From positions 1 through 46,805 of the forward strand of contig JBNJGH010000015.1 in the NCBI GenBank assembly GCA_051747585.1: a stretch of DNA of 46,805 nucleotides, in the 5' to 3' direction. A program made the translations under genes and the position numbers. Positions 1 to 46,805 of this stretch are shown here, piece after piece. The notes under the pieces are model-generated. The model did no database searches and was not told the DNA's origin. It saw only the letters and a program-made list of their open reading frames with translations. Source of the stretch: Candidatus Rifleibacteriota bacterium. Its GTDB lineage: Bacteria > Muiribacteriota > Ozemobacteria > Ozemobacterales > Ozemobacteraceae. Position 1 is the first letter of the stretch. Each line of letters begins with the position of its first letter.

Positions 1-1999
1 TAGCGACAAAAAACAATCTTCTTTCTTCTTCGAGGTGATCTTCGTGATTAAGAGGGTATGGGTTAAAAAATCTGGTCTGACGGTTTTGTTTGTCAAATAT
101 TTGCTTGAGTAACTCGATGCTTGAAGTGTTAACAAGCAGATTTTCGCGAAGATTTACCGGGAATTGCCCTTCGCAGAGGCCCGGGATTGCAACTACCGGA
201 AACTCAAGCCCCTTTGACTGGTGAACTGTCATTATTTTAACCCCGGGACTTGATTTTTTGCTTTGTTCCTGCTCAAGGGTCGAGGCGTAATATGTCAGCC
301 ATTCGTCGAGTTCGGGCATTAAATCTTTTACTTTTGCCTCGCGTTCATTTTGCCGTAAAAACAATTCGGAATAATCAGCAATCATGTTGCGAAAATGTAG
401 TGCATTGCGTGCAGGCGCTGAATCAGGGTCTTTTAAAATATTTTTCATTGCCAGAAGAAGACGTGCAAATACTGCAGTTAAGGGCAAATCATTACAATGT
501 TCGAGCATCTTTATCGTTTCAGCAAAAAAGCCTGCTTTTATTTGCTGTTCTTCGCTTGTTTCGGGGAGATTTGCGAAATCCTGCTCACTTATATTTTCCA
601 GAACAGTATTGATATGGCTGCCTTGACCGGGACCAGCCAGTACTGACTGAACCCAGAGGGGTTCAAGCTCAAAGACCGGAGAAGCAAAGGCTCTCTTGAT
701 TGCTTCTTCTCGATCTATACCGGTTAATGAAGAGGCTTTCAGTAACGAGGCAAGAACAATAACTTCTTCGGATTTGAAAAATTTCATATCGCCGGCAATG
801 TCGAAAGGTATGTGTAAAGCCTGAAGGTTTTCGGCAAGAAGGTCGATCTGGTAATTGTTTCTTACCAGAATAGCTATTTCATCGGGCCGATATTTTCTCT
901 TTTCTCCGTAAATTATCAGGGCGGCAATTTTTCTGGTTAAAAATCTGGCTTCTTCAATATCATCGGCCGCTTTAAACAGCTGAATAAAACCCGATTCTCT
1001 GTTGGCAGCACTCAGCTTTTTGTCGAGCTCGCTTTTTTCTTTCCAGTCAAGCATAATTGCCTTTTGAATAATAGTTTCCCGGCTTCTATAGTTTATCTGC
1101 AGCGGAAATACCTTTGCTTTAAAGCTTTTTCGAAACTCTCCATTATAAGTCATCATTGTCGGGTCAGCTCCCCTGAAGCGGTAAATACTTTGTTTGGGGT
1201 CTCCGATTACAGCAATGCGCGATTTTTTATCTGTTTTTTTTAACAGTGATAGAAGCAGATACTGAGCCGGGTCGGTGTCTTGAAATTCATCTACAAGTAT
1301 AACTTCGAATTTGTTCTGATAATATTGAGCAACTTCTGGTATTTGAAGCACTTTTACGCTTAATGAAATCAGGTCTCTAAAATCCAGATAGCCGGCTTTT
1401 TGTCTTTCTTGCTCATACAATCTGTAAAGGGCAGCAATTTCTGTAAGACGGCTTAAGACTCGCTTGCTGAATATATCAGTCTTTTTGATGGTTGCACTGA
1501 AATCTTCATGACTGACTAGATTTGATTTAAGCAAAGAAATGAAAGTAAGAATTTCCTGTTGAAAACCTCTTTTGTTGATTACCGGGCCAAACTTTTCAAA
1601 AGCATTTGCGTCCTGGTTACGACAAATTTCTGACATTAACAGTGCTTCTTTGAATCCTGTAAGCAGTTTGAAGTCAGGTTTAATAAAAATGCGGTAATAT
1701 TGCTCTCGCAAAATTCGGGCGCAAAAGGAGTGGAATGTAGATATCCAGCATTCATCAAAGCTTTCGGGATAATACTCCAGCACTCTTTGTTTGAGCTCAT
1801 TTGCTGCTTTATCTGAAAAAGTTAAAGCTAGTATTTGTTTTAACCTCAGACTCTTGTTTAGCAGGTCGCCGATTAAAACAGCAACTGTTCGGGTTTTCCC
1901 TGTACCTGGGCCAGCCACAATCAATGATGGTCGGTTGAACTTTTTTATTATATCTGATTGTTGCTGATTTAGTTTGTCTATGTCCTGGCTAAGAGTCAT
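1..1999 (-). CDS. UvrD/PcrA/Rep superfamily-1 ATP-dependent DNA helicase, 3' end beyond the left window edge (absent from the ORF track because there is no stop codon in the window)
   Basis: Manual translation from ATG at 1999: MTLSQDIDKLNQQQSDII...LIVAGPGTGKT (Walker A), LALTFSDKAANEL, ISTFHSFCARIL, VILVDEFQDTDPAQY (Walker B), IGDPKQSIYRFRGAD, INYRS, IMTVHQSKGLEFPVV. Confidence 0.93.
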   Translation of the reverse strand, partial: MTLSQDIDKLNQQQSDIIKKFNRPSLIVAGPGTGKTRTVAVLIGDLLNKSLRLKQILALTFSDKAANELKQRVLEYYPESFDECWISTFHSFCARILREQYYRIFIKPDFKLLTGFKEALLMSEICRNQDANAFEKFGPVINKRGFQQEILTFISLLKSNLVSHEDFSATIKKTDIFSKRVLSRLTEIAALYRLYEQERQKAGYLDFRDLISLSVKVLQIPEVAQYYQNKFEVILVDEFQDTDPAQYLLLSLLKKTDKKSRIAVIGDPKQSIYRFRGADPTMMTYNGEFRKSFKAKVFPLQINYRSRETIIQKAIMLDWKEKSELDKKLSAANRESGFIQLFKAADDIEEARFLTRKIAALIIYGEKRKYRPDEIAILVRNNYQIDLLAENLQALHIPFDIAGDMKFFKSEEVIVLASLLKASSLTGIDREEAIKRAFASPVFELEPLWVQSVLAGPGQGSHINTVLENISEQDFANLPETSEEQQIKAGFFAETIKMLEHCNDLPLTAVFARLLLAMKNILKDPDSAPARNALHFRNMIADYSELFLRQNEREAKVKDLMPELDEWLTYYASTLEQEQSKKSSPGVKIMTVHQSKGLEFPVVAIPGLCEGQFPVNLRENLLVNTSSIELLKQIFDKQNRQTRFFNPYPLNHEDHLEEERRLFFVA

Positions 2000-2097
2000 T
2001 GAATTTCCGTTAATTGTATATGGTTAAACACTATAACGTAAATTTAGTTTTGTTTAAACGCTCATGACTGTTATTTTATTAATTGCAATTAAGATTA

Positions 2098-2301
2098 AGT
2101 AATTATCCATTTGTTTCTAGAAACCGTTTAAAGACATTTAGATTGCTTCGCTTCGCTCGCAATGACAGTCCCAAATTGTCATTGCGAGGAGTTCTGCGAA
2201 GCAGAACGACGAAGCAATCTTTGATATGCTAAGATTTAGTTCATAACAAAGAACACAAAAATGTCTTGAAACTTGCTAATATTACTAAATGGATTATTAC
2301 T
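2098..2301 (+). mobile_element. MITE-like element family A, full-length copy (~204 bp) with an internal REP-like palindrome
   Basis: Ends AGTAATTATCCATTT and AAATGGATTATTACT form a 14/15 inverted repeat. Sub-terminal inverted AAGACATTT/AAATGTCTT. GATTA on both flanks (2093-2097, 2302-2306). Internal AGATTGCTTCG...TCGCAATGACA-N-TGTCATTGCGA...CGAAGCAATCT. Related copies at 43821 and 45552. Confidence 0.75.
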
Positions 2302-2325
2302 GATTAAGATTAAGGGAGAAAAGAT

Positions 2326-3375
2326 ATGGCTACAAAGCAGCAGAAAAAGAAAATGCCCAAAATAGTAAAAGTTTTAGAAGAACTCGAGCAGATTTATTCT
2401 CCTTCGGGTATGACCGATGAAGTTCTGGCCTATGTTGAAAAGCTTGCCGCAAAAGCTGGTATTAAAAGTTATTACACTAACAAGGGTGCTCTGGTTGTCA
2501 GCAATCATGCAGCCCCTGAACTGGCAATTGCCGGACATATAGATACTCTCGGTCTTATGGTCAAAGAAATCAAGTCAGATGGAAACCTTGCTTTCACCAA
2601 AATCGGCGGGCCTATACTTCAGGCTTTTGAAGGTAGAACGGTTAAAATTTTCAGTGAAAATAACAAAATTCATACAGGTAGTTTGATTTTAAATAATCCT
2701 GCTGCTCATGTAAATCGAAAGGCCTCAGAGCAGGTTCGTAACGAAGATAACATGCACATAAGATTAGACGCAGAGGTTAAAAATGAAAAAGAAACCAGAA
2801 AGCTGGGTATTGAAATCGGAGACTTTATCGCTTTTGAACCCGGTTTTGAATACACAGACACAGGTTTCGTGAAAAGTCATTTTTTAGACGACAAGGCAGG
2901 TTGCGCAGCCATGATATGTAGCTTTTTAGAGCTTGGCGCACAGAAACTCAAGAAGTTGCCGGTAATGTATTTCTTTTCTAATTATGAAGAAGTCGGGCAC
3001 GGAGCCTGTGCCGGGTTGCCAGAAACTATAAGAGAACTGGTAGTTGTTGATATGGGGGTTGTCGGTCAGGGCGTAGCCGGAGATGAATATTCGGTTTCGA
3101 TTTGTGTTAAAGATTCTTCAGGACCTTATGATTTTTCATTGCGCAAACGTCTGGTTAAACTGGCAAGAAAAAATAAGATAGCTTTCAGGCCAGATGTTTT
3201 TCCATTTTATGGTTCAGATGGCTCAGCCGCACTAAGCGCAGGGCTCAATGCCAAAGTAGCATTGATCGGCCCCGGGGTCTCTGCCTCGCACGGCAATGAA
3301 AGAACGCATCTAAAGGCTCTTGACGCAACTTTTAAACTGTTGCAGGCTTATATCAAGACTGAAGGTAGTAACTAG
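2326..3375 (+). CDS. M42 family metallopeptidase (aminopeptidase)
   Basis: Metal-ligand motifs AGHIDTLG, LDDKAG, NYEEVGHG, VDMG, SHGNERTH. GGGAG RBS upstream. Confidence 0.9.
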   Translation: MATKQQKKKMPKIVKVLEELEQIYSPSGMTDEVLAYVEKLAAKAGIKSYYTNKGALVVSNHAAPELAIAGHIDTLGLMVKEIKSDGNLAFTKIGGPILQAFEGRTVKIFSENNKIHTGSLILNNPAAHVNRKASEQVRNEDNMHIRLDAEVKNEKETRKLGIEIGDFIAFEPGFEYTDTGFVKSHFLDDKAGCAAMICSFLELGAQKLKKLPVMYFFSNYEEVGHGACAGLPETIRELVVVDMGVVGQGVAGDEYSVSICVKDSSGPYDFSLRKRLVKLARKNKIAFRPDVFPFYGSDGSAALSAGLNAKVALIGPGVSASHGNERTHLKALDATFKLLQAYIKTEGSN

Positions 3376-3414
3376 AGATTTAATAATTTTCAAGTAGTAG
3401 ATAAACAGAATAAA

Positions 3415-3449
3415 AAAAGGTGTGCAGCTTTTGTGGCTGCACACCTTTT
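3415..3449. terminator. Bidirectional intrinsic terminator between the convergent M42 peptidase and 1620-aa genes
   Basis: AAAAGGTGTGCAGC-loop-GCTGCACACCTTTT with A/T tracts on both sides. Confidence 0.8.
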
Positions 3450-3460
3450 ATATTGGAAAC

Positions 3461-6400
3461 TTATTTGTTTCTCATACCTTTGTCTATTGTTCTGATTATC
3501 AGATTTGTTCCGTATACCGGAATACTGCTTTTGAAGGTTCTGGAATTTTTATTTGAAGGACCTCGCCTGAATGATCCCCATTTCCAGTCACTCCAGGGAT
3601 CTTCCGGATCGCTTAATTCGCCGCCGTCACCAACGTAATAATCCCAATCCATGGCATTGTCATAAGCTTCTATTGTAACCGGTATGGACATCGGGAACTG
3701 ATCTGGAGTGCCTCGGAAAATACCTGTCACAGTTGGGCTTGTAGAAGCGATTTTCGGGTCATTGCCACCCAGGGAAGCTTCTTTCATCTGGCTGGTCCAT
3801 GTTGATTCGATTTCCTGCTCCTGCTCTTTTCCATCTGTGTCTAAATACCTGTAAGTGAGTTTTGCTACCGCGTATCCGGCGTTGTCGTTGACACCACAGC
3901 GGACTGTAAACTCGACGTTATCCTCGATGTAGGATGGAGGTGGAGTAGGATCAACTTTGTCATTTGCAAGGTCCTGATAATAGGCAAGCGCATTATTGCC
4001 GGCAAAGTTGAAGGTTATGTCCTCGCCGATTTGTGGCATGGCTTCATATTTTTCTACCGTTATGTTGTCTTGATTTTTGATCTTTATTACGCCGTTGTTG
4101 TCAGGGATCCAGTCAGACTGGTCGAGATAGTTTTCGATAAAGCTGCACTCTTCAGGGTTCCCCGGAGAGTTCTCTATTTTGTCTCTATCAGCTTTCCCTT
4201 TTAGTATTGGGAAGTAGCTTATTTGATTGTTTTTGTATTCGGTAAATTTTGCGAATGGATTTGGTTTGTGAACATCACGTGGATGCAGTGCAATATTTAG
4301 TTTTCTATTGGTTAAAACATTGCCCGAAGAGTCGCTTGCAGACAGATAGAATTTGTATGGTCTGATATGGGGAGTCCCTTTGATTGGCGCTGCATATCCT
4401 GGGGTGTTGTTGGCGTAGCTTTTGGGCAGAACATTTGAGTCTTCATCTTCGGAATTTACTGCCAGGTGACGTAGAGGCACATAGAAACCTATGGTAGATA
4501 TATGAACGTCTCTGTCGCCAATTCTGGTTTTGCTGGGCTGCTGCAAGAACCTTTGCATGCGCTTTTGAACCGGACCTGCATCGTTATAAAGGTGGGTGTA
4601 TTTTGTTCCAAATGTCTGAGCAAAGGTTTGGTCGCCACTGGCATCAGAACTTGGTGCATACTGGTCAGGTTCGAAAAGTTTAACACCACCGGTGTCAATA
4701 CGGGCTGCCCGGTCAAAGCTCAGGGCTACTTTACGATTTAAACGTTTAGCAAAAACAGGTTTGTAGTTAAACTTGGAAGTAGGAGCTCTTGAAGGCGCTC
4801 CAGAGTTGTGACTTTTGTTGTCCGCATAGGTCCTGGGATGTGTTATACCAATAACTGTATCGACAGATTCCCAGGGGTTGTTGTCGGAAATCTGGAAGCT
4901 GATCGAAGCCGGATTGCCCCCTAGTGGCCCATAGCCTGAACGTATGGGACCTCCCGCGTCTGCAAAAAGGTTTATGGGTTTGGTTTTATCATAAAGAATT
5001 TTTGGTCTTTGTTTGTCGACTATAAGAACCTTTGTTTTACCGTAAAGGGTAATACGTAATGGTTTCAGTTTTCCCAGATAGCGTTCTCTATAGCCGTCTT
5101 CGTCAAGCATCCACAGGTCATATTTCAAGGTGCGCGTCATCTTGATGTAAAGATCGGCATAAAATGGATCGGTAGGTGGTAAAGACATCGGAGTTGAAGC
5201 TTTAATGGGTTTGGGCTTGCCTCTGCTGTCTTTAGGTATGTTAGTGTATGAATCAAGAAGTTGAAGTGGAATTTCTTTTGGATCGCCATTTTTATCTGGA
5301 ACTGTATATTTCAAATAAGCTTCCAGTTCTATCGCAGTGGGATTGTCGTCATCTTTCTCCCACTCTAATTCATCGTCCACCGCCGGATCGTCCTTGAACT
5401 CAAGACCATCCATATAGTTGACGAACATGGTGTTAACCTGTTTCCCGTCTTCGTATTCAGGAGTTGTCATTTTATCTATCAGGAACTGGCGATAAGGGCT
5501 TCTATCATCGGAAAGGTCGGCAAAAAGTAGTGATTGTGAAGCCAGGTTAATTCTCCAGAAATATGGTTTGCCTGCTTCAAGGCCGTGATAGGTTGAGCCT
5601 CCTTCTTCTGCGGTTGCCCAGTGTCTGTTATTAGTTGGGTCATTGTCGTCCCAGCCATCACAGCGTTCAAGCTCGGCAATTAAATCTTCTGGAGGGGGAG
5701 GTTCAGAAGCCGTGCCAGCAACAACAATTGGATAACATGCGTAATTTGCGCTATGAGAATCCCCTTCTGCCTTTTCTGAAATATGACTTATATATTCAGA
5801 AGCAGAAGCCTGCATAAATTTAAAGGGCTTAGTATTCATTATATTCATGAGCTGACTGCTGGTAGGCTGCATTGTTAAGCCGCCTGGAGAAACCGGTTTG
5901 GCTCTGGTCTTGGCGCGGAATACAGATGCCTTGTCATCGACGGTGCTTCCGAACGGCAGAAGATCATAGTCATACCAGTCATAAATTACCTGACAGGTAA
6001 TAATGAATTTGCCATTTACCGGTGAATAAAATGCGGTAATATTACTTTGGCCTGTGCTGCTGCCATCTCTGGGAGTAGCTGTTTCTGGAACAGGTTTTGG
6101 TGGACAAACCGGATCACCGAATGGATCTTCAACCAGCCAGCTGCGCCAACGATAGGCGACACTTCCGCCATCTGTGGAAGATTTTTTATCGCTGATAGAA
6201 GTAATAAATCCACCGTGCCGGCCATCTCCATCCCAGTCGGGCTGATCATTTGGATTCCAGGCGTATGCCGACATCGGGTAGTTTTCTACCATAAAGTAAT
6301 ACATTGTATTTTTGGAGAATTCTTCAGGAGCAGGTTTCAGCAGGTATTTATTTTGCTGGGTGCTGTTTTCTTTCGGAGTAGGTATATCGGTGTAGGGGCC

Positions 6401-8323
6401 ACATATATCGAGAAATGAATCTTTGCCTGCCAGACTGATAACTTCCGGGGGAGTGGGAACATTGATAACGGCAATTTTTGCTCTGCCGGGGTCACGGCCG
6501 TTCAAGTCCGAATAAAGCCCAAGAGAACCTTCGGAAAAATCATCTTCGTCTATATCTCCATCGCCATTACCTATAGTGGTGTCGGCTGAATAACTGGCAA
6601 GTATGTCGTCGACTCTCCCACTTGGCATTCTAAGTGCTGTTAACTCGTCGAGGCATTTCTGGTTTGTGTGGACTGGAACGTTATAGTATTTTTTGGCAAA
6701 TACTTTTCGACCGACCTCTTGTGGAACGGAGCTATAAATACTTCTTTCGAAAACGGCTTTTGCATATTCCTGACAGTAAATCAACCAGACATTTTTTTCA
6801 TCCTCATCAGGGTCCTGGCGTGGGTCAGGATAAACTCTAATGGCGTCATTAAGTTCGAAATGTTTTTTGGGATTATAGCTATAGATGTCTTTAGTTGGGA
6901 AAGACATGGCAAAATAAAGATTACCGAAACCATCGGCTTTGATGTCGTCTATTTCACCTTCTGTATCAGCATCAATAAGAGAAAAAAGATCTTCGACATT
7001 GATGCGTTCATATCTTTCTCGTGAGATGGGCGGATTTTCAGGGTCATCTTCGTAACGAATAAATTTGTAAACTTTTCTTTCGTTTTTATCATAAGCAAAA
7101 ACGATGCCACCTTTCTGGTTCCATTGATTGGAAACAGTCACTGCCGAAATATTGATTCTGTTGTTGGTCTCGCTTGTTGCTTGTCTGAACCAGTTCTTAA
7201 TATCGTTTGTGCTGATAGTGTAAATATAGTCAGAGGTAACATTCCTCATTGAAACATCAATCCAGTAGGTATTGGTTCGCGATGGGCTGCCTATAATAGG
7301 ATTGTTACGTGGAGCCGGAGGGGCATATCTGGAGCGATTGAGGGTTATTTCGTAGTTTGTTTTACCAACAGGTCTTGAATAGAAGTAGGTTCGCGAAGGC
7401 TGATCTTTAATCGGGGGCATAAATGCAAGGTCTGTTATCATTGGGTCTGCAGAACCGCTTCCGGAGCCACTTGCGCCGCCGCAGCCATCGAGACAACCTG
7501 CAAAAATCTGACGTCGAATTCGCTTATCATAAGATACGGCAACGACAGCGCCGGAGTCTCTGCTGTAACGTGGAGCGTCAAGGTTTACGTTGTTGGGACT
7601 GTAGGTATAAAGGGTCCAGTTGTGAGCTCTGCCTTCTACTCTGTCGCCATAAACAACATAAAAGAAGCCGCGCGGACCGGGTCTGTTCCACTGGCATCTT
7701 TTTGTCCGCCAGCTCGAAAACCAGGCTCCGTTTGGAATTTCATACCATTGTTTTCCTCTGTAGACTCTTAACGGAATTGAAACATCGGGAAGGGGATTGC
7801 CGGGAGGAGTCGGAATAGGACGGCCAGGGCCTGCTGATCGGAAATGCGGCCACCAGCGTCTTCCCCACCAGCCATTTCTTCTTATTCGGCGTCCTCTAGG
7901 GCCGGTGCGGTATACATTGGTGTTTCTGCCCCAGGAACGGTGATCGTAATGAATGTAAGCGTGATAACCGTAATCGGCTAAATCTGTGCTGCCCGAGTCG
8001 AGAACCTGCCTCTTGAGCGGCTCGGAAAGCATGCTGAAGCCTCGCTGAACTCTTTCGGAAAAAGTGTAGATTTTACGGTTTAGATCGACCGAAAATCCGA
8101 TGGAGCTTAATGGCTGAAAAAGGTATTTTGGGGGGGAGTAGTATCGATCCTTTTCAGGATTGTTAAGGCGATAAATTCCTTTGTAGCCGCCTTCTCCTAT
8201 AAGAAGATAACATTCCCCGTTTCTTCTGTATTGGGGGTTGAGTTCTGCGTAAACAGAACTTGAAAATAAGATCGAAAACAACAGGATCACCAGGATCCCT
8301 TTAAAAAAGCGTCTTGCAGACAT
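3461..8323 (-). CDS. Giant exported protein (1620 aa), candidate pilus-tip adhesin in the PilY1-equivalent position
   Basis: Sec signal peptide (SSSVYA|EL), GGAGGGAG RBS, last gene of a minor-pilin operon. Acidic DxDGDG-type loops (DWDGDGR, NGDGDIDEDD). Ig-like strand patterns in the C-terminal part (IVDKQRP, SASDSSGN, VNDNAG, EAYDNA). The function is inferred from context. Confidence 0.6.
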   Translation of the reverse strand: MSARRFFKGILVILLFSILFSSSVYAELNPQYRRNGECYLLIGEGGYKGIYRLNNPEKDRYYSPPKYLFQPLSSIGFSVDLNRKIYTFSERVQRGFSMLSEPLKRQVLDSGSTDLADYGYHAYIHYDHRSWGRNTNVYRTGPRGRRIRRNGWWGRRWWPHFRSAGPGRPIPTPPGNPLPDVSIPLRVYRGKQWYEIPNGAWFSSWRTKRCQWNRPGPRGFFYVVYGDRVEGRAHNWTLYTYSPNNVNLDAPRYSRDSGAVVAVSYDKRIRRQIFAGCLDGCGGASGSGSGSADPMITDLAFMPPIKDQPSRTYFYSRPVGKTNYEITLNRSRYAPPAPRNNPIIGSPSRTNTYWIDVSMRNVTSDYIYTISTNDIKNWFRQATSETNNRINISAVTVSNQWNQKGGIVFAYDKNERKVYKFIRYEDDPENPPISRERYERINVEDLFSLIDADTEGEIDDIKADGFGNLYFAMSFPTKDIYSYNPKKHFELNDAIRVYPDPRQDPDEDEKNVWLIYCQEYAKAVFERSIYSSVPQEVGRKVFAKKYYNVPVHTNQKCLDELTALRMPSGRVDDILASYSADTTIGNGDGDIDEDDFSEGSLGLYSDLNGRDPGRAKIAVINVPTPPEVISLAGKDSFLDICGPYTDIPTPKENSTQQNKYLLKPAPEEFSKNTMYYFMVENYPMSAYAWNPNDQPDWDGDGRHGGFITSISDKKSSTDGGSVAYRWRSWLVEDPFGDPVCPPKPVPETATPRDGSSTGQSNITAFYSPVNGKFIITCQVIYDWYDYDLLPFGSTVDDKASVFRAKTRAKPVSPGGLTMQPTSSQLMNIMNTKPFKFMQASASEYISHISEKAEGDSHSANYACYPIVVAGTASEPPPPEDLIAELERCDGWDDNDPTNNRHWATAEEGGSTYHGLEAGKPYFWRINLASQSLLFADLSDDRSPYRQFLIDKMTTPEYEDGKQVNTMFVNYMDGLEFKDDPAVDDELEWEKDDDNPTAIELEAYLKYTVPDKNGDPKEIPLQLLDSYTNIPKDSRGKPKPIKASTPMSLPPTDPFYADLYIKMTRTLKYDLWMLDEDGYRERYLGKLKPLRITLYGKTKVLIVDKQRPKILYDKTKPINLFADAGGPIRSGYGPLGGNPASISFQISDNNPWESVDTVIGITHPRTYADNKSHNSGAPSRAPTSKFNYKPVFAKRLNRKVALSFDRAARIDTGGVKLFEPDQYAPSSDASGDQTFAQTFGTKYTHLYNDAGPVQKRMQRFLQQPSKTRIGDRDVHISTIGFYVPLRHLAVNSEDEDSNVLPKSYANNTPGYAAPIKGTPHIRPYKFYLSASDSSGNVLTNRKLNIALHPRDVHKPNPFAKFTEYKNNQISYFPILKGKADRDKIENSPGNPEECSFIENYLDQSDWIPDNNGVIKIKNQDNITVEKYEAMPQIGEDITFNFAGNNALAYYQDLANDKVDPTPPPSYIEDNVEFTVRCGVNDNAGYAVAKLTYRYLDTDGKEQEQEIESTWTSQMKEASLGGNDPKIASTSPTVTGIFRGTPDQFPMSIPVTIEAYDNAMDWDYYVGDGGELSDPEDPWSDWKWGSFRRGPSNKNSRTFKSSIPVYGTNLIIRTIDKGMRNK

Positions 8324-8360
8324 ATACTCCCTCCTTCATTAATCTGCGAACAAGGACAAG

Positions 8361-9341
8361 CTATTCTAAAACGGACTGAATTACTGCATTACCTATATTA
8401 GGGTCAATTTTATAAGCCTTGAAAATAGCTTTCAGCACTTCAACGGTCAGGTCTTGCCCGCCGATAAAGATGTCGTTATCAATAACTTTATTTGAAAATG
8501 GTTGTAGAATATCAGAGCCATTGTGAAGCCAGTTTTTTGCCATGCTGGTAAGATTGGAATAATAGCCTTGAATAGCGGGCTTATCATTTCTGATGGCTTT
8601 TGGGAAAGGCATTTTAAAGATTTTATTGTAATTGAGATCAGGAGAAATAACCGACTTTTCTTTTTCTAAAAATTTTAAATCACGGCTTTTGGAATTCAAT
8701 ACAATTTCGATTCCTTTTCGGTTGGCAATTTGTTTAGTATATTGGCGTATTTCATTGAGAATGCGGTTAAATTTCTTTTGCGTTTCTTCGAATGTCGTAT
8801 ATCCAGGCTCATAGCTTGCTTTTTCTAACTGGTCAATTTTTTCTTCGATTTGTAGCAGCTGAACTCCATAGGATTGTAATCTTGCTCCATATTCTGCTTC
8901 TTTCTCGCTTTTTTTCAGGTCATACTCTTTTTTCTTAAGCCTTCTTGGCCCTGTAGCCAGATGTTCTATTCCCTCAAGATAGTTGTTAGTCAATAATTCC
9001 ATTTCCCGGTTGAATTTGCGCTGGGTCTCTGTAATCCTGCCTTCAACAGCCTTTGCTTTGGTTTGTAATTGTTTTAATTCTGACTTGTGTTCTTGCGACT
9101 GTTGCTTTGCCCGTGCTTGAGTTACCTGGTCGGCTTTGAGTTTGAAACCCTGCATGTATGGATTGTAGCTTCTCATGGAAGGGTGAAGAAGAATAAGAGC
9201 CTTTAGATCGACTTTGCCTATAGCGGTCTGTCTTGCTGCATTTAACTTAGAAGATGAAGCATGATTAAAGATAGAAAGAAGTAAAATTATCGAAGAACAG
9301 ACTAGAAATTTTGAGTGTTTTGGTGAAATTCTTGTTTTCAT
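8361..9341 (-). CDS. Skp/OmpH-like periplasmic coiled-coil protein (enlarged)
   Basis: Signal peptide, then IGKVDLKALILLHPSM, long coiled coil, KQIANRKGIEIVLNS and GGQDLTVEVLKAI, which together match the OmpH N- and C-terminal signatures. Confidence 0.7.
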   Translation of the reverse strand: MKTRISPKHSKFLVCSSIILLLSIFNHASSSKLNAARQTAIGKVDLKALILLHPSMRSYNPYMQGFKLKADQVTQARAKQQSQEHKSELKQLQTKAKAVEGRITETQRKFNREMELLTNNYLEGIEHLATGPRRLKKKEYDLKKSEKEAEYGARLQSYGVQLLQIEEKIDQLEKASYEPGYTTFEETQKKFNRILNEIRQYTKQIANRKGIEIVLNSKSRDLKFLEKEKSVISPDLNYNKIFKMPFPKAIRNDKPAIQGYYSNLTSMAKNWLHNGSDILQPFSNKVIDNDIFIGGQDLTVEVLKAIFKAYKIDPNIGNAVIQSVLE

Positions 9342-9847
9342 TCTCTTGTTAACCTTCTTTTAACTGAAACTATTCTAATGGCATCTTTTGAGATGTTTCG
9401 TCCATATTGGTCTGTATATTCTGCTCCAGCTTGAATAAAAAGAGCCTCTTTGTTCCATTTGTTGTCAGTGTAAAGTGCCATGCTGGCAAGCTGAATTCCT
9501 ATTGCCTGGTTGTTAAACGAGGAGCTGGATTCCGTAAAATTGTTGATGGTAAATTCTGGAGCTTGGGTAGTAAAACTTTTGAGCCATTTATCATTGCCTT
9601 TTTCGGCGGCCTCCCAGCAGGCATAAAAATCACCGGGGTAAAGCTGGAACTTAAGCAGAGCGAGCTCTGTTAAACCTTTTGCCAGGTAATCGAGCTTTAT
9701 TCGTTCATCAATCTGAATTGTTTGTGGTTTGGAACTTTTAGTCATGCTGCTATAAGCCAGGGCCATTTGTAACAATACAACAGCAAAGACCAGGGCAAGT
9801 ATTAGTGCCATGCCTTTTCTTGGATTGTTTTTATAACGTATTTTCAT
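9338..9847 (-). CDS. PilX/GspK-like minor pilin
   Basis: Class III signal RKG|MALILALVFAVVLL lacking Glu+5, followed by DYLAKGLTELA, similar to the PilX N-terminal pattern. Confidence 0.75.
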   Translation of the reverse strand: MKIRYKNNPRKGMALILALVFAVVLLQMALAYSSMTKSSKPQTIQIDERIKLDYLAKGLTELALLKFQLYPGDFYACWEAAEKGNDKWLKSFTTQAPEFTINNFTESSSSFNNQAIGIQLASMALYTDNKWNKEALFIQAGAEYTDQYGRNISKDAIRIVSVKRRLTRE

Positions 9848-10410
9848 TCTCTTACCCTCGACTTAAAAGAAGCTAGACTGTATCTTTTCTGGCGGTTACT
9901 GCCTTTGTCTTTCCAGAAAACGGTCATAGTATACTGGTAACACATTTCTGAATAACTAATTTCTCTAATGTTCCAATCCCAGGCTTTGGGATCGTCTTTG
10001 TTCGCGGCTTTGGCAGCAGGATCATACATGGGAACGGTAAAGCTGCCTGGTCTGTCCTTTACTTTAAGCACAAATTTAAATTGGATGCCATCGATTTCTT
10101 CAGGGCCGACAACGAGTTTTATGATTTTACTGCCTGCCGTAGATTGAAGTGTTTCCTGAATATCTGTACCATATTCGACTTCCGGGTTTGCATTTCTTTC
10201 AAGATAACCAAAAGGCATTTGTAAAGCCTGGTTTATTTTTTGCTGGCATAAATTAACTGCTTTAATAGTTCTGTTGTCTTTGTCAGTAGCTTTTATTGAA
10301 GTGCCCATAACACCCATTATAGGGATAAAGGCCGTGGCAACCAGGGCCATGGCAAGAATAATTTCTGTCAGCGTTATAGCACTGTTCTTTCTATTTTTTC
10401 GTAAATACAT
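9844..10410 (-). CDS. PilV/GspI-like minor pilin
   Basis: Class III signal RKNSA|ITLTEIILAMALVATAF with Glu+5. C-terminal strand YQYTMTVFWKD. Confidence 0.75.
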   Translation of the reverse strand: MYLRKNRKNSAITLTEIILAMALVATAFIPIMGVMGTSIKATDKDNRTIKAVNLCQQKINQALQMPFGYLERNANPEVEYGTDIQETLQSTAGSKIIKLVVGPEEIDGIQFKFVLKVKDRPGSFTVPMYDPAAKAANKDDPKAWDWNIREISYSEMCYQYTMTVFWKDKGSNRQKRYSLASFKSRVRE

Positions 10411-10412
10411 AA

Positions 10413-11228
10413 TTAAAAGTCTCCGGGGGACATTTCATTAACCGGCACGGAAAAATCAATCCTGGCCTTAAAAGATTGCGATACTTTTGTTGCTTCATAA
10501 CGCGGATGCTGGCAAGTAATATCGACTCCGATTATTTTTTCGGTATCGTCCATGGCATCGGTGCCGGAAGCTATTTCAACCGTGAAGCTGGCTGCAAAAA
10601 CTTCTGTTAGTTTTATCGTGTATGGAGCATTCCCAAGTGAAAATACCGAAGGTGGAGCATTGAATTCCGGAGCAGTAAATTCCATCATGTCGGGAAAGTA
10701 GTCGACGGGACTGTTGAAATAATCAATGCCACTATGAGCAACTCGGTCGGTATTAGCATGAAAATAAAGGGTGTAAAGTTTTTTTGCGGCAGGGCGTGCC
10801 ATTAGACAATGGTGAAGAATGAGGCCAGGACCTTGCCCGGGTTGGGCCGGGTCGTTGCCAAAGGCCGTCATGTCAGGCTTGCAGATGCTGAAAAGTATAA
10901 GTCTGGTGTCGTCCTCTGGTCTTAATACAGTCGTATCATTTTCTACAGTAACAAAGTCAGATGCTGATTCTACCATCTGGTCATCTGGGGCACCCGCGCC
11001 AGGTTCAACTTGAACAGCATTAGATGCCTGTTCTATTCTCTCTTTTAAATTTGTAATAAATCTTTCCATCTCTTTTTGCTTGTTGAGTTTCCAGCTGCCG
11101 GTCATAAACATGCGACTACCCATACGGTAAAAAGAAAAAAGACCGACGAGAAACAACGATAAAACGCCAGCGGCAATTAATATTTCAACCAGAGTGAACC
11201 CATTTTTGTTCCGCTTCGCTTGGTACAT
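10413..11228 (-). CDS. PilW/GspJ-like minor pilin with prepilin N-terminal methylation motif
   Basis: KRNKNG|FTLVEILIAAGVLSLF. Start moved from 11267 to ATG 11228 because GAAGGAGA lies just upstream and gives a short basic leader. Confidence 0.8.
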   Translation of the reverse strand: MYQAKRNKNGFTLVEILIAAGVLSLFLVGLFSFYRMGSRMFMTGSWKLNKQKEMERFITNLKERIEQASNAVQVEPGAGAPDDQMVESASDFVTVENDTTVLRPEDDTRLILFSICKPDMTAFGNDPAQPGQGPGLILHHCLMARPAAKKLYTLYFHANTDRVAHSGIDYFNSPVDYFPDMMEFTAPEFNAPPSVFSLGNAPYTIKLTEVFAASFTVEIASGTDAMDDTEKIIGVDITCQHPRYEATKVSQSFKARIDFSVPVNEMSPGDF

Positions 11229-11277
11229 TAAATCTCCTTCTCTATATACCTGCAATATTTGTGCCATTTCTGTTTTT

Positions 11278-12216
11278 TTAATCTGGAGCCATTATTTTAT
11301 CAATTTCAGTATCATAATTCAGATTGTGTCGTTCTATTAAATCCAGAACACTTTCAACTGCACTTATTACTTTCTCATCAATTTCATACTTTTGGTAGAT
11401 ATTGGTTACGAGTTCTGTTGTCAGGTCATCGCCACCGGACAACACAAGAGGGTAAGGCTTCAGAGGAAGCATATCGAGTGAATCCGGGGAATGTACCAGC
11501 TCCAACCAGTTTATAAGTTTTCGAGATTCAGGAATTTCATCTGATGGCAAAATGTGGTCACGATTAGCAAGAAATGAATAAAAAAGACTGTAATCTATAC
11601 CCGGAACCCCAAGGCCGTATTGTTCGCCGGACACATATTTCAATGGATAGTTGAATGGCACCGTAATAGAGCTGTTTAAGACAATTTCATAACCCTTTTT
11701 GGCGGAAATTTGTTTTAAGGTTGAAAGGGTTTCCTGCTCAATTTTATTTAAAATTTCTCTGGTTTTTTCCGGGTTGGTAAGTTCGGGACAGGATTGCTGA
11801 TACTTGATTTCATCTATTTCCTTCAAAACTTTATCTGTTTTGGAATTGAGTTCGCGTAGTTTTTCAATTCTTTTGATTTCAGCATTGGAATCTAATGCCG
11901 GTTCATTCATAATTCGACCTTTTTTTGTATCTATCTTTATAAGCTGATTTTGCAATTCGTTAATTTCATCTTCCAGTTTAGAAGAGTTTGCTGTTTTTTT
12001 TAATTGCTGGACTTCAGTCTGGAATTCTTCATTTGAAAGGCCGGTCTGGACTTTAAAAAAGCCCATTCGATCAAAATCGAACAGTGACATTTTCGGGTGC
12101 AGGCTTATTGCCAGGCCCAGGTTTACTTTTGCTATATCAGCGCTTTTTAAGCTGGAAGGAAAAAATAAAAACTGAACAATAAAACAAACAAGAAAAAATA
12201 TTTTGATTTTTTTCAT
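11278..12216 (-). CDS. Skp/OmpH-like periplasmic coiled-coil protein (enlarged)
   Basis: Signal peptide, IAKVNLGLAISLHPKM, coiled coil, KQISAKKGYEIVLNSS, GGDDLTTELVTNIY. Confidence 0.7.
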   Translation of the reverse strand: MKKIKIFFLVCFIVQFLFFPSSLKSADIAKVNLGLAISLHPKMSLFDFDRMGFFKVQTGLSNEEFQTEVQQLKKTANSSKLEDEINELQNQLIKIDTKKGRIMNEPALDSNAEIKRIEKLRELNSKTDKVLKEIDEIKYQQSCPELTNPEKTREILNKIEQETLSTLKQISAKKGYEIVLNSSITVPFNYPLKYVSGEQYGLGVPGIDYSLFYSFLANRDHILPSDEIPESRKLINWLELVHSPDSLDMLPLKPYPLVLSGGDDLTTELVTNIYQKYEIDEKVISAVESVLDLIERHNLNYDTEIDKIMAPD

Positions 12217-12881
12217 CTATTTTCCCTTTCATTTATTAAAACAGGCTGACTAATTTGCTGAAACAAAAGTGAGATTCTATTTGTTCGTCGAAGGTAGTCA
12301 GAAAGTTCGTTAGCGTTTTGTGGGTTGTTAAAAAAATCTCTTAACAGATTTTTATTAAAATCTGGAGGAGGCTGATAAAATCTGGGTAGTTTATTCAGAA
12401 TGATTTTTTCCGAACCGGGCTCTAATTCAGCAATGGTTTCTTTCATGATTTGCTTTGCAATGGGCAATAGGGTTGTTGTGGGAGGGACGCCGCCGGTACC
12501 TATTAATTCTTCTATTTCGGGTAATTTGTTTTTTAAATTCAGAATTTTTTGATCTGATTTTTTTATTTTTTGCCAGAGGACCTTTTCGGCATCTTTGTCA
12601 TTTGAACCTGTAAGTGCCGCAGACACATGTTTCGATTTTTGCGTCTCGAGCTCTTTTATAGTGCTTTTAATATTCTTGAGTTGTTGTTTTAATTCTTTAA
12701 CGTCTTTTATGGCACTTTTAGTGTTTTTGAAGCGGTTTGTTTTACTGTCGAAACTTTTCATGAGAGGGTGCTGCTCAAGCAGTCTTTGAAGATCGCAGGT
12801 GTTAAAGGTCTGCGCCAATAACGGCAGACTGAAAAATATGAAAAAAATATTTAACATTGTAAAAAAAAATTTACGCATCAA
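12213..12881 (-). CDS. Divergent Skp/OmpH-like exported coiled-coil protein
   Basis: Signal peptide, FNTCDLQRLLEQHPLMKSFD aligns with the LHPSM/LHPKM motif of the two neighbouring paralogues, coiled coil, KIILNK. Confidence 0.5.
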   Translation of the reverse strand: MMRKFFFTMLNIFFIFFSLPLLAQTFNTCDLQRLLEQHPLMKSFDSKTNRFKNTKSAIKDVKELKQQLKNIKSTIKELETQKSKHVSAALTGSNDKDAEKVLWQKIKKSDQKILNLKNKLPEIEELIGTGGVPPTTTLLPIAKQIMKETIAELEPGSEKIILNKLPRFYQPPPDFNKNLLRDFFNNPQNANELSDYLRRTNRISLLFQQISQPVLINERENR

Positions 12882-13597
12882 TCTGGTAACTCCGGAAAAT
12901 CGAATTGATAAGGGTCTATTTCCAGATCAGCTCTGCGTCTAAGCAATTTAAGAGCCAGAAAGCGCTCAACCAGAGGGTGGTCTTCAAAAAGACTCATACG
13001 GGTTGAATTGATTGGAAATATAGCCAAAGACATTATTGTTGGCGGAAAAGGAATCTGATAGAAAATAAAAGAGACCCAGGCCATGCTGTTGGTCTCTTGA
13101 GCCCATGGCTGATTTGTGCCCGGGAAAACACCACGCAATCTACTATTCAGCATTATAACAATTTGATGGCACTTGTAATCTGAATTAGCATCAGAAAAAA
13201 AGGCAATTTTTAGATAATTTTTATCACTTCCGACAATTAATGGAGGATTGTTTCTATCGCTTTTTCTGGCAAGACTGAGGGGACTTTCGTCTGGTTCAAG
13301 CAATATCCAGTCAATCTTTGAGGGCCAGCCATCAAGCGCATTGATAAATTCAGCAAGGAACCGGGACATCATATTATGCTCTGCCAGCCAGTAAACTTTG
13401 TTTGTCGGCTTCTCTTTAAAACTGTTTGTTAAAAAGCTGAATTCAGCAATTGGGAACAAGGGAGCAGAAACAGGTACTTTTGTGAAAAACATCAATTTCC
13501 AGTCATGTACGGCAAGACTACACGCTGTAGAAGCTTTCGCCCAGCATGACAGTAAAAAAATCATTAAAATTAAATGTCGTATTAATTGAGGTTTCAT
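12878..13597 (-). CDS. Hypothetical exported protein (239 aa), first gene of the coupled pilin/Skp block
   Basis: N-terminal signal peptide. Stop overlaps the next ATG (ATGA). Confidence 0.65.
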   Translation of the reverse strand: MKPQLIRHLILMIFLLSCWAKASTACSLAVHDWKLMFFTKVPVSAPLFPIAEFSFLTNSFKEKPTNKVYWLAEHNMMSRFLAEFINALDGWPSKIDWILLEPDESPLSLARKSDRNNPPLIVGSDKNYLKIAFFSDANSDYKCHQIVIMLNSRLRGVFPGTNQPWAQETNSMAWVSFIFYQIPFPPTIMSLAIFPINSTRMSLFEDHPLVERFLALKLLRRRADLEIDPYQFDFPELPD

Positions 13598-13651
13598 ACA
13601 CTTATTAGAATACCATATAATAAAGTTTAAGCCAAAACAGATTTGTAAAGA

Positions 13652-16018
13652 TCAGTCTTCGACTGAAATTGTAATTTGCGAAGCAAACTCGGATTCCCCC
13701 AGTGCGGTAATAGTATGCTTTCCTGGCTTCATTGGCCAGTAAGCTTCGTAGGGCGGAGAGGTTCTAATAAATTCATTGCCGTTGATCATCCAGATAATCT
13801 CGCCACACGATCCTTCGGGAATTGCACGCAAATGCAAAAAGTTTTCGTGATAATTGCTCATAAGATAGGTATCGTTATTGTGGGGTGAAACAATCTTTAT
13901 TGTACATTGTTTGTTGCCAGTTGATGAAAGATTGCTTGTATTCTTTTTGCTATCCGCTGCTTTTTTTTGTTTATTAACACTAATGCCCGGTAGTTTATAC
14001 GGATCAGCTATTTGACTGAAACCCTTTAGTTTAAAAGGGTCTAAGCTGATTTTACGTGCTCTGTTTCTCAACCAGATTGCATAATCTGCTTCGAGCTCAT
14101 GAAAAACTGCTTCTTTTTTATGAAAGTCACATATACTCTTGGGCCGACTTTGCTTGGATATAAGATCAAGAGCAGTTCTGCTGCAGAGCTTCCCGGTTTT
14201 TTTGCCCGAGATTGCGCAGACCTCGATTGATTTTACTCCAGAGGGTTTTGTTATTGCTGAAAATTTGGCTCTTGATCCAAGGTCGCTGATTATATCTTTG
14301 AGTATGGGGCCACAGGCAGTTGTTCCGGAAAGAGCGCGAGTTGGAGATCCGTCAAAATTTCCGACCCATAAACTTATTATATAGTTCCCATTAAAGGCTG
14401 TTAGCCAGCTGTCCCGGTAGTTAGTGCTGGTCCCGGTTTTCAGGGCCCATCGATTTTTAAATTTAAAAAAGTCAGGGTTGCCGAAAGTAAATAGTCGGGC
14501 TGTAGGGTCTGAAAGAATTTCATAAATAAGATAAGACGTAGCTTCGCTAAATATTTGTTTTTCTCTAACCGGTTCGTTCATTATCATCGAAATTGATTTA
14601 AGTTTTCCTTGATTAGCAAATATGCCATAGGCCTGTGCCAGATCGATCATTTTAATTTCAGGGTTGCCTATCGCCAGCCCCAGCCCGTAAAAATCAGCAG
14701 CACCCTTTGTTTCTTCAAGTAACTCGGTTTCAACTAGAAGTTTATAAAAGCTTTTTATACCGATCAGGTTCAGCATTTTAACGGCAGAAATATTAAGGCT
14801 GTTGCCAAGAGCTGTTCGTATCGAAACCGGCCCATAAGATCTCTTGTTGGCGTTGTTGGCAAGATATTCGCCCTGGGGTGTTTTGTAGGTTCGCATCGTA
14901 TCGGGTATGACGAAAGAGGGGTAAAAACCTTGTTCGAAAGCCAGGGCGTATAAAAAGGGCTTTAAACTTGAGCCTCCTGATCTTTTGGCAAAACAGCCAT
15001 TATTATAGCCGCCGGCAATAGGACCAAATTCGGCAGAACCCACCATAGCAAGGATTTCCATTTCCGGAACATTAACGATCATTCCACAGAGCTGTCGAGC
15101 TCCGTAATCAGCAATGCGCGATAAATGTGAGCGTAAGGTGTTGTCGAGCAGATTTTGTAATGGCAGAGATATAGTGGTTCGCACCTTGCCTGATTCTAGT
15201 TTTCCGTTTTGTTGAATAAGATTGCAGAAATGGGGGGCTTTCAAAGGTAAGCGTGATTTGTATTCCGGAATATTCGTTTTAATAGCTTCCTTCCCCTGCT
15301 TTAAAGTGCAATAACCGAGTTTTATCATTTCTCGAATTATCCAGTCCCTGCGCTTTCTTAAAAGCTTATTGCTTTTGGAATCGAAAGGCGATAGTCTGCC
15401 CGGAGACTGCACAAGCGCTGCCAGCGTCGCAGACTCTGCCAGATTGAGATGTTGAGGCGATTTTTTAAATAAAAGCATCGATGCGAGGTTGAATCCTCTG
15501 ATATTGCCGAACATTGGGACTGAATTCAAATAAAACTCCAGAATTTCCTTTTTGCTGTATTTGCTTTCGAGCAACAAAGCAGAAAATAATTCCTGAAATT
15601 TGCTTTTGAAGGTCCGCGGTCTTGGTTTTAATATTCTTATAAGCTGTTGAGAAATAGTCGATGCGCCCGAAATGATTTTTAAATTAATCAAGTTCTGCCA
15701 GGTTGCCCGGACAATTGAAAAGATATTGAACCCCGGATGTTGAAAGAAATTCCTGTCTTCTGCGGTTAGCACTGTCTGCGTAATTTGCTGGGAGTGGCTT
15801 GCCAGAGGAAGATAAAAGTGCAAATCTCCATTGCGGTCAGGATAAATTCGTAAAGGATGGTTATAACGATCGGTTAAGACTGTTCCGGAATTAAATCTTT
15901 TCTCGACAAGCTTAACCGGATTGTCTGCGACAAAAGGCAGCCACCACGAGCGAAGCAACCACAGGCAAACAAGGCCTGTGGTTGCAATAACAAAAGATAT
16001 TGTCAGTTTCTTTTTCAA
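13652..16018 (-). CDS. pbpC: Penicillin-binding protein 1C
   Basis: Transglycosylase motifs AEDRNFFQH and GASTISQQL. Transpeptidase motifs SSLK, SLN, KTGTS. C-terminal PBP1C domain. Directly downstream of alpha-2-macroglobulin. Confidence 0.92.
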   Translation of the reverse strand: MKKKLTISFVIATTGLVCLWLLRSWWLPFVADNPVKLVEKRFNSGTVLTDRYNHPLRIYPDRNGDLHFYLPLASHSQQITQTVLTAEDRNFFQHPGFNIFSIVRATWQNLINLKIISGASTISQQLIRILKPRPRTFKSKFQELFSALLLESKYSKKEILEFYLNSVPMFGNIRGFNLASMLLFKKSPQHLNLAESATLAALVQSPGRLSPFDSKSNKLLRKRRDWIIREMIKLGYCTLKQGKEAIKTNIPEYKSRLPLKAPHFCNLIQQNGKLESGKVRTTISLPLQNLLDNTLRSHLSRIADYGARQLCGMIVNVPEMEILAMVGSAEFGPIAGGYNNGCFAKRSGGSSLKPFLYALAFEQGFYPSFVIPDTMRTYKTPQGEYLANNANKRSYGPVSIRTALGNSLNISAVKMLNLIGIKSFYKLLVETELLEETKGAADFYGLGLAIGNPEIKMIDLAQAYGIFANQGKLKSISMIMNEPVREKQIFSEATSYLIYEILSDPTARLFTFGNPDFFKFKNRWALKTGTSTNYRDSWLTAFNGNYIISLWVGNFDGSPTRALSGTTACGPILKDIISDLGSRAKFSAITKPSGVKSIEVCAISGKKTGKLCSRTALDLISKQSRPKSICDFHKKEAVFHELEADYAIWLRNRARKISLDPFKLKGFSQIADPYKLPGISVNKQKKAADSKKNTSNLSSTGNKQCTIKIVSPHNNDTYLMSNYHENFLHLRAIPEGSCGEIIWMINGNEFIRTSPPYEAYWPMKPGKHTITALGESEFASQITISVED

Positions 16019-16047
16019 GGCATTAAAACCCTTAGTTCAGCTTCGTT

Positions 16048-19000
16048 TTATCTCGATCCCTTGATTTCAATTTCTTTGGCTATGGTCATGCCGTAAATTT
16101 CAGGATTATACATTAATGAAACATGGGTTGGTTTCATTTTGAACCTGCCTTCGCAAACTGCTCTGAGGTAATATTCAAGTCTGAAGCTTCCGGACCACAA
16201 GCGGTTTTTAAAGGCCAGGACCTTGTCATCATGCATTTCCTGATGATTGGCATAAAACCTGTAAGAGCCGTTTTCCCAGCTGCAATAAGCTTGTTCGTTG
16301 TCTAGTTCGGATGCAGGAAGACTGTCATTTTTCAATGATGTGTTAACCGGAATAAAACCGGCAGGAACAGGGTCTTCAAGGGCAAGATAGTGTAGAATTC
16401 TGTGCTTGTCATCAAAATTGAATTTATCTTCAAATATTACCGTAACTTTTACCAGATCGCCGACTTTTATATCTTCTTCTCCGTTCAGATTCGTCAGTGT
16501 TTTGCTTATGTTAAAGCCTTTGTTAACCTTTTCCTGCCTGTTTTCATGGTCAGGATAATTGTAGTCGAGCGACCAGTTAAGCAAAACATCATCCGAACAG
16601 GTTATTTTTAAGCCATCCGGGTTTATTAGTTCTTCAGAAGATAACTCAATAGTTGCACCATACTTATTGACTTTCTTTGCAAAACTTCCTTTAGAAGTCG
16701 TTATAGATACTTCAATGTTTTTTTTGCTTTCTTTTATCTGAGTGCGTTTAAAGTATTTAGAAAGTGCAAGAAGAGCAAAGCCGGTGTCGGCAGTAGAGTT
16801 CCAATAGCCCTTTTCGGTGATGTTGTCGAGGATCTCGCCGGCAAATTGATCGGCTTGTTTAATATCGCCACCTGCCTCAAGAATGGCCATGAGAGCAAAG
16901 GCGTTTTCGCGGGTTGAAGAATAATACCAGCTGTGGGTTACGCTTTTATTAGCCGGTTTTAATCTCTTTAACATTGCGTGAAGCTGCATTTTATCGGTTT
17001 TGCCATTAAGGGTGCGGGCAAGTATCAGCAATGGAAGCGCCTCTGTTTCTTTGTCGCTGAACCCTTTGCCTATAACATCAAGATCAGCTTCTTTGAGTGT
17101 CTGATTCATTGCAAGGTTAACCGCAGCAAGAGCCATAATTCCCCTGCGATAGTTATTTTCGTTATTGTTACCGAAAAGGCCGTTTCTGGTAAACTTAACT
17201 GCTTTGTCGATGCGATCCTGATCGATAGTGAAACCGGCTTTTTTTGCCATGCTCAAGGCTAGAACAGCATATTGGCTTCCCCACCAGGAAATGTTGCTTG
17301 AACCGGGCCAGTAGGAGAAGCCGCCTGATGGTTGTTGCATTCCCAATATTCGCTCGATTCCATTTTCGATAAAGTCATCGACAGGTGTGTGGGCATAGGC
17401 TTGCAAGTATCCCTGATCTATAAGTTCTCTTATTGCAATTAATGGAATAATTGCCGAGCAGGTCTGCTCTATGCAGCCATAAGGATATTTAAGCAGATAG
17501 CCAATTGCAGGTACAATTTTCGACCATTTGCTTGCCGATAACTGAAGTCGTGCAGAAATGGTGCCCTGTTTTTTTGGTTCGGAAAGATTGGATACATATT
17601 TGGGAAGGTCAGGCTTAATTCTGGTCGATTTGGTGAAATGGCCACTGGAATACCGGTTAATAATGGTCGTTGCCGGGTTGATGGTCAGAGTTTGCTTTAT
17701 CCTGTCCTGCATTCCTTTGAAGTTGCCGGAAAAAATTATCGAACTTTTCTGGCAACCATTATCTGCATTCATCTGGATTTTGGAAGTCGAGTTGGTGAAA
17801 GCTTGAAGCTCAACCTGCCCTTTCATAGGTGTCATGCTGAGATTTTCTGCTTTTTCTATGCGGTAATCGGCAATACCAGAGAAATTGGTTTTATTTTTAA
17901 GACTGAGTGGGAAAACTGCTTTATCGCCCGCAGTTAGAAAGTTTGGTAAGCCCGGTTCTATATAAAAGTCTTTGCTGATAAGCAGTTGGCGATCTGTGGT
18001 CGCAAACGCCGAATGTTTATCGGCTGCAACCGCATAGATTCGATATGAAGTCATGCTGTCCGGGGCTTTGAAATTAATGGTTATTTTGCCTTGTTTGTCG
18101 GGATAAAGGGCTGGTGCCCAGAAGGCTACCGGTCTGAAGTCCTGGCGCAGATCAAAGTCTGCGTTTATGTTGCCTGTTCCGCCATCGCCGCCTGTTAATT
18201 CTTTTACTCCGATTAACTCGAACAATTCCTGGCTGATAAGTGAAGTGCGCAAATCACCTGAAAAAACTTTTAAAGGCAGAATGAAATCTGTTAACGAGTC
18301 TAGAGCAGGTGTTACAAAACCTGTAAGTGATAATACGGCTTCGTCGACAACGCAAACAGCAACTTCTGCTTCTGTAGGCTGCATGTCTTGATTTTTTATT
18401 TCAAGGTTAATTTCAACACTTTCTCCGGGCAGGGCTTTGAGCTCTTCGGGCTTGTCTGGAGCAATTTTAAGAGATAATTTCTCAATTTTGTTTTTAACTT
18501 TTATATTGGTAAAGCCAAAGTAGGTTTTTGGATAGTTTTTGTCGACCTGACTGGTATAAATCGGGAAATCACCACGCCGGGAGGGTGCGGTAAGGCTGAT
18601 ATAAACATTGGGCCTGCAATCTTTGCCGATGACCTTTTCCAGGCTGCCATGAGATTTTCCAACTTTTATGACTTCTGCGCTTAGAATTTCGTCGGTCTCC
18701 ATGGTAAGCAAGGCATAGTCGGCCGGAGAAGGCAGCGAATATCTGATTTTAACTTTGTTATTTATTTTAGCTACCTGCTTATCAGCTAGTAGAGCTATTT
18801 CATTTTCACTTCGTTTTCTCGAGTCATTGTTGTAATCGCGAAATCTTGAATATGAACCTTGAACGTAAAAGCTATAGGTCGATTTGAAAATGCCTTGAGA
18901 GTTTTCATAAGCAGCTTCGATTAGATAGTTTCCGCCTTCGGGTAGAACAAGGTCGAAGGTCGCTTTTCCGTTTTTAATTTCTCCGGTTAAGCTCTGGCTT

Positions 19001-21624
19001 CTCAACCAACCGTTAGACCAGTGGTAATAAACTTCTCCGGATTGATTGCGTTTCTGAGTGTAAAACCACTTTTGTTTCATTATGTCCAGCTTGATTTTAC
19101 CGTTCTGAATCTTTCGTCCTTCTTTATCAAGGGTTATTACCTCGAGAGGCAATTCCTGCCCTTGATTGATTATCGGGGGAAGCTTGCCGATTCCAACCCT
19201 GTAATCGGGGGTATGCTCAAAACTGTTAATTCCGGTTGCCGGTCGGCTGTCTACATCGAGAACTGTTGCAGCTATTTGAATACTTTTTGTTCCGCTCAAC
19301 ACTTCCTGTGAGACGGGAATCGATATTACAAGGTTCCCATTTTTGTCTAGAACGGAATTCCCTGCTTCGATAAGATCTTTGCTCTCTTCATTGTTGCCAA
19401 ACTGAAATAGTGGATAATCTGCAATTTTGGTGTCGCATTCTTTCAGGTGAGCCTGCCATTGAACTTTGGCATGGCGCAGAGGACCGCCGGCATAATAGCG
19501 ACTTTTAACAGTGCATTTAAGATAAGGCATTTTATTCTTTTGCCCGACAATGGTTTCTACCATTCTTTCTTCAAGCTTATTTTCGATTTCTACATAATGC
19601 CTTGGCGGTTGAAACTCCTGAACCTGAAAACCGGTTGAATTTAAGAAGGTTTCGACTTTTGCAGACTTCATGATGTTTTTATTCTTAGATATTAGTTTTG
19701 AGGGCTTTCTATTCATTAGAAAATCCCATTCAGGTGAAAGACCCTCAGCGGCTTTTGTTGTGTTTTCTGACAGCAAATAAAGTTTGATGTCGTAACGCCC
19801 GAGCGGGGAATATGATTTTAAGGCAAATGAATCTGATGCTGTTCCAAAATCGTTCAGTCTGTGGGTTTTGCCATAAACTTCTTCGCCTCGGGGATTATAA
19901 ATTTTTATCTTAACCTGCTCGCTATCGAGTGCTCTGATTTCATTTCTGGCAAAATTTCTCAGGGTGGCTTTCCAGAAAACGGTTTCGGCAGGGCGGTATA
20001 CTCCTCTTTCGGTGAAAATGTGCGCTTTTGCTCCCAGATTACTGCTTTTGTCGATATAAGCGGAATTAACAGAAGAAGGTATCAGCCTGTTTGTATTGAG
20101 TCTTACAAAGCAGCTGTCATCTTTTGTTGCTGCCGCTGCAATAAGCATGTCAGAGATTTCTCCTTTTTTACTGGTTATCTCCGGATTGTTATCTTTCCAT
20201 TTAATTGCCGGGTATGAGCTGTCGGCAGAGATTGTGATCAAACCATCTTTATCGGTTTTCCCCGGGAATAAAGTTACATCGTCTTTGAGCATTATCATTA
20301 AAGGAACATTTGCCACAGGTTCCCCCGAGTGCATTGAGGTTAGCCAGATGATAAGGTTCTTGCGACTGAATTTATATGTTATTGACAGATCGGTTACCTG
20401 AAAAAGTCTGGTGGCTTGCTGGCCGTTCTTTTTCTGATTTTCGGTTAGCTTGATTACGACGCTTCCACCTTTTTCCGGCTCAGGTCTAATATCAAGGGGC
20501 AGGGCAAAATAATATTCTTTATCGGGGTCTTTGGAGCCGATAAAGCCTTCGCTTGTCGAAGAAAAATCCGGGCGCAGAAAATTTTCTATGCCGGGAATCG
20601 TTTGCAGCTTGCTAAGCTCTTTAATCGCCTTGTTGCGGTTAACACAATCAAGCATGAGGTTGTCCAGCTGTTCTGCTGATTTTTCCAGAGCTTTCCTGGT
20701 GCTGCCTTTTACTCTGAAGGATGTAAATTCGTTATCTCTTTGTTCTTCGACTTGAGGAAAAATAGTCAGTGAATCAAGCCAGGGAGCAAATAAGGGCGGG
20801 ACTCTCATAAGCTGGCACTTAAAATCTCCGGTGTTTGCAAAACTTAATGGTAGCAATTGCCTGCTTTTAAGTTCTATAACCGATCGGTCAGCCGCGAACC
20901 TGATTTCGGGATCCGGGCCACAGGAAACAAAAGAAAAGTTGTCGGGGTTTAGTACATGCTTTTTGTCGCCGACTGACCCGCCTTCGATGGATATTTTATA
21001 TCTCTGCCCGGTAATAAACTTGCCGTAAATTCTGTATTTATTACGGTTTCTGGAATAACGCCGGTCTACCTGAAAGCGTCCGACAGGCGGAAAGATTTTA
21101 ATTTTCTTTTTCAGCAGGTGATCTCTGATTTTATCAGAAAGATAAATATAGACACCCTTATTTTTGGGTGATTGAAAATAAGGTTCGAAACCAAGAAGAG
21201 TTGTGCCGGATACAGTTGAAAATTCAATTGTTTTTTTTCTTTTCAGCTTTGCATTATTGTCGGCAGAAAGGCCTTTGTTAATAATAAGGCGATAATTTCC
21301 CGGCTTTTCCGGAACTTTAGAGGGTTTGATAATAAAGATTTTTCTTTCTGAGGGAAGGGCTTTTTTTTGCTCCCGGTCACCAAGTTCGGTGGAGTTATGA
21401 AATTCAAATTTCGTATTTCGCTCGTTAAACTCAAGATTGATGTTCTGTGATATTTCCAGGCTCGAAACCGGTTGATCAAACTCAAGGCGTATCTGCCAGT
21501 CCCGGGGTTGTACATTGCCGCTGCCCGAAAGCTGATAGTCGAGACTCAAGGGAGCCGCAAAAGCGGGCAATACGGTAGTAAAAAGCAAGAGAAAACCGGC
21601 AAGGAAAAAAGTTCTGAATTTCAT
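16048..21624 (-). CDS. Bacterial alpha-2-macroglobulin
   Basis: FTERGVYRPAETV, VVDEAVLSLTG, LRQDFRPVAFWAP, thioester motif YPYGCIEQT, EDPVPAGF. ATG 21624 follows GAGG; the track start GTG 21633 is the alternative. Confidence 0.93.
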   Translation of the reverse strand: MKFRTFFLAGFLLLFTTVLPAFAAPLSLDYQLSGSGNVQPRDWQIRLEFDQPVSSLEISQNINLEFNERNTKFEFHNSTELGDREQKKALPSERKIFIIKPSKVPEKPGNYRLIINKGLSADNNAKLKRKKTIEFSTVSGTTLLGFEPYFQSPKNKGVYIYLSDKIRDHLLKKKIKIFPPVGRFQVDRRYSRNRNKYRIYGKFITGQRYKISIEGGSVGDKKHVLNPDNFSFVSCGPDPEIRFAADRSVIELKSRQLLPLSFANTGDFKCQLMRVPPLFAPWLDSLTIFPQVEEQRDNEFTSFRVKGSTRKALEKSAEQLDNLMLDCVNRNKAIKELSKLQTIPGIENFLRPDFSSTSEGFIGSKDPDKEYYFALPLDIRPEPEKGGSVVIKLTENQKKNGQQATRLFQVTDLSITYKFSRKNLIIWLTSMHSGEPVANVPLMIMLKDDVTLFPGKTDKDGLITISADSSYPAIKWKDNNPEITSKKGEISDMLIAAAATKDDSCFVRLNTNRLIPSSVNSAYIDKSSNLGAKAHIFTERGVYRPAETVFWKATLRNFARNEIRALDSEQVKIKIYNPRGEEVYGKTHRLNDFGTASDSFALKSYSPLGRYDIKLYLLSENTTKAAEGLSPEWDFLMNRKPSKLISKNKNIMKSAKVETFLNSTGFQVQEFQPPRHYVEIENKLEERMVETIVGQKNKMPYLKCTVKSRYYAGGPLRHAKVQWQAHLKECDTKIADYPLFQFGNNEESKDLIEAGNSVLDKNGNLVISIPVSQEVLSGTKSIQIAATVLDVDSRPATGINSFEHTPDYRVGIGKLPPIINQGQELPLEVITLDKEGRKIQNGKIKLDIMKQKWFYTQKRNQSGEVYYHWSNGWLRSQSLTGEIKNGKATFDLVLPEGGNYLIEAAYENSQGIFKSTYSFYVQGSYSRFRDYNNDSRKRSENEIALLADKQVAKINNKVKIRYSLPSPADYALLTMETDEILSAEVIKVGKSHGSLEKVIGKDCRPNVYISLTAPSRRGDFPIYTSQVDKNYPKTYFGFTNIKVKNKIEKLSLKIAPDKPEELKALPGESVEINLEIKNQDMQPTEAEVAVCVVDEAVLSLTGFVTPALDSLTDFILPLKVFSGDLRTSLISQELFELIGVKELTGGDGGTGNINADFDLRQDFRPVAFWAPALYPDKQGKITINFKAPDSMTSYRIYAVAADKHSAFATTDRQLLISKDFYIEPGLPNFLTAGDKAVFPLSLKNKTNFSGIADYRIEKAENLSMTPMKGQVELQAFTNSTSKIQMNADNGCQKSSIIFSGNFKGMQDRIKQTLTINPATTIINRYSSGHFTKSTRIKPDLPKYVSNLSEPKKQGTISARLQLSASKWSKIVPAIGYLLKYPYGCIEQTCSAIIPLIAIRELIDQGYLQAYAHTPVDDFIENGIERILGMQQPSGGFSYWPGSSNISWWGSQYAVLALSMAKKAGFTIDQDRIDKAVKFTRNGLFGNNNENNYRRGIMALAAVNLAMNQTLKEADLDVIGKGFSDKETEALPLLILARTLNGKTDKMQLHAMLKRLKPANKSVTHSWYYSSTRENAFALMAILEAGGDIKQADQFAGEILDNITEKGYWNSTADTGFALLALSKYFKRTQIKESKKNIEVSITTSKGSFAKKVNKYGATIELSSEELINPDGLKITCSDDVLLNWSLDYNYPDHENRQEKVNKGFNISKTLTNLNGEEDIKVGDLVKVTVIFEDKFNFDDKHRILHYLALEDPVPAGFIPVNTSLKNDSLPASELDNEQAYCSWENGSYRFYANHQEMHDDKVLAFKNRLWSGSFRLEYYLRAVCEGRFKMKPTHVSLMYNPEIYGMTIAKEIEIKGSR

Positions 21625-21764
21625 TTGTCGCACCTCAATATTATCTTTCTGTTAAACATATTATCTCATTAATTAAATCAGATGCAAATAACGTCAGCTA
21701 TTATCGGTTCATGAATGTCAGCTCTTCATAAAGAAGACCAACCTTCAAACCAGCCTCATAAAGT

Positions 21765-21858
21765 CTCGGTATCGCTATCGGTACTCGGTATCGAACAAGG
21801 GGTTCAGCTTCATAATTCTTCGATAAGCGAAACCGATATCGAACCCGACAACCGATAT
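21765..21858. repeat. Imperfect inverted repeat built from short TCGGTA/ACCGAT-like units
   Basis: Left arm CTCGGTATCGCTATCGGTACTCGGTATCGA, right arm TCGATAAGCGAAACCGATATCGAACCCGACAACCGATA. Confidence 0.55.
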
Positions 21859-21917
21859 TTTTGCCTCACACAGAGTCACTAAAACTACGAAGAAAACAAT
21901 AATAAAACGACATAAAT

Positions 21918-21935
21918 TGCGACAAAAGTGACGCA
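21918..21935. promoter_or_regulatory. Candidate upstream activator site for a sigma-54 enhancer-binding protein
   Basis: Imperfect palindrome TGCGACAAAAGTGACGCA about 100 bp upstream of the -24/-12 element, with nearby CGACA/CGCA repeats. Confidence 0.4.
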
Positions 21936-22033
21936 TAATTTAACGGTGCGACGTTGCATGTAAGGTTGTAAACTGTTATTCTTATAACGCCAGATGGCGA
22001 TTAATTGAGAGGTCTAGCCACTTTGACGACCAA

Positions 22034-22049
22034 TGGCACGGCTATTGCA
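22034..22049 (+). promoter_or_regulatory. Sigma-54 (RpoN) -24/-12 promoter of clpB
   Basis: TGGCACG-GCTA-TTGCA is an exact match to TGGCACG-N4-TTGCW and ends ~40 bp before the clpB ATG. Confidence 0.75.
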
Positions 22050-22090
22050 TTATAAGATAGTTGAATAAATATATAATAAGGTGGATGGTT

Positions 22091-24694
22091 ATGGATATTA
22101 ACAAAATGACACAAAAATCGCAGGAAGCTTTGCAGAAGGCGCAAAATCTTGCTGTAAATTTTGGACATCAGGAAATCGCTCCTGAGCATCTTTTACTGGG
22201 CTTGATTCAAGACGAATCAGATTTAATTCCCAGGCTTTTGAACAATATCAATGTACCCCTCGCTCTGGTTAAAGAGAAGGTTGAAAAGGCAATTGAAAAA
22301 TTGCCGAGGGTATCCGGGCCGGGCATGACTCCCGACAAGTTTTATGTCAATGCCGAACTATCTCAATTGCTGGTTCAGGCAGAAAATGAAATGAAGTCTT
22401 TAAAAGACGAATATTTGTCGGTTGAGCATATTATTTTAGCGATGATCGAGAGCGGAAACGCCACCAGAGTTGGTAATATTTTTCTTGAGCTGAATGTCAA
22501 TCGCAACCAGTTTTTGCAGGCATTAACTGCTGTACGTGGCAATCAAAGGGTAACTTCGGCAAATCCTGAACAAACTTACGATGCTCTTGAAAAGTATGGT
22601 CGTGATCTTGTCGCTCTTGCCCGAACAGGTAAGCTCGACCCTGTAATCGGCCGTGATGGCGAAATAAGGCGTATTATAAGAATTCTTACCCGTAAAACTA
22701 AGAACAATCCGGTTTTGATTGGTGAACCCGGTGTCGGTAAAACTGCTATTGCAGAAGGATTGGCGCAAAGAATTCTTCAGGGAGATGTTCCTGAAAGCTT
22801 GAGAGACAAAATCATTTTTGCTCTCGATATGGGCTCTTTAATAGCCGGGGCAAAATTCAGAGGTGAGTTTGAAGAAAGATTGAAAGCTGTTCTGGCCGAA
22901 ATAAAAAACAGTGACGGAAAAATAATTTTATTCATCGATGAAATGCATACTATTGTGGGCGCAGGTAAGACAGAAGGCTCTATGGATGCTGGTAATATGC
23001 TTAAGCCGATGCTTGCCCGTGGCGAATTGCACTGTATAGGTGCAACAACTATAGATGAATATAGAAAACACGTCGAAAAAGATGCGGCCCTGGAGCGACG
23101 TTTTCAGCCGGTAATGGTAGATCAGCCGGATGTGGCAGATACTATCTCAATTTTACGCGGATTGAAAGAAAGGTTCGAGGTTTTTCACGGGGTTCGCATT
23201 CAAGACCGATCACTTGTTGCAGCATCTGTGTTGTCTCATAGATATATATCAGACCGCTTCCTTCCTGATAAGGCCATTGATCTTGTCGATGAAGCATGCG
23301 CAATGATCAGAACAGATATCGAATCAATGCCCGCTGAACTCGATGAAGTTACCCGAAGAATTATGCAGCTTGAAATTGAAGAGGCGGCGTTGGTTAAAGA
23401 AAAAGACGCAGCAAGTAAAGAAAGGCTTGCTGATATTAAAAAAGAGCTTGCAAACCTTAAAAATCGTGCAGACTCAATGAAAGCTCAGTGGGAGAGTGAA
23501 AGAGCTGTGATTAAAAAAGTTCAGTCTCAGCGCAGCATGATTGAAAAGCTCCATCAGGAAATCAGTGAAGCCGAAAGAGCTTATGATCTCAATCTGGCTG
23601 CAGAGCTCAAACATGGAAAGCTTCCCGAAGCCAGAAAACAACTTGCCGATTTTGAAGAAGAACTCAAACAGAAGCAAAGCACAGGTAAGTTAGTCAGAGA
23701 AGAAGTAACAGAAGAGGAAATAGCTCACATTGTCAGTAAATGGACAGGTATTCCTGTTACCAGATTGATGGAGGGCGAAAAAGAAAAGCTGCTTCATCTC
23801 GACGATCATCTTCATAAAAGAGTTGTCGGGCAGAATGAGGCTGTAGATCTTGTAACCGATGCGGTTATTCGTTCCAGAGCCGGAATTAAAGATCCAAATC
23901 GTCCTATTGGTTCGTTTATATTTCTCGGTCCCACAGGTGTGGGTAAAACAGAGCTTGCTAAAGCTCTTGCTGAAGCTTTATTCGACACCGAAGAAAATAT
24001 AGTTCGTATCGATATGTCAGAGTACATGGAAAAATATTCTGTTTCAAGACTCATTGGGGCGCCGCCGGGTTACATAGGTCATGATGATGGCGGCCAGCTG
24101 ACAGAGGCTGTCAGGCGAAAACCATATTCTGTAGTATTGTTTGATGAGATAGAAAAAGCACATTCAGAAGTCTTCAATGTTTTGCTGCAGATTCTTGATG
24201 ACGGACGCTTAACTGATTCCAAGGGTCGTACCGTCGACTTTCGCAACGTGGTGGTTATTATGACCAGTAACCTGGCTGCGCAGACTTTGATCGATGAAAT
24301 AGGAGCAGCCGGCGAAATCTCTGAAGATACTAGAAAAAATGTACTTAGCGAAGTGAAGCGATTTTTTAAACCTGAATTCTTCAACCGGGTTGACGATATA
24401 GTTTTATTTGCTCCATTACAGAAGTCTGAACTCGAAAAAATTATTGACTTACAGCTTTCAGAAATCCAGAAGCGGCTTGAAGAAAGGCGAATCAAACTTG
24501 AACTTGATCAAGAAGCCCGCGAATGGCTTGTCGAAAGAGGTTATAGTCCAGTCTACGGTGCCCGTCCTCTTAAAAGACTGCTGCAAAAAGAAATTGAAAC
24601 TTTGCTTGCAAGAGGCTTGATTGCTGGTAAAATTCAAGAAGGCAGTACTGTTAAGATTACTATAGTTAATGATCAACCCGCCCTGGTTGATTAA
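22091..24694 (+). CDS. clpB: ATP-dependent chaperone/disaggregase ClpB
   Basis: [15 protein letters not shown]-terminus, two AAA+ modules ([16 protein letters not shown]), coiled-coil middle domain, YGARPLKR. Start at 22091 after AAGGTGGA. Confidence 0.97.
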
Positions 24695-24714
24695 ATCCAA
24701 AAGAGTAGGTAAAT

Positions 24715-25290
24715 ATGAAAAAGCTTGTAAGCGGCTGGTTTGGCAGAATAATTATGGTGATAATTCTTACCATAATGCTTGGAATGGTTGGATACATAAT
24801 AGATCATGCCTATTTTCAGAAACCTCTCGGTGAGGGCGAAATAGGTCTTGCGGCAGATGAGGGGTATGCTATGCCTGCTACCAGCGAAATTTCGGTGGTG
24901 GCAGTTGAAACAGACCCCCTACAGCTTGATTTAAGCTCGAAGAAAGAGGATTTCTCCGGGATTGTTGAAGTTGTTGGACCTGATGATTCGGTTATCTTTA
25001 CAGAAAACTTTGCTCTCCGTTATCAGCCCAAAAGTTTTTTACCTAACCCAGATAAATGGGAAACCTTTTACTTACCAACTCCACAAAATGGTACTTACCG
25101 AGTTAGAATTACCCAGGATTCGCCCGGAAAAGCCAGAATCTTTTTTTACCAGGGCCCCTTTTGGACAAGAATGCTAATGCTTCCTTTCATAGCAGTTTTT
25201 ATTGTAGTGATTATCTCAATAACTCTTGCACCCTCAAAAGAGGTAGAATCATCTGCTGACAAGGAATTGTCAGAACAAAGTCAATCTTAG
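24715..25290 (+). CDS. Hypothetical membrane protein (two TM helices flanking a beta-rich extracytoplasmic domain)
   Basis: Hydrophobic segments at both ends, 20 bp after the clpB stop, with an RBS-like sequence. Confidence 0.7.
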   Translation: MKKLVSGWFGRIIMVIILTIMLGMVGYIIDHAYFQKPLGEGEIGLAADEGYAMPATSEISVVAVETDPLQLDLSSKKEDFSGIVEVVGPDDSVIFTENFALRYQPKSFLPNPDKWETFYLPTPQNGTYRVRITQDSPGKARIFFYQGPFWTRMLMLPFIAVFIVVIISITLAPSKEVESSADKELSEQSQS

Positions 25291-25333
25291 AATTTTATTT
25301 GATCATCAAGAGGCCGCCACGCAGGAAAAAAAG

Positions 25334-25687
25334 CAGGGCAAACGTGAACTCTAAAAAAATCAGACTGATTAAGATGCCGATTGAAGGAGCCAATTTTTAC
25401 GTGTCATCGTATATTGGTGGTTGAGCGAAGCGATGCGCTGAGCGGCGTCGAAGCGTCGAAACCACCAAATGGACGGTTACAGGGTCCATTCGACTCCGCT
25501 CAGGAACCATATTGGCCCGTCATTCCTGACCGGTTCAAGCCGGATCAGGAATCCAGAATAATCGTCGTTTATGTTTTTAACAATATAAGGTGGGTGCTTA
25601 AAAAAGGTAGTTAATCAATCTGTCTTTCTTGTTCTAACCCTGGATGCCTGCTTTCGCAGGCATGACGAAAAGTTCACGTTTGCCCCT
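25334..25687. mobile_element. MITE-like element family B (~354 bp) packed with REP-like palindromes
   Basis: Ends CAGGGCAAACGTGAACT and AGTTCACGTTTGCCCCT share a 15-bp perfect inverted core. Flanked by direct repeat GGAAAAAAAG (25324-25333, 25688-25697). Internal CGTCATTCCTGA...TCAGGAATCCA and TGGATGCCTGCTTTCGCAGGCATGACG. Confidence 0.75.
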
Positions 25688-25765
25688 GGAAAAAAAGTGT
25701 ACCCTTCCGTTTTAGCCGGGTTTTTATTATAATAATAAAGTTAAGGCTATAGTTGGAGGCTTGAT

Positions 25766-28018
25766 ATGAAGAAGTTCTTGTCTATTACTGTTTTGCTGAC
25801 AATTGTTCTGTTGTCGGCTCAGACTGCTTTTGCAGATGTAAGAGCAGATTACGAGCGATACATTTCGTCATATAACGCATATAGGAATGCGATTCTAGAG
25901 AACAAATCGGAAGCAGAAGTTAAATCATTACACAGTGCTTACCTTAAAGCAAAAAGTGCCTACGAAAAAGAGACGGGTCGCTCTTCTGATGAAGTGCTGG
26001 ATGGTACAGATCGTGCGACTGGTACTTCGGGTCATGGCGAATCTGATTTTGATTACTCAGATGCAGCCGGTGATGGTAACGCTACGGTTACGCAGCGAAT
26101 TGCTCAGATCCCGGTAGGGCTTAGAAGGATACTCACCCAGTTATGGTCTGAAAAAGGCAGAAAAAATCCTGATGCCATGATGCGGCTCTTAGCGGCATTT
26201 ATCGAGAACAACCCCCGTTCAGACTATGTCGATATGGCTCGCTATGAACTTGCAAAAGCTTATGATCTGCTTAAAAATGACAAAAAATCTTCAACGGTAG
26301 TATTAAAAGAAATTATAAAGAATCGGCCTGACTCAAAGCTTGCTAATATCGCTAATCAACGACTTTCTTATTATTCCGCCTCCGTAAATGCTGAAAATTG
26401 GAAAAAAGCGTTGAACAGTTCCTATCTTTCGGCCCAGAATGTTTATAAAAAATATAGAGACACTGCTTGGCTGGCTTTTCCGGTAAAAACTACCAGATGG
26501 GTTGGCTATGTTAAGAAACTTTATAATTTTAACCAGAACCAGAAAAAGTATGTTAATTTTCAACTTGCCTACGAAAAGCTGGGTGCCAGGTTTATTCCAC
26601 CGGTCAACGTTACTTTTGACAGATTCAAGCCTGCGACCGGATATGCCAGTGGTACTGCCGACGTAAGACTTGTTTACAATAACAATGATGCCTGGTACGC
26701 TCGTTGGAAGCTTTTGCAGGAGGCTCGACACAGTATCGATATTCAATATTTCATTGTTGACAAGGATATCTTTGGCATGTCTATGCTTGGTGCTCTTCTC
26801 AAAAAGGCTAAGGAAGGTGTCAAGATTCGACTTATGCTTGATTCCAGAGGTACCAAGCAACTTACTCGCAAATTGATGGGGCAGGATCTGCTTCAGGAAT
26901 TGACTGAGATGCCAAACTGTAAGGTAAAAGTTTTTAATCCGGTTCATACAAATCTTTTAACTGGATTAATGGATATTAGAAAAATTATGGCTTCAAATCA
27001 TGATAAGATTTTTATCGTTGATAAAGAATTTGCTATGGTTGGCGGAAGAAATATTTCAAAAGATTATTTTGTTGGTCCGGTAGACCATCCTGAAGGTTAT
27101 CGCGACTGTGATGTTGTTATTAGAGATGCTGAAGTTGCACGACAGCTTGATTTTGCTTTCGATGAAGAATTTGCAAAGCTTAAGACTTTTCCCATCTCTG
27201 AAGAGCTGTGGGGCAATATTGACGTAATGACTGCTGAGCTAAATGCCGCATATGATGCCATGTATAGTCATATTCTCAACGAAAAACTCAGAGTCTCACC
27301 AAATGTCAAAAAAGATTATCTTAATTCAGCGAAAGAGTATCTGATCGAACTGTCTCCGTATAAGAATATGCGTGATTTTTCCGGTTTCCGGCTGATGTCA
27401 AACTCAGTCGAAGCTCCGGCCAAGATTATTGATAAGCATTCTTTGGGTGGGCCAAGAGACGATATCACCGATGAAATGGTTAAATACATTGATGGTTGTC
27501 GCAAAGAAGTTCTGATTCAGAATCCTTATGTCGTTTTAACCGATCGTATATTTGCAGCACTTCAGAGAGCCGGTCGTCGCGATGTTTCTGTTAAGATCCA
27601 CACTAACAGCCCATATTCCACAGATAGTCTGGCTACTCAGGCAATGTTCTACGCCGACTGGAAAAAAGCGTTGTCGGAAATTCCCAATTGCCATATTTAT
27701 GTTTATTACGGCAAACGAAAGCTTCATGCCAAGAACTGGGTTTTTGATGGCAAAATTGGAATAGTTGGGACCTATAACCTTGATTATATGAGTGAACAGA
27801 TCAACTCTGAAGTCGTTGCGGCTGTTAAGTCCGGTGAATTTGCCGGGGAGTTGCGCAATGAAATTTACAAAGATATCAATGATTCCAAAGAATATAAAGT
27901 TAGTATTGATGATGAAGGAAAAATAGATGCTGTTTTTGGTCCTGATGACGTTAAGGGTAAAAATTTCTGGCTTTTGAAAACTCTTTCAAAATTTACCATA
28001 TTCAAAAAACTGATTTAA
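25766..28018 (+). CDS. Exported phospholipase D superfamily protein (ClsC/YmdC-like catalytic part) with an N-terminal helical/TPR-like extension
   Basis: Signal peptide (AFA|D), two HKD motifs HDKIFIVD and HAKNWVFD, GGRNI, GTYNLD, TPR-like FIENNPRSDYVDMARYELAKAY. GGAGG RBS. Confidence 0.88.
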   Translation: MKKFLSITVLLTIVLLSAQTAFADVRADYERYISSYNAYRNAILENKSEAEVKSLHSAYLKAKSAYEKETGRSSDEVLDGTDRATGTSGHGESDFDYSDAAGDGNATVTQRIAQIPVGLRRILTQLWSEKGRKNPDAMMRLLAAFIENNPRSDYVDMARYELAKAYDLLKNDKKSSTVVLKEIIKNRPDSKLANIANQRLSYYSASVNAENWKKALNSSYLSAQNVYKKYRDTAWLAFPVKTTRWVGYVKKLYNFNQNQKKYVNFQLAYEKLGARFIPPVNVTFDRFKPATGYASGTADVRLVYNNNDAWYARWKLLQEARHSIDIQYFIVDKDIFGMSMLGALLKKAKEGVKIRLMLDSRGTKQLTRKLMGQDLLQELTEMPNCKVKVFNPVHTNLLTGLMDIRKIMASNHDKIFIVDKEFAMVGGRNISKDYFVGPVDHPEGYRDCDVVIRDAEVARQLDFAFDEEFAKLKTFPISEELWGNIDVMTAELNAAYDAMYSHILNEKLRVSPNVKKDYLNSAKEYLIELSPYKNMRDFSGFRLMSNSVEAPAKIIDKHSLGGPRDDITDEMVKYIDGCRKEVLIQNPYVVLTDRIFAALQRAGRRDVSVKIHTNSPYSTDSLATQAMFYADWKKALSEIPNCHIYVYYGKRKLHAKNWVFDGKIGIVGTYNLDYMSEQINSEVVAAVKSGEFAGELRNEIYKDINDSKEYKVSIDDEGKIDAVFGPDDVKGKNFWLLKTLSKFTIFKKLI

Positions 28019-28033
28019 TATTTGAAATGGCCG

Positions 28034-28068
28034 GGTCTGTATCTGCTTGTTCAGATGCAGACCTTTTT
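28034..28068. terminator. Intrinsic terminator hairpin between the convergent PLD and purD-like genes
   Basis: GGTCTGTATCTG-loop-CAGATGCAGACC followed by TTTTT. Confidence 0.7.
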
Positions 28069-29308
28069 ATTTGCCGATGTCTTTACGATAATAAACCCTG
28101 GCAAGATCCAATCTGGCAATGTCGGTGTAGCATTTGTCTCTGGCTTCCTCTATTGTCGATCCTATAGAGGTTATACAGAGCAGGCGTCCACTTTTGAATT
28201 TTATTTTTCCACTGCTGGGCGATTTGCGGCAATTTGAAAAATATGTATAGCTGTTTTTTAATTTTTCCAGGCCTGCAATATGGGGCACAATCGTCTCTGA
28301 GTCGGGATATCCTTCGCGGGCTATAACAACCGATACAGCGCAATTCCTGCCGAATGCAACTTCCGAACCTACAGAGGTTAAGCAGCCATTGGCACAATCT
28401 TTTAACAGACAGGCCAAATCTCCTCTAAACCTTGTCAGGATGCTCTGGGTTTCTGGATCACCAAGCCTGGCATTGAATTCCAGAACTTTTGGGCCCTCAT
28501 CGGTAAGCATAAGTTGAATGGAAAGAAAACCACGATAAAGCAGATTATCTTCTTTCATTCCGTCCACAACAGGTTGTACGATTTCTTTGATGATGCGTTC
28601 TTCGAGTTCCTGATCCAAATCAGGCGATGGGCTTACTGAGCCGAGGCCTCCTGTGGTTGGTCCGGTTTCATTTTCGCCCGCCCTTTTGTAATCGCGACTC
28701 GAACTGAAAGAAATCCATTGTCTTCCATCGGTAAGAATAGAATAAGAGCACTCTTTCCCTTTAACTTTTTCTTGAAGGATTACTGGTCCCTTATTTTTGT
28801 TTAGAAGTCTTATGGCTTCAATTTCAGCTGATTTCTGGCTTGAACAGACCTGTACACCTGTCCCGTGCGAGAAGCCATCGCATTTAGCGACCCTTATTTC
28901 CGGGTTTTGAGCAAATGCTTCTTCTACCTCGTCTACGTTAACCGCTATGGCGGTAAAGGGAGAGGGAATATTGTGTCTGGCAATGAATTTGGCGGCAAAG
29001 GCTTTGCTGGTTTCAATCTTTCCGGCATCTTCGGCCGCACCAATAACTGGTATTCCTGCTAACACCAGTGCGTCGATTGTACCCTGTTCTACAAATTTAG
29101 AGCTCCCTGTTACGGCCATGTCTATTCTGTCTTTGAATTGTTCGACCAAAGCTATATTGTCACGGAATGGTATTCTTTTGCACAGGTTTATTTTGGCCAT
29201 GCCGGCATTTCCCGGGCAGGCAAAAATTCTGTGTACAGAAGGAGAGCGAGAAAGAGAATATACAAAAGAATGCTCTCGGGCACCTGAGCCAAGTACAAGA
29301 ATATTCAA
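28067..29308 (-). CDS. purD: Phosphoribosylamine--glycine ligase-like ATP-grasp protein (divergent)
   Basis: MNILVLGSGAREH, PGNAG, IETSKAFAAKF, RDYKRA, GPTTGGLGSVSP, EFNARLGDPETQ, YYRKDIG. TTG start. Confidence 0.8.
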   Translation of the reverse strand: MNILVLGSGAREHSFVYSLSRSPSVHRIFACPGNAGMAKINLCKRIPFRDNIALVEQFKDRIDMAVTGSSKFVEQGTIDALVLAGIPVIGAAEDAGKIETSKAFAAKFIARHNIPSPFTAIAVNVDEVEEAFAQNPEIRVAKCDGFSHGTGVQVCSSQKSAEIEAIRLLNKNKGPVILQEKVKGKECSYSILTDGRQWISFSSSRDYKRAGENETGPTTGGLGSVSPSPDLDQELEERIIKEIVQPVVDGMKEDNLLYRGFLSIQLMLTDEGPKVLEFNARLGDPETQSILTRFRGDLACLLKDCANGCLTSVGSEVAFGRNCAVSVVIAREGYPDSETIVPHIAGLEKLKNSYTYFSNCRKSPSSGKIKFKSGRLLCITSIGSTIEEARDKCYTDIARLDLARVYYRKDIGK

Positions 29309-29400
29309 AAAAACAGCTCCAATTTCAGGTAAAATAACTGACGACGCGCTATGATACTATTAAAACCTGTTTTCGTCAAGTGTACCGCCCGCTTGCAGGA

Positions 29401-29445
29401 TAAGAAAAAGCCACGAACCTGTAATTGGCTCGTGGCTTTTTCTTA
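29401..29445 (-). terminator. Intrinsic terminator downstream of the 526-aa gene
   Basis: 16-bp perfect inverted repeat TAAGAAAAAGCCACGA / TCGTGGCTTTTTCTTA. Confidence 0.85.
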
Positions 29446-29469
29446 CTGTAAAAGAGTTTATTAACTTAT

Positions 29470-31050
29470 TTATCTTAATGCTTTTTTAAGAGCGTTGTAT
29501 TTATCGGAATAGGTTTTAAGCTCTTCAAATATTTCTCTGGCACCTTTAGTGTCACCAGATTCAACCAGTCTGTTGTATTTAAGATAGGTGTCATAATATT
29601 TCTTTTCGACTGTTTTAAGCTCTTCTGTTGCATTTGTAGTTGTTCGACTGTTAATTGCAGCCGTCGTATTTTGCCGGTCTCCCATTACAACCGGGCCGTT
29701 TGTGCCCCCTCCGGCAACTGCTCCGATAGATACCGGGGAGCCTCCGTTTGGACGAGGCTGTTTTGAAGGATCAACCTGTGAGCCTCGGTTGAAAAGCGAG
29801 ACCTTTCGACCCTTGGTGAAGCCGGAAACCCATTTAGCTACTTTACTGCCAAGCATCCCGCCGACTATACCGCCTATTATAGGCCCTACTACCGGGATGG
29901 GTGCACCTAGTGCCATACCTATGGTTGATCCTATCGAAGAGCCAACCAGGTCTGTTTTGTCAATCTGTTTCCAGGCCCGGGCTATAGAAAAATTACCATT
30001 CTTCATGCCGGTTACCAGGTTGGCACCCATTTGTCCTGACCCTGAGGCAAACATTACTGGAATTACCGAACCTACCAATGCACCTACAGGTCCGGGTACA
30101 AAAGTTTTAACCAGGGTGGATGCAAATTGTCCCCCGGCGGCACCAAGCGCCGAGGCCGCTACACTTCCGGCAAATTCAAGTGATGCAACAGACTTAACAG
30201 CTTTTTTGAATGAGGGCTTCTCGCCATGAATCATGTCTATGGCTAAATTGGTTCCTACTGCTACCGTTGTGGTAACAGCCAGATTAGAAAAGGAAAAGCT
30301 GTTTTTTAAAGAAGCTTTTGCTTTTTGAGTTCCTTCATTTATTCCTTTAGAAAGCTTGCCGGAAAAAGAATCGGCATATTGAACTTTTTGTGAAGCATTT
30401 GCCGAAGCTTTTCTATCTACAACTTTGCCATCTTCAAAGCTTTTCTCTTTGCCGATAAGACCGACCTTTTGCCCTACCGCAAATATTTTTGCTCTTATAA
30501 CATTTACAATTGTCTGCAGTTTTTGTTTTACAACAGACAGAATTGATTTGAGTTTGGCAAGCATACCCGAAGCATTGGGATTTGCCTGAATTTTACCTGC
30601 CTGTGTCTCAAGCTGCTCGACACCGTAGGCTAATTGCTGGTCGAGAGGTAAGTTGGCAGGAGATTGGCCGCTCTGAAGACTTTGTTTGGCAGCTGTGCCG
30701 GAAGTTTTTAGAGTGCCGGTCAAAAGATTTTTTGCATTGCCCAAAATGGCTTTGACTCGCTCCGCAATGCCCATGGCTTCCATGTTTGTTGGCGCAACTT
30801 CATTATAAATCGGAGTCGAAACCTTTTCTATGGTGGAAATTGTGTTTTGAGCGGTTCTTAAATTTGCCTGTAATTGGTTTAGTTGAGGAAATACATTGTT
30901 CAATATAGAGACATCAACCGGTTGTCCGGTATTAACCGGGATGTCAACCTGATTGACAGTCTGAGCATAGGTTCCAGCGGTTGATAGAACAAAGAGTAAC
31001 AGGGTTAAAATTGAAATTTTTCTAACCATCGTTCTGGAAAAAATAGTCAT
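29470..31050 (-). CDS. Exported hypothetical protein with duplicated glycine-zipper hydrophobic hairpins
   Basis: Signal peptide, GGAGGG RBS, GxxxG-rich segments GSVAASALGAAGG...GPVGALVGS and GSSIGSTIGMALG...GPIIGGIVGGMLG. Confidence 0.75.
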   Translation of the reverse strand: MTIFSRTMVRKISILTLLLFVLSTAGTYAQTVNQVDIPVNTGQPVDVSILNNVFPQLNQLQANLRTAQNTISTIEKVSTPIYNEVAPTNMEAMGIAERVKAILGNAKNLLTGTLKTSGTAAKQSLQSGQSPANLPLDQQLAYGVEQLETQAGKIQANPNASGMLAKLKSILSVVKQKLQTIVNVIRAKIFAVGQKVGLIGKEKSFEDGKVVDRKASANASQKVQYADSFSGKLSKGINEGTQKAKASLKNSFSFSNLAVTTTVAVGTNLAIDMIHGEKPSFKKAVKSVASLEFAGSVAASALGAAGGQFASTLVKTFVPGPVGALVGSVIPVMFASGSGQMGANLVTGMKNGNFSIARAWKQIDKTDLVGSSIGSTIGMALGAPIPVVGPIIGGIVGGMLGSKVAKWVSGFTKGRKVSLFNRGSQVDPSKQPRPNGGSPVSIGAVAGGGTNGPVVMGDRQNTTAAINSRTTTNATEELKTVEKKYYDTYLKYNRLVESGDTKGAREIFEELKTYSDKYNALKKALR

Positions 31051-31169
31051 GATATATTTCCCTCCGCTCTCTTAAAAAGAGGCTTTTTGACGTGAAGTTG
31101 TACGGCTTTCTTCAATTATAAGGATCAGAGCAATTAGTGTCAACAAAGCCAGTCGGTTTGAAATTTGTT

Positions 31170-33770
31170 TTAATCCCAGTAAGGCCAGATAAGAAAAGCC
31201 TTGTAAGCATACTTTGCTGCTTCTTTTTCTTTCCCAAGGAAATCAGCTATCTTGGCTAATCTGTAATGGCTTTCAAAATACATTGGCTTTAAAAGGCAGA
31301 GCTCTTTTAATACTTCGTATTGGTAAGAAGGCATTTTCACCTGTTTGAATAAAGTTGCAAGAGCCATAAGATAGTCTACCGGTTCAAGTTCCCGTTGTTT
31401 TACCTGCTTTGCATACCAGGCGGGGAGATTTTCAAAATATTTGGGAGAAGCCCCTTTAGTTTGTAGAAATAGATAGGTCATTCCCAGGGGGAAATGCCTG
31501 CTGTAGTCAATAAAGCGACATAAAAAATTTTCTCTGGTGATTATTTTTCCGGTAAATGGGTCTTTTACAGTGCTCCAATTCAAGGTTTCCATCTGCTTCA
31601 TTATGATGTCAATCTGATCGCGTTGGGCAAATTCGATAATTGGCCATAAATCTGTATTAGTTTGCCACTCTTTAAGTATATCTGAAGACAGCCGGGCAAA
31701 AATATCAAGTGCAAGAAGCTTGGAATTAATAAACTCTTTGCTATTATATGGAAAACCCCATAGTTCAAGATCCTTGTTTAAGTTTTTATCGGCAATAAAG
31801 CTTGGGGGAATCGCAAATCGCAATGGCTGGTCTGAAGCTGCCAACACGTATGATGAACCACTGCATTGTGCCAGTCCGCAATATTTGAAGTTCTGATGCA
31901 AAGATTTCAGCAGTCCTTTCATGCCTTCGGAACCCATAGAAGAGGATATCCATGTTACAAAAACTCCTTCTTCGCTTAATTTGGATTTGGCAAGCTTCAT
32001 GTATTCAGTAGTAAAAAGTTTGCAGGCACCAAAAAACACAGGTTGCGAAACATTGTTCATTATTAAATCATATTTTTTACTTCGTCTCTGAGTAAAAGTT
32101 CTACCGTCAGCGAAGTGAACATTAACATTTGGTTTGCTGAACGTGTGTCGGGTTACTTCGGGATAGTTTTCATAAAACCAGGCGAAAGCTCTGTTAATTT
32201 CAACAAAATCGCATTGTTGGAATTGTTTCGCCAGAACTCCAGTGGTGATACCGGTTCCTATGCCCAGAACCAGTGCATTTTCTGTTTTGTTTGCAAAAGC
32301 ACCGGTCAGGATGCCGAGCATTGTTTCAGCTTCGTTTGAACTGGTTCGCTCATCTTTGAAATTAACGCTTAGATGCCCATTATAAACAAGATAGTGTTGA
32401 GAGCCTTGCTTATACACAGTGATTGAGTCCGTTCCTGATTTGTGAGTCTGAAGCAGGTCATAAGAATCCGGGTTGAGATAGCGAAAAATTGGGGCACCAA
32501 ACAGGCGGTTTTCGTCCCATGCAAAAGGAAAAGCGATGCATATTAATATTCCAGCTAAAGCCAGTCTTTTAAAGGCTGTGGTTTTTTTCCCTTCGTGGTG
32601 AATCCAGGCAAGGAAGATACTGGCAATCGTTATAAGAGTTAAATAAAGGTTAGCAGTTAAATTTGGGTGCAATACAAGAGCATAAAGCAGGTATCCAACT
32701 GTATTGCCTGCACAACCCCAGAAAAGGTAGTTGCCTGATTCAATTTCGATGGCGTGCTTTTCGTTAACTACTGCGGGAATTGTTGCAGAGTAAAAAAGCA
32801 GGGGCAATAATCCTAACGATGCCGCAAATATAAACGAAGTGAAAAAATTATCCAGACCAAAATCCATGATTACGGTGTCAATACTTGTTAGAACAGTGGG
32901 GAGAGGAAGGTAAACAATTCCAATCGCTATTGGAAGTAAAATAAGTGTCTGGCTGAGAGTGAGCTTGAGTTTTTTTACCAGATATGGGCTTAGAGAAACC
33001 GATAAAAGGGAGATGGCAATGCTTAAAGAAAAGTTTTCGTGTTTTGGAGTTAATACCAGAAAGCATACGCTGGCAAAAAACATTTGAAAAGTTGAGCTGA
33101 AAATACTTGAACCTGCAATTATCAGAGAAGTTTTGTCGATTCTTCCTGAAACTTCTGACCCCCGTTTTTCCGGTTGTGCCGCAATGTCACGGAAAAATAT
33201 CAGCAAACTCAATCCACAGAAAATATTTATCGCCGATATTGCATAAACGCTGTTGTTAAGTTGAAATTGTCGTAGAAATACAAATTCAATAAGTAGAATG
33301 CTGAAAAAAGCTCCGAAATTATAGACGGAATAAACTCTATGAAATGAGCGTTCAGGGCCGGCCAGTCTTTTCAGGTAACCTGAAAAGAGCGGAACACTTG
33401 TGCCTATAAAAAAGGTTGGTATGGCAAGTAAAAGTACTATAGATAAAATGTCGTGGTTGAGCATAAGCTCGCCCATCCTGGATTCTCCAGCGCCGGCAAG
33501 CATTGGCGAAAACAGTGCAGCATAAATTCCGGTTCCAATTTGCAGGTAAGCTAGTTTGCTGTGAAATTTATGTGCAAATACAGAGCCAATCGCAATCCCA
33601 AGAAGAAATGTGCTTAAGATTGCTGCGGTTATGCTGAAAATGTTGCCAAATTGCAGCTCAAGCATGCGCATATATAAAACTTCATAGGAAATTCCACTCA
33701 TACCTGAAAGCAGAGTAATAAAGATCAAAAAATTTATTCTTGAGCTGTTAGTAGTTTTAGAATTTGTCAT
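31170..33770 (-). CDS. Multi-TM membrane domain fused to a spermidine-synthase-like SAM-binding domain, with a C-terminal TPR-like tail
   Basis: LSGMSGISYEVLYMR, multiple TM helices, ALVLGIGTGIT, VEIN, ADGRTF, KYDLI, LFTTEY, LSEEGVFVTW. Confidence 0.85.
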   Translation of the reverse strand: MTNSKTTNSSRINFLIFITLLSGMSGISYEVLYMRMLELQFGNIFSITAAILSTFLLGIAIGSVFAHKFHSKLAYLQIGTGIYAALFSPMLAGAGESRMGELMLNHDILSIVLLLAIPTFFIGTSVPLFSGYLKRLAGPERSFHRVYSVYNFGAFFSILLIEFVFLRQFQLNNSVYAISAINIFCGLSLLIFFRDIAAQPEKRGSEVSGRIDKTSLIIAGSSIFSSTFQMFFASVCFLVLTPKHENFSLSIAISLLSVSLSPYLVKKLKLTLSQTLILLPIAIGIVYLPLPTVLTSIDTVIMDFGLDNFFTSFIFAASLGLLPLLFYSATIPAVVNEKHAIEIESGNYLFWGCAGNTVGYLLYALVLHPNLTANLYLTLITIASIFLAWIHHEGKKTTAFKRLALAGILICIAFPFAWDENRLFGAPIFRYLNPDSYDLLQTHKSGTDSITVYKQGSQHYLVYNGHLSVNFKDERTSSNEAETMLGILTGAFANKTENALVLGIGTGITTGVLAKQFQQCDFVEINRAFAWFYENYPEVTRHTFSKPNVNVHFADGRTFTQRRSKKYDLIMNNVSQPVFFGACKLFTTEYMKLAKSKLSEEGVFVTWISSSMGSEGMKGLLKSLHQNFKYCGLAQCSGSSYVLAASDQPLRFAIPPSFIADKNLNKDLELWGFPYNSKEFINSKLLALDIFARLSSDILKEWQTNTDLWPIIEFAQRDQIDIIMKQMETLNWSTVKDPFTGKIITRENFLCRFIDYSRHFPLGMTYLFLQTKGASPKYFENLPAWYAKQVKQRELEPVDYLMALATLFKQVKMPSYQYEVLKELCLLKPMYFESHYRLAKIADFLGKEKEAAKYAYKAFLIWPYWD

Positions 33771-36070
33771 GGGTTGATCATACTTGAGTTGAATGTGTAT
33801 ATAAATTCGCCGCTGCCGAGAATATATTCAATAACGGGCTTATCTACAGTGTGAACTGGTGTCCCGGATTTTTGGGCAGCATCTTTGCGTTCTTTATAAT
33901 ATTTTCGGGCTATGGGCACTACGTCTTTGAGGTATTTTTCAGGATCCTTTAGCTCGAATTTTTGAAAGTTCTTACGTGCCGCTTTGCTTAGCCTTTTGAA
34001 TTTAAAGTCCGTTTCCCAACCGGGGTAAGGTTCTTTGGGACAGACTGCTACATAGCTGTTTGCATACACCGGAAAAAGAAGGAATTCAGGGTAAACCTGT
34101 AACATGGTTTTAATTATCGAATCCAGAGCATTGCCCCAGACGAGAACTGTGAATACTCCACCGGGATTAAGGTGTTCTTTGAGCATTTTCATCGAGCTCA
34201 AGGTGTAAAACTGGGCACTGCCCTCGAGTGCCGGATCAGATATGTTGAGGTTAATTATATCCCAGCTCTGAGTTGCAAGCTCAACAAAAGATTTTCCATC
34301 GGTTAACAGCGTTTCGAATCTGGGATCTTCATGATAGGCAAAATTGTAATCAGAAAACATGGTTAATTCGTTAACCATGTAGGGCATTATTTCGATTGCC
34401 TGGATTTTTTCGGGCTCGGTATATACTCTGAAAGCCCCGGCAGTTATACCATAACCATTCCCGATTACCAGAACGTCTTTTGCCTGCTTTGCATAAAGCA
34501 TGGGCCAATGTGCCGCTGTCTCCTGAGCCCAGGCTGTTCTTAACGGCCCTGCAGGAGCTACAAGATAAGATTTGTTGGTTCTGGCCCAGAGTTTTTTATC
34601 TGACTTAAAAATACTGTGAAAACCGTATTCATCTTCGTTTTTGTATAATACCCGGGCATCAGGGGGAAAAACAAAAGGCAACATATAACCTGATTGAAGG
34701 AGGTAGGCGAGCAATACAATAATGGCAGAAACATAAGCCTTGGCGGCAAAGAACTTGGCCAGGCGATTACACAAAAATGATACCAATAGCAGGGTCGATG
34801 CGAGTAATGCAATACTTAAAGGAGTGCCCAAATATCTTGCGCCGATAAAGCCGGCCCAAAGGCTACCCAGTGAGCATCCGAGTGTGTTGAAAAATAAAGC
34901 TCTTCCAAGACTTTTAACCGTCTGGCTTTTTAAATCTTTGAGTGAGGCCAGTAAATATGGAAAGAGGGTTCCCAGAATTATCAGACTGAAAAGCATTGCT
35001 GTAAGTCCGGTTAAGAATAGCAATGGATAAGGGAACTTGTCTGACATATTCAACTTTATCAGGGCAAAAACCAGAGCAAATATAACTGGTTGTATTAATG
35101 CATTGACCCATAATATTTTTGCCAGAGAAGCAATACTCCTTTTTAATGGGAAACGGTTTCTATCGGTTTTTACCCAGACCGAAGCCGAGCCGAGGCCGGC
35201 CAGAATAGCAAAAAGCAGCAATGAAGAAGCCTGGACCCGGTTGCCGACAAAAAACTTTGCTGCTCTTTCCCAGTAAATTTCATAAGCCAGAACAATAAAT
35301 CCGCTCATAAAAGCCAGCGCATCAATGTAAATCTGTCTAAAACTTCCGATTTCAAAAGTTGAAACTTCTTTGTCGGCCGGCTTTTCTGAAATTGATTTTA
35401 TCGGGCTGTCTTTTTGTGGCCCCTTAAATGAAATGAAAAGCGCTATTAAAGCCGCTATTAAATCAAAACTCATTGAAATTAAAAGGGTGTTGTAGTAACC
35501 GAAATTTTTAACAAGAAAAAAACCGGTTAAAGCTGCTCCGGTGGCAGCACCTATGGTATTCAGCCCGTAAAGGAAAAGGGTGTATTCTCTTTCGCCTTTG
35601 GTTTCAGGCAGTCCTGCGGCCATAAGAGGGAATGTCCCGCCCATAGCCATTACCGGTAGGACGATTACCACAAAGGTTATAAGAAAATTAACTCCAATGT
35701 TAACCAGCATTCCCGATCCTTTGAAATCAATCAGAAGCTGGGTTAAAAAAGAAGAGTCGTGCATGAGCCAGGGAGTAATCAATAACGCGAAGATCCCGGT
35801 AAAAGCTTCAAGAAGGGCATATATTCTAAGATTTACTTTTGGGCTGTATTTTAAAAAACTGACGATATAGCTGCCAAACGAAAGAGACAAAAGAAAAGCG
35901 CTGAATATGCAGGCAGTTGCCTGAGAGGTCGAGCCGATGATGTCGCTGAACGCTCTTATCCAGATTACCTGATATACCAGAGCTGTAAATCCAGATAGAA
36001 AAAAAGCTATATACAAGGCTATCTGTAAACCTGATGTGCGACTCTGTGTTTGTTTCGAAGAATTATCCAT
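33767..36070 (-). CDS. Multi-TM membrane domain fused to a spermidine-synthase-like SAM-binding domain
   Basis: FLSGFTALVYQVIWIR, LYGLNTIGAATG, VLVIGNGYGIT, IEI, TDGKSF, WDII, HLNPGGVF. Stop overlaps the next ATG. Confidence 0.87.
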   Translation of the reverse strand: MDNSSKQTQSRTSGLQIALYIAFFLSGFTALVYQVIWIRAFSDIIGSTSQATACIFSAFLLSLSFGSYIVSFLKYSPKVNLRIYALLEAFTGIFALLITPWLMHDSSFLTQLLIDFKGSGMLVNIGVNFLITFVVIVLPVMAMGGTFPLMAAGLPETKGEREYTLFLYGLNTIGAATGAALTGFFLVKNFGYYNTLLISMSFDLIAALIALFISFKGPQKDSPIKSISEKPADKEVSTFEIGSFRQIYIDALAFMSGFIVLAYEIYWERAAKFFVGNRVQASSLLLFAILAGLGSASVWVKTDRNRFPLKRSIASLAKILWVNALIQPVIFALVFALIKLNMSDKFPYPLLFLTGLTAMLFSLIILGTLFPYLLASLKDLKSQTVKSLGRALFFNTLGCSLGSLWAGFIGARYLGTPLSIALLASTLLLVSFLCNRLAKFFAAKAYVSAIIVLLAYLLQSGYMLPFVFPPDARVLYKNEDEYGFHSIFKSDKKLWARTNKSYLVAPAGPLRTAWAQETAAHWPMLYAKQAKDVLVIGNGYGITAGAFRVYTEPEKIQAIEIMPYMVNELTMFSDYNFAYHEDPRFETLLTDGKSFVELATQSWDIINLNISDPALEGSAQFYTLSSMKMLKEHLNPGGVFTVLVWGNALDSIIKTMLQVYPEFLLFPVYANSYVAVCPKEPYPGWETDFKFKRLSKAARKNFQKFELKDPEKYLKDVVPIARKYYKERKDAAQKSGTPVHTVDKPVIEYILGSGEFIYTFNSSMINP

Positions 36071-36167
36071 TTTTTAACCTGAATTAAGTTGCTCTTTTAT
36101 ATCACAGAACTTCAATGGTATACAATTTATTGTAATAGCAAAATTATTGTATGAAATTGTTAAACTA

Positions 36168-37061
36168 ATGTCTGATATGAGAGAACAATTTATTATAAGC
36201 GCTTCGCGGCGCACCGATATTCCGGCGTTTTATGGCGAGTGGTTTCTTAATCGTCTAAAAGCAGGCTATTGCCTGGTAAAAAATCCCTTCAATCCAAAAC
36301 AGATAAGTAAGGTATCGTTAAAAAAAGAGGACGTTGCAGCGTTCATATTCTGGACTCGTAATCCGATGCCTTTTATGAGTGCTGTTGATAAGCTGCTTAA
36401 ACATAATTACCATTTTGGCTTTTTTGTTACTTTAACTGATTATCCGCGATCGATCGAATTAAATAAGGCAAAGACCCGCCAGGTGATAAATGCTATTCAA
36501 CAACTGTCTGAAAAGATTGGTTCAGAAAAAATTGTCTGGCGGTATGATCCAATCATATTGTCTAATAAATTTAATTTTGCCTGGCATTTGAATAATTTTA
36601 AAAAGCTTGCCGATCGGGTTTCTCCGTATGTCGAGGCTTGTTTCATAAGCTTTGTTGATTTTTACAAAAAAACTCTTTTAAATCTAAAACAAGCCGATCA
36701 ATTTGATGTAATTGCTAACCCTCTGCCGGAACCCGGCCTTGTCCAGTTTCTCCAAGCCCTTGAGGCCGTTTGCAGGCAGCATGATCTGCCAATTTATAAT
36801 TGCTGTGAGCCTGGAGAAATTTTCGACAAAGCAGGTATTGAATCGCCCGGTTGTATTAACCCTGAATGGTTGAAAAAAATAACAGATAAAAATTTTAATA
36901 TAAAAAAACACAAGGGCCAGAGAAAAGACTGTCGTTGTGTTTTCAGTCGCGACATCGGGGCTTATAATACTTGTTTGCATGGTTGTTTGTATTGTTATGC
37001 AACACGAAATCACAAGCCTGCAGGTCAAAGAAAACATAACCCTTTAAGCGAATTTCTCTGA
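36168..37061 (+). CDS. DUF1848-family protein with a C-terminal Cys cluster (probable Fe-S)
   Basis: IISASRRTDIPAFY, FWTRNP, WRYDPI, CRCVFSRDIGAYNTCLHGCLYCYA. Start uncertain (36147 TTG, 36168 or 36177 ATG). Confidence 0.85.
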   Translation: MSDMREQFIISASRRTDIPAFYGEWFLNRLKAGYCLVKNPFNPKQISKVSLKKEDVAAFIFWTRNPMPFMSAVDKLLKHNYHFGFFVTLTDYPRSIELNKAKTRQVINAIQQLSEKIGSEKIVWRYDPIILSNKFNFAWHLNNFKKLADRVSPYVEACFISFVDFYKKTLLNLKQADQFDVIANPLPEPGLVQFLQALEAVCRQHDLPIYNCCEPGEIFDKAGIESPGCINPEWLKKITDKNFNIKKHKGQRKDCRCVFSRDIGAYNTCLHGCLYCYATRNHKPAGQRKHNPLSEFL

Positions 37062-37104
37062 CAATTGCTTTTCATAACAGCCAGGCTGTTGTATCATTTT
37101 TTTC

Positions 37105-37854
37105 ATGAACAGAAAATGTCTATTTTTCTTATTTTTATATATTTTAATCTCATATAACCCTTTAATGGCATGGAGAAAATGGGAATTCGTGAACCCGGCG
37201 CATCTTGAAATCAAGGCCTGGCCTGAAAAAAAAGAAATTATTGCCGGTACGATTGCAACATTTACCATTCAAATCAGAAACCGTACCGATAAGACAATAG
37301 ATATCTTTTATCCGACCGGGCAGCGATGGGATTATGCAATTTTTCACCATGATACCCAGATATACCGATGGTCACAGGGACTTGAATGGGCAGAAGCACC
37401 CCATTCTGTTCCTTTAAGGCCTGGCAAACCAATAAAACACAAAATGAGCTGGAGATCGATAGACCGACTTGGAAGGCCTCTGCCTGTAAGTCGTTATCGC
37501 TTTACCGGAATGGTCATGACAAAACCCCGGCATCTGGTTTCGAACACCTGCTCAATAGATCTTTTACCGCCTGAAGTCAAAAAAAGAAAAGTTTTGACCG
37601 CGAAACTTAATCAGTTTTTTGAAATCGAATTGCCTCGCTATTCCAGTTATTATGAACTCAAATGGCAAATCAGGTATGAATACAATGATAATCGAATTGC
37701 CATTCACAACGTTGAAAAAACAAGTGATAAAACGATCATTACTTTTAAAGCCAAAAGAAAAGGGCATGTAAACTTTCATTTCTATGCAAGACGCGACATA
37801 CAGGATTTCGGCGATTCAATTGAACGTAGGTCCTATCGGGTTATCGTTAAATAG
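37105..37854 (+). CDS. Exported protein with a BsuPI-like proteinase-inhibitor domain and a C-terminal chagasin/I42-like Ig domain
   Basis: Signal peptide. IRNRTDKTIDIFYPTGQRWDYAI...IYRWSQG resembles the BsuPI pattern. LNQFFEIELP...W...TFKAKRKGHVNFHFYARR resembles the I42 pattern. Confidence 0.6.
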   Translation: MNRKCLFFLFLYILISYNPLMAWRKWEFVNPAHLEIKAWPEKKEIIAGTIATFTIQIRNRTDKTIDIFYPTGQRWDYAIFHHDTQIYRWSQGLEWAEAPHSVPLRPGKPIKHKMSWRSIDRLGRPLPVSRYRFTGMVMTKPRHLVSNTCSIDLLPPEVKKRKVLTAKLNQFFEIELPRYSSYYELKWQIRYEYNDNRIAIHNVEKTSDKTIITFKAKRKGHVNFHFYARRDIQDFGDSIERRSYRVIVK

Positions 37855-37871
37855 AAGAATCGGAGGAAAGA

Positions 37872-40800
37872 ATGACTAACGGCCAGGGTAAAAAACAAAC
37901 CGTAGAGAGCTTGATGCTGCAAAGAGGTTTGTTGACTGAAGAAAAACTTGAAAAAGCAAAAAACATACAGGCACAGACACTTGAAAGACTTGAAAACATT
38001 ATTATCAGGCTGGGGTTCTTATCAGAAAAGCAAATTTTAGATCTCTGGGCTGAATTTTTAGGGGTTTCGGTAGTTGATCTTACAAATATCAAAGTCGATG
38101 CCAAAATTCTTTCATTGATTCCCGAATATCAGGCCAAACAATACAAAATGATTCCAATGAAAAAGGAAGGAAACAAGCTGACTGTTGTTATGGCTGATCC
38201 TTTCGATATTATGGCCACCGATATGATTTCATTTTTGACTCAGTGTAAGCTTGAAGTTTTGATTGCGCCAAAAAATCAGATTGAGCTTGCAATAAGACAG
38301 CTGTATTCCTGGGAAGGGTTTTCCATTAGCGAAGGGGATGAAGATAAAAAGGCAAAAGCCCTTGAGCCCAACGATTTTGGCATAGAAATAGCCAGAAAAA
38401 CTTCAGAACAGGGAGCTGTGGTTCAGTTTCTCAATGCAATTTTTAAGCAGGCAATATTAAAAAGAGCTTCTGATATTCATGTTGAACCCCGCGAAGATAT
38501 TCTTCTGGTTAGATTTAGAATTGATGGTATGCTTCACGATGCTATGACCGGGCCTAGAAGCATTCTACCGCCTCTTATCAGTAGAATTAAAATTTTATCC
38601 CATCTCGATATAGCAGAGCGAAGAATGCCTCAAGATGGTCGACTTAAAGTCAGAATGCAGGATAGCGAAATAGATTTTCGTGTCTCTACTGTTCCAAGTT
38701 TGTTGGGTGAGAAGGCAGTTTTAAGGTTGTTGCAGCGCGAAGCAAAATTCGATCTTGATAATCTTGGATTTTTTGAAGATGACTTGAACAGGTTGAAATC
38801 TGCACTGGATGAGCCTTATGGCCTGGTGTTGGTTACGGGGCCAACCGGTGCCGGTAAAACTACAACGCTTTTCGGTATGCTCAAATATTTTAACAGTAGT
38901 GAAATTAATATTTTTACTATTGAAAACCCGGTCGAATATAGAATTAACGGTATAACTCAGGTTCAGATTAACGACAAAATAGGGCTTGATTTCGCCAGTG
39001 GTTTAAGAGCCGCTCTTCGGCAAGATCCGGATATTATTCTTGTTGGTGAGGTCCGTGATCTCGAAACGGCAGAAATTGCGTTTAGAGCTTCTTTGACCGG
39101 TCATAAAGTTTTATCGACCTTGCATACCAACAATGCGCCGGCCAGTATTAACCGTCTAATAAATATGGGGGTTCCGGCTTATCTGGTTACAGCTGCAATT
39201 AGAGCTGTTGTCGCCCAGAAACTGCTGCATCGAATCTGCCCTCATTGTAAAACTGAATATAAACCAAGTCAGAAAATAATACAGCGATTGAATTTAACTC
39301 CAGGCAAAATAATAGGGCATAAATTTTATCATGGAACCGGATGTAAAGAATGCAATCAGACCGGAACCTTAGGCCGAATCGGTGTTTATGAAAATATGAT
39401 AATGACCGCCTCTCTAAAAGACGTAATTATGGAAGGCGGCACAGAAATGGCTGTCAAGCGGGTTGCTCGGCTCGAAGGTATGCAGACCCTCAGGGAAATG
39501 GCCATTGAAAGGGCCCTTGCCGGTGAATCTACTCTTGAAGAAGTCGTATATGTAACTCCTTCCGATGAACAGGAAAAAAGAATTCCTCTTTCCGGTTTGT
39601 TTAATCAAACGAATACCGTAATGCCGACCGCAATGCCTCAGTCGGCGGCTATGGGTTCTACCATGGCGCCTGCTGAACCCCCGGTTAAGGCTGCTTCACA
39701 AAAGCAGGAAAATAAAACTGACCTCAATGATCCGGTTATTAAAACCATTATAACCTCCCTGGAGAAGGAATACCTTTTCTTTTCAGATGAGCAGTTAGCT
39801 GAAAAAATGCATCTACCTAAACTGCAAATAAAAGAGTTGCTTGAAATGAAAGGGCTGGATCGGACTATTGAAGGTTTTGAGAATTACTTCGGTAAAAAAC
39901 CGCAACAACTCGATGAGGCAGAAATAGCCGATACCATCAAAATGATCCAGGACCAGAATGGCCAGATACCTGAGTTTATTTTCAGTGATGATGAAACGGC
40001 TAAAAAATGGGCAACTACGGCAGTTAAGGTGCTTTTTGAAAAGATTAAAGGGCGCTTGCAGAAGCCTGAAGAGCTCCCGGAAATATTTGACGAAGAACTC
40101 TTATATAAAGCCGGATTAGAACAAGTCTATAGCTGGGCGGGGCAGAGCAGGTTTTATCTAGTCGATCTCGTTTTTCCCGGGCGGTTTAAACCCTGGCAGT
40201 TTGGCGAGATTGATTCCTGGCTCGAAGGTAAAGACAAGGTTGCATGTGCCAGAGAAGCCCTTGAGTGGCTTATGTCAGAAAAACTTGGTTGCAGCCGCGG
40301 TGACTTGCCTGCAATGCTTAACAAGCAGATTTTTAAAGACTGCGGCTTGAGTAAACTGCTCGAATTGTTTGATGACTCATGTTATCAGCTTGTAAACACT
40401 GTTTTTCCAAATGTTTTCAAGCCCTGGCAGTTCGTTGAAGAAGAGCCGCTGATCTGGTTCCAGGAAAACAGATATGAGATTGCCAGTGAAGCAACCAAAT
40501 GGCTGGTTGAAGAACGCCTTGGAATACCGGTTGAAGAAATTCCAAAGCGTATCTCAATTCGCGAATTTCACATGAACGGTTTGTCTAAATTGCTCGATCT
40601 TTTTAACCAGAATCTTTTTCAGGTAATTGACAATGCCTATCCAGATAGATTTAAACCCTGGCAGTTTCATGAACAGGCTGATTTATGGAAAGCTCCCGAT
40701 GCGCTCGAGACTGCTCGACAGGCAACTGAGTGGCTTATAGAAGACCGACTCAAGCTCGATAAAGATAAGGCCGCCTTACATCTTTCCAGACGCCATTTTC

Positions 40801-41372
40801 TTAACAATGGGCTGGGTTTCATGCTCGGTAGCCTGTTTAATCATTCTCACTTTCTCGCACTCGAGAATGCAATCGAAGAACTGAAATCTAATGAAATTTT
40901 TCAGAAGGCTTTGTTTAATTATTCTCAGGAAATTCGTGATATAACAGCTAAATGGGAAGCTCTTGCCGAAAAAATAGCTTTGAATCATTTCGGGAAAGCA
41001 AGATTCAAAGTTACTTTACCGAACCTTAAAATAGCTCCCATAGTACCTGAAAATGAACGTATTTATATCAATGCGGCAAATCAGATTGAGTATGTTCCTC
41101 AGATCGTTATTCCAAAACTTAATGCCTATGCCGATTTTAGTGACTTTTCCAACTGGGTTCCTTATTGTGATCGTCTTACCTACTGGATTCTCGGCGATGA
41201 TCGCAGTACCGGTTATATCGAACCGGCTCATCCCAAAGTAAAGCTTGTCTTTGTTGATTCACTGATTGGCGGGCTACGTTCAAAAGGCTTGCTCGATGTT
41301 GTCGAAAAGGTGCAACAGCTTGTTAACAAGCACAATAGACTTCTCGATCACAAGGCGCCGGCTGGAATCTGA
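37872..41372 (+). CDS. pilB: PilB/GspE-family type IV pilus or type II secretion assembly ATPase with a ~600-aa C-terminal extension
   Basis: ASDIHVEP, RFRIDG, LDIAERRMPQDGR, GPTGAGKTTT, LRQDPDIILVGEVRD, GHKVLSTLHTN, CPHC/CKEC zinc motif, then repeats ending FKPWQF. Confidence 0.88.
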   Translation: MTNGQGKKQTVESLMLQRGLLTEEKLEKAKNIQAQTLERLENIIIRLGFLSEKQILDLWAEFLGVSVVDLTNIKVDAKILSLIPEYQAKQYKMIPMKKEGNKLTVVMADPFDIMATDMISFLTQCKLEVLIAPKNQIELAIRQLYSWEGFSISEGDEDKKAKALEPNDFGIEIARKTSEQGAVVQFLNAIFKQAILKRASDIHVEPREDILLVRFRIDGMLHDAMTGPRSILPPLISRIKILSHLDIAERRMPQDGRLKVRMQDSEIDFRVSTVPSLLGEKAVLRLLQREAKFDLDNLGFFEDDLNRLKSALDEPYGLVLVTGPTGAGKTTTLFGMLKYFNSSEINIFTIENPVEYRINGITQVQINDKIGLDFASGLRAALRQDPDIILVGEVRDLETAEIAFRASLTGHKVLSTLHTNNAPASINRLINMGVPAYLVTAAIRAVVAQKLLHRICPHCKTEYKPSQKIIQRLNLTPGKIIGHKFYHGTGCKECNQTGTLGRIGVYENMIMTASLKDVIMEGGTEMAVKRVARLEGMQTLREMAIERALAGESTLEEVVYVTPSDEQEKRIPLSGLFNQTNTVMPTAMPQSAAMGSTMAPAEPPVKAASQKQENKTDLNDPVIKTIITSLEKEYLFFSDEQLAEKMHLPKLQIKELLEMKGLDRTIEGFENYFGKKPQQLDEAEIADTIKMIQDQNGQIPEFIFSDDETAKKWATTAVKVLFEKIKGRLQKPEELPEIFDEELLYKAGLEQVYSWAGQSRFYLVDLVFPGRFKPWQFGEIDSWLEGKDKVACAREALEWLMSEKLGCSRGDLPAMLNKQIFKDCGLSKLLELFDDSCYQLVNTVFPNVFKPWQFVEEEPLIWFQENRYEIASEATKWLVEERLGIPVEEIPKRISIREFHMNGLSKLLDLFNQNLFQVIDNAYPDRFKPWQFHEQADLWKAPDALETARQATEWLIEDRLKLDKDKAALHLSRRHFLNNGLGFMLGSLFNHSHFLALENAIEELKSNEIFQKALFNYSQEIRDITAKWEALAEKIALNHFGKARFKVTLPNLKIAPIVPENERIYINAANQIEYVPQIVIPKLNAYADFSDFSNWVPYCDRLTYWILGDDRSTGYIEPAHPKVKLVFVDSLIGGLRSKGLLDVVEKVQQLVNKHNRLLDHKAPAGI
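40008..40872 (+). repeat. Four tandem ~77-78-aa protein repeats inside the PilB extension (DUF4046-like)
   Basis: FKPWQF codons start at 40185, 40416 and 40650. Unit consensus AxxWLxExxL...F...GLxxLLxLF...(Y/F)PxxFKPWQF. The fourth unit lacks the final motif. Confidence 0.85.
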
Positions 41373-41380
41373 CATGACTT

Positions 41381-42169
41381 ATGATTAGTTCTTCATTAAC
41401 AGCTGCAGGTTCGATTCGTGAATGCAATCAGGATGCAGTTCTGGTCGACAGGAATTTTCGTTTTGCGGTAATTGTCGATGGCAAGGGCATTAATGGCAGT
41501 CAGGCCGCGCATTTGCTGGCTAATGATATTTTGCTCAAGCTGAAAGAGGATTCTTATTTATATTCTGCTGCCGAAGTAAAAAAAAGAATTTTCGAAGTCT
41601 TTAGGCAGAGCACTGAAGAGCTTGAAGCAAAATATGCCGGCTCCGTTGCCGGAACAGTTTTTGTCTGGGTTCATGCGGGAGTCGTTGCTATGCTTTATTC
41701 GGGGCGATGTCGAGTGACCTCCTCAGCGACAGATGTTTTTCAAAAGGTCGAGGGCAATGAAGGGCTTTTTTATTGCGAACATTCAGCAGATGTAAATAAA
41801 CATTATTTGCTTACTTCAGAAGGTTTTGCTTTCAGCTTCGCAGAAGAAAAACTCAAAAGACTTGTTAAGTGTTTCATGCAGGATTTCAGTAGAGAGAAAC
41901 TGCAAAACTACTGGGCTGAAGCGGCAAATATCTATGATGGAGATGATCGTTCATTGATATTTCTGACTCTCGATAAAACCGATATCGATGCGGGTAAAAA
42001 ACGTGAACTTGAGCTTTTTACTGATATAGACCGCCAGTTTTCTTTTCCTGTTTGGCTCCCTTTAGGTCTTGCCGGGGCAATGGGCGTTCTGGGACTATTT
42101 ATTTCACGTACGTTTATTACAATTTTAAAAAAAATTGTTCCTTCAGATCGAATTAAGTTCTTTAATTAA
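41381..42169 (+). CDS. Degenerate PP2C/PPM-family phosphatase-like protein with a C-terminal TM helix
   Basis: GSIRECNQDA, VIVDGKG, LLTSEGF, DGDDRSLI correspond to PP2C motifs. Hydrophobic segment near the C-terminus. Confidence 0.6.
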   Translation: MISSSLTAAGSIRECNQDAVLVDRNFRFAVIVDGKGINGSQAAHLLANDILLKLKEDSYLYSAAEVKKRIFEVFRQSTEELEAKYAGSVAGTVFVWVHAGVVAMLYSGRCRVTSSATDVFQKVEGNEGLFYCEHSADVNKHYLLTSEGFAFSFAEEKLKRLVKCFMQDFSREKLQNYWAEAANIYDGDDRSLIFLTLDKTDIDAGKKRELELFTDIDRQFSFPVWLPLGLAGAMGVLGLFISRTFITILKKIVPSDRIKFFN

Positions 42170-42227
42170 TAATTGAAGCCAATTTTTCCGATATATATAT
42201 TGAAGGCTTTAAAAAGGAGGGCTTACG

Positions 42228-42362
42228 ATGAATACCACTCTTAATCAGTTCAATATAGACATAGACGGTTCCTATAGAACCATTGACAATCTTCCCGCAC
42301 CTCTGGTATCAACTAACGGTTTCCACAATTCAAAGAAACCACATCTACTCAGAGGAAGATAA
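42228..42362 (+). CDS. Small ORF, 44 aa (MNTTLNQFNIDIDGSYRTIDNLPAPLVSTNGFHNSKKPHLLRGR), directly upstream of hisS
   Basis: AAGGAGG at 42214-42220, 7 nt before ATG. Stop is 8 nt before the hisS ATG. Confidence 0.5.
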   Translation: MNTTLNQFNIDIDGSYRTIDNLPAPLVSTNGFHNSKKPHLLRGR

Positions 42363-42370
42363 TTTAAAAT

Positions 42371-43738
42371 ATGGCAATCTCTACCAGACCACCAAGTGGA
42401 ATGCGTGATTTTCTCTCCGGCGAGCTGGCTAAAAGAAAGCTGGTTATAGCAACAATAGAAAAAGTCTATGAAAAATATGGCTTTGTTCCGATCGAGACTC
42501 CGGCAATAGAAAATCTCAGCACTTTGCTTGGCAAGTATGGTGATGAAGGCGATCAACTGCTTTTCCGAATTCTTCACAGGCGCGACAAACTTGCCAGAGC
42601 TCTTGAAAAAGAAGATGTCAGCGAAAAGAATCTGGCAGATACCGGTTTGCGTTACGATTTAACTGTTCCGCTTGCCCGGGTAATGGCCAATTATGGAGAT
42701 TTGCCCCGTTTTTTCAAGCGTTATCAGATACAACCGGTCTGGCGGGCAGATCGCCCCGGAAAAGGCCGTTTTCGCGAATTCCTTCAGTGTGATGTCGACA
42801 TCACCGGCACCGGGTCGCTGCTGGCTGAAGCAGAAGTTTGCTCTGCTGTGGCAGAGGTTTTTAAAGCTCTTAAATTCGATAATTTTAAAATACACATAAA
42901 TCATCGCCAGCTGCTCAAATGCCTCATAAAAGCGGCCGGTATAGAAACAGAAAATGAGTCGACAACACTGGTTGCCGTCGATAAGCTCGATAAGATTGGT
43001 ATCGATGGGGTTAAAAAAGAGTTGCACGATCGCGGAATAACTCAGCAACAGAGTGAATCTCTGCTGCAACTGATACAAAGACCTGAATCCCTGAGCGAGG
43101 AGCAGGAGCTGCAAAGGTTAAAAGAAAAACTTGCCGATACTGCTCAGGCAGAGTCTTATATCAGAGAGCTGGAAACCTTGTTGAATCTATTGAATCAAAC
43201 TGAAGCAGCAGACAGAGTTTTTATCGATGCTTCTCTTGCCCGTGGGCTTGGCTATTATACAGGATCCATTTTCGAAATAAGATCTTCAGAACTTGGGTCG
43301 AGTCTTGGCGGTGGCGGTAGATACGATGAGCTTATTGGTATGTTCAAAGGTCGCCAGATTCCGGCAGTTGGTTTTTCTATCGGTTTTGAAAGACTGGTTA
43401 TGATTCTCGAAGAAAAGGGATTCTTTGGAGACCTTACGGCAGGACCAGACCTGATGCTTTGTCATTTCAAAGATGTTGCCGATGCCGAAGTGCTGCGGGT
43501 CGCCAATATTTTTAGAAGCTCGGGGCTCAAAGTCGAGGTTTATCCTGAAGCCTCAAAAATCGGCAAGCAAATTTCTTATGCCGAATCGGTTAATGCAGGC
43601 TGGGCAGCTATCCTGGGCGCAGCCGAAGTTGCAGAGCAAAAAATTAAGGTGAAAAACCTTAAAACCGGTGACCAGCAAAATCTTACCTACGAGCAGGCCG
43701 CCACTTTTTCAAAATCTCCCCCCAAAAAACTAATGTAA
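42371..43738 (+). CDS. hisS: Histidine--tRNA ligase
   Basis: GMRDFL, LRYDLTVPLAR, WRADRPGKGRFREFLQCDVD, LARGLGYYTG, GGGGRYDELIG, anticodon-binding domain. Confidence 0.97.
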   Translation: MAISTRPPSGMRDFLSGELAKRKLVIATIEKVYEKYGFVPIETPAIENLSTLLGKYGDEGDQLLFRILHRRDKLARALEKEDVSEKNLADTGLRYDLTVPLARVMANYGDLPRFFKRYQIQPVWRADRPGKGRFREFLQCDVDITGTGSLLAEAEVCSAVAEVFKALKFDNFKIHINHRQLLKCLIKAAGIETENESTTLVAVDKLDKIGIDGVKKELHDRGITQQQSESLLQLIQRPESLSEEQELQRLKEKLADTAQAESYIRELETLLNLLNQTEAADRVFIDASLARGLGYYTGSIFEIRSSELGSSLGGGGRYDELIGMFKGRQIPAVGFSIGFERLVMILEEKGFFGDLTAGPDLMLCHFKDVADAEVLRVANIFRSSGLKVEVYPEASKIGKQISYAESVNAGWAAILGAAEVAEQKIKVKNLKTGDQQNLTYEQAATFSKSPPKKLM

Positions 43739-43820
43739 CGATTATCAGTTTGTTTCAAACAAGAATATTCCCAACACCAAGCCGGGTGGAAATTATAATC
43801 GTGCTCGCTTGTCCGCCATT

Positions 43821-43975
43821 AGTAATTATCCATTTAGTCATATTAGTGGGTTTCAAGACATTTTTGTTTTTTATTAAACATTAAAATTTAGAATATCAAA
43901 GATTGCTTCTTCGCGATGCTCATCGCAATGACAATTTGGGGCTGTCATTGCGAGCGAAGCGAAGCAATCTAATGT
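43821..43975 (-). mobile_element. MITE-like family A, reverse-orientation truncated copy
   Basis: Matches the reverse complement of 2301..2135 (AGTAATTATCCATTTAGT...TTTCAAGACATTTTTG...ATATCAAAGATTGCTTC...TGTCATTGCGAGCGAAGCGAAGCAATCT). The second terminus is missing. Confidence 0.75.
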
Positions 43976-44059
43976 TTCCTCGTCATTCCGGAGTTTTTTC
44001 TAAAGTATGTGGAGCATAATGCCGATAATTTTCTAAGAATAGAATCAGGAGGCATGCCA

Positions 44060-44587
44060 ATGAATGTTAACGCTCTCAATCAGACAGATTTCAATATTTT
44101 AAACAATAACGAAAAAAATAACGGCAAAGAAGTTTCAATAAGTTTTGATGACCAGATGAGACAAATGAATCATACCGCTTTTCAAACCGATGATTTGCTC
44201 AACCAGTTCTGGAACATGACCGATAAAATGCCCAAGGATAATCAAATTTCACTGACTGCTTCAGTAATGGCTTCTAAAGTTTTTGGTAAGGGTGTTAATG
44301 ATGAAACCAAAAGCTTTTTGAAAAATGTCAGCAATAGATTCTCTCCCGAAGAAATTGGAGCGTTGAAAGACGAAATCAAGAATCATCCTATGATTCGCAA
44401 CAAATCCGATCAGGATATAAATAGCTTTATTAACGAATTTGAATCTTTTATAAACAGCCAGCAGAAGGGGCAAATGAACGATCTGCAAAAACAGCAGGCA
44501 GCACCTCAATTGAAAACACCCGAAGAATTGTTCTTTCAGACGGCTTTTCTAAAAAATTCCGGAGCAAAATCAGCCGCCGCCGCCTGA
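44060..44587 (+). CDS. Hypothetical helical protein
   Basis: AGGAGG at 44047-44052 favours ATG 44060 over the track start 44009. N/Q-rich, no motif recognised. Confidence 0.65.
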   Translation: MNVNALNQTDFNILNNNEKNNGKEVSISFDDQMRQMNHTAFQTDDLLNQFWNMTDKMPKDNQISLTASVMASKVFGKGVNDETKSFLKNVSNRFSPEEIGALKDEIKNHPMIRNKSDQDINSFINEFESFINSQQKGQMNDLQKQQAAPQLKTPEELFFQTAFLKNSGAKSAAAA

Positions 44588-44620
44588 AAATTTCCGTATT
44601 ATCAATAGGCGATCAATATT

Positions 44621-44652
44621 TTGTAGGGGTTCAAAATTTTGAACCCCTACAA
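44621..44652. repeat. Perfect 32-bp palindrome (GTAG-type REP-like), possible bidirectional terminator between convergent genes
   Basis: TTGTAGGGGTTCAAAATTTTGAACCCCTACAA. Confidence 0.8.
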
Positions 44653-44655
44653 GGA

Positions 44656-45504
44656 TTAATATACCTGCTTTTGAATCATATCCAGAGCGGTGCTTACTCC
44701 GATTAAAAAAGCGCTGCCATTAAAAATTTCATTCTCTGAAAGATTTGATAAAACCATCTCGTCAACAGATTCAAAGTCTTTGGTCATGGTTTTGAAAAAA
44801 TCCTGCTGACTTTCGGTCATTCTTCCGTTAAGAGCAAAATCAAGCCAGTTTTGGCCATAAATGGTGCTTCTATGTTTCAAACGCCTTACTTCTACACTTA
44901 AACGTTTAAACCAGTTAACCTTGAATCTTTTTCCGGCCGCAAAACATCTGGCGGTAAGAAGCATGCCACAAAGGGCGGCGTCTCCATCATTAAGGGGGCT
45001 TTTGCCAAAACCGATTACTTCTAGAAGTGGTATTTCAACCGCTTCAGTGCTGGGCTCTTTTAATGATATAGCAAGTTGTTTTAATCTGTCTTCGAGCTTT
45101 TGAAACCTTTTGAATTTCTTTTCCCTCATCAGGCGACTGATCGTTGAGCGCATGTGACCGGGGTAATCATTTAATATGATTTGTTCAGCCGAATCGAATT
45201 GCGAATAATCTTTTAATTCAATGTGCGCCGTATATGGAATTAGTAATTTTCCGTTTTTAATCTCCCAGCCGTCTTTGGTGTCACTGTAACTATCAAACGC
45301 CGGAAGTTCTTCGCATAAAATAGTATTGGGGCCGTTTTCTTTTTCTTTATTGACAAGTTGCAGCATATTGCCGCTTAAAGAAAAGAAAATTTTCCGGTTC
45401 GGTTCATTGTCACGCAAAGCAAAATTAGCTTCGTTTAGATATAAAAAACTTTTGTCGTAAGCAACTATCCCCGCAGCAAACTCTTTGAGATTTTTCATAA
45501 GCAA
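44656..45504 (-). CDS. DUF2877-like hypothetical protein (divergent)
   Basis: VIGFGKSPLNDGDAALCGM resembles LIGLGPGLTPSGDD..G. STIYGQNWLDFALNG and NGSAFLIGV also fit. Start uncertain. Confidence 0.5.
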   Translation of the reverse strand: MLMKNLKEFAAGIVAYDKSFLYLNEANFALRDNEPNRKIFFSLSGNMLQLVNKEKENGPNTILCEELPAFDSYSDTKDGWEIKNGKLLIPYTAHIELKDYSQFDSAEQIILNDYPGHMRSTISRLMREKKFKRFQKLEDRLKQLAISLKEPSTEAVEIPLLEVIGFGKSPLNDGDAALCGMLLTARCFAAGKRFKVNWFKRLSVEVRRLKHRSTIYGQNWLDFALNGRMTESQQDFFKTMTKDFESVDEMVLSNLSENEIFNGSAFLIGVSTALDMIQKQVY

Positions 45505-45551
45505 ATTTTAGCACAACCATATTGATACTTCCACTACCGGAATTGTAACTC

Positions 45552-45666
45552 AGTAATTATCCATTTGTTTTTAGAAACCGTTTCAAGACATTTAGATTGC
45601 TTCGCTTCGCTCGCAATGACAGCCACAAATTGTCATTGCGAGGAGCGTGGCGACGAAGCAATCTTT
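45552..45666 (+). mobile_element. MITE-like family A, truncated copy (left terminus plus palindrome)
   Basis: Near-identical to 2098-2222 apart from the small inner hairpin. Confidence 0.8.
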
Positions 45667-45696
45667 ATCGAGTTGCCAATAGTATAATAACAATAG

Positions 45697-46602
45697 TCAG
45701 GTTTTTATTTTAACCGGGTTATGCTCGATGTATTTTTCGTTTTTTACTTTAAAAACCGGAAGGAGAAAGTCTGTTTTAAGCCCGACGCCTTTACTTGCCG
45801 GCGCAGAGACTTCCAGGCGCCATTCAAAAAGGTGTGACCCTTCAGGTTGAGAATCATGGGTTTCTTTCGGTATTGGCAGAGTTGCCTTTACAAAGGGCTT
45901 TCCCTTATAAATGTCTGAAGGTTTTCGTTGAACGGTCATAGCTTTTTCAAACAGGGTTTTGTCAGAGGGGGCTTCTGCTCCAGTCCAGACTTCTTCCAGA
46001 TAAAACTTAACCTTAAACGTGCCCTGATTAACATTGGTCGGCAAAATTATATATATATCTGCTTCATGCCCCGGCACTAGTGGTTTCTGACTTAGAATAA
46101 TTTCAGACTCGCCAAATTTCAGAAGTCTGTAAGCCGTTGTTATTAAGTCGAATATTAATCCAAGGGTTGTAATTACCCATAAGAAACCAATTATCTTCAG
46201 TTTCCATGAAGTGCTATCGTTGGAAACAAAAAAGTTCCAGAGCAGTGGAAGAGCGAAAATGGTAAAGAAAATAGTTGCCGGTAATTTTGCTAATACTTTT
46301 TTCAGCTGTTGAGATTTTATCGTAAAAGTTTGCCAGCAGGGATAGATCTTCCATGGACGCCATGGATATTGTTCGTATAAAAGGAATTTTTGCCTCTGGC
46401 GCCAATAAGAACCTGAACCGTAGGATCCCATTATGAGTCCTGCAACAGCAAAAACCAGTCCGGCAATCATTCTGGTGTTGCTGAAAGAAGTTCCTCGAAA
46501 GCCAATCCAGAAGCCTGCCAACAGCAGCAACATTCCCGGGATTACATATACCATGGCGCTGAATAAAGATGGCTGAGCTATGCTGATATCCTCTTTTTTC
46601 AT
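45697..46602 (-). CDS. Hypothetical membrane protein (four TM helices plus a C-terminal beta-sandwich)
   Basis: GAGGGAGG RBS, four hydrophobic segments, C-terminal FEWRLEVSA...FLLPVF. Confidence 0.7.
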   Translation of the reverse strand: MKKEDISIAQPSLFSAMVYVIPGMLLLLAGFWIGFRGTSFSNTRMIAGLVFAVAGLIMGSYGSGSYWRQRQKFLLYEQYPWRPWKIYPCWQTFTIKSQQLKKVLAKLPATIFFTIFALPLLWNFFVSNDSTSWKLKIIGFLWVITTLGLIFDLITTAYRLLKFGESEIILSQKPLVPGHEADIYIILPTNVNQGTFKVKFYLEEVWTGAEAPSDKTLFEKAMTVQRKPSDIYKGKPFVKATLPIPKETHDSQPEGSHLFEWRLEVSAPASKGVGLKTDFLLPVFKVKNEKYIEHNPVKIKT

Positions 46603-46749
46603 TCTCTTATCCTCCCTCTATCTGATTATAACAAAATCCAGATAACAAAAAAGATAAAGTAACGGCTAAAAACAACCGATATACGAAGGGAATAATAATA
46701 TGAATTCATAAAAATCTTACCGGTAAAAGGATACATACCAAATGCTGAA

Positions 46750-46767
46750 GCATTTTCCGGAAAATGC
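46750..46767. promoter_or_regulatory. Perfect 18-bp palindrome immediately upstream of an RBS (candidate operator or hairpin)
   Basis: GCATTTTCCGGAAAATGC followed by AAGGAG and ATG 46780. Confidence 0.4.
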
Positions 46768-46779
46768 CAAGGAGACAAT

Positions 46780-46805
46780 ATGAAGCGATTAAATTTGCTG
46801 TTCTT
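46780..46805 (+). CDS. Start of a CDS truncated by the window edge (MKRLNLLF..., signal-peptide-like)
   Basis: AAGGAG RBS 6 nt upstream of ATG. Confidence 0.5.

Follow-up and report, generated by a model that had tools for sequence, protein, structure and literature searches.

A proposed type IV pilus tip module variant with probable Skp-derived helpers in Candidatus Rifleibacteriota

A 46,805-nucleotide stretch of a Candidatus Rifleibacteriota genome (hereafter the window) carries an eight-gene minus-strand operon in which we see a new form of the type IV pilus tip module, one with Skp-derived helpers of its own. In our preferred interpretation, to which we give a probability of about 0.55, the operon would be a swappable pilus tip module in which a giant exported protein is anchored by its tail to the minor pilin PilX, and Skp-derived proteins act as its dedicated periplasmic holders. 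We favour this interpretation because Skp-like genes adjoin giant genes, pilin triads accompany them, a tail is shared among giants and pilus machinery is present in the genome. The new elements are an architecture predicted to begin with the propeller, a tail that several proteins have in common, and the association counts.

The operon is genuine: a strong terminator closes it, and relatives have it too (Table 1). All eight reading frames described in the earlier note are found on the minus strand, in the order it gave. Its four stop/start overlaps are also present, but only three of them read ATGA, the first (between the 239-aa protein gene and A) being TTGA or TGATG; the remaining junctions are gaps of 10, 2 and 37 nucleotides. 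The same eight genes recur in relatives (we surveyed 41 genomes plus 23 matches from a word search), which argues against a chance arrangement, and they do so in three different gene orders. The interleaving with pilin genes noted earlier is thus not invariant; the 239-aa gene, A and B stay together across all three orders. The upstream neighbours, pbpC and an alpha-2-macroglobulin gene, differ in many relatives, and we therefore place the start of the unit at the 239-aa gene. This upstream pair, itself ordinary, occupies window positions 13652-21633. Homologues are labelled Ca. Rifleibacteriota/Ozemobacteraceae in the databases, although a few labels name other taxa. A promoter scan of the operon stayed at chance level, and a DNA-pattern search for relatives returned no matches. 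Contigs from the RNA libraries of one study, which are short and possibly include DNA, cover pieces of ~3600-11350 and none of pbpC; that they hardly occur across A, the 239-aa gene and the larger part of B carries no information. Further along the window (31170-36070) lie two tandem large membrane-type proteins of 866 and 767 aa with spermidine synthase-like domains.

Table 1. Features of the operon (window positions) and of four other tail-bearing proteins (positions within their loci)
Feature	Position	Strand	Basis or remark
Exported 239-aa protein gene	13597-12878	minus	ORF list
Skp-like paralogue A, 222 aa	12881-12213	minus	ORF list, hhalign
Skp-like paralogue B, 312 aa	12216-11278	minus	ORF list, hhalign
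PilW/GspJ-type (PilW/J-like) minor pilin	11267-10413	minus	G|FTLVE, PF07963 over cut-off
PilV/GspI-type (PilV/I-like) minor pilin	10410-9844	minus	A|ITLTE; E5 invariant
Short PilX/GspK-type (PilX/K-like) minor pilin	9847-9338	minus	G|MALIL, no E5
Skp-like paralogue C, 326 aa, directly upstream of giant	9341-8361	minus	Head motifs, hhalign, AF2 model
Exported giant, 1620 aa	8323-3461	minus	Predicted N-terminal beta-propeller and Ig/PKD-like domains
Giant's conserved terminal strand, final ~14 residues	3464..3505	minus	Candidate PilX-completing assembly strand
Intrinsic terminator, 14 pairs and T run, closing the operon	3415..3449	minus	Follows the giant
Tail protein	L179:2366-7291		No Skp-like neighbour
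Tail protein	L180:676-3297		No Skp-like neighbour
Tail protein	L181:1778-3964		No Skp-like neighbour
Tail protein	L182:331-3009		No Skp-like neighbour

The paralogy of A, B and C proposed earlier is borne out by hhalign (98.3-99.9%), and we read all three as remote Skp homologues, divergent and enlarged, that lie outside Pfam membership. Single sequences match PF03938 for C (E 0.006, 17.2 bits) and B (E 0.016, 15.8 bits), below the cut-off of 32.4 bits, and A has no match; seven of 20 C-type members reach an OmpH match at E<=0.01, the best at 2e-4. At the profile level, the C/B family scores 96% against 22 canonical Skp of the phylum, versus 30% for a reversed control, with 58% for a profile of B alone and 8% for A alone. 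Three head segments, tested separately, align in order to the matching segments of canonical Skp, which they rank 19th, 8th and 43rd among 3466 proteins. The head motifs (N-terminal strand-helix, helix-strand and GGxDIT helix, in this order) are present in C and B; A, in the three-gene form, is missing the last, the C-terminal GGxD[IL]T helix. The AF2 model of C (pLDDT 90) is almost wholly helical: its strand-helix head is followed by a hairpin of 51+45 residues and another helix-strand, and a family-specific helical insertion of ~65 residues precedes the last motif. Foldseek matches to this model are weak (E 0.08-0.9): SkpA of the T9SS (type IX secretion system; 8gl8) is the first row, 1sg2, 1u2m and 4kqt also appear, and E. 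coli Skp takes ranks 7-13.

Could this resemblance reflect nothing but a generic coiled-coil hairpin? Every PF03938 score falls under the cut-off, a PDB sequence search with the C profile gave no Skp match, and two VIA structural searches with C listed generic coiled coils only, Skp not among them. Against this stand the ordered head segments with their ranks, the whole-profile score relative to its reversed control and an atlas search in which OmpH was the sole named family (score 0.76, a lead only), so that we consider an origin of A, B and C unrelated to Skp very improbable. The OmpH check suggested in the earlier note thus supports a Skp-like identity at the profile level, below Pfam cut-off. 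The other identity it raised, that of the alignment proteins PilN/O/P, finds no support: there is no PilN, PilO or PilP match in Pfam or NCBIfam, and the C model is nearly all helix.

A separate canonical skp, which the earlier note proposed to look for beside bamA, is indeed found between bamA and lpxD, in a bamA-skp-lpxD-lpxC/fabZ-lpxA arrangement on contig C11, and canonical Skp is over cut-off in 41 of 41 genomes. The genes for A, B and C lie outside that operon, where the canonical copy occupies the place. Like Skp/OmpH (PF03938; 1sg2, 1u2m), the three proteins would combine a signal peptide, a beta-alpha head and a long helical hairpin, and they share the VAxxxGxxxVL and, except for A, the GGxD[IL]T motifs. 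They differ from it in length (222-326 aa, against 187 aa for the canonical copy of their own genome), in an invariant HP motif and the ~65-aa insertion, in scoring under the Pfam cut-off, and in being linked to the giant, not to bamA/lpxD. A precedent for such a departure is T9SS SkpA, described in the accessible parts of PMC10994853 as a Skp scaffold in a secretion role, a structural part of the extended translocon, its operon including a further Skp paralogue. As may be the case here, the scaffold serves a function other than the canonical one; unlike A, B and C, SkpA is a near-canonical homotrimer that binds the SprA N terminus and, in those same parts, is linked neither to pilins nor to the gene of a cognate giant. 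The portions of PMC9820271 at hand make no mention of Skp paralogues or heterotrimers.

What do the Skp-like genes travel with? Their tight partner is the giant, not the pilins. The family profile matches 39 of 41 genomes, up to 14 times per genome. From 234 matches we took 100 loci picked by Skp-like matches, which hold 107 Skp-like clusters from 37 genomes; eight are cut by a contig end, and 99 were counted. A giant lies directly downstream in 86 of the 99, and two of the clusters without one are A-B pairs placed after the giant of the same cassette. Conversely, 99 of 117 giant N-terminus matches (118 rows minus one duplicate) have a listed Skp-like match within 1.2 kb upstream, a count biased upward by a giant profile built from Skp-adjacent giants. 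The 18 others comprise two with a Skp-like gene directly upstream, three with one a gene away, the second of two tandem giants, one with a convergent Skp-like gene, two at a contig end or N gap, two with an unrecognised 335-aa exported gene and seven without any; for five or six of these 18 a Skp-like gene is in the cluster. Long open frames that resembled fusions of Skp-like and giant genes turned out to be separate genes.

The pilins behave differently. Of the 61 cassettes of the window's family, 56 have the full triad with short PilX next to them; among 25 cassettes with Skp-like and giant genes from other families, a distance rule finds the triad in only one, and a few more have pilins 4-6 kb away; paralogues and relatives make these counts non-independent samples. 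The conserved pilin linkage envisaged in the earlier note therefore holds within the window's family and is rare elsewhere, where Skp-like genes track the giant. In family f3, at least four loci (L051, L053, L055 and L056) show a lone Skp-like gene with a chemotaxis/response-regulator cluster, and no giant, immediately downstream; the gene content was examined for L051 and L056.

Copy number varies as well: the 61 cassettes of the window's family carry one (18), two (31) or three (12) Skp-like genes. The 1:1:1 composition suggested earlier is thus not general; three paralogues are a minority form, and a 1:1:1 heterotrimer could therefore apply at most to the three-gene subtype. All 15 orthologues of B are net acidic; those of A and C vary in charge. 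The acidity of B and the lost last motif of A are hints of a mixed oligomer, no more. A tree built by a quick method gives A, B and C a clade each and places B, weakly, next to the gene that has the C position in two-gene cassettes.

The 239-aa exported protein accompanies A and B. Its mature chain likely starts with a Cys, a second Cys is conserved, and no family or atlas match was found. Many cassettes carry an exported protein of 200-280 aa with a predicted mature Cys start (L183:8318-9091, L184:4938-5660, L185:8301-9020); the counterparts of the three cassette types have no detectable homology to one another.

The giant has no Pfam or NCBIfam match, and those of its 88 homologues that bear a name are all 'hypothetical'. 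Over its own positions ~1-597, a model of residues 27-880 (pLDDT 91.7) matches propellers, among them six-bladed ones of the YWTD type (235-246 aligned at rmsd 3.7-3.8 and Z 13.8-13.9 in the best local rows), and the propeller-plus-PKD surface protein 1l0q aligns across model positions 7-848 (Z 10.9, rmsd 16.7). The predicted fold is an N-terminal beta-propeller with large insertions, at about residues 27-620. Beyond residue 880, sequence patterns suggest Ig/PKD-like repeats; a PDB sequence search with the C-terminal profile gave nothing meaningful. With its Sec signal peptide (judged by eye), its large size and its place beside PilV/W/X genes, the giant recalls PilY1/PilC. However, PF05567 is matched neither in the giant nor in the genome (93.6% complete), and the predicted propeller is at the opposite, N-terminal, end, so that the giant is not PilY1. 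The PilY1 identity suggested earlier is thus not supported, while the role of tip protein gains support as probable: the giant is likely a new kind of pilus-tip adhesin.

The case for a tip role turns on the end of the protein. According to the accessible parts of Ellison et al. (PMC13533445), PilC/PilY1 licenses assembly by completing the sheet of PilK with its last ~10 residues, long or T2SS-type PilK give the strand in cis, and the same role is predicted for the non-PilY1 protein MshQ; substrates of the type II system (T2SS) need no strand addition, GspK bringing the strand itself. The giants end in a conserved short strand past the last Ig-like strand. A strict tail pattern is matched by 31 of 49 giants; most of the others belong to different families, whose tails vary. 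We used the 31, all from other genomes, to train a matrix, which gives more than 10 bits to eight of 3099 proteins of the window's own genome, and seven of the eight are large and beside pilin genes. These seven are three giants of the same family and four proteins without significant homology to the giant (1642, 874, 729 and 893 aa, in the order of Table 1), which are exported, lack Pfam matches and sit beside pilin triads. No Skp-like gene neighbours these four, which means that not every protein of this kind requires one. Among held-out loci, the score of the tail exceeds 10 in 15 of 16 window-family cassettes with a triad and in two of eight giants of other families. Short PilK-like genes have a tail-bearing neighbour within 3.5 kb in six of 18 cases, versus one of 30 for long ones (Fisher p 0.008, overstated since paralogues are non-independent and some short entries are fragments); among the 12 of 18 short PilX-like genes without such a neighbour, several are fragments or mis-binned. 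When the final 120 residues of the giant were predicted in complex with PilW, PilV and PilX, the score was 0.00 and the partner fold uncertain, a result that counts neither for nor against binding. The pattern fits the strand rule, and by analogy with PilY1/PilC the tail is likely a PilX-completing assembly strand. Some f4 giants carry acidic Gly/Glu or Asp-rich extensions past the tail (L061/L160:2522-7411, L162:6377-10717, L164:6645-11504, L050:4351-9162), which would not suit a buried terminal strand unless processed.

Of the triad's three class III signal peptides, the V- and W-like ones have an E5 that is invariant in their alignments and the X-like one has none, as in PilI/J/K; Met14 is the probable start of the PilW-like protein. 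The short PilX-like protein (158 aa when mature) is assigned by motif, position and a weak GspK match of one relative (E 4e-4); none of 25 X-like members matches Pfam PilX, and a PDB sequence search with the PilX profile gave nothing meaningful. The cassette has no motor or secretin gene of its own, but the genome encodes eight secretins, 24 T2SSE-family (PilB/PilT-class) ATPases, eight PilT over cut-off and a PilT-pilin-prepilin peptidase locus on contig C1. It also shows a very large expansion of type IV filament genes, with 102 N-methyl matches (73 over cut-off) in 58 clusters and ~48 PilK-like genes, 30 of them long (365-990 aa). Genomes of the window's family have 31-123 such pilin matches. 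A 990-aa PilK-like protein (L179:7847-10816, or C25:34844-37816 of the same genome) contains a Hint/Vint-type autoprocessing domain near residue 695 and ends Ser/Gly-rich.

The Verru_Chthon four-gene cassette (TIGR02599 etc.), which we take to be a repeated cassette of pilin-like genes, offers one comparison: our PilW-like protein matches TIGR02599 very weakly (E 0.08, far under cut-off), and the giant has no match in NCBIfam. Our literature searches, which covered mainly openly available papers, found neither this cassette (in work on Riflebacteria pili, Skp with pili and Verru_Chthon) nor the pilin expansion (Riflebacteria with pili or pilin) described, and the available parts of PMC7509429 make no mention of Riflebacteria pili. 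The closest known system is the T4aP tip, PilV/W/X with PilY1/PilC (PilIJK-PilC; clusters 1-3 of M. xanthus), with its I/J/K triad and E5-less K pilin. As far as the accessible text goes, that system also has an adjacent giant Sec-exported protein ending in a short strand (PMC13533445) and, in M. xanthus, several clusters per genome with accessory genes inside them (PMC13533445, PMC13190605). One such accessory, TfcP, is encoded in a pilin/PilY1 cluster and stabilises PilY1.1 (PMC13190605). Unlike PilY1, our giant would have its propeller first and Ig-like domains before the tail, the reverse order; unlike PilY1 systems, the genome lacks PF05567, and the cassette lacks FimU/PilE and has one to three Skp-derived genes. 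The MSHA tip (MshDOP with MshQ) is alike in predicted role, MshQ being a large non-PilY1 protein and predicted terminal-strand donor, but the consulted parts of PMC13533445 describe no Skp-like partner for it.

How might such a module work? The type IV pilus machine that it serves would have its genes at another place in the genome. The giant and A, B and C would be exported by Sec, and trimers of the Skp-like proteins could grip part of the giant during folding, or hold it until use; one-gene cassettes would form homotrimers, and those with two or three genes would form trimers that are either mixed or separate. With its final ~10 residues the giant would then complete the short PilX beta-sheet, the PilV-PilW pair would recognise the completed PilX to start a filament, and the pilus would carry the giant out through one of the several secretins, propeller outermost. 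The enlarged Skp relatives likely serve the giant, not outer-membrane proteins.

Several observations count against a tip module: the Skp-like genes of f3 (at least four) that precede chemotaxis genes without a giant, the roughly seven giants without a Skp-like neighbour, the near absence of the triad (1/25) and of high-scoring tails (2/8) in other families, and the weak Foldseek match of C to Skp (E 0.08-0.4). By analogy with SkpA, the Skp-derived proteins could instead be permanent structural parts, a trimeric clamp that structures a segment of the giant or docks the giant at a secretin. The invariant HP/M/F and GGxDxT motifs and the helical insertion suggest a fixed binding surface, T9SS SkpA heads the Foldseek rows (E 0.08), and such use of the Skp scaffold is established in the accessible parts of PMC10994853; yet within the window the cassette has neither a secretin nor a translocon gene linked to it, and a copy number of 0 to 3 is unusual for a fixed machine part, so that we regard this alternative as unlikely.

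Alternatively, the giant and its Skp-like partner may form a pair independent of pili: a chaperone and the secreted or surface protein it serves, or the cargo of a type II-like system. The triad would then have joined the pair in one family, where it would initiate a pseudopilus by which the giant is pushed out and released. We think this quite unlikely, although 24 of 25 cassettes in other families have no adjacent pilins, the architecture resembles that of 1l0q, and the triad has weak GspI/GspJ/GspK matches. The same tail ends four unrelated proteins beside pilin triads, and the 18-64 N-methyl pilin matches per genome in other families could act in trans; moreover, in the parts of PMC13533445 cited above, T2SS substrates have no need of a strand that GspK supplies itself, which sits poorly with a mature PilX of 158 aa.

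Returning to the tip module, we advance a wider proposal only tentatively, with the odds against it: Riflebacteria would hold a large library of swappable tips, in which short PilX is completed in trans by a strand shared among unrelated giants, and one propeller-first family would have its own Skp-derived cage, in the three-gene subtype the first heterotrimeric, single-client Skp. If the tip-module reading is true, the terminal-strand rule of type IV filament initiation extends to non-PilY1 adhesins of inverted architecture, and the Skp scaffold has been turned to a new use a second time after T9SS SkpA, as a client-specific helper. The one-, two- and three-gene forms would be a natural series for how a homotrimeric chaperone diversifies. 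Elsewhere in the window (37872-41372), a 1166-aa PilB/GspE-type ATPase with an MshEN domain carries ~600 extra C-terminal residues that have no confident Pfam match.
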